Origin: Leptolyngbyaceae cyanobacterium
Lineage (GTDB): Bacteria > Cyanobacteriota > Cyanobacteriia > Phormidesmidales > Phormidesmidaceae
Direction: 5' to 3'
DNA length: 64,000 nt
Assembly: GCA_965263355.1 (NCBI GenBank)
Contig: CBDHHL010000032.1
Location: 1,184,001 to 1,248,000 of the forward strand
Each line of letters starts with the position of its first letter. Positions within the stretch are counted from its first letter, which is position 1. Below the pieces are notes generated by a model. It searched no databases and was not told the DNA's origin. It saw only the letters and a list, made by a program, of their open reading frames with translations. Positions 1 through 64,000 of the stretch are shown here, piece by piece. Both the position numbers and the translations under genes were made by a program.

Positions 1-36
1 GTTGCGATCGCAAACTGCACTCAGTTGATGTCTTAT

Positions 37-285
37 CTATGGCTTGACGGCCACCCGTTTGGTCAAAATGGCCATGACTTCATTGGGGCGTCCAGTGGAG
101 ATGGGTTTACTCCAATCGTTAGGCTCAGCGTAGTGTTTTTTGTGCAGGTCTTGGATGGTGAGCCGGACTCCGGTGAGAGTACCAAAGAGTAGATGGCGGA
201 CAGTTTCGTATTGATGCTCGGGCAGTGGGGCAGTGTCAACCAACAATGTGGACGCAGCTGCGCCCTGGGTCGTATCGAGAAACAT
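37..285 (-). CDS. Small conserved cyanobacterial hypothetical protein (ATG at 285 preferred over TTG at 327)
   Basis: ORF with motif HLLFG..GV..TIQDLH..HYAEPNDWS, a pattern I recognise from small cyanobacterial hypotheticals; preceded by a structured leader. Confidence 0.6.
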   Translation of the reverse strand: MFLDTTQGAAASTLLVDTAPLPEHQYETVRHLLFGTLTGVRLTIQDLHKKHYAEPNDWSKPISTGRPNEVMAILTKRVAVKP

Positions 286-339
286 AAGCTTTGGTCTCCA
301 AACAATCGTTTTTAGGGAAGAAACCAAAGCTCAAACTTA

Positions 340-457
340 GCTACCCCAAGAATGGATGCAAACCGGGGTAGCAATAGGATAAAGTATCCCAAGCCTCGGA
401 CTGCCGCAATCAGTCGGGGGTTAGCTGGCGGTTCGGTGTTCTAGCACCTGCCGCCAG
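340..457 (-). promoter_or_regulatory. Three-hairpin structured leader upstream of the small ORF
   Basis: Inverted repeats gctacccc/ggggtagc (340-372), cctcggactg/cagtcggggg (394-420), ctggcgg..ggtg/cacc..ccgccag (425-457). Confidence 0.45.
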
Positions 458-620
458 TGCTAAATATTGAGCTTTGTAGTGGTGCCCCGCAGGGCGTGAG
501 AACTAAAGTACCGCTAAGGTATTTCTGACGTCAAGTAACAAATATTGCAGTTGCTTACAACGCGAATGGACTCTTCACTCTACATCTTGGGTTTTATCAT
601 CCGAGGCAACAAGCTGGCCC

Positions 621-1778
621 ATGTTTGATGCTGTTTGTAAATTCCTGGTCGAAACATTCTCAATTGACTTTGCCACCTGGCTGTTAAGTGAGCCTGTTAC
701 CCTGACTGAACTCAGTCCATCCGAGCTATCCCTGGAACCCATTCGGGCGGATGCGTTGATTTTGTTACAGTCTGAGGAGACAATTCTGCATCTTGAGTTT
801 CAGTGCAGGCCCGATCCGGATATGGCCTTCCGCATGATCGATTATCGATTGCGTGTGTATCGACGCTTTCCTAAAAAATCGATGCGGCAGGTGGTGATTT
901 ATTTACAACCCACTCAATCTGAGGCCGTTTATCAAACGACGTTTGAGATTCCTAACACTCGCCATGAGTTTGAGGTGGTTCGGTTATGGGAACAGCCGTC
1001 ATCGATATTTCTGAGTGCGCCAGGGCTATTACCGTTTACGGTTTTGACCGCAACTGAGGATCGTTCAGAATTACTGCGGCAGGTGGCACGTAAAATTGAG
1101 CTATTGCCTGAGCGTCGTATGCAAAGTAATGTGGCAGCCTCGACGGCAATTTTGGCTGGGTTAATATTGGATAAGGCTCTAATTCAGAGGGTTTTGAGGA
1201 AAGAAATGATGCAAGAATCGGTCATATATCAGGAAATCAAAGCCGAAGGCCGTCAAGAAGGATGGCAGGAAGGTCGTCAAGAAGGATGGCAGGAAGGTCG
1301 GCAGGAAGGTCGGCAGGAAGGTCGGCAGGAAGGTCGACAGGAAGGTCGACAGGAAGGTCGGCAGGAAGGTCGGCAGGAAGGTCGGCAGGAAGGTCGGCAG
1401 GAAGGGGAGGTGCTATTGGTACGGCGGCTCTTGATGCGTCGAGTTGGTCCATTGCCCGAGGCGTTAGGTGAGCAGATTAAGGCGCTGTCTTTGGTGCAGT
1501 TAGAGGGGTTGGGTGAGGCGTTATTGGATTTTTCTGAATTAGCTGATTTAGAGAGGTGGTTGGGCGATCTTCAGACTGGGATAGCTGAGGTTTTAGAGGG
1601 GGTACAGGTGCAGCTGGGTGAGTTGTTGCCTGAGATGATGGCTGAGGTGCAGGCGTTATCGTTGCAGCAGATAGTGGGGTTAAAGGCTGAGTTGGGTAAT
1701 TGGTCTACTGTGAATCAGTTGCAGGCTTGGTTAGAGGAGAGAAAGGCTGAGGAAGAGAGTTTTAAGGATGGTTTTTAG
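621..1778 (+). CDS. Rpn/YhgA-like PD-(D/E)XK nuclease (putative transposase family) with EGRQ linker and C-terminal DUF4351-like domains
   Basis: IRADALILL..ILHLEFQ..RMIDY nuclease core; MQESVIYQEI; EGRQ repeats; C-terminal LEGLGEALLDFSELADLERWL. Confidence 0.9.
   Translation: MFDAVCKFLVETFSIDFATWLLSEPVTLTELSPSELSLEPIRADALILLQSEETILHLEFQCRPDPDMAFRMIDYRLRVYRRFPKKSMRQVVIYLQPTQSEAVYQTTFEIPNTRHEFEVVRLWEQPSSIFLSAPGLLPFTVLTATEDRSELLRQVARKIELLPERRMQSNVAASTAILAGLILDKALIQRVLRKEMMQESVIYQEIKAEGRQEGWQEGRQEGWQEGRQEGRQEGRQEGRQEGRQEGRQEGRQEGRQEGRQEGEVLLVRRLLMRRVGPLPEALGEQIKALSLVQLEGLGEALLDFSELADLERWLGDLQTGIAEVLEGVQVQLGELLPEMMAEVQALSLQQIVGLKAELGNWSTVNQLQAWLEERKAEEESFKDGF
1245..1406 (+). repeat. 12-bp coding tandem repeat (gaaggtcggcag-type), 13 units encoding EG(R/W)Q
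   Basis: Read directly in sequence and translation. Confidence 0.95.
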
Positions 1779-1793
1779 GGGGACTGCGATCGC

Positions 1794-2130
1794 AACCACA
1801 GCAATATCTGAGGTCGGTTTGGAGCTATTAAAAGAAGTCACCGTGACCAGTGCGACTGGACTAAGCTCAGCTCGCATTTTTCAAGATGCCAAAATTTCAT
1901 TGTGTGGGCGGCAAGGAACCTTCGAATGTTTGGAATTACCGGGCGGGCGGGAGCCATTGATTGGCGCTATTCCTCTAGAAGCCCTGGGCCTTGAGTTAGA
2001 TTTACAAAAACAAACGCTAAAGGCATTACCATCGGAATCCTGGGATACGTATTTGACAATTACGATTCAATCTCCTACATTTCCAGAACTGAACCAAACG
2101 GTTGAAAAAATCCTAAATGGCTATATCTGA
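1794..2130 (+). pseudogene. N-terminally truncated clan-AA aspartyl protease fused to a Uma2-like C-terminal remnant
   Basis: GLELLKEV..ARIFQDAKISLCGRQGTFECLELPGG..LIGAIPLEALGLELD with no catalytic DTG motif; begins at the HIP1 site 1786-1793; tail IQSPTFPELNQTVEKIL resembles Uma2 C-termini. Confidence 0.65.
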
Positions 2131-2246
2131 AGCGTTCCATTCTTGATAGAGAATTTGCTAAAAACCTAAAGCTGACTTTAAGCAGACCCCAACTTAGCTA
2201 GGATCTTCAGTACCCTTGGGACCATACTAAAAATAGGGAATAGCGT

Positions 2247-3200
2247 ATGAAATGGCGTCAGACGATGAAAGGGATTATTTTAGCCAGTTTAGGCGCTTTT
2301 GCCATAGGCACTGTCCCCTCTGCCATTGCCCAGACAGATGAGCAGCCACCAACGGCCCGTTATGCCGCTGGCGACGATGTGGATTTGGCCCTTATCATTA
2401 CCGAATGGAAAGGGCTTATGCCGAATATTCCGGTATTTTCTTGTATTTGTCAGGCTGATAGTTGCGACCATAGTGAACGTTGGCCGTTTCGCAATTATGA
2501 CCGGTATCAACAGACCGTCTCTTTGGGAGACTTTAATCGGGATTACACAGAGAGTTTAGGCTTTAATTGCTTTAATATCGAGACAGAGAAAAGGGACAAT
2601 CAGGCACCGGAGATGCCAACAGAGATAACTGAATCAGAACTGCCCAAGGACGATAACACCCTTGACTCACTCACAGCCTCTGTCTCAGACGACAACACAG
2701 GCTTGATTTTAACCTGGCCAGATGCTCAAACCAACACTATCGATGTCAGAAGCTGGAAGGTCACCCTGTTGGATGCGCTGGATTGTGAAACGGCGACCCT
2801 AGTACCTGAAAAGATAGTGAATGCTCGCCGTATTGTGGGTACTCCTATGGTGGATCCATTGACTGATAATGTTGCAGTTCCTGTACTGCTAGAAGATTGT
2901 TTTGACAGCCAACAAACCGCTGTGTTTGTTGTTAACTCTGAGGGTGCAGAGACCTATGCCCTATATCGAGTTCAGGTACCGGGCGAACGGGAATTTCCCA
3001 ATGAATTTTCTAGCTATGGATTAAATGAGATTGGCGGGTTACGATACTGGAATTCTACTCTGATAGTGCGTCATGGTTCTGCCTCGGGAGCAGAGGCGTT
3101 ATTGGTGTTTCGACCGGATATTACCCCGGCGGGTAGGTTTGTTAGCTGTGGGCTTTTGAATATCCGAGAAGGGGCCGATCGACTGTGTCCATCAGACTAG
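2247..3200 (+). CDS. Hypothetical exported protein
   Basis: 317-aa ORF with N-terminal signal-peptide-like hydrophobic stretch ending AIA-Q and several Cys. Confidence 0.7.
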   Translation: MKWRQTMKGIILASLGAFAIGTVPSAIAQTDEQPPTARYAAGDDVDLALIITEWKGLMPNIPVFSCICQADSCDHSERWPFRNYDRYQQTVSLGDFNRDYTESLGFNCFNIETEKRDNQAPEMPTEITESELPKDDNTLDSLTASVSDDNTGLILTWPDAQTNTIDVRSWKVTLLDALDCETATLVPEKIVNARRIVGTPMVDPLTDNVAVPVLLEDCFDSQQTAVFVVNSEGAETYALYRVQVPGEREFPNEFSSYGLNEIGGLRYWNSTLIVRHGSASGAEALLVFRPDITPAGRFVSCGLLNIREGADRLCPSD

Positions 3201-3817
3201 TAGGTATCACTATCCCGCTGTCGCAGATAGTTTAAGACAGTTTCGCGAGACGCTAAATCTCCTTTTTTTCCGTACTTATCAATCCGCTCTTGTTCTCCAT
3301 AGATTAGCTCGTAGCATTTGCCTTGTAGCGTTCCTTGGGAATGCATCACCGTCGCTTGCCAATCGACCGCCATGCCGGGGGCACTGTAAATTCTCAAGGT
3401 TGGATAGTCTACTAAGGCAACGGTAATTAACGTCATCATCGCGCGCTGCTGATGGAATGGCACACTGACGACGAGTAAAGATGTCACCCCTTGGGTCTTG
3501 GCATGTCGCACTGTGGCACGGGCTTCAATCAGGGTATTTAAGTTTTCTGTGGATTCTGGTGGGACTGATGTTAAGAGGGTTGGTGAAAGATAGGTGGCTA
3601 TGCGATCGCACCACGCCGTTTTCCCCGGATAGCCACACAGTGCCTCTGTGCCTGGGAGCCAAATTGCAGAGGTTTGCCCCTGATCCACCAGCAGTTTAGC
3701 CCGTTGAAATACCGCCCCCTCGTTATCTGACGTTTGACCAAAAATATAGGCAGCTTCACAAGACGCAGGCAATGGATCACAAAAAATACGATGGAGCAAT
3801 TCTTCTGATTCAAACAT
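3197..3817 (-). CDS. YdcF/DUF218 family protein
   Basis: NTLIEA..V and LLVVSVPFHQQRAMM motifs typical of DUF218. Confidence 0.75.
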   Translation of the reverse strand: MFESEELLHRIFCDPLPASCEAAYIFGQTSDNEGAVFQRAKLLVDQGQTSAIWLPGTEALCGYPGKTAWCDRIATYLSPTLLTSVPPESTENLNTLIEARATVRHAKTQGVTSLLVVSVPFHQQRAMMTLITVALVDYPTLRIYSAPGMAVDWQATVMHSQGTLQGKCYELIYGEQERIDKYGKKGDLASRETVLNYLRQRDSDTY

Positions 3818-3948
3818 AGTTAGGCTGGTTCAAGGATCTGGACAGAAACAAAGCCCCAGGTGATAAGGGGCAATGGGCAGTGGGCCGTAGACAATTGCCC
3901 CGTAAAATTGATGGACATGCCCAATGGGTACCACTGGTACAGATTATG

Positions 3949-4374
3949 GGGGGACTCTGGTTTATTTGCGCCAATAAAGTAGGTCCTGGACATATTCACC
4001 ATTTGGACTATGACAAAATTCAGCTGGGTGCCTATAGCGCGATCAACCGACAGCGGGAGCTAATAACAGCCATGCAAGCGATTGCCGATGACTTTCAAAG
4101 GGCAAACATTCCTATTAATGGTACCAACGATCTATCTATGGCTCGCTGGCGCAAACTAGTGTGGAATGTGCCCTACAACGGTCTATCGGTGGTCCTAGAT
4201 GCCACCACAAAAATGAAGCCATATCGGACCAGTATGAAAATTGATTTTGATCAGGGACGACCGTTGGAAGTAGACGCTATTTTGGCCAACCCGATCAGGG
4301 CAGCCGCTGAGCTAGGTGTCGCAGTGCCGACCATGGAAAAGCTATATGGACAGTTAAAAGCACTGTCAACTTAA
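3949..4374 (+). pseudogene. panE: 2-dehydropantoate 2-reductase remnant (N-terminus missing, internal deletion)
   Basis: GGLWFICANKVGPGHIHHLDY, RWRKLVWNVPYNGLSVVL, YRTSMKIDFDQGRPLEVDAI; no Rossmann N-terminus; DATT joins directly to KMKPY. Confidence 0.75.
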
Positions 4375-4575
4375 TCTGCCCTTTACAGGGGTTTACACGA
4401 GCAAATAAGCTGCTAACTGTGGATCAATCACCCTGTCCAGGGGGTGATCGCAGCAGCTACGGCCATCGGTTGAGCTGATTTGCAGAGAACTCCTGATGCA
4501 TTGATACCCTGCTTGGTAGGCTGTGCCCCCTGCCGACCGATTATCCAGAAGACGATCCTCTCTTTGCGAACAGCA

Positions 4576-4644
4576 TAAACCCTTTTATAAAGGGCGCTTA
4601 AACCCTTTTATAAAGGGCGCTTAAACCCTTTAGAAAAGGGCGTT
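4576..4644. repeat. 3 x 23-bp tandem repeat with palindromic core (taaacccttttataaagggcgct)
   Basis: Two identical units and one variant (taaaccctttagaaaagggcgtt); each contains cccttt-N3-aaaggg. Confidence 0.9.
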
Positions 4645-4666
4645 TACTTTATCTGAAGTTACAATT

Positions 4667-6097
4667 TTGAATCAATTTTTGACCAGTATTGACTACGTTT
4701 TTGACCTTTGGGTAACCCTGCTCGAGCACACCTTATTTTTTAAGCTGTGGAATATGCCACTGATTGTGTTGTGGTTGATAGGAGGCTCAGTCTATCTCAC
4801 ATTACGGATGGGGTTTATTAATGTGTGGGGATTGGGCCATAGCCTGGCAATACTGCGAGGTGACTATGATGACCCAGAGGAAGTGGGTGAGGTGAGTCAC
4901 TTTCAGGCATTAGCAACGGCGATGTCAGCAACGGTGGGTTTGGGGAATATTGCCGGGGTTGCGATCGCAATCCAAATCGGTGGCCCCGGTGCAGTCCTCT
5001 GGATAAGTCTATCCGGGCTACTGGGTATGACCACAAAATTTACCGAATGTACCCTGGCCCAGCAATATCGCCTGGTTAAGGATGACGGTCAAGTCCTGGG
5101 TGGCCCCATGTATTACATCAGTCTGGGGTTGGCCGAACGTGGACTTAAGCCCATCGGTCAACTACTCGCAGGCACTTTCGCCGTCCTCTGTATGATGAGT
5201 GCCGTGGGGGGTGGCAACATGTTCCAAGCCAATCAATCCAGCATGGCGTTTGCCCTATTGGGAGAGCATTTGCATTGGCAATGGCTCAGTCATCCCCAAA
5301 CCTATGGTCTGATCCTGGCCCTGGCCGTCGCTGCTGTGATCATTGGTGGCCTGCAGCGCATCGCTCAAGTCGCCTCAGCCATTGTCCCAACAATGGTGGG
5401 CCTATATCTTATCGCCGCGCTCTGGATTGTGTGCCATCACCTGAGCGAAGTGCCCTTTGCAATTGGGCAAATCTGGCATTCGGCCTGGCATCCAGATGCT
5501 ATAGAAGGTGGCATTATTGGTGTTATGGCCCAGGGACTGCAGCGCGGCGTCTTTTCCAATGGGGCAGGCACTGGCGCAGCTTCCATTGCCCATGCCACCA
5601 CCAAAAATCCTGAACCTATTCGCGAAGGTATTGTCGCCCTACTAGAACCGCTGATTGACACTGTCGTCATCTGTAACTTAACAGCGCTGGTTTGCCTACT
5701 GACAGGTGTGTACCAGCCCGGTAATGTGTTCAATGGCATTGAACTCACGACCACCGCCTTTGCGACCGAAATACCAATAATGACCTGGGGTTTGGCCATT
5801 ATTGTTTGTCTATTTAGTTTTTCGACGATTATTGCCTGTTTTTACTATGGTGAAGCCTGCTGGCGATATCTTTTCGACGAACGTGGGCTGTTAGCGTACA
5901 AACTTATTTTCATCCTGGGTAGTTTTGTCGGCACTGTGATTAGCTTGGATGCTGTCGTGCGCTTTAGTGACACCATGGTCTTTGCCATGGGGATTCCCAA
6001 TATGCTAGGGCTACTTTTGCTATCAAACCAGGTCGCTTTTAGCTTAAATACCTACTGGCGGCAAACATTTACAAACAAAATTCTGACCCAGGAGTAA
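4667..6097 (+). CDS. Alanine/glycine:cation symporter (AGCS family)
   Basis: SHFQALATAMSATVGLGNIAGVAIAI..GGPGA; GGPMYYI; GNMFQAN; many TM segments. Confidence 0.92.
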   Translation: MNQFLTSIDYVFDLWVTLLEHTLFFKLWNMPLIVLWLIGGSVYLTLRMGFINVWGLGHSLAILRGDYDDPEEVGEVSHFQALATAMSATVGLGNIAGVAIAIQIGGPGAVLWISLSGLLGMTTKFTECTLAQQYRLVKDDGQVLGGPMYYISLGLAERGLKPIGQLLAGTFAVLCMMSAVGGGNMFQANQSSMAFALLGEHLHWQWLSHPQTYGLILALAVAAVIIGGLQRIAQVASAIVPTMVGLYLIAALWIVCHHLSEVPFAIGQIWHSAWHPDAIEGGIIGVMAQGLQRGVFSNGAGTGAASIAHATTKNPEPIREGIVALLEPLIDTVVICNLTALVCLLTGVYQPGNVFNGIELTTTAFATEIPIMTWGLAIIVCLFSFSTIIACFYYGEACWRYLFDERGLLAYKLIFILGSFVGTVISLDAVVRFSDTMVFAMGIPNMLGLLLLSNQVAFSLNTYWRQTFTNKILTQE

Positions 6098-6170
6098 CAC
6101 TTTTTGCAAATCAGTGTAATCTATAGGCAACTTTTGGCCGGTAGTCCCCCTACGAGTTTTTGAACAATCC

Positions 6171-7055
6171 ATGGGCAGCGATGTTTTAATTTTGACAATC
6201 TATTTTTTGGTAGTGATTTACGTGCTCTACCAAATGGCGCTATCCGTAGAAAACTCGCTGGAAAACAAACTCAAGGTTGATCTTAATCAGGACCTATTGC
6301 TCGATCAGATCAATCAACAGTTGCAGCAACTGCCAGACCCTCAGCAGATTACGGCCCAGGTGGAAGAGTTAAAGATCGAGGGCAAAAAACTACCGCCTCA
6401 GCTAGCCCTCACCGTTACTTCTAGGCTTAATCCTCAGCAAAAACGTAAGGTCGTTGCCAAGGTTGGCCCCATGGGGAAAATGCCCATGGGTGAGTCACTT
6501 ATGGCCCTGGATGTCACCATTGTCAATACCACTAGCGACGCTCAGGTCTTTATCGATTGGGATAAGAGTTCTGTAACTGCAGGCACGACTCGACAGACAC
6601 AACGGGTCGTGCGTTCAGGTATTCCTATTAGTGGTGATTTATCGCGGTCTCAAGTTTTAAGTGTAATTAACCCAGGCGAAGTCTTTTCTACCAAAGTTAC
6701 CGGGGAAAATCGTCTCAGTCTCGATGCTGAAACACGCACCTTAAAGCCTGGCAGACCGTTGATCAATATGCAGGAGGTGGCTAACTATATTTCAATCTTT
6801 ATGGAGGGGCCTGAAGACGACGAGGAGATTCCCCCCATCATGGCCTATAGTTTAGGGCTGATGATCGGCATCCGCCAGATTACCCACGACCAGACAAACC
6901 ATACGGCCTATCTACTATTACCGTTTGCCTTTCAGGCGGTCTTACTACCGGATGAGATTGCCTTTCCCCCCCTACGCTGGCTGCTCAAGCGTCCCCGACC
7001 AGCCAATGCCCGTGATGCTATCAGCACTCTAATTTTGGGTCGCCCGAGACTATAA
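6171..7055 (+). CDS. Hypothetical protein with N-terminal membrane anchor
   Basis: 294-aa ORF, hydrophobic N-terminal helix. Confidence 0.7.
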   Translation: MGSDVLILTIYFLVVIYVLYQMALSVENSLENKLKVDLNQDLLLDQINQQLQQLPDPQQITAQVEELKIEGKKLPPQLALTVTSRLNPQQKRKVVAKVGPMGKMPMGESLMALDVTIVNTTSDAQVFIDWDKSSVTAGTTRQTQRVVRSGIPISGDLSRSQVLSVINPGEVFSTKVTGENRLSLDAETRTLKPGRPLINMQEVANYISIFMEGPEDDEEIPPIMAYSLGLMIGIRQITHDQTNHTAYLLLPFAFQAVLLPDEIAFPPLRWLLKRPRPANARDAISTLILGRPRL

Positions 7056-8100
7056 GTAGTTTCAATCGGGTACTAAACTTGAGCCGGGAAATTTCGGTTA
7101 AGTCGGAATTCGCAAAGGGAGTGCATTCCGTTAGGTCATAGGTCAGGGTTTCAGGACTGTGGTTGCGATCGCAGTGGTAAATCCATTGACCTACAGCCTT
7201 TGTCCATCAACACAGATAGTTGTGCGCCCTCAACTCAGAAATCATAAATGCATAGACAAGCTGTAACAAATCAGCCCCTCACCGAAAATATTATAATTCT
7301 GACCCTAAACAGATTTAAGCTTACGTCTTTACCTAAATACAACTAATGTTTTATTTGTACAACACTAGTAAAAATACGGTATTTACATACGGAGTATAGT
7401 ACACAGGCATTTATTACTAGCACCCATTGAAAACCCTATATATTCCATCAAAATAAATTGATTAAAACTCAAAAGCCCTGTTCTTATAAGGTTCCCAAAA
7501 AATACCAATTTATACTGAGTTTTCTTGATGAGAACTCCCCTATGATTTGGACTAGATAGTTACAGGCTACTGAAATGCCCCCGCAGTATGTCTGAAGTAT
7601 CCATCATCTGGGTTTAGTGAAGCATATTAGTCATAAACGGCTGATTGGCTTATAAAAGTAATCTTCTCATTCATCGTCAGAGTCTTAATTTTATCTACTT
7701 CTATCTTAAGTAGCGTCGATTGGTGCTGCTACCGACATGTTGAATTCGTGTCAATCTCTCAAACTAGCATTACGTCAAGTTCAAAACTTTCGATAGGGCA
7801 GTAAGTGGTGATCTTATCCTAAGTTTATCAAAGGTTGGTGAGTAGTATCTCATAGATAACAGTTATCTTATCAATCACCTCTTACACCCTAAGACTGGAA
7901 CTTGACAGACTACGGATGGAGAAAAACGCATCTAGATTGAAACCTGTCTTGCTTTTACGGTGGAATAGCCGTTATGTAGGCACACCAAGGGTTTAATACT
8001 GTCAGGGAACAAGCAAAAAAGCGCATTTGGACTCAGGTCCACGGCCAACCTTGGCCGCTACTATCCCGTTATCCTCGCTGCCAAATTTTGGATAGTTTTT

Positions 8101-9249
8101 ATGACTGCTACACTTCTTTCCCCAAAAAACACAACCACAGTAAAGCCGTCGATTACTATTATTGTCTCTCCACGAGAAAATTTTAGCTACACAAAGCAGG
8201 CTCTAGAAAGTATATATAAACATACGCGTGTATCATTTGAGTTGGTGTATGTTGATACTGGTTCTCCGAGACATATCCAAAAGTATCTAGTTAGGGCAGC
8301 TGCCCAGAAAGGGTTTACTCTCCTGCGCACGGATCATTTCCTCTCTCCTAATCAAGCGCGAAACCTGGGCCTTAGCCAAGCTACCACAGATTATGTTGTT
8401 TTTATCGACAACGATATTCATGTTTCACCCGGCTGGTTAGAGCACCTTTGGTACTGTGCTAAAGATACCAACGCTGCAGTAGTTTCACCCCTTATCTGTA
8501 TTGGCAAACCACTGCATGATCGAATTCATTTAGCAGGAGGAGAAGCCAGAATTTTTATGGATATTAAGGGTGCTTATATCCGTCGTCGTCTCTATGAGAA
8601 ACGATTTCTGGTCAATCGTTCCGTCGCTACTATCAAACATCAGCTCCATAGACGCTCCTGCGAATTTACAGAATTAAACTGCACCCTGGTTAAACGTGAT
8701 ATCTTCAAACAAATTGGTTCTTTAGATGAAAATCTATTCAGCTCTCAAGAGGGCATGGACTTTTCTCTGAGTGTCAACCAGGTTAAGGGGCAGATGTTTT
8801 GCGAGCCAGCTGCAGTTGTCACCCATGTTCCACAGACTTCCTATCGCTGGGCTGATCTAGCATATTTTATGCTGCGCTGGAGTGACACCTGGGAAGTAGA
8901 AAGTCTGATGCACTTTCAAAACAAATGGGACTTAGATATGGATCACTATTTTTTAAAGCGTTACAAACGGCTAGGCCATCGTCGTCATCAGGCATTTCTA
9001 TATCCGCTTCTACGTCAGTTGACCAGAGGTCGTGACATTTCTTGGCTAAAGAATATTGCCATTCAACTAGAACAGTGGCTAAACCAAATAGTTACAGACC
9101 GCTACGCTCAGCTACCCTGCCACACTGTCAAAAAGTTCACCCCTGCCTTATCCACTCCCTACAAAGCTCCTGAAAAAAAAGCATTAGAATGGTCAATCCT
9201 AAACAAACATAACCATCGGCGACTTCACCCTCATCTAATGCTCCATTAG
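8101..9249 (+). CDS. Glycosyltransferase family 2
   Basis: SITIIVSPRE..ALESIY, YVDTGS, ARNLGL, VVFIDND (DxD). Confidence 0.9.
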   Translation: MTATLLSPKNTTTVKPSITIIVSPRENFSYTKQALESIYKHTRVSFELVYVDTGSPRHIQKYLVRAAAQKGFTLLRTDHFLSPNQARNLGLSQATTDYVVFIDNDIHVSPGWLEHLWYCAKDTNAAVVSPLICIGKPLHDRIHLAGGEARIFMDIKGAYIRRRLYEKRFLVNRSVATIKHQLHRRSCEFTELNCTLVKRDIFKQIGSLDENLFSSQEGMDFSLSVNQVKGQMFCEPAAVVTHVPQTSYRWADLAYFMLRWSDTWEVESLMHFQNKWDLDMDHYFLKRYKRLGHRRHQAFLYPLLRQLTRGRDISWLKNIAIQLEQWLNQIVTDRYAQLPCHTVKKFTPALSTPYKAPEKKALEWSILNKHNHRRLHPHLMLH

Positions 9250-9391
9250 ACATCATTAAGCTGTCGTTAAAACGACTATAGAAATACCTAAACCACTCTA
9301 AAGACTTATTTTTCCTTGATTACATAGGAAAAATTCTCTTTCCCTCGGCCATATCGTTTGTGCTGGACGTGGGCAACACTGACCTGCATGT

Positions 9392-10450
9392 GTGCATACA
9401 ACTTTCTTTGAGCAAATGATTATGAAAACACAAGCTCTTGCGCCACGCAATACTACCAATTCGCTTTCAACACCGTCTATTACCTTAATAGTATCTCCAC
9501 GGGAGCGATTTGGCTATGTCCAACCATCACTAGAAAGCATTTACAAACACACTAAACTACCGTTTGAGTTAGTGTATATTGACATTGATTCTCCTGGATA
9601 TCTGCGCAACTATTTAGCCAAGGCAGCCGCTAAAAACCACTTTACTCTGCTACGAACTAATCGTTTTCTGTCGCCAAATCAGGTGCGTAATCTGGGGTTA
9701 AGTCAAGCAACTACAGACTACGTGCTGTTTATCGATAATGATATCCATGTTTCTCCTGGCTGGCTAGAAAGTCTCTGGCAATGTGCTCAGGAAACAGATG
9801 CAACAGTTGTTGCACCACTTGTTTGCGTTGGGAAACCACTGCATGAGCGAATTCTGATGGCTGGCGGAGAGATCAGGCTTTTCCTGGAAACAAATGGAAA
9901 GCATGAGCATCGACGTTTATACAAAAAATGTCATCTGGTTAACCGGTCGGCAACTATGATGAAACGTCAGCTACATCAACGCACCTGTGACTACGCGGAG
10001 TTAAGTTGTGTATTAGTTAAGCGAGATATCTTTCAGGACATTGGCCCATTGGATGAAAGATTGTTAAATTCTCAAGAGCACCTTGATTTTTGTCTTAGCG
10101 TCTCTCGGGCTGGTGGGAAAATTTATTGTGAACCTGCCGCAGTGGTTACCTATGTCCCTGAGGTACCGCGTCGGTGGTCAGAGCTAATTTATTTTATGCT
10201 GCGTTGGAGTGATGCCTGGGAAGCTGAAAGTTTGATTCATTTTCAGAAGAAATGGGCACTGGACATGGATCGGGATTTTATGTTGCGTTTTCGACATCTG
10301 GGACATCAGCGTCATCAGATATTGTTACTGCCATTATTACGTCGACTAACGGCAGGACGTCGGGTACGTTGGGTGGAAAAGTTAGCAATTCAACTAGAGC
10401 GTTGGTTTAATCAGTATCTGACAAACCGTTATAAACGATTGTCCAGGTAA
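9392..10450 (+). CDS. Glycosyltransferase family 2, tandem paralog of the upstream gene (start may be ATG ~9416-9422)
   Basis: Same motifs (LFIDND, RNLGLSQATTDY) and collinear similarity to 8101-9249. Confidence 0.9.
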   Translation: MHTTFFEQMIMKTQALAPRNTTNSLSTPSITLIVSPRERFGYVQPSLESIYKHTKLPFELVYIDIDSPGYLRNYLAKAAAKNHFTLLRTNRFLSPNQVRNLGLSQATTDYVLFIDNDIHVSPGWLESLWQCAQETDATVVAPLVCVGKPLHERILMAGGEIRLFLETNGKHEHRRLYKKCHLVNRSATMMKRQLHQRTCDYAELSCVLVKRDIFQDIGPLDERLLNSQEHLDFCLSVSRAGGKIYCEPAAVVTYVPEVPRRWSELIYFMLRWSDAWEAESLIHFQKKWALDMDRDFMLRFRHLGHQRHQILLLPLLRRLTAGRRVRWVEKLAIQLERWFNQYLTNRYKRLSR

Positions 10451-10475
10451 GTTAACCACTCAGGTTATGATCTAC

Positions 10476-10732
10476 AGCCGCAGAACTTTGGCAATTATCC
10501 GACAACTTTCCCCTCCGGGGAGGGGCTCCGGGGTGGGTCCCCTAGAAGTTGTCTAAAATTGAATCGGGCATTAGCGTCAGCGGTTAACTCACCCTGCCCA
10601 AGGGGCATCCCTCCCGAGAGGGGATATTCTTCTAGATAAACTTGTTTACGCAAAATAGCCCTTTAGCCGCAGAATTTTGGTAATTGTCCGACAACTTTCC
10701 CCTCCAAGGAGGGGTTTCGGGATGAGTCCCCT
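10476..10732. repeat. Cluster of REP/MITE-like repeats: two 68-bp direct copies (10476-10543, 10665-10732) and an inverted core copy (~10586-10625)
   Basis: agccgcagaa.tttgg.aatt.tccgacaactttcccctcc..gga ggg... occurs twice; core hairpin cccctcc-N-ggagggg. Confidence 0.8.
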
Positions 10733-10740
10733 GAGCATTC

Positions 10741-11304
10741 CTAACCACCAAATGCCTTCTTAATCTTCTTACAAATCTCAACCAAAGCTTTGTTTTGCTC
10801 AGAAGCACTAAGGCTATCAAGAGGATGATTAGGCTCATGGGCAGCCTGATATTTTTCAATCGGACTATCCTGGTAAGTGCTATGGCTAATCGGCACCCAA
10901 ATAATTGTCAGCCCCTCATTCTCAGCGGCATCTAATAACGGAGGCAGCTCATTCTCATGGATAAAATCTGACGCCAGAAAGTCTTGACTCACCAACAGCA
11001 CCGCCACCTTTGCAGACGCCAACGCTTTTTCAATTTCCTTACGCCATTCATCCCCAGCTTGAATGCGTCGATCATCCCATGTGGCAATGGAACCGTTACG
11101 CTCTAATGATTTGAGAAAGGTTTGTAGTTTCTCAAGCCACTCTTTATCCTTATGACTATAGCTAATAAAAACCTGGTTTCTTTCAACCTTCTGCGGCTTA
11201 TGAGCATTTGAATAATACTCAACATGCTGATCCTTTAGATGCTCGTATGCTTCTTGCTCATCCTTGTTATCTCGTCCTAAAATACGATCAGGTCCTGATA
11301 ACAC
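10741..11304 (-). pseudogene. TIR_2-domain protein, probably the C-terminal remnant of a larger multidomain protein
   Basis: VFISYSHKD..WDDRRIQAGDEW..AVLLVSQDFLASDFIHENELP; GTG start without RBS, abutting another 5'-truncated gene. Confidence 0.7.
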
Positions 11305-11314
11305 AGCTGTGAGA

Positions 11315-11659
11315 CGGCGAATCCTGGCAGGTTTTACTTTTCTCTATTATGGCAGTCAAAACCTGCTTCCAGAACAATTCGTTGTCAATGCTGGCTATGG
11401 TGACTTAGCCGTAGGTTTTCTTGTCCCCATCATTCTCTTAGGTAAGCAAAGCATTCAAAAGTACATCGTGTTTCACTTGTTTGGCCAGCTTGATTTTATT
11501 ATCGCCGTCGGTACTGGGCTTACCTTTATTGTCCTTCAGGTCCCTCTGATGGAGAATATTACTACTTTCCCCATCGTACTTATTCCTCTGTTTGGCGTTC
11601 CACTTACGGGAGCGAGCAGCATTATGGCCATTGATGTATTGCTTAGACAACGACGGTAA
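11315..11659 (+). pseudogene. 5'-truncated integral membrane protein
   Basis: RILAGFTFLYYG..LLP..F...AGYGDLAVG..F..LDF..AVGTG..FP..LIPLF..PL; no credible start or N-terminal half. Confidence 0.6.
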
Positions 11660-11845
11660 CTGACTTCTCGTTAATGTGAAATTTTGTGTAAGGAATGCTC
11701 CTACATTCAGGTTTGATACAACATCTCATATCTCCCAAAGAAAAAATGAGGTCTTAATCAATCCCATAGATAGTGATAATACAAAGCATCAATACATCAC
11801 ACGGGGCAGCCATGTTAGGCTCAAAGCCTACCATGACCCTGCCCT

Positions 11846-13030
11846 ATGAAATCTGCCAAATCTCAGGTTGCTCTACTGGCCCTTTGTCAGGCGACGGCCA
11901 TGACCACCAACACTGTCTTAGTCACCGTAGCCGCCCTTATCGGCTATGCCCTGGCTACGGATAAAGCCATGGCCACTGTTCCCCTGGCCATGCGCCAGGT
12001 GGCTACCATGATTGCTACTATCCCGGCGTCATTATTGATGCAGCGCATTGGTCGACGCGGCGGGTTTCTGGTGGGCACAATTATAGGACTGGTCGGTGCA
12101 GGCATTGGTATTTATAGTCTCACCATCGCCCATTTTTGGTTGTTTACACTGTCCACCACATTGTTTGGTGTCTCCAATAGCTTTGTTGGCTACTATCGCT
12201 TTGCTGCAGCTGATTTAGCTGATAAGGCATTTCGCCCCCAAGCGATTTCCTGGGTGTTGGCTGGGGGTATCATCGCAGCCATTCTGGGACCATGGGTGGC
12301 AACGGGCTCCAAAGAATGGTTTAACAGTGATTTGTATATCGGTGCTCTAGTGGCGATATTGGGACTGCAACTGTTCACCAGCTTTTTGTTGTTAGGGTTA
12401 CACGTTCCGTCGACGACAGCAGAACACAACAATCAAAATACTCGCTCCCTGCCTAAGATTATGGGACAGCCTAAATTTTTGGTTGCCACCCTGGGCAGTA
12501 CCGTTAGCTACAGTGTCATGGTGTTTATTATGACCGCTACACCATTGGCCATGGCAGTCGAAACACATTCATTCGACCAAACGGCAGCGGTAATTCAGTG
12601 GCATGTGCTAGGTATGTTTGCCCCTTCATTGATAACGGGCTGGCTAATTAAGCGCCTGGGCGTATTGCAAATTATTATGATCGGAGCTGTGTTGAACTTG
12701 GGTTGCGTAGGGCTCAATCTGACAGGCACCACATTCTGGCACTTTGCCATCGCTCTATTGCTTCTGGGGCTGGGCTGGAATTTTATGTATGTGGGGTCTA
12801 CTACCCTATTAACAGACACCTACATGCCTGCAGAGAAAGGTAAAGTACAGGCCATCCACGACTTTATTGTGTTTAGCGTTGTCGCCCTGGCTACGTTTCT
12901 GGCAGGACGGATATTCCACCGGTTTGACTGGGCTATGCTTAATCAGGTGAGCTGGCCGCTGGTGATCTTTACTCTGTTGGCAGTGTTATGGTTGTGGCAA
13001 ACGCGATCGCAACATCAACGCCAAGTTTAA
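11846..13030 (+). CDS. MFS transporter
   Basis: ~12 hydrophobic segments; LMQRIGRRGGF motif A; YRFAAAD; IQWHVLGMFAPS. Confidence 0.9.
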   Translation: MKSAKSQVALLALCQATAMTTNTVLVTVAALIGYALATDKAMATVPLAMRQVATMIATIPASLLMQRIGRRGGFLVGTIIGLVGAGIGIYSLTIAHFWLFTLSTTLFGVSNSFVGYYRFAAADLADKAFRPQAISWVLAGGIIAAILGPWVATGSKEWFNSDLYIGALVAILGLQLFTSFLLLGLHVPSTTAEHNNQNTRSLPKIMGQPKFLVATLGSTVSYSVMVFIMTATPLAMAVETHSFDQTAAVIQWHVLGMFAPSLITGWLIKRLGVLQIIMIGAVLNLGCVGLNLTGTTFWHFAIALLLLGLGWNFMYVGSTTLLTDTYMPAEKGKVQAIHDFIVFSVVALATFLAGRIFHRFDWAMLNQVSWPLVIFTLLAVLWLWQTRSQHQRQV

Positions 13031-13054
13031 CAGTTAGTCCCGACTCAGTTAACA

Positions 13055-13558
13055 CTATAAGAAGGGATTCACACCGCCCCCAGTCACCTCACATACATAA
13101 TTCAGCACGACTGGTGCCCGAGGTGCGCCCTCCAACGCTGGTGGATACTGCGTCACCTTTAGGTATTCGCTGTCATCAGAGTCCCAGTAATCCAGCAAAA
13201 CAATATCATAGGACAATGCATCATCCGCAGAATTGCCTGTAAATGCATACTCCCAAGCCCAGGGTTCACCAAACTCGTTATAGTCAGCAGATGGTCCCAA
13301 CTGACGGCTCCCTGTCCAAAATTGCGGAAAATCTGAATCTTCACTCGTTAAGAAAAGACCACCTTGGGCCGTAAATAGCCTGACGTCTAGCGACCCTAAG
13401 CCTTCCTGACTAGCGCAACCGTAGTCAAGGTAAAACCCCAAGGGTGGATTAAAAGACTCATACTGTGCCTGTGCCATGGGGCAGACAATAGTCAACGCAG
13501 CACTAATGCTGATAGAAATTGTAAGTGACGGTTTCATTAGACTCATTTGCTTACCCAT
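13055..13558 (-). CDS. Hypothetical exported protein
   Basis: Signal-peptide-like N-terminus (AQA-Q), acidic/aromatic mature part. Confidence 0.6.
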   Translation of the reverse strand: MGKQMSLMKPSLTISISISAALTIVCPMAQAQYESFNPPLGFYLDYGCASQEGLGSLDVRLFTAQGGLFLTSEDSDFPQFWTGSRQLGPSADYNEFGEPWAWEYAFTGNSADDALSYDIVLLDYWDSDDSEYLKVTQYPPALEGAPRAPVVLNYVCEVTGGGVNPFL

Positions 13559-13783
13559 GTATGAAAATCACAACAGCTAGATTACAGTCGCTATTACCAG
13601 AGACATGTTTCCCCGCAAATTAAGATCGCTATCGATACGGGGTAACCACCTCAGCCACTAAAGTCAGGATGAAGCCAACGCATCTGCCAATAGTATGAAA
13701 CAGTTTGAGCGGGTCGAAGTCACCAGCTGCGACCAGTGGCATACCTGGCAGGCCAACAACCACATCCAAATTATCTAACATCT

Positions 13784-14257
13784 ATGACAACCACATCCTC
13801 AGGGCAAATTATCCAAATCAATATCTCCGATGGGGGCACTCCAAAACTCCCCATCCCTGAAGCCAAAATTACATTAGACGGACTCATTGGCGATCGTCAG
13901 CGCAACCTGAAATATCATGGTGGTCCAGATCGTGCTGTTTGTCTTTGGTCTGCCGATATTATCCAAACCTTGCAAAACGAAGGGCATCCGATTGAGCCTG
14001 GCAGCGCTGGTGAAAACATTACCGTCGCAGGACTCATCTGGGAACAGCTTGTACCTGATACACAACTTCAACTAGGAGACACAGTGCGTTTGTTAATTAC
14101 TGACTATGCCGCCCCCTGTCGTCACATTGGGCGCTATTTTAGTGACCGTCGCTATAGCCGTATTAGTCAAAAGCACAACCCTGGTACCAGTCGTCTCTAC
14201 ACCCGTGTTCTCTCTCCTGGCATTGTACATATCGGCAATAGCGTGCAGGTGCTTTAA
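13784..14257 (+). CDS. MOSC-domain protein (YiiM-like)
   Basis: HGGPDRAVCLW, PGSAGENIT, APC, GTSRLY; ATG at 13784 preferred. Confidence 0.88.
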   Translation: MTTTSSGQIIQINISDGGTPKLPIPEAKITLDGLIGDRQRNLKYHGGPDRAVCLWSADIIQTLQNEGHPIEPGSAGENITVAGLIWEQLVPDTQLQLGDTVRLLITDYAAPCRHIGRYFSDRRYSRISQKHNPGTSRLYTRVLSPGIVHIGNSVQVL

Positions 14258-14349
14258 TTAGTCCCCTGGTGAGAAAATAACAATATTTCTAAGCTTCTAG
14301 AAACTAGATTTATTGGCGTATTCGATGTCATGCGAATGAAATAGCGGCA

Positions 14350-14665
14350 ATGAATGATCTCGCAATCGTATTTGTTATTAAGATTGTTTTTACTTTATTG
14401 CTATGGTGCCTGCCACTGTTATTCTTTCCTGAGAGTCTCTTAATTAAGTTAGGCTTACCAAAGCCTTCTAGTATAGCCTTTTTGCGGCTTTTGGGAATAG
14501 CCGATGGGAATTATTAGCAACGGCGGAGCTTGTCTTATCCTTCTCATCCATGGACTTCTAGGTACCTGGCAAGAATGGAAATAGCTACCTGCCAAAATCA
14601 TGATGTGGCTCTCACTTATCGTAACGGGTGGCATTACAGTTGGTCTTATTGTCACTGGGTTGTGA
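14350..14665 (+). pseudogene. Small membrane protein pseudogene (frameshifting junction plus nonsense codon); not in ORF track
   Basis: MNDLAIVFVIKIVFTLLLWCLPLLFFPE..FLRLLGIA, then shifted frame MGIISNGGACLILLIHGLLGTWQEWK*LPAKIMMWLSLIVTGGITVGLIVTGL*. Confidence 0.6.
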
Positions 14666-14823
14666 GCTGAGCTTCGGGCTATACAGCTAACGTTGCTTGA
14701 CGCTGGCGAAAGTAGTCCACCGGAAAATCAATCGCCCGACGGCCCCGCAGGGGCAAATGTTGACGATTGGAATATACAATTCAGGTCGTCCGATTCCGAT
14801 CCCATTGTCAGGTAGTTATCACT

Positions 14824-15620
14824 ATGGGCCTATTAATTGGTGGCGTGTGGCACGACCAATGGTACGATACCAGCGGTAATGAGAGGCATTTTGTTCGCAA
14901 AGCCTCTTGGTTTCGCAATTGGATTACTTCTGACGGTAATCCTGGCCCGACAGGTTAAGGCGGCTTTAAAGCAGAACCTGGGCGCTATCATCTCTATGTC
15001 TCCTATGCCTATTCCTGGGCGCACCGCACACTTATTTTGCACATCCTAAAAGGGCTAGAAGAGATGGTTCTATCTCTGTTGTCCATTGGTTTATGGATAA
15101 AAAGGGGTAGGCTTTTGAGCCAAGGGAAGGCATCATTGCTGATTCCCTGTTTAATGCTAAAGTTTTACACAAAGTTTACACCCAGACCGACCCGAACTAT
15201 ATTGGTCGGATAACCGTACCTGTTTTGTGGGATAAACAAACTCAAACTATTGTTAACAACGAATCTGCTGAAATTATTCGTATGTTTAACAGCGCGTTTG
15301 ATCAAGTCGGCGCTAACCCAGGAGACTACTACGCTGCAGACCTCAGGGAAGAAATAGATAGCCTGAGTAAGCGTATTTACAATACGGTCAACAACGGCGT
15401 GTACAAGGGCGGATTTGCGATGACCCAAACAGCCTATGAGGAAGCATTCTTATGGGGATACCCACGTGAGCTATATCAATTACCCGGTATTGCGCAAACA
15501 GTGAATTTTTCAAACATAAAGCGCCATTATTACCAAAGTCATGAAATCATTAATCCCATTAGAATTGTTCCTGAAGGGCCAGAAATCAACTTTATGAAGC
15601 CCCACAATCAAGAACTGTAA
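14824..15620 (+). pseudogene. yqjG: Glutathionyl-hydroquinone reductase (YqjG/GST-omega-like) pseudogene
   Basis: MGLLIGGVWHDQWYDT..FRNWIT, TAA at 14956-14958, GFKAEPGRYHLY, VPVLWDK..TIVNNESAEIIRMFN, VNNGVYKGGFA; AYEEAF joins directly to LWGYPRELYQ (internal deletion). Confidence 0.85.
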
Positions 15621-15721
15621 AGGATATCTTCAGCTTTTAATAGGTAACAGTATCCCACTTGAACACATTTAAGTTAGAATGCTGAAGCGATGAATGTCGA
15701 TGAAAATCAATATATTAGGAT

Positions 15722-16516
15722 ATGCTCGGAGTCATTCTTGGAGATGCGTTTGGTTCTGCCCATCAACGCACCAAAGTCCAAGACTTTGAACTGATTACGC
15801 CGGATAGCCACTGGACAGAGAATACGATTTTTACGCTGGCGACTGCGGACTATTTGCTATATGGTGGTGAGTACGAGGAAAGCTACACACGCTGGTATAG
15901 CTGGTACCCTGAGATAAAGGGAGGGTACAACGATAGCTTTAGTGAGTGGGCTAAGACAAATGGCGCAAAGCCTTACTACAGTTGTCGTAATGATGGGGCA
16001 TTGCGAGCAGCTCCCATTGCCTATGCCTTCGATAATCTTAAGGAAGTGATGGAAGAAGCTGAGCGGTCTGCCCTCGTCAGTCATAACCATCCCGAAGGTA
16101 TCAAAGGAGCCCAGGCAACTGCTGCTGCAATCTTTCTAGCTAAGGAAAAAGCGCCTAAACAAACCATTTCAGATCTGTTAACCAGTATTTTTGGCTATAA
16201 CTTTGAGACCTCCTATGGGGAGTTACAACAGACTTATCAGTTTAGTTGTCTAGCCGCCGATACTGTTGAGGCCGCCATTATTGCATTTCTGCATTCGAAG
16301 GACTTCGAAGATGCCGTTCGCAAGGCTATCTATCTCGGCGGTGATGCTAAAAGTTTGGCAGCTATTGCAGGTGGCATTGCTGAAGCGTTTTATCCAAAGG
16401 TGCCTAAATCTCTACAGAATTTAGGATGGCAACTCCTTGACGAAGGTCAGCAAGACCTAATTAGTGAGTTTCAGGCTGAGTTTGTAAGGGAGATTGCTCC
16501 AGTGCAAGCGGCTTAG
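15722..16516 (+). CDS. ADP-ribosylglycohydrolase (DraG/ARH-like) family protein with degenerate metal-binding motifs
   Basis: MLG.ILGDAFGS, SA.VSHNHPEGIKGAQA.A, DFEDAVR.AI.LGGD, AIAGGIAEA. Confidence 0.85.
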   Translation: MLGVILGDAFGSAHQRTKVQDFELITPDSHWTENTIFTLATADYLLYGGEYEESYTRWYSWYPEIKGGYNDSFSEWAKTNGAKPYYSCRNDGALRAAPIAYAFDNLKEVMEEAERSALVSHNHPEGIKGAQATAAAIFLAKEKAPKQTISDLLTSIFGYNFETSYGELQQTYQFSCLAADTVEAAIIAFLHSKDFEDAVRKAIYLGGDAKSLAAIAGGIAEAFYPKVPKSLQNLGWQLLDEGQQDLISEFQAEFVREIAPVQAA

Positions 16517-16562
16517 TTAGCAAGTTGGCATATCAAGGTGATTATCGAACTTTACTTTACTT

Positions 16563-16841
16563 TTACACATCACCCTTGTACGAAGAACTCCAACCGAGTA
16601 ACTTCTTTAGTTTCTGACCTGGATTAAATTTGAAAGCGGTTGAATCTCTTCTTTGGCTCAGATAAAAGCTCCCAAATCCAGTTAGAGTGACTCCTTGTCC
16701 TTCTCTAAAGGTCTCGTAAAGCGAATCGGTTATACCATCAAGCCATTTACCTGCTATCTCTTCATTAGTTCCCATTCTTGATGCAAGTTTTGCAACAAAT
16801 TCTTGCTTAGATAGTGAACGTCTGGAACTGCTAAATTGCAT
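16563..16841 (-). CDS. HU/IHF-like DNA-binding protein (short arm)
   Basis: SKQEFVAKLA..GQGVTLTGFGSF..FKFNPGQKLK. Confidence 0.8.
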   Translation of the reverse strand: MQFSSSRRSLSKQEFVAKLASRMGTNEEIAGKWLDGITDSLYETFREGQGVTLTGFGSFYLSQRRDSTAFKFNPGQKLKKLLGWSSSYKGDV

Positions 16842-16981
16842 TGTTATCCACGTCGGTAAGGAATGAGTTGAGAATAACCAAGATACATCATTACAGCTAA
16901 GTTAGATTCCTGGGTTTCTTCTACGAAAATCTAAAGTCTTTGGCTGCTGATACCGCCACACAAGACATTGATCAGTACTGG

Positions 16982-17191
16982 CTAACCGTCGGGAAATTGC
17001 CAGCAGGCGATTGCCTCTACATTTAGACTGCCACAATGAGGACAGGCTACTTTCCCAGAGGCCACCCATTCTTCATTACACTGGCGACAATGGCAGAATA
17101 CATTATTGCGATTTGCCTCCGCCAGACAACGCTGCCATTCAGCCAGTTCTTCTGGAGTCATCTGTTGTGGCCAATTGTTCTTTTCCGTCAT
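16982..17191 (-). CDS. Small Cys-rich (zinc-ribbon-like) hypothetical protein
   Basis: CHCRQC..EWV..CPHCGS..CWQFPDG. Confidence 0.7.
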   Translation of the reverse strand: MTEKNNWPQQMTPEELAEWQRCLAEANRNNVFCHCRQCNEEWVASGKVACPHCGSLNVEAIACWQFPDG

Positions 17192-17237
17192 CAGTTCTGT
17201 CCTCTTCTATCAACTGCCACAGCTAAATCACTAGAAG

Positions 17238-17750
17238 TTATTCCTGCTTAAGCAATGGAACCAGATGCATCATATAATCTCGCTTGCCAATGGATACACC
17301 AAGCATGCGAAGAATGTCATAAGCCGTAACCATATGGAAGTAGAAGTTTGGCATTAAAAAATCATTCACATAGGCATTACCAGACATCTCAAGGTATAGC
17401 CCTTGACCAAGATCGATGCGCTTAACTTCATCTAGCTTGTCATCTCCAGCGTTAATATCCGCAAGTAGTCCCTTGGCATTTGTTACGTGTTCGTATGCCC
17501 GTGCTAAGGATAGGACTTCTGAATCTAAATTATCCATCGGTTTGCCGTCACACCACAAAGCAAAGTTGCGTGGTTGATTGCAGGTGAACGCAATCTGTGT
17601 ACCAAAAGGTAACATATCAGCAATAATGCGCTTCTGCAGAAAAGACTCACTCCCACTGAAATGTGTCTGAGCTGACTTTAAGAGGTGCTCAAGCGTCGTT
17701 AGGCGGCTTTGGAAAGTAGTTTTGATTGAATCTATAGTTTGACTTGGCAT
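17238..17750 (-). CDS. DUF1993 (DinB-like) family protein
   Basis: RIIADMLPF..Q; FLMPNFYFHMVTAYDILR..GVSIGKRDY. Confidence 0.88.
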   Translation of the reverse strand: MPSQTIDSIKTTFQSRLTTLEHLLKSAQTHFSGSESFLQKRIIADMLPFGTQIAFTCNQPRNFALWCDGKPMDNLDSEVLSLARAYEHVTNAKGLLADINAGDDKLDEVKRIDLGQGLYLEMSGNAYVNDFLMPNFYFHMVTAYDILRMLGVSIGKRDYMMHLVPLLKQE

Positions 17751-17780
17751 TTTGTAATCCCCTGAGACGTATTTCGTAGA

Positions 17781-17868
17781 GTCTAGCGTTGCCCATCACC
17801 TGCAGCAAATAACCTTTGTATCATACCGATCCACTTTCGACGATTGGGTGTATATGGGCGTGGTAATG
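17781..17868 (-). other. Degenerate attC-like imperfect palindrome
   Basis: Arms gcccat-cacc / ggtg-tat-atgggc; minus-strand end GCTAGAC is one mismatch from GTTRRRY and lies ~30 bp before the DUF1993 ATG. Confidence 0.45.
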
Positions 17869-18037
17869 TTTTAGCCTAGTCTTTCCCTGTCGCAGACAAG
17901 TACTTCTGGTGACATATAGCAGTCTTGTTGTGCCTGACTAACCACCTATTTTATTGGGATTTTGAGGTCAAAATTCAGGGCCTTACGGACTCTTGCCTTC
18001 TGACCCCTGATTCCTTCTTTCAGCAACTGTTGTTATC

Positions 18038-18964
18038 TCATAATGCGTTTTCAAGAAACTTAAGCAATGGAGGAATCACCTGCTCATGGGCATCTTCTTG
18101 GATGTAGTGTCCGGCCTCTTCAATGCGCATCACCTCAGCATTGGGAAAATCCCGTAACCACAAATCGTTAAGGATTTCAGGCCCAAAAGCGACATCTTTC
18201 ATTGGCCAAGCGATAAAAATAGGCTTATGGGCAAAGGCTGCTACCAATTGGTCATGGATGACGGCGACAAAATCGCTAACTCTACCAATCGGTCCTGCGG
18301 GAATTTCCCTGGGAAAGACTAGAATAGCCGTGCGTGATGCCCACGTTGGATGGGGGGCAAGATAGGCATCTTTTTCACGCACACCCAGCCGTTTGGGATA
18401 AACCAAACCATCTTTGAACAAAAACAGTTTTACAAATGCATGGAGACCTTTTACCATCACCTCACCGATAACGGGTGTGCGAAACAATTTGAGGGGTAAT
18501 GGCAACGGCACCTTACTAAGCGGACGATGAACAAATGTGTTGAGCACCACAAGACTACGCACGCGCTCAGGATGGCGGGCCGCCCAAGCCAGGCCAATCG
18601 GCCCGCCCCAGTCTTGCACAATGACGGTCGCGTCCTGCAAATCAAGGGATTCCAACAGGGCTTCACAGCGATCGCAATGATTCGGAATCCGATAAAGCCC
18701 TGGCTCATCAGGCTTTTCTGAACGACCAAACCCCAAGTGGTCCAAAACAATAGCTCGATAGCCTGCTTGGGTAACCGCCTCAATAAAACGGCGATACAAA
18801 TACCCCCAAGTGGGATTGCCATGCACCATCACAATCGGTCGACCATGGCGGGGACCTTCATCTACATAGTGCATGCGGCCATCGACACTATTAAACCAGC
18901 GAGGCTGATAGGGCCAGGTACCACCAAACGTCCAATCTTGGCTTTCTACATTAGTTTTCAACAT
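18038..18964 (-). CDS. Haloalkane dehalogenase-like alpha/beta hydrolase
   Basis: MHYVDEG, HGNPTWGYLYR, nucleophile QDWGG, AGHYIQED. Confidence 0.88.
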   Translation of the reverse strand: MLKTNVESQDWTFGGTWPYQPRWFNSVDGRMHYVDEGPRHGRPIVMVHGNPTWGYLYRRFIEAVTQAGYRAIVLDHLGFGRSEKPDEPGLYRIPNHCDRCEALLESLDLQDATVIVQDWGGPIGLAWAARHPERVRSLVVLNTFVHRPLSKVPLPLPLKLFRTPVIGEVMVKGLHAFVKLFLFKDGLVYPKRLGVREKDAYLAPHPTWASRTAILVFPREIPAGPIGRVSDFVAVIHDQLVAAFAHKPIFIAWPMKDVAFGPEILNDLWLRDFPNAEVMRIEEAGHYIQEDAHEQVIPPLLKFLENAL

Positions 18965-19004
18965 TGATAATCTGCCCGCAGATACTGCCTACGGCTGTAG
19001 CGAT

Positions 19005-19056
19005 ATTATGCACTGATCGGTGCAATATTGACATTATGCACTGGTTAGTGCAATAT
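19005..19056. promoter_or_regulatory. Two tandem palindromic TetR-type operators flanking a TTGACA -35 element
   Basis: tgcactgatcggtgca (19009-19024) and tgcactggttagtgca (19037-19052), ttgaca at 19028-19033, between divergent hydrolase and TetR genes. Confidence 0.8.
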
Positions 19057-19062
19057 AGGGGC

Positions 19063-19644
19063 ATGGTTCGTCCTAGAAAGTTTGAAGAAAAAGAAGTTCG
19101 TATGGCTGCACTGCAAATGTTTCTGCGCAGGGGCTATGCAAGCACATCGTTAAACGATTTGGAAGAGGCTACGGGCATTGGTCGTCGTAGTCTTTACAAC
19201 AGCTTTGGCGACAAACGTACTGTGTTTCTTAGAGCGCTAGAAGATTTTCGGGCGGCAGCTGTTGAACAAAATCTGGCTCCATTAGGCCAACCAGGGGCTG
19301 GATTAGATGCGATTTCATCCACCTTCAATCACCTCCTTAACTTGGCCAAAACCTCAGAAGGTCGACTTGGTTGCCTTATCTGTAATACCTCCCGTGAACC
19401 CATAGCCAACGATGCTGCTGTAGCCGAACAAATCAACCTTTACTTCGCACGAGTTGAACAGGGGTTTGCTCATGTACTCACCACAGCTCAGAAAAATGGC
19501 ACATTACCCACCAACGAAAATGTCACCAGCCTCTCCCGATTTTATCTGGGAGTACTTGTCAGCATTTGTGTCATGGGTCGTGCTGGTGTTCCCCTTGAAA
19601 TACTCCAGGACATTGTGGCCGAAGCCTTGAAAAGAGTCATGTAA
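19063..19644 (+). CDS. TetR/AcrR family transcriptional regulator (start revised to ATG 19063)
   Basis: MVRPRKF..F.RRGYASTSLNDLEEATGIGRRSLYNSFGDK; GCLICN. Confidence 0.92.
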   Translation: MVRPRKFEEKEVRMAALQMFLRRGYASTSLNDLEEATGIGRRSLYNSFGDKRTVFLRALEDFRAAAVEQNLAPLGQPGAGLDAISSTFNHLLNLAKTSEGRLGCLICNTSREPIANDAAVAEQINLYFARVEQGFAHVLTTAQKNGTLPTNENVTSLSRFYLGVLVSICVMGRAGVPLEILQDIVAEALKRVM

Positions 19645-19758
19645 TTTTTATCAAAATCCCTTTCTTGCCCTCAAAGACTTGGGATTCTCTCTAGACCAGG
19701 TCAAGCACCTGATTGTAGATAAGGTCTCCGCAAATCAAACAACAGGTAACCATCAACA

Positions 19759-19805
19759 CCTAGTGGTCTGTTGGTCTGGCCTATGATTTCTGGCGGATCA
19801 CTAGG
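19759..19805. repeat. 47-bp inverted-repeat element (possible internally deleted MITE)
   Basis: cctagtggtctgttgg ... ctggcggatcactagg, 16-bp stem with G-U pairs, CTAG ends. Confidence 0.45.
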
Positions 19806-20135
19806 GTAAATTAAGCGAATAGCACCATCTAAATCCTACAAAAGTCTAAAAGTCTATATATTTAAGGTTATGGCCAAGACTAGTAATAAAGAGCCCTAGT
19901 GAAGAGGCCTCTAAGCCATGTCTAAGTTGAAATCTGGAGTTTCCTTTGCAATAAAACTGCAGGTCTGGATATAGACAAGGTTTAGATAGGGTTCCCAAAC
20001 CCTAAAACCGGATGCTACGATAAATCTTGGTAAGTTTTCGGCAGAGAAATAAGTTTTGTTACGTTTAATTTTCAGTGACAGGAATATCTCCGTTTAACTC
20101 GCTACACATTTTTCGTTTACTAAGGGGATTTCCTT

Positions 20136-20444
20136 ATGTCTGTTTATGTGGGCAATTTGTCCTATGACGTTACTCGTCAAGATATCGAGGACGTTTTTAA
20201 TGAGTATGGTCGTGTAAACCGGGTTAGTTTACCGACGGATCGTGAAACAGGTCGCCTTCGCGGATTTGCTTTTGTAGAGATGGCCGCTAAAGAGGATGAG
20301 ACCAAAGCCATTGAAGCCCTAGACGGTGCTGAGTGGATGGGTCGCGTCCTGAAAGTTAATGAGGCTAAGCCTCGCAATGCTTCTGCTGGCGGTGGCGGTG
20401 GCGGTGGCGGTGGCGGTGGCAACTATCGCCGCAACTCTTTCTGA
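20136..20444 (+). CDS. rbp: RRM RNA-binding protein with Gly-rich tail (cyanobacterial Rbp family)
   Basis: RNP2 VYVGNL, RNP1 RGFAFVEM, DGAEWMGR.LKVNEAKPR, poly-Gly from (ggcggt)n. Confidence 0.95.
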   Translation: MSVYVGNLSYDVTRQDIEDVFNEYGRVNRVSLPTDRETGRLRGFAFVEMAAKEDETKAIEALDGAEWMGRVLKVNEAKPRNASAGGGGGGGGGGGNYRRNSF

Positions 20445-20488
20445 ATATGTATCTGCTAACGAAATGAATATTTTGTTAGTGTTCTTTG

Positions 20489-20517
20489 CGAGTGGCTGTA
20501 TGGGCCACTCGTTTTTT
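20489..20517 (+). terminator. Intrinsic terminator of rbp
   Basis: cgagtggc-tgtatgg-gccactcg followed by tttttt. Confidence 0.8.
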
Positions 20518-20539
20518 ATGGGTGCTGTTTTGGTGCTCG

Positions 20540-21169
20540 TTACACTATGGGTGTATCGGCTTGATGCCACATGTACAGTGCCAGATAAGATCGATAGGGC
20601 GCAAAATAGGCGGCAGTGCGAATTGTTTTTCGTCGACGACTAGTTAATCGTTCCAGATTTTTGCGTGCGGTGGTATCGCCATCGGGCCAAATGTCTGGAT
20701 CACCAAAGTAGAAAATGCCCATCATATCTGCCGTCCATTGCCCTACTCCCCAAATCTCCGTTAAACATCGGGTGCGTTCATCATGGTCCAACCCGCTCAA
20801 CCGGACCTCATCTAGCTGACTGGACAATGTAGCCAGAGCAATTGCTCGCATGGCCTTGGCTTTGGCAGCTGATAAACCACAATTGCGTAAGCGGTCCGGG
20901 GAAACTGTTGAAAAATATTCGACCAATGGCTGATCTGCCGCACTCTCTACAACTCGCTGCCAAATCGAAGCTGCGGCTTTAACCGATAGTTGTTGCCCCG
21001 CCACGGCACGACACAAGCGTTCTGGAAACGGAGACTCTTGGTTAAGGGTGAGCTGTAGCGGTTTGGTGGTTGCGATCGCAGCCGCTAATTCATCACTAAT
21101 CTCCTGCGCAATCGCCACAAAACGGGTATGGATTGCACGGGACGATGCTAGTAAATCATCGTCAACCAT
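20540..21169 (-). CDS. DNA-3-methyladenine glycosylase II (HhH-GPD, AlkA-like)
   Basis: GQQLSVKAAASIW, GLSAAK, LTEIWGVGQWTADM, WPDGD, PYRSY. Confidence 0.88.
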   Translation of the reverse strand: MVDDDLLASSRAIHTRFVAIAQEISDELAAAIATTKPLQLTLNQESPFPERLCRAVAGQQLSVKAAASIWQRVVESAADQPLVEYFSTVSPDRLRNCGLSAAKAKAMRAIALATLSSQLDEVRLSGLDHDERTRCLTEIWGVGQWTADMMGIFYFGDPDIWPDGDTTARKNLERLTSRRRKTIRTAAYFAPYRSYLALYMWHQADTPIV

Positions 21170-21226
21170 AGGGGCTTACCTTGTGTATGCTCTGGGAAAA
21201 ACGACCGTTCTAGATGTAGACACGAT

Positions 21227-22636
21227 TTAATTCAAATCAGATTCCAGAATATGCTTTGTATTCAACTGTAAACCAATGGAACCAGTCCCTAACCGTAAAA
21301 TATCTTCGTATTGTTCCAACGAGGCTGGATGAGCTTTTTGTTGACAAACCTGCCAATTCATAGCAGTAGCTTGAGTCACCCCATTGTTCTCGTTCAAAGC
21401 CGCAATATAGCAGTGAGCAACACCCTGGCCCGGTCGAGTTTTCTCACTAGTCATCGTTTCCTCAATTTTGACAGATTCTTGAAAATGTTGTCTTGCGGTT
21501 TTGAGCAATACTTGCTGCTCTGCGTCAGAGGTATCTGCAGCGTTTCCTCGTTTCATGAGAGTGATACCCAGGTTGCGATGGAGTGATGCTTGTAAGAATT
21601 GCTCGTTCTCATTCAAACCCTCCATACCCTCTAATTGATTTAAACCAATGCGGAACAGAACTTCTGCATCTAACAAACCACTCAGTTCTCCAAACTCTCC
21701 TGACTCTTCATTGTTAGCTGCTGCTAAACTTAGGGTGCCCATACCGTTTAGGGCAACAATATCTCCTTTGAGTAATCCATCCTGGTATTCAGCTTGAGCT
21801 TCCTGAAACCTTTCTAGATTTTGATATACCTCCGCCAGGTGATTATGGGGTGCTGTAGCATCTGGGTTAAATGCGATCGCTTCTTTAAAATAATCAATCG
21901 CCACATAGAGATTACCCGCCTCTTGTGCCCTTCGCCCCTTCTCATAATAGAAATTAGAAAATTTAGGCAGAGAGTTATACATACCGTAGGACCCCAAAAG
22001 TAATAAAAGAGAGGCACCTAAGGTCACTTCTGAATGAAAATGAGTAGGAATATTGAGCTTTTTTAATATGCTCTTTACAAATGTCTGACCACGATTTGTC
22101 AGGGCTCCTCCGGCGATTAATACAAGCCCCGTCGCTTGGGACAGGGTGCTCAGAGTTTGTATCAAATCAAACCCACCAACTACGGAAAAAGCTTGGGCCG
22201 TAATGGTCAAAAAAGATGCTGATGTCACCAAACTACCAGCACTTAAAAAGTTCCATAGCCAGTCCAAGCGATCCAATGCATGGATTTTAGTTTCTGGGAC
22301 AGCATCCTCCAACCACCACCACCAGGCTGTTTCGCTAGGTTGACGGCTGCGACGGCAGTCAGCCAGCATATTCTCTTTGGTGAGGGCAGGGGCCAGGTCC
22401 TGCAGTTTATTATCTAACTCACTCAGGACAGCCAAAACCTTGGCCTGCAGACTAATGGAGTTATTAGCCTGTAGCTTAGCCTCAACCGCATCCCGCACTA
22501 ATAGCAGGCGCAGAATTTGCTGCTTCGATATCGTGTCAGAACCTTTATCTAAGCGTGCTAGCTCTTGAGCATAGACCTGTAGTGCTACCTGCACAGGTGC
22601 ATGCTTGGAAAATGATTTAGGGAGTGTTGTAACCAT
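21227..22636 (-). CDS. Membrane-anchored tetratricopeptide-repeat protein
   Basis: Central TM segments followed by TPR-like motifs (AIDYFKEAIAFNPDATAPHNHLAEVYQNLERFQEA). Confidence 0.75.
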   Translation of the reverse strand: MVTTLPKSFSKHAPVQVALQVYAQELARLDKGSDTISKQQILRLLLVRDAVEAKLQANNSISLQAKVLAVLSELDNKLQDLAPALTKENMLADCRRSRQPSETAWWWWLEDAVPETKIHALDRLDWLWNFLSAGSLVTSASFLTITAQAFSVVGGFDLIQTLSTLSQATGLVLIAGGALTNRGQTFVKSILKKLNIPTHFHSEVTLGASLLLLLGSYGMYNSLPKFSNFYYEKGRRAQEAGNLYVAIDYFKEAIAFNPDATAPHNHLAEVYQNLERFQEAQAEYQDGLLKGDIVALNGMGTLSLAAANNEESGEFGELSGLLDAEVLFRIGLNQLEGMEGLNENEQFLQASLHRNLGITLMKRGNAADTSDAEQQVLLKTARQHFQESVKIEETMTSEKTRPGQGVAHCYIAALNENNGVTQATAMNWQVCQQKAHPASLEQYEDILRLGTGSIGLQLNTKHILESDLN

Positions 22637-22693
22637 GCCTGGATTCCGTCTATGATCCGGAATAGTTGATGTTCTTACAGGTATACTGTTCCC

Positions 22694-24097
22694 TTATAGG
22701 GGTAGCAGAACAATAAAACAGGTACGACCTGGAACTGATTCAAGTAATAGACTACCTCCATGCCGTTTTTCAACGATCCGCTGCGCTACATCCAACCCTA
22801 AACCAGTCCCCTTCCCCATCGGTTTGGTGGTAAAAAAAGGCTCCGTCAATCGACTTTGGATTTCCTCCGGAATACCTGGCCCATTATCTTCTACCTCCAC
22901 CCGTAGACAGTCATTCTCTTTACAGGTACGAATAATAATTTTCGGTGACTCTCCAGAAAAACTCTCGTTCAAAGCATCAATTGCATTATCGATAATGTTT
23001 GTCCACACTTGGTTTAGTTCACTTCCAAAGGCCATAATCTCTGGTAGGTTTTGAGCATAGTGGCGTTCCACTGTAATGCCATGTTTAAGCTTAAAGACAA
23101 ATAAACGCAGGGTATCTTCAATGCCATCATGGATATCGATCTGCTGTTGAGCAGCGCGATCCATATAGGAATATGCCTTCATTGATTGAATCAGGGTGGA
23201 AATACGATCGGCCCCATCCAATCCACTTTTGATCATGCCCATGACGTCAAATGATAACGCTAGCCAACGTAGCCCCATCTCCCGCAGTTCAGTGGGATCA
23301 TCGCGCCAACGAGCCATCAATTCATCGAGCTTGGCTGGGTCAACATGTCCAGCGGCTAAGGGGTCTACTAACGTCCAGGCATCTTCGATGCCATAGTCTT
23401 CTAGCCAGTCGGTTAAGGCATCTTCTCGATCACTTTGAGCGAGTGGGTCATTATTAGGATGCGCAATTGCATCAAATCCGCGATCGCGCACTTTTAGCCA
23501 CTCTTCAGTATGCTCATCGTCTACCTGTCGCTGACCGTACACCAGGTTCATACGCTGCAGTTCTAACATGGCAGGTTGTAGATCTTTCATGGCTCGCACC
23601 AGGGCGGCGGCTGGGTTATTGAGTTCATGGGCCAGACCTGCTGACAATGTGCCCAGGGCTGCCATTTTCTCACGGGTTTGAATCAAGGTTTGCAGCCCCC
23701 GCAGGCGCTTACTAACCGTGCGAAAAATATCTCGTTCAAATTCTCGGCAACTGTGGAGAACGTCTAAAAACTCTTCACAGTTTAGCTGGTATAAATCGAC
23801 TTCTGTGTCGGCGGTTAGGGTGACGGGTACTACATCTTCTGTAAGGACTTGAATCTCGCCAAAAAACGATGGGCTTTCATGGCGACCCACGGGCATATCC
23901 ATGCCATTGCTCTGGTGGCTGACGGTAATTTGGCCACTGAGCTGGATAAAGAAGCCTTGGGGCCGATCGCCTTCTTTGACCAGGATTTCGCCTGCGGTTA
24001 AGTGGAGGGGGGAGGCGCGATCGCAAATCCAATCTAACCGCTTCCGAGGCAATGTCCGAAACTCTGGTATTTGCAGTAGAGATTCGACACAGAGCAT
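22694..24097 (-). CDS. Cyclic-nucleotide-binding-domain sensor histidine kinase (soluble)
   Basis: N-terminal cNMP fold (L..GEILVKEGD..FFGEI), H-box GLAHELNNP, ELNQVWTNIIDNAID, DNGPGI, FFTTKPMGKGTGLGL. Confidence 0.92.
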   Translation of the reverse strand: MLCVESLLQIPEFRTLPRKRLDWICDRASPLHLTAGEILVKEGDRPQGFFIQLSGQITVSHQSNGMDMPVGRHESPSFFGEIQVLTEDVVPVTLTADTEVDLYQLNCEEFLDVLHSCREFERDIFRTVSKRLRGLQTLIQTREKMAALGTLSAGLAHELNNPAAALVRAMKDLQPAMLELQRMNLVYGQRQVDDEHTEEWLKVRDRGFDAIAHPNNDPLAQSDREDALTDWLEDYGIEDAWTLVDPLAAGHVDPAKLDELMARWRDDPTELREMGLRWLALSFDVMGMIKSGLDGADRISTLIQSMKAYSYMDRAAQQQIDIHDGIEDTLRLFVFKLKHGITVERHYAQNLPEIMAFGSELNQVWTNIIDNAIDALNESFSGESPKIIIRTCKENDCLRVEVEDNGPGIPEEIQSRLTEPFFTTKPMGKGTGLGLDVAQRIVEKRHGGSLLLESVPGRTCFIVLLPL

Positions 24098-24099
24098 AG

Positions 24100-24264
24100 T
24101 TACTCTCCCTCGCCTGTTAACGCCACATAGCTACCCGAGGCAATCCCTTCAATGCGTCCCCCTTTGATACTGCGGGTCAGCACATAAAAAATGCCGGGAC
24201 CAGGGGTAATGGCTAGCACAATGGCAGCACTGAGAAACAGTGAGAAGGTAGCAAAATCTGGCAT
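24100..24264 (-). pseudogene. LysE/RhtB translocator remnant with large in-frame internal deletion (54 aa); not in ORF track
   Basis: MPDFATFSLFLSAAIVLAITPGPGIFYVLTRSIKGGRIEGIAS joined to a C-terminal GSYVALTGEGE*. Confidence 0.8.
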
Positions 24265-24468
24265 AGGAAACACCTAGTTATGAGGCCAATAGGTTATCTA
24301 ACGTTAATTTGTGTTCTTTTTAACTCTTTTTATAAAAAATGACGTTCAAGTTCCTGCAGCTATTTTAGCGGGTTTAACTCAGAGTTAAACCGTCACAGAA
24401 CTTAGCGTGACTAACGAAGAACGCTATGATTAAGCGGGGCATCCTAAGGTCCAATCAAGCGCTCAGCC

Positions 24469-25119
24469 ATGACCATCTCTCTAGAAAAAGGCACCACCTT
24501 AATCCACCAGCGGCACCATGCCACATGGCAAGATTACATTGCCCTGCGAGATAGCCAGGTAAACGACTGGCGCAAGATTGCGTTTTATCAAGGATGGCTC
24601 TGGGCTGACATGGGCAAGGAAGGACCGAATCATGCCTCGTTTAGCGATTTAGTAACGGCAATTTTCTTTATCTGGGCTTTCTTATATCCCGACGAGGTCT
24701 ATCAATCCTATGGGCGTTGCTTAATTGAGCAACCAGAAACTCAGGCTTGCGCGCCAGACTTGGTGCTCTACAAGGGTGACAATATTCCTAAATGGCAATT
24801 GGGTGAACCCAGACGGATTAGTACAACTCGTCATCGGCTGCCAGACTTGGTCGGTGAAATTGGAGACACCACGCTGAGTCTAGATTTAGATGAACAGAAA
24901 CAACTCTATGCTAGTTTAGGCATCCCCGAGTACTGGGTGATTGATGTAAAAGGAATGCGGCTATTTGCGTTTGGTTTAACTGAATCAGGCAGCTATCAAT
25001 CAATTGAGGTTTCGCGAGTACTCCCAGGGCTAAAACTCTCTCTAGTAGAACAAACACTAGAACGGTTAGAAACAGAAACTAATACAGCTGCCGCTAATTG
25101 GCTACGACAACAATTATAA
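24469..25119 (+). CDS. Uma2 family (DUF820) endonuclease
   Basis: ATWQDY, APDLVLY, PDLVGEI, K..LYASLGIPEYWVID. Confidence 0.9.
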   Translation: MTISLEKGTTLIHQRHHATWQDYIALRDSQVNDWRKIAFYQGWLWADMGKEGPNHASFSDLVTAIFFIWAFLYPDEVYQSYGRCLIEQPETQACAPDLVLYKGDNIPKWQLGEPRRISTTRHRLPDLVGEIGDTTLSLDLDEQKQLYASLGIPEYWVIDVKGMRLFAFGLTESGSYQSIEVSRVLPGLKLSLVEQTLERLETETNTAAANWLRQQL

Positions 25120-25342
25120 ACAGAGTCAAGAAACTAATTCTCTGTTCTCTCTAATTGTGCTCAAATATTTAAGCCATTTGATCTTGCTCATAAAGATATT
25201 GCTGAAAATCTACAAAAACCTGGCTGATCTCGCCTACACTGCCCAATTCTGCAACAGCATCACGTTACGTCCGCAGTGAGGTCGCAATTGACTGCAATAG
25301 ATTTCGCTCAGGGGAAGGGGGAAGCAGGACTATATTAACTTT

Positions 25343-25429
25343 ATTTGCTTTGAAGCACTTTTTATACTGATATATAAGGGGTTCAGACTTTACTAGCCGA
25401 TAGTCTAGATTTGCTTTGAAGCACTTTTT
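25343..25429. repeat. Perfect 21-bp direct repeat atttgctttgaagcacttttt (25343-25363, 25409-25429)
   Basis: Read directly; 45-bp spacer. Confidence 0.9.
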
Positions 25430-25699
25430 TGCTTGTTTTTCAAAGATTTTAGGCTACTAGATAAACTTCCTGAACTTTCTAGCGATCGCACCAATCCACC
25501 ACTGCCTCTTTTGACAAGGCAATCGCCAAAGAACTCGATAAAGACTGAAATCCTGACGTTTGAATGTGTTGCATTGCTTTAGCTTAGCTCAACCAGCAAA
25601 CCTAGAACTGTACTTATAGTCTAAATTGCAAGCCATGAGATATGCCTTGGAAGTGGTGCGTGACTCATACACCCTACCTGGCTAGAAAAGCTCACTAAA

Positions 25700-26299
25700 T
25701 CAACTAATATTCTTTATAAGAAAATCTTTCAAAGGCTTAGTATAAGAATTTTCAATAATCCACAATCTATTATCTAAGTAATCTCTTTCCCTTTCTTTGA
25801 TTTTATTTGATTCATTTTTAGTAAGAATAGCCTCGCAATAAGCATAGATCTTTGACTTCTTATTCAGACGCGTATATTGACCACAATGATCAACACAAGT
25901 TTGATAATTATCAAAGCAGGCTAGTAGGGGATGATGCTCCGGATTGGTACAAGCCAACAATAAGTCTTCTAAGGTGCCTTCATCCTTATCATTTGGAAAA
26001 AGGAAATTTTCTAACAGTAAATCAATCTGAAACTCACGATTTATTTTAGTCTTAAGAGCGCTAATCATTTTAAGTTTTTCTAACCGATTTCGATCAGCAT
26101 CTAAGATAACTATATTGCTGTCTCCATCCTCAAATGTTCGTCTAATATCAACCTCATATTTTGGTAAACTTTGCCAGTTTCCCATACGAACAAACTTAAT
26201 AGGTGAGGATTGCTGTGGAATAACTACTTTAATAAAGTCACTGATGAACTTTTCATCAGCATCTCCTTCAACGTATATATAATTCATACGAGCATTCAT
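25700..26299 (-). CDS. TOPRIM-like protein (DUF3226/DUF4276-like), partner of the upstream ATPase
   Basis: YVEGDADEKF, VILDAD, GTLEDLL, KSKIYAY; AT-rich. Confidence 0.7.
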   Translation of the reverse strand: MNARMNYIYVEGDADEKFISDFIKVVIPQQSSPIKFVRMGNWQSLPKYEVDIRRTFEDGDSNIVILDADRNRLEKLKMISALKTKINREFQIDLLLENFLFPNDKDEGTLEDLLLACTNPEHHPLLACFDNYQTCVDHCGQYTRLNKKSKIYAYCEAILTKNESNKIKERERDYLDNRLWIIENSYTKPLKDFLIKNIS

Positions 26300-26310
26300 A
26301 TAACTGAAAA

Positions 26311-27396
26311 TTATTTACCACGTATTTCTATATCGCTCTCAATACTTGCTTCAAGATTTTCAAAAGCATACTGATAAAGTCTATGTGTGCCAGTATCGCC
26401 TCTTGCCAGTGAGTAAAGTCTTATATCTTCTTTAGAATAATTATTCTCTGACATTACAGTCATAAGAACTTTAATAGCCTCATAGCTGTGTGTTGCAATA
26501 AACATTTGTACATTAGAATCTCTAGAAACTTCTAACATTGACTTCCAAAGAAGCTTAAGCGTTTTATAATGGAGCCCATTCTCAATTTCATCAACCATCA
26601 AAAATCCATCTTCTGAAATTAGAATATTAGCCATTGCTGAACAGGCTTTAAGGAAACCATCACCCATTAAACTTATCGGAATCATTTGCTCAATACCGAT
26701 ATCGATGTAAACGAGCTTATTAAGTCCAAGAGCTATATCTTCTACTTTAGGATCAATTATCTTCAAAAACTTTATTAGGATATCTTTCCGCTTATCTCTT
26801 TGGAGACGATTAACTCTATCTGACAGAGCCCCCCAAAAATCATACCCATTTAAAATTCTTCCATTTAGCTTTTCCTTATAATCAGAATTTAAGGTGATTT
26901 TCAGGATGCCTTGATCAAAATATAACTTGGAAGTATAAACACTCTCTTCATTTACTCCATGAGTAAACTGATAACTTACACCTGAAGCCTCTTGGGAAAT
27001 TCTGGTATCAGAAGCAGCAGAAGTTTCATTTAGAGACTCAGTGGTACTATCTTTATTGGTAAATTGCTCTACAACTGTATTCGAAAATAGAGGTGAGATT
27101 TTTAATTTACGTTTCCCATCTTTTTTCTCAAAAGCTTCAAGAATAATTGTATTATTTGTATCTAAATTTCTGAAATTAAATTTCAAGTCATTAGCTTCGG
27201 TAGACGTTAGCCCTCTAAAGTTATTGATGCTTGCATAGAGTTGTGGATTGGACATTCCAATTAGCAAAAAAATTGACTCTAAGATTGTTGTCTTGCCTGA
27301 ATTATTAGGCCCAACAAAAATATTGATTCGCCTTAAGTCTGATATTTTAAGACTTTGAATACCTCTTAAATTTTGAATAGATAAGTTCTCAAACAT
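26311..27396 (-). CDS. ABC/AAA_15-AAA_21-type ATPase
   Basis: IQNLRGI, Walker A GPNNSGKT, MGDG, Walker B VDEIENGLH, ATHS; AT-rich. Confidence 0.9.
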   Translation of the reverse strand: MFENLSIQNLRGIQSLKISDLRRINIFVGPNNSGKTTILESIFLLIGMSNPQLYASINNFRGLTSTEANDLKFNFRNLDTNNTIILEAFEKKDGKRKLKISPLFSNTVVEQFTNKDSTTESLNETSAASDTRISQEASGVSYQFTHGVNEESVYTSKLYFDQGILKITLNSDYKEKLNGRILNGYDFWGALSDRVNRLQRDKRKDILIKFLKIIDPKVEDIALGLNKLVYIDIGIEQMIPISLMGDGFLKACSAMANILISEDGFLMVDEIENGLHYKTLKLLWKSMLEVSRDSNVQMFIATHSYEAIKVLMTVMSENNYSKEDIRLYSLARGDTGTHRLYQYAFENLEASIESDIEIRGK

Positions 27397-27582
27397 CCCA
27401 CTAAATTTAAACTGAATACACTGCCAAGTAATTGAGATAAAGCGTATATTTATTGATGGTCAGTAAATAGTCAACTGTACACTCCACCAAATATATTCAA
27501 CTTAAGCATCTAAATATCCCTTTTCGAAGTTAGTTTAAAAATATTTTTGATTCTATGTCTACAAGTACAACTTCGGCACTAG

Positions 27583-27715
27583 TTAAACATTCGCCAAATA
27601 TCGATGCACAAACTGCACACAAATCACCCTTTCACCCACACCATACGCCACTCGCTTCACCGCCCCATGGTACACACCACCGTAAAAAATCCCCGGCACA
27701 TTTGTCTCCAACAAC
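27583..27715 (-). pseudogene. Diverged duplicate of the last ~44 codons of the REC-TrxR gene
   Basis: Translates LLETNVPGIFYGGVYHGAVKRVAYGVGERVICVQFVHRYLANV* vs native LLETSVSGIFAVGDVRHGSVKRVASGVGEGSICVQFVHRHLANV*. Confidence 0.9.
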
Positions 27716-27723
27716 AATAAATT

Positions 27724-28764
27724 TCATACATTTTGATCTGACTGTTCATCCCACAATTTCAACCGCTCAGCAATCGCCTCAGGACTCGGCAACTCCTCCC
27801 GATACGCCTCCGGCAACTGCGGCACTATCGTATACGTCGCCACCCCAATCGGCATGGACGCCGTCCGCAACGCATACTCCACCACTATCTTATTCTTGTA
27901 CCGACAAATAATCATCCCAATCGGCGGATTCTCCCCCTCCTCCCGTTCCTGACGGTCCAATGCCTCCAAATAAAACTCCATCTTGCCTTTGTGCTCAGGC
28001 TTAAAGTCCCCAATTCTCAACTCAATTGCCACCAAACATCGCAACCGTCGATGAAACAACAGCAAATCAATAAAATACTCCTGCCCACCCACCTCTAACC
28101 GATACTAATTACCAATAAACGCAAACGCCCCACCCAGCTCAGACAAAAAAGACCGTAGGTTCCGTACCAACGCCTGCTCCAACTCCCGCTCCGAATGCTT
28201 GTCCGCCAGCTCTAGAAAGTCAAACGTATAGTGATCCTTAACCGCCAAAGCTGCCTGAGCCTTGATATCATCCGGCACCGTAGCATCAAAATTCGTCTGA
28301 TTTAGTAGATACTTCTCATAGCTTTTATTATCCACCTGATGCTGCAACACCGACTTGGTCCATCCATAGCGAGCCGTTGCCCGCAGGTAAAACTCCCGCT
28401 CTAAATCATCCTTACAGCGGCTGAAAATTACCAGGTTTTTCGTCCAGCTAATTTCTCTAACCAGTGGTTGGAGATTTGGCTTATCCACATAGGCACAGTA
28501 AAACTGACGCATAAACCATAGATTCTGAGTCGAAAACCCATTGCGCCCCGGAAACTCCGCCTGTAAATCCTGCGCCAGGGTTTCTACCACCGACTTGCCC
28601 CAACCCAAAGCCTGCTGCTTCTGATGGATCAGCTCCCCAATTTCCCAATACAGCCCCACCAGCTCACGGTTCACACTCCGCAGCGCCTGCAGCTGCCGCT
28701 CACGAATACGCTGCTTCACCTCATACAAAAAGCTGCCATAGCCCTGGGGCGTCATCTTACTCAC
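27724..28764 (-). pseudogene. yhcG: YhcG/DUF1016 PD-(D/E)XK nuclease interrupted by one in-frame TAG (28105-28107)
   Basis: VNRELVGLYWEIG, WGKSVVE.LA.DL, KDHYTFDFL, FAFIGN*YRLEVGGQEYFIDLLLFHRRLRCLVAIEL; both ORF-track pieces share one frame. Confidence 0.88.
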
Positions 28765-28873
28765 AACAGTTTTTTCTCTTGGGTATTGCTCAGACTCTCG
28801 GTCAGCTTATTTATACGGATAATGTTTGGTACATCAATGCTATGCAAAATCACGTTCATGCTCCAGAGCATCC

Positions 28874-30526
28874 CTAAACATTAGCCAAATGTCGATGAAC
28901 AAACTGCACACAAATCGACCCTTCCCCTACACCAGAGGCCACCCGCTTCACCGACCCATGGCGCACATCCCCCACTGCAAAAATCCCCGACACACTAGTC
29001 TCCAACAAAAAGCGGTCTCTTTCTAACGGCCAGGGTGTCCCATGGGGAATATCCGCCCCACTATAAATAAAACCCCGCTCATCCCGCTGCACCACACCAT
29101 CAAGCCAGCCCGTACTCGGCGTCGCGCCAATAAAAATAAACAACGAGTTTGTCTTAAACACCTTCACCTCGTCAGCCTGAGAATCCTTCACCAAAATCTC
29201 TTCCAGCCGATCACCGCCTTTCGCCTCTACCACATTGTGAAACGGCATCACCTCAATATTGTCGGTGCCTGCAATCTGGTCAATCAAATACTGCGACATA
29301 CTTTTCGTCAGCGATTCACCCCGCACCAGCATCCGCACCTGGCGGGCATACTTCGAGAAATACATGGCCGCCTGTCCTGCCGAGTTAGCACCACCCACCA
29401 CATACACATCCTCATTCTCACAGGCCGCTGCCTCGGTCTGGGCCGCACCGTAGTACACCCCAGCCCCCGTAAACTGCTCCACACCTGGCACCGTCAGTCG
29501 TCGCCAGGCCACCCCCATTGCCAAAATCAATGCATGACAGCTAATCTCACTGCCATCTGACAGAGTCACAATCCGATAGTTATCTTCCAATCGAATACCC
29601 GTCGCCTCCTGGGGTGTTAAAATCTCTACACCAAATCGCTTTGCCTGGGTTACGGCGCGTCGGGCTAAATCTCCACCGCTCAAACCCACTGGAAAGCCTA
29701 AGTAGTTCTCGATCCGTGAGCTAGTGCCTGCCTGTCCACCAGGGGCCTCGCGCTCAATCATCACCGTACGTAGACCTTCCGACGCGCCATAAACTGCCGC
29801 TGCCAGACCTGCCGGACCACCACCGATGATCACCAGGTCATAAAACGGATTTGCCGCTTCAGTTTGCATCCCTACCTGCTGCGCCAGATCAGCCGGGCTA
29901 GGTTTTACTAGCTTCTCACCGCTGGGCAACAGCACTAATGGCAAACAGGGGTTATCCTTCTCGCCAGCATAGGTAACCAATTGTCGGGCTTCCTGGTTCG
30001 ACTCAATGTCCAACCAGCGATAGGGCACTTGATTTCGTGAGAGAAAATCCCGTAAAGAATGGGAAGCTGGAGACCAGCGATCGCTAATTACCTTTACCCC
30101 CTGAAATACTGGCTTAAACGTCGCCTGCCAGTCCTGTAGCAAATCGTCTAACACCGGATAAAGCTTTTCTTCCGGCGGGTCCCATGGCTTCAGCAAGTAA
30201 TAGTCTAGTTGCGCCGTATTAATGGCATCGATAGCTGCATTGGTATCAGCATAGGCCGTCAATAGTGTTCGCTTTGCCTTGGGAAATATTTCTGCGCCCT
30301 GATTCAAAAATTCAACGCCACTCATCCCCGGCATCCGCTGATCTGCTAAAAACAGTGCCACCGTATTGCCGCGTAGCTTAAGCTGCTGACTTACCTCTAG
30401 CGCCGTTGCCCCTGAGTCAGCTCGCACAATGCGAAAGCGATCTCCATACTGTTTCCGCAGATCACGGGAAATGGTCTGTAAGACAGCAGGATCATCATCA
30501 ATGGTCAAAATAACAGGCTTGTCCAT
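28874..30526 (-). CDS. Response-regulator receiver fused to a thioredoxin-reductase-like FAD/NAD(P)H oxidoreductase
   Basis: REC: IDDD..DQRMP..LLTAY..KPW; GGGPAG, GGQAGTSSRIENYLGFP, GGANSAGQ, AVGDVR. Confidence 0.92.
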   Translation of the reverse strand: MDKPVILTIDDDPAVLQTISRDLRKQYGDRFRIVRADSGATALEVSQQLKLRGNTVALFLADQRMPGMSGVEFLNQGAEIFPKAKRTLLTAYADTNAAIDAINTAQLDYYLLKPWDPPEEKLYPVLDDLLQDWQATFKPVFQGVKVISDRWSPASHSLRDFLSRNQVPYRWLDIESNQEARQLVTYAGEKDNPCLPLVLLPSGEKLVKPSPADLAQQVGMQTEAANPFYDLVIIGGGPAGLAAAVYGASEGLRTVMIEREAPGGQAGTSSRIENYLGFPVGLSGGDLARRAVTQAKRFGVEILTPQEATGIRLEDNYRIVTLSDGSEISCHALILAMGVAWRRLTVPGVEQFTGAGVYYGAAQTEAAACENEDVYVVGGANSAGQAAMYFSKYARQVRMLVRGESLTKSMSQYLIDQIAGTDNIEVMPFHNVVEAKGGDRLEEILVKDSQADEVKVFKTNSLFIFIGATPSTGWLDGVVQRDERGFIYSGADIPHGTPWPLERDRFLLETSVSGIFAVGDVRHGSVKRVASGVGEGSICVQFVHRHLANV

Positions 30527-30651
30527 GGGGCAAAGGTAAACTCATTGTTCGCATTCTGACAAAATCTGAGCCGTCTTATCATGAGAATGGTTAGACTTAA
30601 ATCATAGACAAAATTAGCGGATGCATCACAACCGTTTTCACCCCAAAACCA

Positions 30652-31494
30652 ATGAAAATGAATGCGAGTAAACAGTTTGAGACTCAGGGCTACATTATTC
30701 TAAAAAATTTCTTCGAACAAGAAGAAATTGAGCAAATCACTCAAATCGTTGACCGTATCTTTAGCCAGTGGCACACGGAAAATCAGCATGCAGTCATCGA
30801 GCAACAACTGATCAATATGCACTCGCTCACCCATCCAAAGTACTTTGAAAGCCATGGTCACGAAAGGCTTCAGTTCTTTAATTTAATCGCGTCTGCCAAA
30901 CTCACCAGTGCATTGGAGCAACTATTCAATACAGATATTTATTTTCACAATACACAACTCTTTTTTAACCCCTACAGTAAAGAAAAACATCCCTACTGGC
31001 ATCGTGATTTGCAATACAGCCCCATTGACGACAGGGTGCAGGCTGCAGAACAACACAACATGCTCAGCCTCCATGTGCGGATTCCCCTTGTCGCAGAAAA
31101 AGGAATAGAACTTATCCCCGACAGTCACACTCGCTGGGATACCGAACTGGAAAGAAATGTACGTTTTGAACTGAATGGTCATAAAAACCATGAAGCTCTA
31201 CCTGGGGCAGTCCTAATCGAACTCGAACCACGAGATGTATTAATCTTCAGTGCCCAAATAATTCACCGTGGCAATTACGCCCTGAATCCCACCCGTAAAG
31301 CTTTAGATCTCTGTTTAGGCAAACCCCATCCTTTAGTAAAGAGTTTTCTGGACCCAACAGGTCTGCCTACTAACGAAGAGATCAAACATATTCATAATTG
31401 TTCCTGGTACAATCTGGCACAGGAACTTGTCGCTGCTCAAGCAGAAACCCATGACTCATTTTCCAGAACAGCTAAAAGCTTTACCCAAGTTTGA
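30652..31494 (+). CDS. Phytanoyl-CoA dioxygenase (PhyH) family 2OG/Fe(II) oxygenase
   Basis: F.TQGYIIL..F, WHRD (HxD), IHRG..R. Confidence 0.85.
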   Translation: MKMNASKQFETQGYIILKNFFEQEEIEQITQIVDRIFSQWHTENQHAVIEQQLINMHSLTHPKYFESHGHERLQFFNLIASAKLTSALEQLFNTDIYFHNTQLFFNPYSKEKHPYWHRDLQYSPIDDRVQAAEQHNMLSLHVRIPLVAEKGIELIPDSHTRWDTELERNVRFELNGHKNHEALPGAVLIELEPRDVLIFSAQIIHRGNYALNPTRKALDLCLGKPHPLVKSFLDPTGLPTNEEIKHIHNCSWYNLAQELVAAQAETHDSFSRTAKSFTQV

Positions 31495-31759
31495 CGGTCC
31501 CTTCGACGCCTATAAGCTAACGGCACAAAACTGTGATGTTCTGTTTGCCAGCTATCCTATCGGAACAGAGATTCCACCCCATACCCATGATACCGACAAT
31601 GTTGGCGTGATCACCCAGGGTGAACTCATTCTCATCATGGATGGAGAAGAAAAACACTATAAACCAGGTGACTGGTATCATGTTCCTGCCCAAGCAATTC
31701 ATGCCGCACGATTTGAACAAGAAACCTCAGAAATAGAATTTTGGTTCAAGGTGGATTAG
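31451..31759 (+). CDS. Cupin-domain protein (ATG 31451)
   Basis: PPHTHDT..GVITQGEL..PGDWYHVPA..IHAA. Confidence 0.85.
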   Translation: MTHFPEQLKALPKFDGPFDAYKLTAQNCDVLFASYPIGTEIPPHTHDTDNVGVITQGELILIMDGEEKHYKPGDWYHVPAQAIHAARFEQETSEIEFWFKVD

Positions 31760-31927
31760 AGAGAGTTTTTAGCAAGGGGCAATCAGATATCCAGTCAGAA
31801 GGACCGTTCCCTATGTTAAGAGGTTAGCGTCGTAATGGATAAGTTCAAAAAGGGGGTAGTAGTTAAGGAATAATTAGGAATGGTATGTTTTGATTATGAC
31901 CTCGTCGCTCGTTCATAACTCACAACC

Positions 31928-32917
31928 ATGGTGATCTCCCCCAAACCCATTACCCAAATCGGCAGCAGCTTTGAGTTATCCATTGTTGTGCCCATTTACA
32001 ACGAGTACGAAAGCATTCCATTACTGATCGAGCAAATCAGTGGAGTAGCTCAGTTGATGGATGTACCTTACGAGCTGATTTGTGTGGATGATGGTTCAAC
32101 CGATGGATCTGGGGAGCTACTCAAAAAATTGGCCAGGGAACGTCATGACCTACGGGTTATCTTGCTGCGGCGAAACTATGGACAAACCCCGGCCATGGCA
32201 GCTGGATTTAATTACGCCAGAGGACGGGTCATTGTCACCCTGGATGGCGATTTGCAAAATGAGCCTGCCGATATCGCTACGGTTTACCATAAGCTCCATG
32301 AAGGGTACGACCTCGTAAGTGGCTGGCGTAAAGATAGGCAGGATGATGCGGTGACGCGGTTGCTACCTTCGAAAATTGCCAACTGGCTGATTGCCCGCGT
32401 GACCGGGGTACAGCTCCATGACTATGGCTGTTCGCTCAAGGCCTACAGTGCTGATGTTGTAAAAGACATGAATCTCTATGGTGAACTGCATCGCTTTTTA
32501 CCTGCGTTGGCTTATATAGAAGGGGCCCGCATTAGTGAAGTGCCTGTACGTCACCATGCGCGTCAGTTTGGCCAAAGTAAGTACGGTTTAGGACGCACGT
32601 TTCGGGTGGTATTAGACCTGCTGACCATTTACTTTATGAAGACGTTTCTCACACGCCCCATGCATGTATTTGGTCCGTTTGGTGCGATTTCTGTCTTTGC
32701 TGGTCTGGGTCTCAGTGTTTATTTGGCGTTTGTGAAGTTTATTTTGAACGCTGAGATTGGTAATCGTCCCCTGTTGTTGTTGTCCGTGGTGTTGTTTATC
32801 TCAGGCATTCAACTATTGAGTGTAGGGCTGTTAGCTGAGCTGATGATGCGCACCTATCACGAGTCACAAAAACGCCCTATTTATCGAGTGCGAGAAATAA
32901 TCGGCGGCAAAATTTAA
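31928..32917 (+). CDS. GT2 glycosyltransferase, ArnC/DPM1-like with C-terminal TM helices
   Basis: SIVVPIYNE, VDDGSTDGS, RNYGQT, LDGDLQNEP, DYGCSLKAY, ELHRF. Confidence 0.92.
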   Translation: MVISPKPITQIGSSFELSIVVPIYNEYESIPLLIEQISGVAQLMDVPYELICVDDGSTDGSGELLKKLARERHDLRVILLRRNYGQTPAMAAGFNYARGRVIVTLDGDLQNEPADIATVYHKLHEGYDLVSGWRKDRQDDAVTRLLPSKIANWLIARVTGVQLHDYGCSLKAYSADVVKDMNLYGELHRFLPALAYIEGARISEVPVRHHARQFGQSKYGLGRTFRVVLDLLTIYFMKTFLTRPMHVFGPFGAISVFAGLGLSVYLAFVKFILNAEIGNRPLLLLSVVLFISGIQLLSVGLLAELMMRTYHESQKRPIYRVREIIGGKI

Positions 32918-32953
32918 GTTTGGGTGTATGGATGCCTAATCTTGAATGGATGC

Positions 32954-33361
32954 CTAATCTTGAATGTAGGGGGCACCATTGACGAGGGAAATTTCAGCAC
33001 GCATAAACTCTCGTCCAAGATAGGCGGCATGGTCCAGATAGCTAATGGGACAGGGGTTTTCTTTGTCCTCGAACAGTTTTATGCACAGCTCCTTAGCAGT
33101 GCGCCCCTGATACAAACGAGTTTCTTGGCGTGGTGGGGTATCTTTTTTACATACCAAGGGTTCACCAGTTTCAGGATCACAGGCCACACCTTTGTCGTTA
33201 ATCACATTGGTGAAATGTTTAGCGCAGATGAGTCCTTGGTCAGTGTCTAAATAGATCAGGAAATAACCGTCAGGATCAAGTGCAATAAATCGTTTGGATA
33301 GCTTATCGTCTAAGTCCTTGAGCGTATCGGCAGAGGGACTACTATATTGACTGGTGGTCAT
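32954..33361 (-). CDS. DUF4346 family protein
   Basis: IALDPDGYFLIYLD, GRTAKEL, LDHAAYLGREF..AE. Confidence 0.85.
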   Translation of the reverse strand: MTTSQYSSPSADTLKDLDDKLSKRFIALDPDGYFLIYLDTDQGLICAKHFTNVINDKGVACDPETGEPLVCKKDTPPRQETRLYQGRTAKELCIKLFEDKENPCPISYLDHAAYLGREFMRAEISLVNGAPYIQD

Positions 33362-33431
33362 GGCAGAGAAGCGGTTTCAAATTAAGTTTCTTTGAGTCCC
33401 ATATTCTACCGTGCAGACTCTTTAATTTCAC

Positions 33432-34649
33432 TTATCCGCCAGTTCCTGCTTCCTCAATAACTAAGGGCTTGAGGGGCAAATCTGCATTGATATGGTCGAT
33501 TTCTTGTTGTTCGGCGGCGTTAATCCGGTCGATATAGTTATCGAGGACCTGGGCTAATGTAGGATGATAAAACTTATGCAGGCTATGGTTAGGCGCGGCA
33601 GGAAACCCACGACGTTTTTTGTGACGTCCACCGGCACCAGGGTCAAATTGTTGAATGCCGTTGGCAATGGCCCAGTCGATGGGTTCATAGTAGCAGGCAT
33701 TGAAGTGGAGATGGTTGTAGTCTTCGTGAGCGCCCCAGTAGCGGCCATAGAGCAAATCGCCTTTGGTTAAGCAAAAGGACATGCCGATGGGGTCGTTGCT
33801 ATCGTCGCTGTAGGCAGCAAAAATGACGGTGCGATCGCAATACTCCGGATGCAGCTGCTGAAAAAACTTACGCGTGAGATACTTGCTACCCCACCAGCCA
33901 AACTTATCGCAGGTATCACTATAAAAGTCGTAAACCAAATTGCATAGAGTATCTGATAGACCATCGCCGCTGTGCACCTCAAAGTGCAGCCCAGCTTTAG
34001 CAACCGATTTACGCTCCCGCTTAATATTGCGACGCTGGTTAGCATTAAAGCGAGCCAGGTAGTCATCAAACGTTTTGTAGCCTTCGTTTTTCCAGATATA
34101 GCTATGGTGCAGCCACTTATAAAAACCTAGCGCTTCCATAGAACTCTGCCAGACAGGGTCAGCATACAGAAAATGGCAGCCTGAAATCTGATTTTGCAGG
34201 CAAAACTGATCGATGGCCGCCACCATTACCTGGGTGAGTGTGGCCTCATCTTCCCCAGTGGCAATCAAAAACCGGTAGCCCTCAGCAGGGGTAAAGGGTG
34301 ACATACCCAATAACTTTGGATAGTAGTCAATCCCCAGCTGATCGGCTAAATCAGCCCACTGATGATCAAAAATAAACTCACCACGACTATGACCCTTGAG
34401 GTACAGCGGTGCGGCTGCGACTAGTTTGTCTTTGTACCACACTGTCAGATGGTTAGGCAGCCAGCCTGTCTGAGCTTTAGTACTGCCGGATGTTTCCATA
34501 GAATTGAGCCAAAACCACTCAAAAAAAGGTGTTTTGAGCGGTTGCGCCATGCTATCCCAGTCTGCTGCAGACAGGTCTGCCATACGATTAACCCAACGCA
34601 GCGTGTAGTCGGTCAATGACTCAGTTATGGTTGTCCCCATTCTTGGCAT
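33432..34649 (-). CDS. GNAT/FemAB-like (DUF482) protein
   Basis: PLYLKGHSRGEFIFDHQWA, YYPKL, LYGRYWG, LHFNACYY, FDPGAGG.HK. Confidence 0.88.
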   Translation of the reverse strand: MPRMGTTITESLTDYTLRWVNRMADLSAADWDSMAQPLKTPFFEWFWLNSMETSGSTKAQTGWLPNHLTVWYKDKLVAAAPLYLKGHSRGEFIFDHQWADLADQLGIDYYPKLLGMSPFTPAEGYRFLIATGEDEATLTQVMVAAIDQFCLQNQISGCHFLYADPVWQSSMEALGFYKWLHHSYIWKNEGYKTFDDYLARFNANQRRNIKRERKSVAKAGLHFEVHSGDGLSDTLCNLVYDFYSDTCDKFGWWGSKYLTRKFFQQLHPEYCDRTVIFAAYSDDSNDPIGMSFCLTKGDLLYGRYWGAHEDYNHLHFNACYYEPIDWAIANGIQQFDPGAGGRHKKRRGFPAAPNHSLHKFYHPTLAQVLDNYIDRINAAEQQEIDHINADLPLKPLVIEEAGTGG

Positions 34650-34686
34650 AGCGTTATTGGTTCTTTACGGTAATGTAGCGCGGTAG

Positions 34687-34770
34687 ATGGGGAATGGGAA
34701 GACGGGGAATAGGGAATGGGAATCCCCAACGGGCAATGGGCAATGGGAATCCCCAATGGGCAATGGGCAG
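34687..34770. repeat. STRR-like heptamer array (gggaatg/gggcaat) with ggaatccccaa inserts
   Basis: Read directly between the GNAT and RibD-like genes. Confidence 0.8.
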
Positions 34771-34779
34771 CGAGATTTT

Positions 34780-35496
34780 TTACCGCTGTCGTTGGTAATT
34801 TAAGAACACTTCATTCCCAATGGTTTGATTGGATATCAGTCTGAACCTGGGAGCATTTGCTAGGGAGAACCCAGGACCATCGCAGGGTGTGGGAGCATTA
34901 TAGCCACCGATGATCAAGGGACAAATGGTCAACCAGAGTTCATCAATCAGATCTATGGCCATGAGGTCGGCAACCAATTGACCACCACCCATTACCACTA
35001 GATGATGATTGCCCAGAGTTTTAAGTTCGGTCAAAATTTGTTGCCAGTCAAAATGGTTTGTATTTTGCTGAGTGGGTGCGTTCCAGATACGCTCAAAGTT
35101 ATCTTTTCCTTGCCAGGGTTCACCCCCTCTGGCGGTGGTTATTAACCAGCGCGGAACTGGCTGACTAAAGAAGGGTGCAGTCGGATCCAGCTGTCCTGAT
35201 GCAGAGCAGACAATCTGCAGTGGCTGGGGATTTTTTTGGTGTTGACGTCGTTTTTCCAATAGGTCTAGATCTTTAATGATGGCAGTGGTGCCGTAGGCTC
35301 TTAGGGTGCCAGCTCCAAATAACGTGGCATCTGCCTTGGCTAAACACTGTTCGAGATGGCGTTGATCAGCGTTTGATGGAAACCGGGCGGCAGTACGATG
35401 GGTATCGCTGATTTTGCCATCAGCACTCATGGCCAAAATAGTAGTGACGTGGGGACGACTTGTCGGTTTATGGCTACGCTTGTGAGCTGGCGGCAT
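34780..35496 (-). CDS. RibD C-terminal-domain reductase family protein
   Basis: LAMSADGKI, GAGTLR, MGGGQL, LIDELWLTICPLIIGG. Confidence 0.88.
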   Translation of the reverse strand: MPPAHKRSHKPTSRPHVTTILAMSADGKISDTHRTAARFPSNADQRHLEQCLAKADATLFGAGTLRAYGTTAIIKDLDLLEKRRQHQKNPQPLQIVCSASGQLDPTAPFFSQPVPRWLITTARGGEPWQGKDNFERIWNAPTQQNTNHFDWQQILTELKTLGNHHLVVMGGGQLVADLMAIDLIDELWLTICPLIIGGYNAPTPCDGPGFSLANAPRFRLISNQTIGNEVFLNYQRQR

Positions 35497-35955
35497 GGGC
35501 TTATTGGTACATAAATAGCTGTATTGGCTAGTCGGCTAGCTTGGTTGCAAAACATGTCATGTGTGATGCCCGTCAACATTTGGTTTCAGGCGATTGAGTA
35601 ACCTTTGATAAGGCTTCATCTATATGAGTGCTAATTCAACTTTTGGCAAGGTAGCCGGTAGTGAGGTAAGACCAGTCGATAAACTAGGTGGGTGCTGGTA
35701 CCGGTATCAGTAGTAACACAATGGTCGTAAGTACGATTATTGTGAAAACTGATATTGATGCATGGTGATTTAGCAGTAGAGATAACATCGAGATAGACGA
35801 AGCTTTCATGGGGGCGAGGTAGCTTCGATTAGACTATGGCAGGCTGGTAGGTATTTCTTATACGTCGTTATCTATGATTTGGAAGCTATGTCTTATCTAC
35901 AATCCCTGTTGAAATCAGTGGCGATTCTTAGATTCTTATAAGTTTTTAGCGGTTT

Positions 35956-37995
35956 ATGGCTAAGCGTCCTCTTTCATTTCGTCGGTTATTAATACTGCGT
36001 ATTTTGCTGTTGAGTACACCAGTGCTACTCATTGGCCAAGCAATTACGTTGCGTAAGGCACGTTCAAGCCTATTGGAAACTGCGCGGCAAAATTTAACGA
36101 GCAGTGCCATTAATAAGGCTACTGGTTTGAAGGAAAGTGTGCGAGCAGTAGAGTCTGAACTGATGCTCTTGGCAGATAGCCAAGCTTTGAAATCAGGAGA
36201 AACGAAAGATATTGAGCAGACTTTAAGGCGCTATATCGATATTGCTTCCCATCAAGTTGGCTGTTTGGAGTTGACTGATGCTGAAACAGGGAAGGTGTTA
36301 CAAACGTCCATGAGCTGTGGGGCGTCGTTGTTGCCAACACCGTTACAGTTGCCCTGGCAGCAGGATCCCACAGGGAAAGCGGACTTTTATTTAGTCGATC
36401 TGGATAGTCCTTATCGGACAGATACAGAGGTAGTGCCAGAGGCGGTTTCAGATCTCAATGATGAGCGGGGGATGCATCCTTCTCTGCTCGATTTAATTGT
36501 GGCCACACCGATTTATAACCCGGAAGGCAAGCTGCGCTACACCTTGTCTGCTCAGCTCGGGTTTACTCAGCTGGAGGATACCAATCCCCGTTCATTAGTA
36601 GGTAAAACCGTCATTATTGACCCCAATGGCATTGTAGTGACCCATCCTGACCCTAATTTAGTCGGTCTTTCGGTGGATGATCTCCGGGGGGCTGATCGGT
36701 TTGTGAGCATCATTAGTAGTATTCGGGTGGGGAATGCGGATACTTTACACCTGTTTAGCTTGTTGGAAAGTGGTGATGAATGGCTAGCAGGCTATAGTGG
36801 CGCGAAGCTACCAATTTCTACGGGACAGACCCAAACCTGGAATGTGCTGGCGGTGACGCCACTTGATCAGGCCCTCCATGCTTTGGGGGAAATTCGCATG
36901 ATTTTATTCCTGCTGACGCTGGGGTTACTGGGGGCTAATGCGCTGCTGGCTCTCTATGTGGCGCGTAGTTTGTCATTACCTGTGGAGCGGTTAATTCATT
37001 ACACTCAACAGGTGCAAGATCTTTCCTCTGAGGTGAAAGCAGCTCCTAAAAACCGAAGTATTTGGGAGTTAGACTACCTGGGCAAGGTATTAGAACGGAT
37101 GCTACGTCGCCTGGAGGGTGGAGCCCAAGAGCTACGCCAGGCTTGGGAAAATGCTCAAATGGCAAACCAGCTTAAAAATGAGTTTTTAGCAAATACCTCC
37201 CATGAGTTGCGTACGCCGCTCAATGCCATTATTGGTTGTGTCCGTCTGGTGCGGGATGGCTGCTGTGATGATCGTGAAGAGGAGCTAGAGTTTTTAGAGC
37301 GGGCTGATAATGCGGCAATTCACTTGCTGAAGATTATCAATGACATTTTGGATATTGCCAAAATCGAATCGGGCACCATGAGCCTTGATTTAGAAACGTT
37401 GGATTTGGGGCATGTTGTTCAAGCGGTTCTAGATATGCAAGCGCTGCAGATTGAACAAAAAGGGTTAGCTCTATATCGTCCTCAAAAGTCAGAGCCAATT
37501 TGGGTAAAGGGTGATGGCGATAAGCTAAAACAAGTGTTGCTGAACATTGTCTACAATGCGATCAAATTTACCCATAGTGGCAGTATTACGGCCAAAATAG
37601 AGGTGGTCCATACGGTAGATGCCTCGGACGATGATTCAGATGGGGTACCTGCACCTCGGGTCAGTGTGACTATTCAGGATACGGGCATTGGCATTGATCC
37701 CAAGGACCAACAAAAACTATTCCATCCGTTTGTCATGGTGGATGGTACTCATACGCGCAGTTATGAGGGCACAGGTCTAGGGTTGGCCATTTCGAAGAAC
37801 TTTATGAAACTAATGGGCGGTAGTATTGGTCTCTACAGCGCAGGTGTGGGGCAAGGGACGGCTGTGACGGTGAGCTTACCGCTGTTGGCTAATCAAGGTG
37901 AAACTGAGACTGAAGATGAGGAGCCTGAGCAAGTTGATAATTATGGGACTCCAGTAGCCGAACAGGTTTTGGTAGGGCAGACGGTAGATGGTTAA
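35956..37995 (+). CDS. Membrane sensor histidine kinase (Cache/HAMP-HisKA-HATPase)
   Basis: Two TM regions, EFLANTSHELRTPLN, NIVYNAIKFT, DTGIGI, GTGLGLAI. Confidence 0.93.
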   Translation: MAKRPLSFRRLLILRILLLSTPVLLIGQAITLRKARSSLLETARQNLTSSAINKATGLKESVRAVESELMLLADSQALKSGETKDIEQTLRRYIDIASHQVGCLELTDAETGKVLQTSMSCGASLLPTPLQLPWQQDPTGKADFYLVDLDSPYRTDTEVVPEAVSDLNDERGMHPSLLDLIVATPIYNPEGKLRYTLSAQLGFTQLEDTNPRSLVGKTVIIDPNGIVVTHPDPNLVGLSVDDLRGADRFVSIISSIRVGNADTLHLFSLLESGDEWLAGYSGAKLPISTGQTQTWNVLAVTPLDQALHALGEIRMILFLLTLGLLGANALLALYVARSLSLPVERLIHYTQQVQDLSSEVKAAPKNRSIWELDYLGKVLERMLRRLEGGAQELRQAWENAQMANQLKNEFLANTSHELRTPLNAIIGCVRLVRDGCCDDREEELEFLERADNAAIHLLKIINDILDIAKIESGTMSLDLETLDLGHVVQAVLDMQALQIEQKGLALYRPQKSEPIWVKGDGDKLKQVLLNIVYNAIKFTHSGSITAKIEVVHTVDASDDDSDGVPAPRVSVTIQDTGIGIDPKDQQKLFHPFVMVDGTHTRSYEGTGLGLAISKNFMKLMGGSIGLYSAGVGQGTAVTVSLPLLANQGETETEDEEPEQVDNYGTPVAEQVLVGQTVDG

Positions 37996-38030
37996 TAATG
38001 AGATGGATAGTTGACGATGGGGTTAGGCCC

Positions 38031-39113
38031 CTAGTTGCCAATCTCTATCCAAATGCCTTGCTGGTTTAGGGATTGGCTAAGGGCTTCTAAGATGGCGACC
38101 AATTTTGTGCCGACAGACCCTGAGGATAAGGCAGATGGCTGATTGGTGACGGCACTTTGGACGAAGTGGTTACACATGGTGGCCAGGGGTTCTTGATTGG
38201 GGATTGGTACTGACTCGGTGTTTAACTTTGTAGGCTGAAATGTGTCGGTTTCTAACTCACCAAACTGCAGAGTTAGGGGAGAAGCCGGGCGCATTTCATC
38301 GAAGATCAGGCTACCGCGATCGCAAACCACGCTTAATAGCCGCTGTTTGTGGGGATTGGCCCAACATAGATGAATGGTCGCCTCAAAGCCACTGGCATAG
38401 CAGAGACGACACCAGACGACATCAGCTAGGGGCTTAGTTTGGTCCGAACGTTCTAGCCAGTTAAGCCCTTGGGCTTGAACACGGGTGGGAGTATCGCTCA
38501 GCCAATGGTTAAAAATAGCAATGTCATGAATTGCCAGATCCCAAAGCGCATCGACATCATGACGAACAGGCCCAAGATTCGTGCGGGCGGCATAGCCGTA
38601 ACGTGGAATCCCTAACCTGGCTAGGTGGGTCTTTGCTTGACCAACAGCGGGGTGAAAAAGATAGGTGTGGTCAATAAACAACTGCCGGTTTTGCTGCTGA
38701 GCCAGACGGCAGAGCGCTGCGGAGGTGTCAGCGGTTAGAGTCAGCGGTTTTTCGCAAAGGACGTGGAGCTGGTGTTTGAGGGCTGCAGTGACAATGGCTT
38801 CGTGGGTAGTGGCTGGTGTGGCGATCGCAACTGCGTTTAACCCGTCAATGTCCAAGGCAGGCTGCCAATTGGCTAACCGTACCACTGAGTCATCCAGACT
38901 AAATTTTTCGGCGATGGCCGTTAACCGCTCAGATGAGGGATCGATCACTGCGCGTACCTGAATTTTTGGATGGGCTAAAAAGTTGCGTAATAGGTGGGTG
39001 CCCCATCGTCCCACCCCCATAAGTGCCAGCTGAATTTGACCTGTATTTGGCTCCATGGCTATGTGCTCTTTAAATTGTCTATGGTCTGGCTGGCTGCAGT
39101 CCATTATGTGCAT
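38031..39113 (-). CDS. Gfo/Idh/MocA oxidoreductase (start probably ATG ~39056)
   Basis: GVGRWG, AVAIATPATTH, HVLCEKP, WDLAIHD. Confidence 0.9.
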   Translation of the reverse strand: MHIMDCSQPDHRQFKEHIAMEPNTGQIQLALMGVGRWGTHLLRNFLAHPKIQVRAVIDPSSERLTAIAEKFSLDDSVVRLANWQPALDIDGLNAVAIATPATTHEAIVTAALKHQLHVLCEKPLTLTADTSAALCRLAQQQNRQLFIDHTYLFHPAVGQAKTHLARLGIPRYGYAARTNLGPVRHDVDALWDLAIHDIAIFNHWLSDTPTRVQAQGLNWLERSDQTKPLADVVWCRLCYASGFEATIHLCWANPHKQRLLSVVCDRGSLIFDEMRPASPLTLQFGELETDTFQPTKLNTESVPIPNQEPLATMCNHFVQSAVTNQPSALSSGSVGTKLVAILEALSQSLNQQGIWIEIGN

Positions 39114-39197
39114 AGGCGGTGTCTAAACTGCCTGATTTTGATTTAAACCTTGTCCAAGTCCAAAACTGGAGTTTTTCCCTAGAAGAACCTAAAGGTT

Positions 39198-39977
39198 TTA
39201 ACTTGGACGTGGTTTAGGCGTAATTAAAGGCTCTAACTGTTGGTAGGCTTGCTGAGCTGCCTGTTGTTCTGCCTGTTTAATGGATGAGCCTTTACCATCT
39301 CCCCACAGTTTGCCCTGATAGTGTACCTGTGCATAAAAACGCTCTGGGTCACCATGGCGTTGGCTAATTTCTTTGACGGTATATTGAGGTAATTGTTTGT
39401 TGTGGGCCTGGGTCAGTTCTTGTAGGGCCGCCTTGTAATTTTGGCGGGCGGGATCATTTTTAATAGTTTGGGTGAGGCGCTCAAAGTAGCGATCTAGCCA
39501 GGGACGGATAAGACTCAGGTTATGGGTACTCAGGTATAGGGCCCCCAGGACTGCTTCAAAGGCGTCGGCCAGACGTGAATTTTGCCCGGCCCGGTCGCCA
39601 GCGGCACTGGTCGATATGTGTAGGTAGCGGCTAAAGTTGTATTCTTGGGCCAAAATTGCCAAATTACGATCGCTGACAAGTTGCGATCGCACTGCTGCCA
39701 TTTCCCCCACAGACATATGAGGATGGGCTGTTTGCAAAAACTCTGCTGCTGCCAGTCTTAAAGCTGCGTCGCCTAGAAATTCTAAAATTTCGTTATTGTG
39801 CTCAGCTGAACTAGAAATATCTACCAATGCCTGATGCAGCAAATCCCAGCGTACGGCTGCACTGTTGGTGAGTCCTAACTTCGCTATAAATTTTTCTAGG
39901 TCCCGTTGTCGTCGGGGATCATCTTGCAAGGTCCTCTGCGTATTGCCCTTTGCCTGTTGGCCATTCACCATTGACAC
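39198..39977 (-). CDS. rnc: Ribonuclease III (exact start uncertain)
   Basis: NEILEFLGDA signature, LADAFEAVLGALY, dsRBD NYKAALQE..G.G.SIKQAEQ.AA. Confidence 0.93.
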   Translation of the reverse strand: MSMVNGQQAKGNTQRTLQDDPRRQRDLEKFIAKLGLTNSAAVRWDLLHQALVDISSSAEHNNEILEFLGDAALRLAAAEFLQTAHPHMSVGEMAAVRSQLVSDRNLAILAQEYNFSRYLHISTSAAGDRAGQNSRLADAFEAVLGALYLSTHNLSLIRPWLDRYFERLTQTIKNDPARQNYKAALQELTQAHNKQLPQYTVKEISQRHGDPERFYAQVHYQGKLWGDGKGSSIKQAEQQAAQQAYQQLEPLITPKPRPS

Positions 39978-40017
39978 TTATTTGGTGGGCGTTGCCCACC
40001 CTCCTACCTGAAAAAAT

Positions 40018-40418
40018 GGAAAGAGTCAGCCGTAAGCCGGGTTCTGTTCTCGCTGATGTCATCATCAACGGGCGGTTATCTATCTGGGACGACTGTTACC
40101 AGTTGCCTCTAGCGGTACACCAAACACGGGGCTGGAAAAAGGTCAACCATGACCCCTGCGACCTTGCTCCTGGCCGGGGTTTACCGAGCCAGTACCTCTC
40201 GATACTGCTGGTGCGCTCTTACCGCACCTTTGCACCCTTACCTGTAGTGGACCTGCCACCCATCGGCGGTATGTTTCTGTGGCACTATCCTCACGGTCAC
40301 CCGCACTGGGAGTTACCCAGCAAGCCTGACCTTTCAGGAGCCCGGACTTTCCTCAAGCTAAGGGCTTAGCCCGCAAGCTAAACGCGCTTAGCCCGCAACC
40401 GCAGCACCAACTCTTTCC
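40018..40418 (-). ncRNA. rnpB: RNase P RNA (type A)
   Basis: Minus strand has GAGGAAAGUCCGGGCUCC, AGUGCCACAGAAA, GGUAAACCCC and ACAGAACCCGGCUUA; P1 ends pair (ggaaagag/ctctttcc); TATAGT just upstream. Confidence 0.97.
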
Positions 40419-40584
40419 GACTAACTATAATATCCCCTGCAGCGTCATGGTGAATTGGAGGATGCATTACAGCGGTTCTCGATTGAGATGAATCTATTCA
40501 GGGGGTATAAGTGAGTAGTGATTGAGGAGGTATTGAATACGGGTGAGAAACACTACATACCTACATTCATTGAGTGGATGTTGA

Positions 40585-40872
40585 CTATTGCAAATGAGGT
40601 AATAGCCCAGAACGTTCTAAGACAAGTTTGACTTGCTCATTTAGTCCCTTGGCAACAATCTTTCCACCAGCTCGATTAGATTGTAAAACGCCTTCCCATA
40701 GTACAGATGCAGCTTCAGGTTCGAGAAATTTTGTTTTTGCCATGTCAATGATCAGAACAACACCGGGCTGAATCTTTTGCTTTAAATCTTTCTCAAAAAA
40801 TGGTGTGATAAAGCTATCGACACGACTGGGTAAACGGATGACTGTGTAAGCAGAATGCGAGCTTGTATACAT
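40585..40872 (-). CDS. STAS-domain anti-sigma-factor antagonist
   Basis: LIIDMAKTKFL, GLNEQVKLVLERSGL. Confidence 0.8.
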   Translation of the reverse strand: MYTSSHSAYTVIRLPSRVDSFITPFFEKDLKQKIQPGVVLIIDMAKTKFLEPEAASVLWEGVLQSNRAGGKIVAKGLNEQVKLVLERSGLLPHLQ

Positions 40873-41106
40873 ATTTGATAAACGTTACTCAGTACAGGAC
40901 TACTGTAAGTGAAATGCTCTAGGCCAGCCCTGAGGCGTTTTACGGAGATACGGAGTTCATTCGATAAAGTTTGACGTATTTAGCGGTTTGTCAAAACTGC
41001 GCCTCCTAAAAAATACTGAAAATTTCGCAGTGTCAACAGGCTTAATGTTGCATTGCATGATGTATGCCATGGATTGCGAGTGCACAGTAAATTTGCGATC
41101 AATCTC

Positions 41107-41131
41107 ACTCAAACTCATCATGAGTTTGAGT
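41107..41131. promoter_or_regulatory. Perfect 12-1-12 palindrome upstream of the ZIP transporter (candidate operator)
   Basis: actcaaactcat-c-atgagtttgagt, 31 bp before the ATG. Confidence 0.6.
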
Positions 41132-41162
41132 TAAGATAAAGGCCTGAGTTGGCGATCTTTTT

Positions 41163-41927
41163 ATGGAACATCTGTCTCAATCCTGGTCTAGTGTTTCCCC
41201 TGATGTCGTAAGCGATGGGGTGATATCTAGCTTTTTGGCTAGCTTGGGTACTGGAATCGGAGCAATTCCAGTGCTTTTTGTCTCACAGCTAAGCGAACGT
41301 TGGAAAGCCTTACTGTTGAGTGTAGGTAGTGGTGTAATGCTATCGGCGGCAGCGTTTTCGTTGTTGATACCAGCATTGTTTCTGGCTGGCAATGGGTTGG
41401 GGGCCGTTGAAGTTGTCACTGCTGTTATGGTAGGGGCAGTAATTTTCTATGGTTTAGAGCGCTTGCTGCCAGAACCAGAATTAGAGCATGAGGCGCACTT
41501 GCGTCATATTTGGCTATTTGTGTTGGCCATTGCCTTGCATCATTTTCCAGAAGGTTTGGCCGTTGGTGTGGGAACGGCGTCTACCCACGATGCGAGTATT
41601 GCAATTGGGGTGGCTTTGCAAAACCTACCCGAAGGATTGATGGTGGCTATAGCCCTGCGACAGTTGGGCTATGGTGCTGGACTATCGCTGGGGGTGGCGG
41701 TTGTGTCTGGTTGGTTAGAGCCCCTGGGCGGTTTATTTGGAGTGGTTTTAGTGAATTGGGGTAGTGCGATCGCGCCCATTGGTATGGCGTTAGCTGCTGG
41801 GGCAATGCTCTTTGTAGTACTCCATGAGTTGCTGCCCGAACTGAATTTGAAGACGTTAAACAGCAGTGGATCAGTGGGTTTATTGGCCGGGGTAGTGATG
41901 ATGGGAATGGTGGAGCAGTTACTTTAA
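41163..41927 (+). CDS. ZIP (ZupT/GufA-like) metal transporter
   Basis: GVMLSAA..SL, LHHFPEGLAVG, LQNLPEG, AGAML.VV..ELLPE. Confidence 0.9.
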   Translation: MEHLSQSWSSVSPDVVSDGVISSFLASLGTGIGAIPVLFVSQLSERWKALLLSVGSGVMLSAAAFSLLIPALFLAGNGLGAVEVVTAVMVGAVIFYGLERLLPEPELEHEAHLRHIWLFVLAIALHHFPEGLAVGVGTASTHDASIAIGVALQNLPEGLMVAIALRQLGYGAGLSLGVAVVSGWLEPLGGLFGVVLVNWGSAIAPIGMALAAGAMLFVVLHELLPELNLKTLNSSGSVGLLAGVVMMGMVEQLL

Positions 41928-42136
41928 ATCTCGCAGATACCTTCGTTTTTTATGTCGTTAAATTGTTCAATGTGGTCTAGATGGATGATGGTATCATTAT
42001 CGAGAAACCCGATTAAAAGTGGATAATCCTGTAGGGGCAATCCCTTGTGGATGCCTTTCGATGCCGGACGCTATCAAGCAGGATTTCGTATAAGGTAAGG
42101 AGTGAAGTTCTTTAGCATCCTCCTATGCGGTCAAAA

Positions 42137-42177
42137 TTAACCCACCATAGAGGGACTCTACCCCGATGGTGGGTTAA
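42137..42177. terminator. Hairpin between convergent ZIP and flotillin operons
   Basis: ttaacccaccat ... atggtgggttaa. Confidence 0.6.
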
Positions 42178-42215
42178 GCGTTTCTAAGTGTTTTCAGGCT
42201 AATATCTGGGCGTTA

Positions 42216-43466
42216 CTATTTACCCTCTGGCAATTGTTGGGAGCCACTGGCTAGATTATTTACGGCGCTAGCAATGTCCAGCCCCGTTGTCTGTTTGAGT
42301 TGCTCGATAATGGCAATTGCCTGTTTGGCGGTTCCCCCTGTTTGGCCATCGATCATGGTGACATTCTGAATATTCACATCAGGTACTGTAGCGCTCAGGG
42401 TTTTTAACAACATTTCCAGCTTTTGTAACAGGAAAATATCACGGGCATTACCCCCAGCTGCACGCCAGGACTCAGCCAGCTGTTTGGTACCTTCTGCTTG
42501 GGCTTTGCCGTCTTCAATAATCTGGGCAGCATCCCCTTTTGCTTCTGCCATGGCTCGCTTACACTCAGCCTCAGCAGGGGCGACCACGTCTGCTTTGAGT
42601 TGTTCCGTGACCTGCTTGATTCGTTCCTGCTGTACTGGAATCTCAGACTGAATGCGAACGAGTTCAGAGGCAATTTCAGCTTCTACCTCGGCCACGACAG
42701 CACCCCGCTTGGTCAGGGCGTCTTGAATCCGACGCTCGGCTTCGGCTTCGGCAATGCCAGTATCCCGCTCAATCCGACGTACAGAGGTGAGCTTTTCATT
42801 CTCAGCCGTTTGAATGGCGGATGCTGATTGGGCATTGGCTTCGGCAATGCGGGCATCACGCTGTAGTTGAGCCTGCTGTTTACGACCGATAGAATCAAGG
42901 TAGCGTACGTTGTCAGAAATATTTTGAATTTGGAGGGTGTCAAGCACTAGTCCTAGCTTTTCAAGATCCTCTTCAGCTTCATCTAAGAGACTTTTGGCAA
43001 AGGCAATTTTGTCTTCGTTGACTTGCTCTGGGGTTAGACTAGCCAATACGCCTCGCAAGTTGCCTTCCAGGGTCTCTTTAGCAATTTTTTCAATCTCCTT
43101 TCGGCTCTTACCCAACAGTCTTTCGATAGCATTGTGGATAGCGGGTTCTTCGCCAGCAACCTTGATGTTAGCAACGCCATCTACCTGCAGTGGAATACCT
43201 CCTTTTGAGTAGGCGTTGGTGACCTTTAGCTCGATGATCATATTGGTGAGGTCCATGCGTAGCGCCTTTTCTAATAAGGGTTTACGAATGCTACTGCCGC
43301 CTTTGACTAAGCGATAGCCGACCTTTTTTTGCCCTAACCGTTTTTGAGCGCCTGCAAAGATCAGTACCTCGTTGGGCTGGCAAATATAATAAAGGTTGCG
43401 AATGATTAGGGAGATAACTCCTGTACCACCGCCGAGAATAACGAGTAAAAGAACTAAACCTGGCAT
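42216..43466 (-). CDS. Flotillin/SPFH family protein
   Basis: C.PNEVLIF.G, AIERLLGK, ETLEGNLRGVLA.LTPEQVNED, AE-rich coiled tail. Confidence 0.92.
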   Translation of the reverse strand: MPGLVLLLVILGGGTGVISLIIRNLYYICQPNEVLIFAGAQKRLGQKKVGYRLVKGGSSIRKPLLEKALRMDLTNMIIELKVTNAYSKGGIPLQVDGVANIKVAGEEPAIHNAIERLLGKSRKEIEKIAKETLEGNLRGVLASLTPEQVNEDKIAFAKSLLDEAEEDLEKLGLVLDTLQIQNISDNVRYLDSIGRKQQAQLQRDARIAEANAQSASAIQTAENEKLTSVRRIERDTGIAEAEAERRIQDALTKRGAVVAEVEAEIASELVRIQSEIPVQQERIKQVTEQLKADVVAPAEAECKRAMAEAKGDAAQIIEDGKAQAEGTKQLAESWRAAGGNARDIFLLQKLEMLLKTLSATVPDVNIQNVTMIDGQTGGTAKQAIAIIEQLKQTTGLDIASAVNNLASGSQQLPEGK

Positions 43467-44935
43467 TAGTTACTGCCCTCCATGTTGGGCTCTATAGTTG
43501 TTGTGTTAGTGGTTGTATTACTTGCGGCAGCAGGTTCTAGCTGACGTTGAAAGTTTTGGTGCAGGGTACCGGTAACGTCGATACCTAGGGTGTCGTCTAC
43601 CTGTTTGAGGAACTGACGGACAATGTCGGGATAGATATTGACGAGACTGGCAATGGACTGACCGTCGCCGTTGTCGATGACGTTGACATTTTTGAGATGA
43701 ATGCGACCGGGAATCTTTGCAGCTTCCCTGAGTACCATGTCAATTTGCTGTATCAAAAAGACCTGAGTGGCATCCGTACCCGTTTCAGCCCAGACCTTGG
43801 CCAGCATGTTGTTAACGAGGGCAGCGGCTTTGGCATTCTCTTCTAGCGCTGCTGCTTGTCCCTTAGCATAGAGTTCCTGGGCTTGTTTGGCAGCTTGGGC
43901 AGGCAGGACTTCGTCAGCTTGTAGACGCAGGCGTTCAAGTTCAGCCCGTACGGTTTGTAGCTGTTGTTCTGCCCGTGCCCGTGCTTCTTTTGCAGCTGCC
44001 GTGGTGCGTTCTTCTTCTGATTTGGCCCGTTCCTCTAGCTCAGCTTTAATTTTACGCAGTTGGTTTTGCTTTTCCTGTACTACAGTGAGAGCTTGTGTTC
44101 TGGCAACTTCCGCCTGCTTTTGGCAGTCTGCTTCAATCCTGTCAGCTTCACCAACGGCTTCAGCTTCAGCAATTTCGGCATCGCGAATGATATTAGCGAT
44201 GCGACGACGACCGATGGAGCTAAGGTAGTCAACATCATCGGTGACACTTTGAATCTTTAAGGTGTCTAGATGCAGGCCCAGTTTGCCCAGGTCTTTGGCT
44301 ACATCAGCGGCAATCCGTTCTGCGAAGTTGAGCCGATCTTCGTTTACCTGTTCTGGGGTAAGTAGGGCGACAACACCTCGAAGGTTACCTTCTAAGGTTT
44401 CGCGGACTACCCGACGAATTTCTGAGCGGTTGCGACCTAGAAAGCGCTCAATGGCGTTGCCGACAACGCTGCGATCGCTAGAAATTTTGACATTAGCGAT
44501 GGCCTGAATATTCAGCGGTGTGCCTCCCTTGGCATAGGCATTGGTCACCTCAACCGGGATTGGCATGGTGGTCATGTCCATGCTTTGCACCTGTTCAATA
44601 ATAGGTACTACCAGAGTGCGACCGCCAAAAACAACCCGATAGCCAACAGTCTGGCCTCGTTTATTTTTGTATTTGCGACCCGAGATAATTAAGATCTGAT
44701 TGGGGTTACAAATGCGTAAACAGGTCTTGAGCACTATGATTAATGCACCAACGCCAAGTAGACCGAGGACCAGCGCACTACCGCCTAATATGGCACCTGC
44801 CTGGGCTGTATTTTGACTGGCCTGAGTAATGGGCAAAGCCTGGGCCACTTCGTAACTCGCTATTTCGGCCTGGGCCGATGTGTTTTGGTCACTTGCTGGT
44901 GTAGTCTGCCCCAGCAAGAGTGAAGGGTGTGTCAT
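43466..44935 (-). CDS. Flotillin/SPFH family protein (second paralog)
   Basis: AIERFLGR, ETLEGNLRGVVALLTPEQVNED. Confidence 0.92.
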   Translation of the reverse strand: MTHPSLLLGQTTPASDQNTSAQAEIASYEVAQALPITQASQNTAQAGAILGGSALVLGLLGVGALIIVLKTCLRICNPNQILIISGRKYKNKRGQTVGYRVVFGGRTLVVPIIEQVQSMDMTTMPIPVEVTNAYAKGGTPLNIQAIANVKISSDRSVVGNAIERFLGRNRSEIRRVVRETLEGNLRGVVALLTPEQVNEDRLNFAERIAADVAKDLGKLGLHLDTLKIQSVTDDVDYLSSIGRRRIANIIRDAEIAEAEAVGEADRIEADCQKQAEVARTQALTVVQEKQNQLRKIKAELEERAKSEEERTTAAAKEARARAEQQLQTVRAELERLRLQADEVLPAQAAKQAQELYAKGQAAALEENAKAAALVNNMLAKVWAETGTDATQVFLIQQIDMVLREAAKIPGRIHLKNVNVIDNGDGQSIASLVNIYPDIVRQFLKQVDDTLGIDVTGTLHQNFQRQLEPAAASNTTTNTTTIEPNMEGSN

Positions 44936-44958
44936 AGGTATGAATAGATCAGTGTAGG

Positions 44959-45636
44959 TTAGTTCTGCTGAGCAGCAGTTTCGTCAGAAACGACCCAAAG
45001 GCGATTTTTCTCGACATTAACGACGAGCACTTTGTCCCCCGGTACGAATTGTTTGGTATCGTCCGTTAATGCCATCATGTGCAATGTACTACCACGTATT
45101 TCCAGGCGTACTTTGCCCTTGCTTTTGGCATCAAAGGGCAGTTCTACGATGCCCAACCGTCCGGCAAAATCTTCGGTACGAATAAGACTATCGGCATGGC
45201 GACGGGCCAGGTGACGAAGGACAATTGCCAGGGAACCCCCTAGCAAAATGCCCATAATCAGGGCGACGCTGAAGATGATTGAACTAGGCCAGTTTGGCTG
45301 GACCCAACCGAGGCTAAGGCCAGTCAGGCCAAAGAAAAATCCACCGACGGTCCAGAATTTGAAACTGGTCAGGATGTTAAGGCTAAAGACGTAAGCTCCT
45401 TTAACTTTGCGCAGGAGCTGGAGGTCAGTGTCTATTTCGGCATCAAAGCCAGTTCCTGCACTCATATCTGGTGCATCGCCGTCGATGTCCACATCACCGT
45501 CGAGGTCTAGATCCGCATCTAGATCCACATCGGCATCAAAGTCGGCATCGAAATCGGCATCACCGGCACCGCCTAGAGCTGCGATCGCAACAAAGACGCC
45601 GCCAATGACAAAACAAAACCAGTAAATTGACTGCAC
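44959..45636 (-). CDS. NfeD-like (YuaF/YqiJ-type) membrane protein
   Basis: N-terminal TM, Asp-rich linker, C-terminal OB fold (GKVRLEIRG..A..D...GDKVLVV); upstream of flotillins. Confidence 0.85.
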   Translation of the reverse strand: MQSIYWFCFVIGGVFVAIAALGGAGDADFDADFDADVDLDADLDLDGDVDIDGDAPDMSAGTGFDAEIDTDLQLLRKVKGAYVFSLNILTSFKFWTVGGFFFGLTGLSLGWVQPNWPSSIIFSVALIMGILLGGSLAIVLRHLARRHADSLIRTEDFAGRLGIVELPFDAKSKGKVRLEIRGSTLHMMALTDDTKQFVPGDKVLVVNVEKNRLWVVSDETAAQQN

Positions 45637-45758
45637 GGTATCTCCTTAGGGGTTCATTCCCTAGTGATAGTCAGATACAGTCTGTGACCTTAAAATTCCT
45701 GACAATTTTTAATGTTCTGTAGGGTTGGCACGGGCCACCACTCCTTGCAGCAGAAATG

Positions 45759-46541
45759 TTACCCAATATTGTCCGGATCCACACCCATTTCCCGCAGCTT
45801 TGCCTGTAACTGCTCCAATTTTTTCTGAGTTTCTAGTTGTGCTTGTTCTGCCATTTCAGCCCGCTGTCGTTCTTCTTCAGCCCGCTGCCGTTCTTCTTCA
45901 GCTGTTCGTTCTGCCTGTTGTCGAGCCAGGGCTTCTTGCTTAAGTGCTACAGCCAGTTCACTGGGGATCAACAGGCGTTCATCGTTATCCTGACGGTAAA
46001 AGCCAATCAGCTGTCCTTCATGCACGAGACGCAGTTGCAATGGTTCACTGATACTGTCGCTGATCGGTTCGTAATAGGGTTCTTCGGGACCGTTCCGTAG
46101 ACGATATCCCTGTAGGGCAGGCTCTAACCATTCAGCTTTGGGATCAAACAGCCAATATTCTTGAACACCCAGCTGGGCATAGAGAGTTTTCTTAAATACT
46201 TCATCTTTACTGCGAGTTCCTTGAGAGGTCATTTCAAAAATAACCGAGGGAACTTCCCCTTCTTGCCAGATTTTATAGTTGTCTCGACCGCCAGGTTCTA
46301 CGCCAAAGATAACCATGACATCTGGAGCCACACGCAGCTTAGGATAGCCTTGGGCATAGTACATAAACTGGTTGCCGAGCACCGTGGCCTGTTGCCCCTG
46401 AAGGTATTGGGTCAATACCTCAATAGTGACCAACATGGCATAGAGATGGACAAATGTTTCAGCCACAGGTTTGCCGTCAGAACTGGGATAGACAACGGTA
46501 GATTCTGCCTCAGTTTGAGGTCTATGAACAGTAGTCACCAT
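45759..46541 (-). CDS. Uma2 family endonuclease with AEEERQR-repeat coiled tail
   Basis: YPSSDGKPVAE, VAPDVMV, PSVIFEMTS, LGVQEYWLFDP. Confidence 0.9.
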   Translation of the reverse strand: MVTTVHRPQTEAESTVVYPSSDGKPVAETFVHLYAMLVTIEVLTQYLQGQQATVLGNQFMYYAQGYPKLRVAPDVMVIFGVEPGGRDNYKIWQEGEVPSVIFEMTSQGTRSKDEVFKKTLYAQLGVQEYWLFDPKAEWLEPALQGYRLRNGPEEPYYEPISDSISEPLQLRLVHEGQLIGFYRQDNDERLLIPSELAVALKQEALARQQAERTAEEERQRAEEERQRAEMAEQAQLETQKKLEQLQAKLREMGVDPDNIG

Positions 46542-46583
46542 AGCCCACCTAGCGAATAGATGTACTTATCATACTTGCAAAAT

Positions 46584-46619
46584 ACATACGCTGCCGTCCG
46601 TTGGGATAGCAGCGTATGT
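46584..46619 (-). terminator. Hairpin downstream of the EF-G paralog
   Basis: acatacgctgc ... gcagcgtatgt. Confidence 0.55.
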
Positions 46620-46693
46620 CATAAGGGGAACGAACTCCGAACTCCGAATTCTACACTAGGGAAATCGTCCCGGATTAATTAAGTTGATACCCG

Positions 46694-48766
46694 TTATCTA
46701 TGACTGCCAATTTCAGCCACAATTTTCTCCTTTATTCTCTCGGGTACCGTACTCAGATGATCATACTGCCAACTGAAGAAGCCCACTCCCATACTCAACG
46801 AGCGTAACTCTAAGATGAGAGTTTGCATTTCAGCCACAGGCAGCTGAGCAGAGACTTCATCCCAACCTGGCCAATTTTCCTTGTTGTTGTACCCCATCAC
46901 CTGCCCTCGACGACCGCTGATCAGCGTGAGCACATTGGAGGTAAAGCGATTGGGGACCGATATAGACAGCGAAGCCACCGGTTCTAACAGCGCTGGCTTG
47001 CACTCAGGTAGCCCAGTTTGCATCGCAATGCGAGCCGCCTGCTTAAATGCCTGATCAGAACTATCTACATGGTGATAAGACCCGTTTTTCAATGTGACCG
47101 AGACATCCACCACTGGGAAGCCTAAAGGACCTTGTTTAAGAAACTCTCTTACCCCCGTCTCCACACTAGGAATATATTGTTTGGGAACAACACCGCCAAC
47201 AATCTTTTCATCGAACTTAAACCCTTCTCCCCTGGGTAAGGGCTGAATGTCGATGTAAATGTCGCCAAACTGTCCATGGCCACCGGTCTGGTGTTTGTAG
47301 CGTCCGCGAATATCAGATTTAGCATTGCGGATGGTCTCTTTGTAAGCGACCTGAGGTTCATGGGTAGTCATGGGCAAGTTGTACTTGCGGTTGAGCCAGT
47401 CCATGGCAATTTTCAGATGGACATCTCCCTGCCCCCACAAAATCACTTCGTGGGTGTCGCCATGTTGTTCCCAATGTAGGGCAGGGTCTTCTTCCACTAA
47501 TTTGTTGAGGGCTCCGCTGAGCTTTACTTCGTCATTGCGCTTTTCGGGGGCAATGGCTAGGGCATAAACCGCTGGCAAAATATCCGCTGTGGGTAAGATT
47601 TTGTCAGCGGTTTCGGCTGTGGTTAGGGTGTCGCCCGTTTGAGCATTTTCTAGGCGGGCGATCGCAACCACATTACCAGCCTCAGCCGCACTTAGTGCCT
47701 GTTGTTGACTCCCCCTTAAGGCATAAAGACCACCCATGCGATCCATGCCAAGGCTGGCTCCATCCTTGAGGGTACCTCGCCAGATCCGAGCCAACGATAG
47801 TTTGCCACCTTGGGGACTATAGTAGGTTTTGAGAATCTGCACTAAGGGTTTGTTATTACTTAGATCAATGCCCCGTCGTTCAGCCGTCACCTGCGGTTCG
47901 GGGGTTTCACGGACTAAGGCATCCAGCAGTGGGCGAACACCATAATCATTGGTGGCTACACCAACAAACACGGGCACTACCAGGTCTGCGCCCAACTCCA
48001 TCCTGAGATCCTGAATAATTTCATCTTCTGGTGGATCGATTTCTTCCAGTAGCTCTTCTAATAAATGATCGTCAAAGTCTGCTAGAGTCTCCAGCATTTC
48101 GGTGCGCGCTGCTTTTTCCTCTGCCGCCAGTTCTGTCGGCAACGGTATCGGGTCAGCTGCCGCTCCAGCATGGTAGTGATAGGCTTGCTCACTAACTAAG
48201 TCAATAAACCCTACCAGGTCTGCGCCAGTGCCAATGGGATATTGGTGGGGCACTAGGGGCCGACTAGAAACAGATTTTAGGGCGTCTAACACCTCTGCAA
48301 AGGGTGCACTGGCGCGATCCATTTTATTTAGCCAGACCACATGGGGGATTTCCCACTTATCGAGAAAATGTAATAGCGGTGAGACCGTAAGGACCCTGCT
48401 GGGGTCAGGTTCGCACACGACAATGGCGGCGTCCACACCCATCAAAACATGTAGCGGTTCTTGCAATAATTCAATTGAGCCTGGGCAGTCAAGGAATGTA
48501 AAACGAATGCCGCCGTACTCAGTACAGGCGGCATTCGTTTCGACCGTCATTTGGCGATTGCGGGCTTCAGGTGTGTGGTCTCCAACCGTATTACCGTCAG
48601 GAATAGATCCTTTGCGAGAAATAGCATCGGTGACCGAAAGCAGACTCTCAAGCAATGTGGTTTTACCACTTGAGTATGGGCCTACAATCGCCACGTTTCG
48701 TGAACGACAGACAGCGGCTTTAGCCATAGGTTTACCCCTTTTTCTAAAGAGAAGAAAATCGGCCAA
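46694..48766 (-). CDS. Elongation factor G-like protein (EF-G2-type paralog; start probably ATG 48727)
   Basis: GPYSSGKTT, DCPG, NKMD, KHQTGGHGQFG, GSYHHVDSS..AF. Confidence 0.9.
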   Translation of the reverse strand: MADFLLFRKRGKPMAKAAVCRSRNVAIVGPYSSGKTTLLESLLSVTDAISRKGSIPDGNTVGDHTPEARNRQMTVETNAACTEYGGIRFTFLDCPGSIELLQEPLHVLMGVDAAIVVCEPDPSRVLTVSPLLHFLDKWEIPHVVWLNKMDRASAPFAEVLDALKSVSSRPLVPHQYPIGTGADLVGFIDLVSEQAYHYHAGAAADPIPLPTELAAEEKAARTEMLETLADFDDHLLEELLEEIDPPEDEIIQDLRMELGADLVVPVFVGVATNDYGVRPLLDALVRETPEPQVTAERRGIDLSNNKPLVQILKTYYSPQGGKLSLARIWRGTLKDGASLGMDRMGGLYALRGSQQQALSAAEAGNVVAIARLENAQTGDTLTTAETADKILPTADILPAVYALAIAPEKRNDEVKLSGALNKLVEEDPALHWEQHGDTHEVILWGQGDVHLKIAMDWLNRKYNLPMTTHEPQVAYKETIRNAKSDIRGRYKHQTGGHGQFGDIYIDIQPLPRGEGFKFDEKIVGGVVPKQYIPSVETGVREFLKQGPLGFPVVDVSVTLKNGSYHHVDSSDQAFKQAARIAMQTGLPECKPALLEPVASLSISVPNRFTSNVLTLISGRRGQVMGYNNKENWPGWDEVSAQLPVAEMQTLILELRSLSMGVGFFSWQYDHLSTVPERIKEKIVAEIGSHR

Positions 48767-49331
48767 GTTCAGATTGGGGTTTTAGGTTGTAGAGCGTCTG
48801 AACTTTTAGGCCAGGGGACGATACCTCTTAACGGACATTAAGGGCGAAATCAATTAGGTTAAGAAACTATGAGCCCCTGGGTTATATGGCTAGCCTAGCG
48901 TTGCTAGAAGTCCTTAATGAAAAGGAGTTTGAAAAAATTTATCAGTTTAAGAAGAGTAAGGCAGGGTTAAGTTTTAAGTTTTAACTGTTGAGTTTTGAGT
49001 GGAACTCAAATCCACCTCCGGTTCAAAACCGCGCGTTGTCGACTAAAGCGACAAAATTATTCATGCTGATTGGGATCGTTTATACGTGACTAATCCTTTG
49101 AGTGGGTTTTAATCCAATTAACCTTCTGGCTTTGATTCCAAGACGGAGTAACGCCTTGTCACCAGATGCAAGACTTTGAGAATGGACTCTACTTCCAGTT
49201 TTTATTCACACCAATGAGATTGCCAAACAGCATAATAAATCCACTCGCTAGGATAATTAGGGCTAAAGCCGCAAAGATACCGTCGAAAGCTGAGAGGTCT
49301 TCCATGGTCGGGATGACTAATTTTTCTACTT

Positions 49332-49814
49332 CTATAGTTTAGAGGGTCTGGTAGAGTTGAGAGCACGCTGGCCATCAAACTTGTCGATGATAATATTGCT
49401 GTAACGGGTTGCGATCGCACCTACCGACAATAAACATATCTCCAGCTCTGTCGGATCCATGTGCTTACCCCCCAAAATGCGATTAGCAAAAAACACCGTA
49501 CCTGCTTTATCAGTTTGAAATGAACCAAACCGCATTTTTCGGTTTTCGTCCAATAAAAACCTAAGCAAGTCTAGCTCAGGTCCACAACTAAGAGCGACAC
49601 AACTACTGGCTCGTACTATGGCCATTTCTTTATCAGGATACGGATGAGTATCCCAGGGCAGCACATACAACTCAACTAGCGTTGTTTCTTCGTAGAGCAA
49701 ATCAAAACAAGGCTGCTCTACATCGGTTCGTACGGTTGCTTTAAATAGGCTGCCACTGAGATAGTCCTGTACCCGCTCATAGGTAAGTTCTTGGGCCCCA
49801 TTAGTAAATTTCAT
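49332..49814 (-). CDS. YbjN/T3SS-chaperone-like domain protein
   Basis: LLRFLLDEN.KMRFGSF..D..G.V; directly downstream of devA-like gene. Confidence 0.65.
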   Translation of the reverse strand: MKFTNGAQELTYERVQDYLSGSLFKATVRTDVEQPCFDLLYEETTLVELYVLPWDTHPYPDKEMAIVRASSCVALSCGPELDLLRFLLDENRKMRFGSFQTDKAGTVFFANRILGGKHMDPTELEICLLSVGAIATRYSNIIIDKFDGQRALNSTRPSKL

Positions 49815-49819
49815 TAACA

Positions 49820-50605
49820 CTACATGATAAACATATCGGCACTGACCTCTGCTGGACCGCTTTGTTTCTTTTTAACAAAGGCATTGGGGCTGCTGTCCGA
49901 CTCCAGACGACCGTCCACCAGGTTGATAATGCGATCGGCCACATCCAAAATACGATTGTCGTGGGTGACCATCAGCACAGTGCAACCTTCTTGCCTTGAG
50001 AGCGTATGGAGGTAGTTCACGACGTCACGACCGGATTTTTTATCCAGGGCCGCTGTGGGTTCATCGGCCAAAATCAGTTTTGGATGATTTACAAGGGCCC
50101 TTGCGATGGCCACCCGTTGTTTTTGACCGCCGGACAGTGAGTGGGGTTTGTAATCTACTCGTTCAGCTAGCCCGAGGGTACTAAGCATGGTGACGGCTTG
50201 CTCTCGCTTTGATGAGAATTTTCCGGTAAGTTCCACAGCCATTTCGACATTTTGGCTGGCGGTCAGAGACTCAAATAAATTGTGCGCCTGAAAAATAAAG
50301 CCAATATTGCGGCGGATATTGACCATGGCTCGTTCGCCCATGCCAACTAGTTCTTGGTCAAGTATACGCAGGCTGCCTGAGTGTAACTGTCTCAGTGCGC
50401 CTGCCAAGGTTAGTAATGTTGTCTTACCAGAGCCAGAGGGACCGGTGAGAATAACAATTTGGCCCTTGGGTAACTCAAGGGAAATATCGAACAATACTTG
50501 TTTGCTCAGGTCACCGATGCCAAAGAAATAGTTTAGATGCTGAATTTGAACAGCCAGGTCATCTCTAGATGACTCAAAGGTAGATTTTTTTTGAGTTTTG
50601 AACAT
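49820..50605 (-). CDS. devA: DevA-type ABC transporter ATP-binding protein
   Basis: GPSGSGKTT, IGFIFQAHNL, LSGGQKQRVAIARA, ADEPTAALD. Confidence 0.9.
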   Translation of the reverse strand: MFKTQKKSTFESSRDDLAVQIQHLNYFFGIGDLSKQVLFDISLELPKGQIVILTGPSGSGKTTLLTLAGALRQLHSGSLRILDQELVGMGERAMVNIRRNIGFIFQAHNLFESLTASQNVEMAVELTGKFSSKREQAVTMLSTLGLAERVDYKPHSLSGGQKQRVAIARALVNHPKLILADEPTAALDKKSGRDVVNYLHTLSRQEGCTVLMVTHDNRILDVADRIINLVDGRLESDSSPNAFVKKKQSGPAEVSADMFIM

Positions 50606-50749
50606 GTTGCTACCCTAACTCAACGTCTATGTAAAGTTGTTCGATGATAATGATTGCTAATCCCAGACTCTTATCGGGCTATATTGTCTAGCTCCAGATA
50701 TTCGGTTGGTGAGCAGTAGGCATAGCCAACAACCATCGGGACTGACTCT

Positions 50750-51919
50750 CTAAAATACGTCGGCTGGATCGGTGGTTTGAACTTTGCGGACCGCGATCGC
50801 ACCCGAAACTAAACACATGATGAACGTCGCCATAAGTAAATTCATAATGCGCTCTGGCGTCATTTGGAAAAATAGACCAGTCGCATTACCTGCCGCCTGA
50901 TAAAGTAACTGACTTACTAACACCCCTGGAATAAATCCCAGCACAGATAAAATCAGAGCTTCCTGGATAACCACCCCTAAAAGATAACCATTCCTATATC
51001 CCATAGCCTTAAGCGTGGCATATTCAGCCCAATGGTCAGCTACGTCGGTATAAAGAATTTGATATACCAAAATAATGCCGACAAAAAAGCCCATGCTGGT
51101 GAGCAATGAAAACACAAAACCAATATTAGTGTTCTCTTGCCAGTATTTGCGCTCGCGAATAACAAACCCGTTTTCCCCTTCTCGGGCGATCACCAGCACA
51201 TCGTTGGGCAGGTTATTTTGCAGAGTTTTAACGATGCGCTTTGTATTAGTGCCTGGTTCCAGTTTCACCACCCCAACATCAACAGTCGCAAAGCTACGCT
51301 TATCTTCCTCGGGACCCCGATCAGCAAAGTAGCGCAGAAAGTTTTGGTCGCTCATAAGTAGGTTGCCATTGCCTGAAGCAAAGTCAGTACCCATGGTAAA
51401 AGTCCCCACAAGGCGAATATGCCGATCCGCTAACTCACTGACCACGCCAGCTTCGATGGGACCTACCTCCGCTCGCGATTGGGTGTCCATAAGAGCCGTT
51501 TCTGGGAGCTTTAAGGCCTGGCGATGGGTTTCGATTTCAGGGATATTGAGTACCGGTTCATCCGGATTAATGGCAATCACCCTAACGCCACGAGATTTAC
51601 GATTTTCTGGATTTTTCCAGTTCACTTCACTGATATACATGGCATAGGCGTCCTGCACCCCGTCAAAGGCCCGAGCTTGATACAGCCGTCTGCGGGCAAA
51701 GGCACGGGGGACAAACATATTGGTCCGTAGGCGATTAATAATGATGACCTCACCGTTTAAGCGGTTTAATAGCTGCAGCTGACTGTCATATAGGGCATTC
51801 ATAAACCCGTTAAACATAAACATCAGCAGAACAGCAAACCCCACACCGGCCAAAGAGGTGGCAAAGCGGCGGCGGTCATGGGTGAGATTCAGCCAAGCGA
51901 GGGGGATTCGTTTAATCAT
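50750..51919 (-). CDS. devC: DevC-type ABC permease
   Basis: IPLAWLNL, VGFAVLLMF, VYQILYTDV..H..EYATLKAMGY, DPADVF. Confidence 0.9.
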   Translation of the reverse strand: MIKRIPLAWLNLTHDRRRFATSLAGVGFAVLLMFMFNGFMNALYDSQLQLLNRLNGEVIIINRLRTNMFVPRAFARRRLYQARAFDGVQDAYAMYISEVNWKNPENRKSRGVRVIAINPDEPVLNIPEIETHRQALKLPETALMDTQSRAEVGPIEAGVVSELADRHIRLVGTFTMGTDFASGNGNLLMSDQNFLRYFADRGPEEDKRSFATVDVGVVKLEPGTNTKRIVKTLQNNLPNDVLVIAREGENGFVIRERKYWQENTNIGFVFSLLTSMGFFVGIILVYQILYTDVADHWAEYATLKAMGYRNGYLLGVVIQEALILSVLGFIPGVLVSQLLYQAAGNATGLFFQMTPERIMNLLMATFIMCLVSGAIAVRKVQTTDPADVF

Positions 51920-52050
51920 TCAGTCTGTTGCACACCCATTGACGAAATGCCCGTACGACAGATTGAGTCCAGCTAACATCTTCTAGCAGTAGCCTCTGGC
52001 CTGGAGGGACATGGAGTTGTCGGACCTGTAATAAAACCATGGAAATTTAC

Positions 52051-53196
52051 CTAGAAGATTTCAGCTGGGTCAGCCGTCACGGCTTTTCGCACAGAAATAA
52101 GGCCCGATAGGCTGCACATTAGTAATGTTAGGCATAAGACAAAGATGACACGACCGCCATTCATGGCCACAGGTAAGGTACCAGCGGTCGCCTTGGCAGT
52201 GAGGTGATACAGCCCAAGGGCAGCAGCAAGACCAGGAATATACCCGAGAACGGCTAGAAAAATAGCTTCTTGTAGCACAATCTTGAATAGGTACTGGGAG
52301 CGATACCCCATAGCCTTCATGGTGGCGTACTCGGGCAGGTGATCTCGAATATCAGTAAATAAAATCTGGTAGACGATAACAGCACCAACCACAAACGAAA
52401 CCGCTACACCCAAGCTAAAAATAAAACCAATGGAGGTAGATTCTAGCCAGTAGTCAGCGTCATGTTTGATCATGCCTGCTTTGGTGTAAACGTCCACATC
52501 GGCAGGTAGTAAGGCACGCATGGTTTCGGCCACTTTTTCCGGAGGTGTGCCAGTTTTGAGCTTCACCAGCCCCACATTGATCAAATTTAGGGGCCGAGGC
52601 TCTAAATATCGCACAAAATTTTGGTCGCTCATAATCAGGGTGCCGTCGGCGGCAAACCCACCCCCCAGAACATAGGTGCCGCCGATAGTGGCGCGGCGAC
52701 GGTCGGCCTCGGTCGTGATACCAATTTCTTGGGGACCAAATTCTGGTCGGGAAAATCGATCAAAGAATACTGTATTAGGCTGACTAAGGATTCGACGGGC
52801 TTGGGTTCCCTGGAGTTCGGGCATCAAAAATACGGGGTCATTGGGGTTAATGCCATAGGTGAAAATGGCACGGCTTACACCGGTTTCAGGATTTCGCCAC
52901 AGCAGGTATTCGCTGTATAGGGGCATGACCCGCTCCACACCTTCTACGCCAGCAACCTGATACAGTCGCTCCCGTGGGAAGGCTGTTGAGGAGCTGATTT
53001 CTAACGTCTCTGGCGAAATCAAAAAAAGTTCAGCATTAAACTGTTCATAAAAGTTGGTGGCAGTGGAAATCAGGGCACCCATAAAGCCCAGATTCATAAA
53101 TATCAGGATGACGGCAAAGGCAACACCTGCGATCGCAACCACTAATCGAGTGCGCTCATGCATCAAATTAGCCCAAGCTACCGAAACCCTTGCCAT
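52051..53196 (-). CDS. devC: DevC-type ABC permease (second paralog)
   Basis: VAFAVILIFM, VYQILFTDI.DHLPEYATMKAMGY, DPAEIF. Confidence 0.9.
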   Translation of the reverse strand: MARVSVAWANLMHERTRLVVAIAGVAFAVILIFMNLGFMGALISTATNFYEQFNAELFLISPETLEISSSTAFPRERLYQVAGVEGVERVMPLYSEYLLWRNPETGVSRAIFTYGINPNDPVFLMPELQGTQARRILSQPNTVFFDRFSRPEFGPQEIGITTEADRRRATIGGTYVLGGGFAADGTLIMSDQNFVRYLEPRPLNLINVGLVKLKTGTPPEKVAETMRALLPADVDVYTKAGMIKHDADYWLESTSIGFIFSLGVAVSFVVGAVIVYQILFTDIRDHLPEYATMKAMGYRSQYLFKIVLQEAIFLAVLGYIPGLAAALGLYHLTAKATAGTLPVAMNGGRVIFVLCLTLLMCSLSGLISVRKAVTADPAEIF

Positions 53197-53198
53197 AG

Positions 53199-54389
53199 CT
53201 AGCTTTTTCCGGACGCAACATCGGTTTTGATGTCGATCAACACATCCACCTGGAGATTGGTCAGCATGGCGACCACTTCATCTTGATCCACGGCAATGCG
53301 GACTTCGACGATGCGGGCATCCGCATTAGCTGCTGGATCATCATCCAGTACATCGTTCTTAAAAATCTGCAGACCAATGGTTTCCACCTGACCACTAAGT
53401 TCTCCCTCAAAAGCCCCATTACGACTGGTGATGGTGGCTTTTTGCCCAGGTTTTACCAAACCCACATCGGTTTCATAGACTTCGGCTACGACGTACATTT
53501 CATCTGTGTTGCCCATGGACAATAGCCGATTATTAGCAATAGCTTCTCCTGGACGGATGTAAATGTCCAAAATTTGACCCGCTATCGGTGCTTGGATGAC
53601 CGTGCGATTAAGTCTGGCTTCTGCTAAAGCTAAATTTTGCTGAGCGGCTTCCACCCCAGTCTCTACGGAGGCTAGTTGCAAATTGGCCTCGGCCATAGAT
53701 ACTTGGGCCGCCGCATTATCTAACGCCGTATCCCGTGCCAGTTCTAGCTGAGTTTTTGTGGCTTGGGCGTTGGCAATATCACTGATAAGTTCCTCCACCT
53801 GGGTTTGTTGCTGGTCCAGATCCTGTCGGGTAATGGCACCTTGGCCAAACAAGTTCTGAAAACGAGCTAAATCAGTTTCTGCTAAAGCCAGACTGGCTTC
53901 TAAACTGCGAATTTTGGCAGCTTGAGCTTCAATGGCTTGAATTTGAGGTTGGTCAATTTGCCCCGCTTTTGTATTAGCTTCAGTGATACGAGCAGCACCT
54001 AACGTCTGCTCGGCTGCCAAGCTTTGCTGAGCTTCCGCGAGTTGACTAGCGGCGTAGTCACGTTCAGCCTTACGGATATCGTACATGTCTAGCTCAGCTA
54101 GGATCTGGCCAGACTCTACTTGAAATCCTTCCTCTACGAGTAATTTGGCTAACACACCGGTTTCTGCCGCAGCGACATCAATCACTTCGCTTTTCGGTTC
54201 AATCCGACCTAAGGCAGCTACGTCCACACGCTGCGGTGGTGGTTTTGCGGCCTCTTCAAGAGCGGCCTGACGTGATTGTTGCGCTGAGCGAAGTGCGACC
54301 AGAGCTGCACTGCCAACCACTAAAAACAGTACTATCCCAATCCAAAAACTGGTTTTTTTTAAGGGCTGTTGAGCAGACTGTGGAACCAT
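53199..54389 (-). CDS. devB: DevB-type membrane fusion protein
   Basis: VAALGRIEP..EVI, APIAGQIL, MYVVAEVYETDV, ARIVEVRI, TNLQV. Confidence 0.9.
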   Translation of the reverse strand: MVPQSAQQPLKKTSFWIGIVLFLVVGSAALVALRSAQQSRQAALEEAAKPPPQRVDVAALGRIEPKSEVIDVAAAETGVLAKLLVEEGFQVESGQILAELDMYDIRKAERDYAASQLAEAQQSLAAEQTLGAARITEANTKAGQIDQPQIQAIEAQAAKIRSLEASLALAETDLARFQNLFGQGAITRQDLDQQQTQVEELISDIANAQATKTQLELARDTALDNAAAQVSMAEANLQLASVETGVEAAQQNLALAEARLNRTVIQAPIAGQILDIYIRPGEAIANNRLLSMGNTDEMYVVAEVYETDVGLVKPGQKATITSRNGAFEGELSGQVETIGLQIFKNDVLDDDPAANADARIVEVRIAVDQDEVVAMLTNLQVDVLIDIKTDVASGKS

Positions 54390-54552
54390 ACGGGCTTTTA
54401 GGGCTTCTTATACGGTGATGGATGCCAGAGAAAGTTAAGCAAATTTTACTGTCTAGTTTAATTCCTCTAGTGAGAATCATGTTGTTGTAGGTAATGCGCT
54501 TTGTTAGGCAATACATTTCTATGGACATTGCCTACTGCCCATAGCCCATAGC

Positions 54553-55533
54553 CTAAAGCAAATTCATCAACGTTACTTCCCAAACTAATCTGGGTTGTAC
54601 GTATCTCAGGAGTTGTTTGCGGGCGAGTTCTAGTTGCTCCATGCCTTGAGCATGGCCTTGTTGCCAGCGGATTTGTTGTAGATAGTCTAGAAGCCAGAGT
54701 TGTGATTCTGGTTCTAAGGTTTGGGCAATTTGGCGGGCGAGTCCTAGGGCCGTGGGAAGATCGGCCAGGGGCTGGCTGATTTGTTGGAGTAGTTCTGGAG
54801 CAATGGTTTGTAGCTGCTGCCAGCTCGCAATAGCACCCCCTGGACTGCCCTGGGCCAGGGCCAGCACTTCAGGGGAATTCAAAATTTCGTCATGGCCACC
54901 CTGGGTCAGCACCTGAGCCATATCGGCTGGGCTCAAGCGTCTAAATGGGATGGTCTGACAGCGTGAAATCAAGGTAGGCAGAAGTGTTTGCTGGTCAGGG
55001 GCAATTAATACTAAAGTGGCCTGTCCCGGTTCTTCTAGGGTTTTAAGCAAACCGTTGGCGGCAGCTTCCGCAATCAAGTCTGCTGATTCAATGACGACAA
55101 CGGCTCGGCTAGCTTCCAACGGCGGGCGACTCAAAAAGCGGGCAATGTCTCGAATTTGTTCTAAACGCACTTGAGGACGTCCACGGCGTTTGATACCAGT
55201 TGCCTGGGCTTCGGCTACGGTTAAGAGCTTATTCTGATGCAGGTAGGTGGGTTCAACCCAGAGTAAATCGGGATGATTTCGAAACTGAATTCGACGTTTG
55301 AGGTTATCGGTTGCTTCGTATGAATTATCCAGCAACATGGTTGCAAATGCTGTGGCCACCAGGCTACGACCAACTCCAGCCGGACCTACAAATAAATAAC
55401 CAGGGGCAACCCGTTCTCGTATGACCGCCTGTATAAGTAAATTGACAGCCTGGGGCTGTCCAATAATATGGGCAAAATGCTGAATTAGTTGCTGTTTTTG
55501 CTCTGTGGAGGCTGAGGGCAACTCAAAGGGCAT
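54553..55533 (-). CDS. holB: DNA polymerase III subunit delta' (start revised to ATG 55533)
   Basis: YLFVGPAGVGR, HPDLLWVEP, AANGLLKTLEEP, LLPTLISRCQ; downstream of tmk. Confidence 0.92.
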   Translation of the reverse strand: MPFELPSASTEQKQQLIQHFAHIIGQPQAVNLLIQAVIRERVAPGYLFVGPAGVGRSLVATAFATMLLDNSYEATDNLKRRIQFRNHPDLLWVEPTYLHQNKLLTVAEAQATGIKRRGRPQVRLEQIRDIARFLSRPPLEASRAVVVIESADLIAEAAANGLLKTLEEPGQATLVLIAPDQQTLLPTLISRCQTIPFRRLSPADMAQVLTQGGHDEILNSPEVLALAQGSPGGAIASWQQLQTIAPELLQQISQPLADLPTALGLARQIAQTLEPESQLWLLDYLQQIRWQQGHAQGMEQLELARKQLLRYVQPRLVWEVTLMNLL

Positions 55534-56194
55534 ACCATTGTTGTAAGTAAGTTGAGACGATGGTTTGAATGTTTTCAGCGACAACTTCCTGACTAAGGCT
55601 GCCATCCACCGTAATGAATTTATCGTTTTGGGTTTTGGCCTGGGCAGCAAAGCCCTGATGAACTCGACGGTGAAATTCAATCCCGGCCTGCTCAATCCGG
55701 TCGGTTGTGCCTCGGGTGTTGATCCGTTTTAGTCCTTTGGCAACATCTAACTTGAGCCAGAGGGTCAGATCACTGCTTAAACCGCCAGTGGCAATAGTAT
55801 TTAGGGTATTGATTAAGTTTAAGTCAAGTTGTCGACCATAGCCTTGGTAGGCTATGGTTGAAGCAGTGTAGCGATCGCAAAGGATCAAATGACCTGTTTC
55901 AAGAGCGGGCATCAAAATTCGCTCCACATGTTGGGCACGGTCAGCTGCATAGAGTAATAGTTCTGATGTGCTAGTTAAACTTTCTGTCCCCGTTGATGGT
56001 TGTAATAAGACCTGTCTGATTTTCTGGCCCATGCTTGTTCCACCCGGTTGCCGAGTAATGAGGATTCCGGCTAGATGGTTAGACAGCTTACCCTTCATAC
56101 ATTTGCTTTCTAACCACTGGTGAAGATGGCGAATCTGTGTGGTTTTACCACTTCCTTCAATTCCTTCAAAGACGATGAGTTTACCGCGCATCAT
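55523..56194 (-). CDS. tmk: Thymidylate kinase
   Basis: FEGIEGSGKTTQ, LLYAADRAQH, LCDRY..ST.AYQGYGR. Confidence 0.95.
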   Translation of the reverse strand: MMRGKLIVFEGIEGSGKTTQIRHLHQWLESKCMKGKLSNHLAGILITRQPGGTSMGQKIRQVLLQPSTGTESLTSTSELLLYAADRAQHVERILMPALETGHLILCDRYTASTIAYQGYGRQLDLNLINTLNTIATGGLSSDLTLWLKLDVAKGLKRINTRGTTDRIEQAGIEFHRRVHQGFAAQAKTQNDKFITVDGSLSQEVVAENIQTIVSTYLQQWYAL

Positions 56195-56442
56195 TTCCTC
56201 AGTAGCAAAGTACAGTTACACTAATTCAAGAGGAGTGGTTCAATAACTTAATCTATATTTATCCTGAAAAGCTTACTGTTCTCTAGAAGGGTAAACGTAA
56301 ATGCAGATTTATACCTAGATATGGTGAGATAGTATATCCAGGTAATAAATTGCAAGATTATGACTCATTGTTTAGTCTAATGCTGCCCTTTCTCCTTCGA
56401 CACTTTAGGTTCTGAAACTGTGCAGTAGCTCCAGAATTTTCT

Positions 56443-56778
56443 ATGGCTCGGTATACCAATCTTTTCGTAAGCGTTCTTCCTGCTAATAACTTGCGTGAGT
56501 CATTACCAGGTGTTCTCCAGTCATGTGGTCTCCATTTGGTGTATCAGGATGGGGATTACATGATGGCAAAGGAGCGCCCTGGTATGGTTGCTTTTAGCCA
56601 GTTAGCTACGGTTGAGGTTTTGATCGGAGCTGCTGACGATACCGAATTTTTGTCCCAAGATACGGCCTCTACTGTTAATTTGGTAGTTAAGAATGAGGAG
56701 CTGCCGCTGAAGGCTAATAATCATTGCCACAAGGTTTTCATGCAAGTTAACCAGGCAATTGAGAGCAAGGCTAGCTGA
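56443..56778 (+). CDS. Conserved cyanobacterial hypothetical protein
   Basis: MARYT..L.SCGL..DYMMA.E..VKNEELPL..NHC. Confidence 0.7.
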   Translation: MARYTNLFVSVLPANNLRESLPGVLQSCGLHLVYQDGDYMMAKERPGMVAFSQLATVEVLIGAADDTEFLSQDTASTVNLVVKNEELPLKANNHCHKVFMQVNQAIESKAS

Positions 56779-56866
56779 CCTATGCTATAGGCTTTATTGA
56801 GCACTGATTGCAGCCTACCGGATAAAGGTATGAATGTAAGTTAGTCGCCCAATTTTGTTAAAGCTA

Positions 56867-57292
56867 CTAATTGTCTTCATCTTCGTCGATCATATTTGGA
56901 CTAATTAATGTGATGTCAAACTCGTCAGGAGGAACGGTTGACGTGGTATCCCGTTTCAACTGATAGTAAATTGCTCGTGCCTGCGGGCCGAAAACAATTT
57001 CATCTTCATTTTTTAGATCGTGGGCCTGTAATTTACGACCATTGATCAACATACCGTTTGCGCTGGGTTTGCCCTTAAGGTTGCCATCTACAATCCGATA
57101 GTAATAGCTTTCATCGTCCCTAGGGAGCTGCACTAGCGTGGCATGGTGTCTAGAAACAAACTGTGAAGCTAAGCGAATGTCACATTTCGCATCGCGACCA
57201 ACGGAATAGACAGAGCTATCTAGGACAATTTCCCGTCGGCCTTGACTATCCTCGACGATAAGAATACTGCTGAGATGAGAACCTGAAGCCAT
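56867..57292 (-). CDS. FHA-domain protein
   Basis: SVGRD, SQFVSRHHATL, SANG..ING. Confidence 0.9.
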   Translation of the reverse strand: MASGSHLSSILIVEDSQGRREIVLDSSVYSVGRDAKCDIRLASQFVSRHHATLVQLPRDDESYYYRIVDGNLKGKPSANGMLINGRKLQAHDLKNEDEIVFGPQARAIYYQLKRDTTSTVPPDEFDITLISPNMIDEDEDN

Positions 57293-57693
57293 GCTAACTG
57301 TGAAATGATAAATCCTAAAAAAATCAGGCTGTCAATTACTTAAACCATGTCCAAGTTAAAACCTGGAATTTCTTCTACGGCAAAACTATAATTCTGGACG
57401 TGGACAAAGCTATTTACTATCAATATTCTGTGAGTATTTAGAACCTTCAGGATTTTCCCTTGCTCTTCAGCGTTATGCAATGGGAATACCATACCCCTTA
57501 TATATGCTTTTCGAATTTTTCATAGAGAATTAGGTTATCCAAATAAGCATATGTAGCTGCTAAATCAATCTCAACTAAGACATAGCAGACAATATAGCAT
57601 TCCCTACCAAATACTGGAATACGACAGCTATTATCTTGCAATAATTAATCACTATCCTGAAAAAATATTTCTAACTAAAAAATATTTCTAACT

Positions 57694-57730
57694 AAAAAAT
57701 GCCATTTTGCTACAACGGCAAAATGGCATT
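57694..57730 (-). terminator. Intrinsic terminator of prk
   Basis: aatgccattttgc/gcaaaatggcatt stem with U-tract on the minus strand. Confidence 0.75.
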
Positions 57731-57765
57731 GAACTGAGATGATTCCTGGTGGTCAATTACCAGGA

Positions 57766-58776
57766 CTAGGCCAAAACAGCTTTACCAGCGCCAGCCAAAG
57801 AATCAGTCAAACGCTCGTAGGTAGATCGCATCTTTAACCCTACAAGGATCTGGAACAAACCTGTACCATTGTTGGAACCTGGGTATTCCCGGTGCTTTAG
57901 CAATAGTTCAGTCATTTCACCATATCTGCGGGTAGAGATGTTGCTGAGATGCTCTTCAACATAAATTAGCTCTTCTAGCTTTTCGAACTGGCCATCAATT
58001 TCCAGAACGGATACTTCGTTACCCATATAGGTATCAGGCCCGTAAGCCATACGGATACCTGGATAGGAGCAAGTTAGCTTACGGCCACAGGGTACCCAAT
58101 CAATAGTGGACCCTTCATCGAACAGGTAGGCAGGCTGAAGACCTTCCACACCTTCCTTTTGAATCATCTGTACCCGCAAGATCTTGCGGTCTTTGTCGTC
58201 TTTAATCAGATTAGTTGGTAGAACCTGCAAAACGACATCAGCATACTGCTTCTGAACATCAATGTAGGCTTCAAAGTCAGGTTTACGGGCTTGAATAGAT
58301 GCCAAAACATCCTCATAGGTATGGCCCCGCTCTGCCATATCACGCTGAATTTTCCAAGCAATCTTGACTTCATCACTGATGTCAAGATAAACACTGAAAT
58401 CAAGCAGATCGCGTACTCGCTCATCGTAGAGAGGATGAAGTCCCTCAATGACGACAACATGGTTGGGGTCGATGCGCTCAGGCGGATCGATCATGCCAGT
58501 TTCGTGATTATAAATTGGCTTATCGATTGGACTTCCTGACTTAAGAGCTTTGATTTGCTCATACATCAGATCGAAATTATTTGCCTTAGGATTGAGGGCC
58601 GTCACCCCAGCTTCTTTGCGTTGCTTACGATCTAGACTGTGATAGTCATCCAGACAGATGACAGTCATAAACTCTTCGCCGAAAAGATCGCTGAGGCGCT
58701 TCAAAAACGTAGATTTTCCACATCCTGAATCACCGGCAACACCAATTAGAACCACGCGGTCGGGCTGACTGGTCAT
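57766..58776 (-). CDS. prk: Phosphoribulokinase
   Basis: GVAGDSGCGKSTF, ICLDDYHSLDR, KIQRDMAERGH, PGSNNGTG. Confidence 0.97.
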   Translation of the reverse strand: MTSQPDRVVLIGVAGDSGCGKSTFLKRLSDLFGEEFMTVICLDDYHSLDRKQRKEAGVTALNPKANNFDLMYEQIKALKSGSPIDKPIYNHETGMIDPPERIDPNHVVVIEGLHPLYDERVRDLLDFSVYLDISDEVKIAWKIQRDMAERGHTYEDVLASIQARKPDFEAYIDVQKQYADVVLQVLPTNLIKDDKDRKILRVQMIQKEGVEGLQPAYLFDEGSTIDWVPCGRKLTCSYPGIRMAYGPDTYMGNEVSVLEIDGQFEKLEELIYVEEHLSNISTRRYGEMTELLLKHREYPGSNNGTGLFQILVGLKMRSTYERLTDSLAGAGKAVLA

Positions 58777-59103
58777 GGAATCCTCTTAATGAAAACAGTT
58801 AACAAATTTATGCGAAACCAATCAACGAGTCTATGAACCGTGACTCAGTTGGGTATCAGCAGTGGGTTTTGAACGTTGCAAAAGTTAAAATTTATCCTAT
58901 CAGAATCTGTAGCCTTTTGAAAGACTGGTTGACGGCTCTCATTTGTGAATGGTCAGAGTAGGCATATCTAAAGTATAGAGGTGTGTTCATTAACAATACT
59001 TGATAGCCTGGTAAAGCCTGAGGCAGACAAAATTGTGTGTGAATTTATGGCTTTTAACGTGAGTCAGTCCGCTAACCTCGTATTAATATTTTTTTGATCA
59101 ACC

Positions 59104-59688
59104 ATGGCCGTTTCTAAAGCAACTGTTTCTTCTGATGGAACTGAGAAGGATACTTTTCTGCATCGCGAAATTTTAGGGGCTCGCCGCTGGAGTAACTATT
59201 GGTGGGCTACTGTAACAACGATTGGCGGAACCGGTTTTTTATTAGCTGGTTTCTCTAGTTATACGGGGTTTAATCTGCTACCGTTTGCAGATCCTACCCA
59301 GCTAATCTTTATTCCTCAGGGGATTGTGATGTGTTTTTATGGCACAGTGGCCCTACTGCTATCCCTCTATCTCTGGTTGATTTGTGCTTGGAATGTGGGT
59401 GGGGGATTCAATCGTTTTGATAAAGCTGTCCAGGAGGTTCAGATCTTTCGATGGGGATTTCCTGGGAAGAATCGTGAAATTGACTTCAAGTATCCTTTGG
59501 CGTCGGTTACAGCGATACGTGTTGATATCCGAGAAGGCTTGAATCCTAAACGAGTGCTCTACCTTAAGGTCAAGGGTAAAGGTGATATTCCCCTGACTCG
59601 GGTAGGCCAACCAATGTCACTGGCAGCTGTGGAAAATCAAGGAGCTGAACTGGCTCGATTTCTGCAGGTTCCCCTAGAAGGGTTGTAG
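59104..59688 (+). CDS. ycf4: Photosystem I assembly protein Ycf4
   Basis: GARRWSNYWWA, PQGIVMCFYG, FRWGFPGKNR, IPLTRVG, AELARFLQVPLEG. Confidence 0.96.
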   Translation: MAVSKATVSSDGTEKDTFLHREILGARRWSNYWWATVTTIGGTGFLLAGFSSYTGFNLLPFADPTQLIFIPQGIVMCFYGTVALLLSLYLWLICAWNVGGGFNRFDKAVQEVQIFRWGFPGKNREIDFKYPLASVTAIRVDIREGLNPKRVLYLKVKGKGDIPLTRVGQPMSLAAVENQGAELARFLQVPLEGL

Positions 59689-59781
59689 TGATTAGTGCAG
59701 ATTCAGTATGGGCTATCCCTATTGAAAAGCAAGGTTCCCTGTGACAAGATATGTTGCCTTTAGTCAACGAAGGAATTAATC

Positions 59782-60534
59782 ATGGTTTTCGGTTTCCGGA
59801 TGAAATGGGCCATCGGTTTAGTCGTGGCCTTGTTTATGGTGAGCTGTACAGCCGGGGCTACTGATTCGTCGTCGGAGTCGCCGGCTACACCGGTAGCACC
59901 TGCTGAATCCACGGAGTTAACGCTAACGTCTGTACCCACAGGGTTAGCCCAGCTGAATGGGACTGCGACGGTTGAGTTGGTGGTCAATGGAGAGCGAATT
60001 TTAGTTGAAGTTGATGGAACTCAAGCGCCGATTACGGCGGGTAATTTTGTTGATCTAGTGGCGAGGGGTGTCTACGACGGCACTGTATTTCACCGGGTTG
60101 TGCGGGATCCTCAACCGTTTGTAGTTCAGGGGGGAGACCCGCAGAGTAAAGATCCGTCTGTACCCGTGCAGCGATTGGGGACTGGCGGGTTTGTAGACCC
60201 GGATACTGGGGAAAAACGTGTTATTCCTTTGGAAATTACTCCTGAGGGGGCCGATCAGCCGATTTATAGTCAAACTTTGGCAACCGCAGTTGGGACAGCT
60301 AAACCTGTTCTAAAGCATACGCATGGAGCAGTGGCTATGGCCCGTTCGCAGTTTCCTGATTCGGCCTCGTCGCAGTTTTATTTCGCCCTGGCAGATTTAC
60401 CCTTTTTAGATGGTAGCTATGCTGTGTTTGGCTATGTGACTGAGGGGTTGGATGTGGTGGATGCAGTTCAGCAAGGGGATGTGCTTGAATCTGCCACGGT
60501 GATTGAGGGCATGGACAATCTGGTAACTGAATAG
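59782..60534 (+). CDS. Cyclophilin-type peptidyl-prolyl isomerase (lipoprotein-like signal)
   Basis: APITAGNFVDLV, FHRVV..FVVQGGDP, GAVAMARS, ASSQFY, YAVFGYV. Confidence 0.92.
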   Translation: MVFGFRMKWAIGLVVALFMVSCTAGATDSSSESPATPVAPAESTELTLTSVPTGLAQLNGTATVELVVNGERILVEVDGTQAPITAGNFVDLVARGVYDGTVFHRVVRDPQPFVVQGGDPQSKDPSVPVQRLGTGGFVDPDTGEKRVIPLEITPEGADQPIYSQTLATAVGTAKPVLKHTHGAVAMARSQFPDSASSQFYFALADLPFLDGSYAVFGYVTEGLDVVDAVQQGDVLESATVIEGMDNLVTE

Positions 60535-60563
60535 TTTTTGGGCAGGGGCTGTAAGTTTACTGA

Positions 60564-61682
60564 ATGGTTGATGTCGATATTACCGGCATTGGTTTGTGGA
60601 CGGCTTTGGGGCCAACAGCTTGGGTAACTTGGATCAGTCTACTATCGGGTAAAAGTGCAATCTCACTCCGTCAACCCTTTCATTCCTTGCCTGTTATGCC
60701 TATGGCTATGGCTGGTAAGCTGCCTGTAGATCCCGAAGATATAGTCCTTGCAGTTATTAAAGCTGCCATGGCTGATGCCGGACTCGTGACACCTCAGCCG
60801 GATTGTGGCGTGGTGGTGGGCTCTAGCCGCAGTTATTTAAATCGTTGGGAAGCGATGGCACGGGGGGAGTTAACTCTGGCTGATTGGCTGCCTGCGTTAC
60901 CCTGTGGGTTATCGAGTCGGGTTGCCCAAATGCTTGCCAGTCAGGGGCCTGCACTTGCCCCGATGGCGGCTTGTGCTACGGGGCTTTGGGCCTTGTTTCA
61001 AGGCTATATGCTGCTCCAGGCAAGCCAGTGCCAGCGGGTGATTGTGGCGGCAGTGGATGCACCCATTACCCCCTTAACTCTAACGGGCTTTCGACGGATG
61101 AAAGCGATGGCCTTAGAGGGCTGCTATCCGTTTGATCTAGATCGCGATGGATTAGTCCTTGGGGAAGGAGCAGCGGCTGTAATTTTAGAGACTAGGGAAA
61201 CAACCCGGCGCAAATTTTCCTATGGTCAAATTCTAGGATTTGGCCTCAGTAATGATGCGTATCACATTAGTTCCTCCCAGCAGAGTGGCACCCTGGCTGT
61301 AGCGCGACAATGCTTGCAACGTAGTGGTTTACACCCAGCAGACATTGACTATATCCATACCCATGGTACGGGCACTCGACTCAATGATGCTAATGAGGCT
61401 TATATGATTCAGCAGCTCTTTCCTGACGCTGCTGTCAGTTCAACTAAGGGTGCCACGGGCCATACTCTAGGCGCGGCAGGCTTAATTGGTATGGTGTTTA
61501 GCCTGCTTAGTCTCAAGCATCAGTGTTTACCTCCTTGTGTCGGTCTCAAGCGGCCTGAGTTTGAGCTTGATTTTGTACTGCCTGGCTCTCCCCGATATGG
61601 CCCTTTGAACTATGGGCTATGCAGCAGTTTTGGGTTTGGTGGGCAAAATGCCATTGTTGCGATCGCCCAATCGCGGACTTGA
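60564..61682 (+). CDS. Beta-ketoacyl-ACP synthase (FabF-like paralog)
   Basis: ACATG (catalytic Cys), HTHGTGT.LND, STKGATGHTLGA, SFGFGGQN. Confidence 0.88.
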   Translation: MVDVDITGIGLWTALGPTAWVTWISLLSGKSAISLRQPFHSLPVMPMAMAGKLPVDPEDIVLAVIKAAMADAGLVTPQPDCGVVVGSSRSYLNRWEAMARGELTLADWLPALPCGLSSRVAQMLASQGPALAPMAACATGLWALFQGYMLLQASQCQRVIVAAVDAPITPLTLTGFRRMKAMALEGCYPFDLDRDGLVLGEGAAAVILETRETTRRKFSYGQILGFGLSNDAYHISSSQQSGTLAVARQCLQRSGLHPADIDYIHTHGTGTRLNDANEAYMIQQLFPDAAVSSTKGATGHTLGAAGLIGMVFSLLSLKHQCLPPCVGLKRPEFELDFVLPGSPRYGPLNYGLCSSFGFGGQNAIVAIAQSRT

Positions 61683-61903
61683 GACCCTTCGAGCTTGAAC
61701 ATCGCCATAGTCGATGCCCCTGGTTAACAGATTAGAGCGCTAAACTGAGTATGTTGATTAAGCGGAGATTGTCAAGCTGCTGGTCAATGGCCGGTTATGA
61801 ACCACGTTCAAGTTGAAACCTGTAGAGTCTTTACCGGAAAAACTCTAGTTCTGGACGTGGCCAAGTTTCATTAGCTCCATTTTTAGTTCTACGTCCTCTG
61901 TAT

Positions 61904-63820
61904 ATGAATAAATCCACCTCCCCATCGTCTCCTCACGTTCCGTTTAGACGTCGTACCATCCGTACGCTAGCGACTGGATGGTTTTTACTCCAGAGTCTGA
62001 TCGCAGCTCCTTTGGTGGCGATTCAACCCGTTGCTGCCCAGGCTGAGGGGAATGATGAAACTCCAATTACCTATGGCCAGCTATTACAAAAGCTAGATCA
62101 GGGTGAGGTACAGGAAGTTGAGCTGGATAACCTGCGTGGAGTGGCCCATGTCCGCCTGAAAGGGGATCAGGAAAATGAACCTCTACAACCGGTAGCTTTA
62201 TTTGCAAACGATATTTACAATCAGCATCTGTTGCAAAAGCTACGTAGCAGTGATGTTGACTATAAGGTTAGGGAAAATTCGGATAACAGCGCGCTGACAG
62301 GATTAGCGGTTAATGCCTTACTGGCGCTGATTGTTGTATTTGCGCTACTAATGATTTTGCGCCGGTCTGCCAACTCTGCCAGTGGAGCAATGAACTTTGG
62401 CCGTTCCCGTGCCCGATTTCAAATGGAAGCCAAAACTGGGGTGATGTTTGATGATGTGGCAGGCATTGAAGAAGCCAAGGAAGAATTGCAAGAAGTTGTT
62501 ACTTTTCTCAAAAATCCTGAGAAATTTACCGCGATTGGTGCCCGTATTCCTAAGGGGGTATTGCTGGTAGGTCAACCAGGTACTGGTAAAACCCTCTTAG
62601 CTAAAGCGATTGCTGGTGAAGCTGGCGTGCCATTTTTTAGCATTTCGGGGTCTGAGTTTGTCGAAATGTTTGTGGGTGTGGGGGCTTCCCGCGTACGCGA
62701 TCTGTTTAAAAAAGCCAAGGAAAATTCCCCTTGTATCGTCTTCATTGATGAAATTGATGCCGTTGGTCGTCAGCGTGGTGCTGGAATTGGTGGTGGTAAT
62801 GACGAGCGTGAACAAACTCTCAATCAGTTACTGACCGAAATGGATGGATTTGAAGGCAATAGCGGCATCATTGTAATTGCTGCTACCAATCGCCCTGATG
62901 TGTTAGACGCGGCTCTGTTGCGTCCAGGTAGATTTGACCGACAAATAACCGTTGATTTACCCAGCTATAAAGGTCGGCTGGGGATTTTAGATGTACATGC
63001 ACGGGACAAAAAAATAGCGGATGATGTCAATCTAGAAGCGATTGCCCGTCGTACCCCTGGATTTTCTGGGGCTCAATTGGCCAACTTGCTCAATGAAGCA
63101 GCTATTTTAACGGCTCGTCGTCGCAAAGATGCTGTCACCATGGAAGAAATTGATGATGCCATCGACCGTTTAACCATTGGCCTGACCCTGACACCTCTGC
63201 TTGACAGCAAAAAAAAGCGACTAATTGCTTATCATGAAGTTGGCCATGCCCTGGTAAGCACAATGCTGAAGCATTCAGATCCATTAGCTAAGGTGACGAT
63301 TATTCCTCGTTCCGGTGGTATAGGTGGATTTGCTAGCTATTTACCCAAAGAAGACCGAGTCGATGATGGTTTGATCTCCTATGCTGAGCTAGTCGACCGG
63401 ATCACCATGGCCTTAGGGGGGCGAGCTGCCGAAGAAATCGTCTTTGGGCCAGATGAAGTCACCCAAGGTGCGGCTAACGATATTCAACAGGTTACTAATA
63501 TTGCTCGTCAAATGATTACCCGTTTTGGTATGTCCGAGCTTGGATCATTTGCGATGGAATCCCCTAGCAGTGCCATATTCCTGGGACGTAGCGACCTGAT
63601 GCAGCGTTCAGAATACTCTGATGAAATGGCTGCCAAGATTGATCAGCGTGTGCGGGAAATTGCGATGACGGCCTATACTAAAGCCCGCTCAATACTAAAA
63701 AATAACCGTTCTTTGCTAGACCGATTAGTAGACCGGCTAGTGGAGAAAGAAACTATTGATGGTGAGGAGTTTCGTGGCATTGTCAGTGAATACGTAGACC
63801 TACCTGCCACCACTCAGTAA
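61904..63820 (+). CDS. ftsH: ATP-dependent zinc metalloprotease FtsH
   Basis: [29 protein letters not shown]. Confidence 0.97.
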
Positions 63821-63875
63821 GCCTAGCCAAGATTTAACGCATAGGCTCCCGTCCACTGAACTGTCAACTTAATAG

Positions 63876-63899
63876 GTGCCCTTGACTTTACAGGGGCAC
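63876..63899 (+). terminator. Hairpin downstream of ftsH
   Basis: gtgcccttg-acttta-caggggcac followed by ttt. Confidence 0.55.
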
Positions 63900-64000
63900 T
63901 TCACCGCTTAACCCTAAGCGCGATTTTAGATTTAACTATGAGCCTTCAACCTTTAGCTCAGCAGGATGGTTACTTATTCGATGGGCTCACCATCTAAAAG

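Follow-up and report, generated by a model that had tools for sequence, protein, structure and literature searches.

The window, by which the whole stretch of 64,000 nt analyzed is meant, carries on the minus strand an intact gene for a REC-domain, thioredoxin-reductase-like flavoprotein (trxR from here on), whose TIGR01292 score of 214.7 bits falls short of the cut-off (343.45 bits). It is followed by yhcG, a second trxR end, an AAA ATPase gene and a DUF3226 gene (Table 1), and the order intact trxR end, yhcG, second trxR end given in the initial annotation holds on this strand.

Table 1. Features of the trxR-to-kinase region of the window, in minus-strand order
Feature	Position	Strand	Basis or remarks
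Intact REC-domain/thioredoxin-reductase-like flavoprotein gene (trxR), 550 aa; left slot anchor	28874..30526	-	Pfam Response_reg + Pyr_redox_2
G/T-skewed last ~600 nt of trxR; may have been replaced, with a breakpoint around nt 1050-1120	28874..29476	-	Synonymous G+T, allele similarity
Duplicated tail of the intact gene	28875..29011	-	Window self-BLAST
yhcG, DUF1016 PD-(D/E)XK nuclease pseudogene (PADLOC PDC-S02)	27724..28764	-	In-frame TAG at 28105-28107
Illegitimate joint between yhcG stop and fragment	27718..27723	-	Compared with six trxR alleles
Displaced, decaying trxR tail (fragment)	27583..27717	-	45 codons, one codon deleted
AAA ATPase gene, AbiL-like/PDC-M38A, 33% GC; foreign cargo directly behind the fragment	26311..27396	-	
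DUF3226 gene, ATPase partner (weak AbiLii/PDC-M38B)	25700..26299	-	
5' scrap of nucleotidyltransferase (MNT) gene	25458..25598	-	83% to G047 MNT gene region
Segment common to the window and the yhcG-bearing G050 island	25072..25439	-	92% and 87%
Uma2 nuclease gene	24469..25119	+	Same slot in G037 (91% nt) and G004
5' scrap of LysE gene, older slot resident	24135..24268	-	
cNMP-domain histidine kinase gene, usual REC-TrxR operon partner; right slot anchor	22694..24097	-	

In the window self-BLAST, positions 27584-27717 align with 28875-29011 in the same orientation (81.9% identity, 138 columns, E 3.9e-31), the sole gene-tail duplication among the 12 self-matches listed. What had been described as a decayed copy of the last ~44 codons of trxR is confirmed as an 82% copy of its last 45 codons, and the translation given earlier is correct; the copy has lost one codon and ends in TAA (27583-27585). 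The fragment shares the frame of yhcG but lies downstream of the yhcG stop (27724-27726), the gap measuring 6-8 nt according to the alignment start chosen. Nine of 44 residues are off consensus, against 0-4 in intact orthologues. The 44-residue piece behind yhcG is debris, and annotators should be warned of it, as of the fact that yhcG is broken: its in-frame TAG, absent from the initial annotation, falls at codon 220, a CAG in the closest orthologue. The best match comes from run X3, another sample of the same study and independent only as to the correctness of the assembly; its contigs cover 26121-27777 and 27748-28969 with no other letters and no gaps, and carry the same TAG; hence neither the junction nor the yhcG stop is an assembly error, and an artefact is ruled out also by the 82% identity between the copies. 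A minor X3 contig (depth 6.7, min_likeness 85), joining fragment-like to intact-tail-like sequence, may come from another strain or from mis-mapping between the repeats, and was left out, as were runs X4-X6, which gave small pieces only.

The stretch from trxR to the kinase is a gene-turnover slot in related marine cyanobacteria (individual genomes are denoted by G numbers). The two genes adjoin in distant loci, and have varied cargo between them in close loci. The cargo behind trxR differs widely among relatives, much of it not being nuclease, and the fixed gene order that the initial annotation had weighed against capture is not what these loci display. The segment shared with the G050 island contains a 21-nt repeat pair 66 nt apart, the Uma2 end, and a broken gene end, presumably of the restriction type, judging from the adjacent ResIII piece in G050. 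No empty site was found in a conspecific strain, the nearest relatives (92-95% at the amino acid level) having other cargo. In an indel map of the sister genomes G001 and G037, two 400-kb stretches are collinear over just 33 kb.

The fragment is 86, 85, and 84% identical to the orthologues at the trxR locus of three other genomes, vs. 82% to the gene of its own window. At synonymous sites it agrees with G050 in 30/35 cases (P 0.0005) and with its own gene in 25/34 (shuffled 0.62, P 0.05), the intact tail agreeing with G050 in 29/43 (P 0.20). The fragment looks more G050-like (29/35) than the 5' part of the window trxR (24/34), as would equally suit a fragment of foreign origin, but the difference is not significant (P 0.26), and a tree of the 138-nt tails gave no resolution. 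Consensus residues N and P are kept in the fragment, and lost from the intact gene. The two tails look like different alleles; an unrelated paralogue closer to the fragment, another outcome envisaged at first, was not met with, trxR-locus orthologues being the best matches.

Third codon positions of yhcG are identical to those of G050 in 185/227 cases and of G047 in 88/119, figures higher than those for nt 1-1050 of trxR (189/310 and 160/297; P 3e-7 and 2e-4), and yhcG identity stays above composition-matched shuffles. The gene has moved recently. It resides directly behind trxR in G002 and with one gene in between in G047; in G050 it lies at another, unrelated locus, preceded by a scrap of trxR tail. 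Two of five closer yhcG relatives are bracketed by a gene tail, while 70 more distant DUF1016 loci had no clear bracket (5 short or unclear repeats); DUF1016 loci do not support yhcG as a self-mobilising, always tail-duplicating gene.

The 3' ends of trxR do undergo replacement, the sister genomes G001 and G037 differing at 27/1050 nt in the 5' part and 46/600 nt in the 3' part. The intact gene of the window also shows signs of a foreign 3' part. Past the breakpoint it is closer to the G039 and G037 alleles, the differences from G039 numbering 188/1050 in the 5' and 66/600 in the 3' part. In separate trees the window pairs with G039 for the 3' part (92/90 and 89/90) and not for the 5' part, but the AU test does not reject the pair in the 5' part (p 0.084). 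MaxChi detected a mosaic (P<0.05) in 14/20 triplets on all sites, and in 3/20 once G-bearing sites were dropped, so that the signal is confounded by convergent G/T bias; the breakpoints were picked after the data had been seen. Synonymous G+T rises from 0.60 upstream to 0.77 in the last ~600 nt of trxR (P 6e-5), a value like the 0.80 of yhcG (P 0.51). A strong GRINS-like G/T skew is common to the last 600 trxR bases, yhcG and the fragment, its step coincides with the apparent trxR breakpoint, and none of 445 background tiles is equally skewed.

Most likely the fragment marks no integrase docking site but is a scar of the ordinary kind that one-sided recombination leaves. Quite probably a homologous crossover and an illegitimate joint, one of each, have united two slot alleles, in the manner of insertion with long target duplication and of HFIR, whichever side the crossover took. 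The slot would gain and lose cargo without a dedicated recombinase, and that of the window would be a hybrid, the left part (trxR 3' end and yhcG) deriving from one allele, the right part (trxR tail, AAA-DUF3226 and older scraps) from another, the illegitimate joint lying 6 nt past the stop of yhcG, the homologous crossover somewhere else. The likeliest single reading, with chances about even, is that the crossover lay in trxR, at about nt 1050-1120, the incoming trxR end plus yhcG replacing the resident gene end. The trxR end and yhcG of a relative would have paired by homology and provided the new gene end, the free end of the incoming DNA being joined to the resident trxR 135 nt before its stop; the old trxR end, left stranded, would then have decayed, and the nonsense change in yhcG would be later than the insertion. 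We infer the one-sidedness, which side the crossover took, and the route, namely natural transformation or the repair of breaks. Among the proposals of the initial annotation, a homology-facilitated route is the best reading. Entry of yhcG with a replacement tail stands in part: the balance favours a replaced trxR end, but yhcG may not be the incomer that displaced the tail, which could have come with AAA-DUF3226, since trxR tail scraps travel ahead of cargo (G050).

Similar scars are found at other genes. A free downstream copy of the own tail follows 4/861 genes, namely hsdM in G065, a kinase gene in G052, an integrase gene in G011, and the window trxR; fadE in G050 is an additional, weaker case. 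In G065 the old hsdM tail still overlaps the hsdS start. HFIR has been proven experimentally in Acinetobacter, Streptococcus and Pseudomonas, whereas the window is known from sequence alone; 3-10-bp microhomologies are typical of it, whereas none was seen at the window joint against six trxR alleles, the joint being aged and the alleles compared possibly not donor or recipient. The window joint differs also in falling inside the homologous region, hence the duplication.

It is possible, though on the unlikely side, that trxR-yhcG was resident, and that a donor with trxR tail, AAA-DUF3226 and further genes, anchored by homology on its right (Uma2/LysE/kinase), was joined illegitimately behind yhcG; the fragment would then be a hitch-hiker, and the intact gene untouched by the event. 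The trxR tail scrap preceding yhcG at the unrelated G050 locus fits this, as do the likeness of the fragment to G050, greater than to any other genome, and the G050 island, which has yhcG and the 25072-25439 segment without AAA-DUF3226, as expected if the latter is a newcomer. The ATPase pair, at 33% GC, has no close relative in 172 family genomes, the best relatives of the ATPase being 28-33% identical. Against it, the last 600 nt of the intact gene look mosaic and have the composition of yhcG, yhcG has itself moved recently, and the stranded hsdM tail of G065 is clearly the original one. That slippage or unequal crossover duplicated the trxR end of the window in place, deletion and decay coming later, is improbable: the copies lie on the same strand 1.3 kb apart, end at the stop codon, and own-tail identity slightly exceeds chance at synonymous sites, but the tails of three other genomes are closer to the fragment, the latter retains the N and P lost by the intact gene, and the sequence behind the stop has no second copy.

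A displaced gene end is also known from integrase islands, e14/icdC being an example. The initial annotation had proposed that the trxR end is a docking site for nuclease cargo. A duplicated trxR tail was found in 1/142 loci tested, the window itself, and in 0/20 further trxR loci. The absence of a visible integrase, noted earlier, holds among the window ORFs scanned, which include no transposase either, and neither tRNA or ncRNA target nor terminal repeats were found at the locus. With a lone duplicated locus, much non-nuclease cargo, and none of these elements, the docking site is unsupported, and a tRNA or ncRNA target is ruled out. A relic of an integrase island of the icd/e14 type, its attB within the 3' end of trxR and its integrase lost or acting in trans, is very improbable. 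Its anatomy would be a textbook one, because integrase islands restore the target gene and leave a displaced fragment (Islander, PMC4383910), and the window shares with those described there the succession of intact gene end, cargo, and displaced gene end. The 11 identical bases at the repeat start would also suit an attachment core, but are conserved in all orthologues. The window differs from such islands in lacking an integrase among the ORFs scanned, a tDNA target and a recurring attachment position; the insert is a single gene, and the other scars of the family lie at unrelated genes and have different lengths. Scarcely credible is the remnant of a second full trxR paralogue deleted to its tail: a few family genomes (G047, G159) have two full copies on different contigs, but the best fragment matches are orthologues beside PhyH/cupin, and the slot has no other pieces of a second gene or its kinase.

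Two further candidates were rejected: a diversity-generating retroelement (8/24 differences have A in the fragment and 2 have A in the gene, with no reverse transcriptase in the scanned window ORFs), and an insertion sequence or transposon (no terminal inverted repeats, transposase or short target duplication). HIP1 sites are absent from the junctions.

The window resembles in its working the insertions with long target duplication outlined by Furuta, Abe and Kobayashi (2010, PMC2853133), without being a restriction-modification (RM) case. As in their class, a nuclease-type gene is flanked by a direct repeat longer than 30 bp (here 135-138 bp, 82%) spanning the stop codon of an intact target gene, the insert is below 20 kb (1.16 kb, one gene), and no mobility gene was seen in the ORFs scanned; such insertions are described from Microcystis too, as is one type with nothing but a McrA nuclease. 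The cargo of the window differs in being a YhcG/DUF1016 pseudogene (PADLOC PDC-S02) rather than R and M genes or an RM component, with no methylase, and the repeats in being 82% alike and looking like two alleles rather than a copied target, with no empty site found in the same species. With the hotspots free of mobile elements presented by Oliveira et al. (2017, PMC5635113) the slot shares fast cargo turnover between two conserved neighbours, and, as to recombination in flanking core genes, the raised divergence of the flanking end (G001/G037). Here the exchange spans species of one family, not strains, and the window allele retains the stranded tail. A single scar matters little, being one more snapshot of the integrase-free entry of a defence-like gene into hotspots, in a marine cyanobacterial family; its use lies in a dated junction within a slot whose alleles can be compared over many genomes.

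The G/T skew is weakly general for genes with cargo behind, a G/T-richer end being found in 15/21 cargo-followed gene families (P 0.008), trxR itself included. The skew is mirrored on both sides of the slot in the window, G001 and G037; such symmetry, expected from a resection model, is not general, the 5' ends of genes behind cargo in 15 families changing by +0.002 (P 0.68). The skew is absent from the G052 scar and from many trxR alleles with cargo. About 6/30 top-skew genes had nuclease, toxin or transposase neighbours, a count that covers the neighbours of the top-ranked genes (23 proteins). A strand-polar capture, in which the sense strand of the upstream gene is the single-stranded invader, G/T-enriched at each round, and the skew the footprint of end replacement between species, is a doubtful explanation, based on the skew step, the background tiles and the count of gene families, and weakened by the lack of a 5' mirror effect, by the unskewed cargo-bearing alleles and G052 scar, and by the inclusion of trxR in the family test. 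Enrichment could come from deamination of single-stranded DNA, or from a better tolerance of G.T or other G mismatches in heteroduplexes. If true, strand-polar capture would supply GRINS-type skews with a mechanism, and with a natural test case beyond PKS clusters; should skew prove to be linked to repeated end replacement, one genome could be enough to reveal capture hotspots by it, and the link would bear on the origin of GRINS.

GRINS, as reported by Nivina et al. (2021, PMC8256042), are duplicated stretches tied to recombination in which intense G>C and T>A skews are correlated and peak at third codon positions, features which the window recalls. The window duplicate measures 135 bp, against the >500 bp at >80% identity of GRINS, most of the skewed 1.9 kb is single-copy, and exchange is apparently between genomes, not between paralogous modules. 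The skew amounts to 0.57/0.25 and 0.49/0.35 in the two repeat copies, and to 0.35/0.12 (TA skew 0.12) over the 1.9-kb stretch, with a correlation of 0.6.

The initial annotation placed a copy of the trxR 3' end behind yhcG, and this copy is genuine: self-BLAST of the window aligns the two tails in the same orientation at 81.9% identity over 138 columns (E 3.9e-31), the sole gene-tail duplication among 12 matches. The translation proposed for the copy is also correct. The fragment lacks one codon relative to the trxR tail and has 9 departures from the family consensus in 44 positions, where 33 intact orthologues have 0-4, and is thus a decaying displaced gene tail. Contigs of a second sequencing run (X3; another sample, from the study holding the best match to the window) cross both the yhcG stop and the joint behind it without any difference from the window. 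One minor contig of this run (see Table) may be either another strain's allele or a mis-mapping.

The 550-aa trxR product, in which a receiver domain is joined to a thioredoxin-reductase-like flavoprotein, scores under the cut-off for true TrxR. Its partner, a cNMP-domain kinase, is found close behind trxR in most distant loci and 4.8 kb away in the window, cargo genes filling the slot. The AAA ATPase and DUF3226 pair has 33% GC and is AbiL-like/PDC-M38. Among named records, those of Adonisia and Leptolyngbyaceae come nearest (91-95% identity). The first gene behind trxR in relatives may be TMEM175, MNT-HEPN, a WD40 protein, LysE, a PadR pair, AcrB, HerA, a solute-binding protein or others, so the slot is variable, as had been anticipated, yet not specific for nucleases. 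Distant AAA ATPase relatives (loci L227-L234) begin about 40 bp behind one conserved gene, presumably proA-like, in 7/9 loci, and this position is another fixed slot for ATPase cargo.

Features of the window and of loci from other family genomes
Feature	Coordinates	Remarks
trxR	28874-30526 (-)	tail aligned at 28875-29011
yhcG pseudogene	27724-28764 (-)	in-frame TAG at 28105-28107
Fragment (displaced trxR tail)	27583-27717 (-)	aligned at 27584-27717
Partner kinase	22694-24097 (-)
Slot, trxR to kinase		yhcG, fragment, AAA ATPase + DUF3226, scraps of MNT / restriction-type gene / LysE, Uma2
Stretch shared with G050	25072-25439
21-nt repeats	25343-25429	two, identical, 66 nt apart; without Rfam match; G050 carries additional, more degenerate ones
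Rpn-family (DUF4351) gene	621-1778	last third strongly G/T-rich at four-fold sites (84%)
EF-G paralogue, then Uma2 gene	45759-48766
Dispersed repeat, ~67-77 bp	39141-39217, 57341-57407, 61800-61868, 19911-19987	both orientations, 71-82% alike
X3 minor contig	28983 to 27694	depth 6.7; joins fragment-like and intact-tail-like sequence
hsdM locus (G065:C72)	L196:2810-6680	hsdM, yhcG, 34-bp hsdM tail, GIY-YIG gene, 61-bp hsdM tail overlapping hsdS start
fadE locus (G050:C24)	L193:7300-11700	trxR tail scrap, yhcG fused to HsdS end, AlbA-domain gene, restriction-gene pieces, Uma2 end
Kinase (G052)	L340:2534-3561	95-bp tail copy downstream of intact partner kinase
Integrase-like gene (G011:C1)	L274:6863-8830	labelled from sequence
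Retroelement-like locus (G009:C52)	L273:570-2972	reverse-transcriptase-like ORF, template repeat, target gene end differing mostly at adenines

Used as query, the fragment has matches in 68 of 172 family genomes, the best ones at orthologous gene ends, and is closer to genomes G050 (86%), G037 (85%) and G001 (84%) than to its own gene (82%). At synonymous sites it agrees with its own gene at 25/34 (0.62 in shuffles, P 0.05) and with G050 at 30/35 (P 0.0005). Between the intact tail and G050 the figure is 29/43 (P 0.20); a direct comparison gives no significant difference (P 0.26). Consensus residues lost from intact trxR persist in the fragment. Taken with the synonymous-site matches, these residues favour two alleles, rather than self-duplication, as the source of the tails.

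Exchange of trxR ends is clearest in the sister genomes G001 and G037, which differ in cargo and show 27 differences in nt 1-1050 of trxR and 46 in the last 600. Window trxR differs from that of G039 at 188/1050 positions and then at 66/600 past the same point; a control comparison across this point showed no change (P 0.23). Of the separate trees called for, the 3' tree groups window and G039 (92/90; 89/90 with fewer rows) and the 5' tree does not. Counting against a mosaic, the 5' part has p 0.084 in the AU test, and MaxChi falls below 0.05 for 14 of 20 triplets if all sites are used and for 3 of 20 once G-bearing sites are removed, breakpoints having been selected after inspection of the data. 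The G050 island has in common with the window yhcG and the stretch 25072-25439 (92%, 87%), but not AAA-DUF3226, and the 9 matches of the ATPase in the 172 genomes reach no more than 33%. Both observations count against the direction first proposed, entry of yhcG with replacement of the trxR end, which the G001/G037 exchange and the grouping with G039 support. Whichever allele was resident, the window slot combines the left part of one with the right part of another through one illegitimate joint; end replacement is somewhat favoured as the direction.

yhcG combines DUF1016_N and YhcG_C (PADLOC PDC-S02); its in-frame TAG, CAG in the closest orthologue, was absent from the initial annotation. 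DUF1016 genes occur in 113 of the 172 genomes. In G002 a member of the close clade (75-90% at the nucleotide level) immediately follows trxR, and in G047 one gene intervenes; the G065 member lies behind hsdM and that of G050 behind fadE, the latter with a decayed trxR tail scrap directly ahead. The 3' side is cut short in G002, G047 and G050, each time at a different point. Third-position identity of yhcG is 185/227 to G050 and 88/119 to G047, above that of the first 1050 nt of trxR (189/310 and 160/297) and above composition-matched shuffles (0.58, 0.48), pointing to recent movement of yhcG between the three lineages. As 70 more distant DUF1016 loci gave no clear case of a gene-tail bracket, yhcG is cargo, not the engine of tail duplication.

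The displaced tail is of a kind already described. Among described classes it comes nearest to insertion with long target duplication (PMC2853133), where nuclease or restriction-modification genes sit between repeats of >30 bp, often across the stop codon, without a mobility gene, Microcystis cases included. Homology on one side and an illegitimate joint on the other, a mechanism outlined in PMC6382021 and PMC3784515, would account for the scar, in a hotspot devoid of mobile elements whose flanking genes recombine, the setting sketched in PMC5635113. Integrase islands, as presented in PMC4383910, look alike in outline but depend on an integrase. The trxR end had been regarded as a docking site; site-specific integration fails, because the tail is duplicated in 1/142 loci that have 500 or more downstream bases (some redundant), the window itself, and in 0/20 further loci, no integrase was seen among scanned window ORFs (scans of 10, 2 and 47), and no tRNA was found. 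No nearby second tail was found in three genomes with two fragment matches, among the best candidates (at most five per genome), nor any Rfam match within 20000-40000. Insertion sequences and diversity-generating retroelements fail too, the same scans revealing neither transposase nor reverse transcriptase, terminal inverted repeats not being found, and only 8/24 differences between the tails falling at adenines. An Rpn-family gene lies 26 kb from the repeat.

In 209 cyanobacterial loci, 861 genes of at least 200 aa were searched for free-standing copies of part of themselves no more than 6 kb away. These loci were partly picked for trxR and yhcG and include two cases known beforehand, so that the rate is not genome-wide. 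Tails were found downstream in 5 cases and upstream in 1, a head upstream in 1, middles downstream in 1 and upstream in 1. The tail-upstream case is a diversity-generating retroelement, and one tail-downstream case, a short tandem repeat, was dropped, leaving window trxR, hsdM (G065), the partner kinase (G052) and an integrase-like gene (G011). In G065 one hsdM tail lies behind yhcG, another behind a GIY-YIG gene; the last still overlaps the hsdS start, hence the stranded tail is the original, and this type I restriction-modification operon holds two layered insertions, with replacement of the gene end. The kinase tail copy (95 bp, 80%) lies about 0.9 kb downstream and has no strand skew; the last 290 bp of the integrase-like gene recur at 94% behind a 194-aa gene. 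The displaced fadE tail of G050 (39 bp, 79%, E 0.004) is below threshold, and lies on the far side of a trxR-slot piece moved behind fadE; within this piece yhcG is rich in G and the HsdS part fused to it rich in C (C at 52% of four-fold sites in the last 60 codons). No displaced tails were found in 400 kb of G037. The G009 locus we take, from its sequence, to be a diversity-generating retroelement.

The scar matters mostly through a lead on G/T strand skew. Sense-strand synonymous G+T is 0.60 in trxR nt 1-1050, 0.77 thereafter, 0.80 in yhcG, 0.86 in the fragment, and 0.59-0.62 in AAA-DUF3226. In the last third of trxR, four-fold sites are G in 58% of cases, against 22 +/- 8% in 150 ORF ends of G037, and a 1.9-kb stretch, picked for its skew, has a GC skew of 0.36, equalled by 0/445 fixed tiles of window, G037 and G001. 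The rise along trxR recurs in G050, G039, G037 and G001, and is absent from G002, G004, G005 and others. Deamination of single-stranded DNA and tolerance of G.T pairs during strand exchange are candidate causes. The last 100 codons are G/T-richer in genes with a cargo marker at most 700 bp behind (36 vs. 653 genes, P 3e-5); with families merged, 15/21, trxR among the 21, are above zero (mean +0.049 vs. -0.002 in 464, P 0.008). The 5' ends show no mirror effect. The skew resembles that of GRINS as outlined in PMC8256042, but the duplicate is shorter than the 500 bp that define GRINS; searchable literature, at the level of listings and with most subscription journals outside coverage, yielded nothing tying skew to cargo-slot flanks. 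Of the ends seen here, the most strongly G/T-rich (+0.26 to +0.35) are those of one gene family (~550 aa; L270, L272, L282, L284, L289, L294), whose members adjoin yhcG or are convergent with it. The EF-G paralogue ahead of a Uma2 gene shows G/T enrichment of its last 100 codons, +0.11 in the window and +0.22 in G037, and probably marks another slot like that behind trxR.
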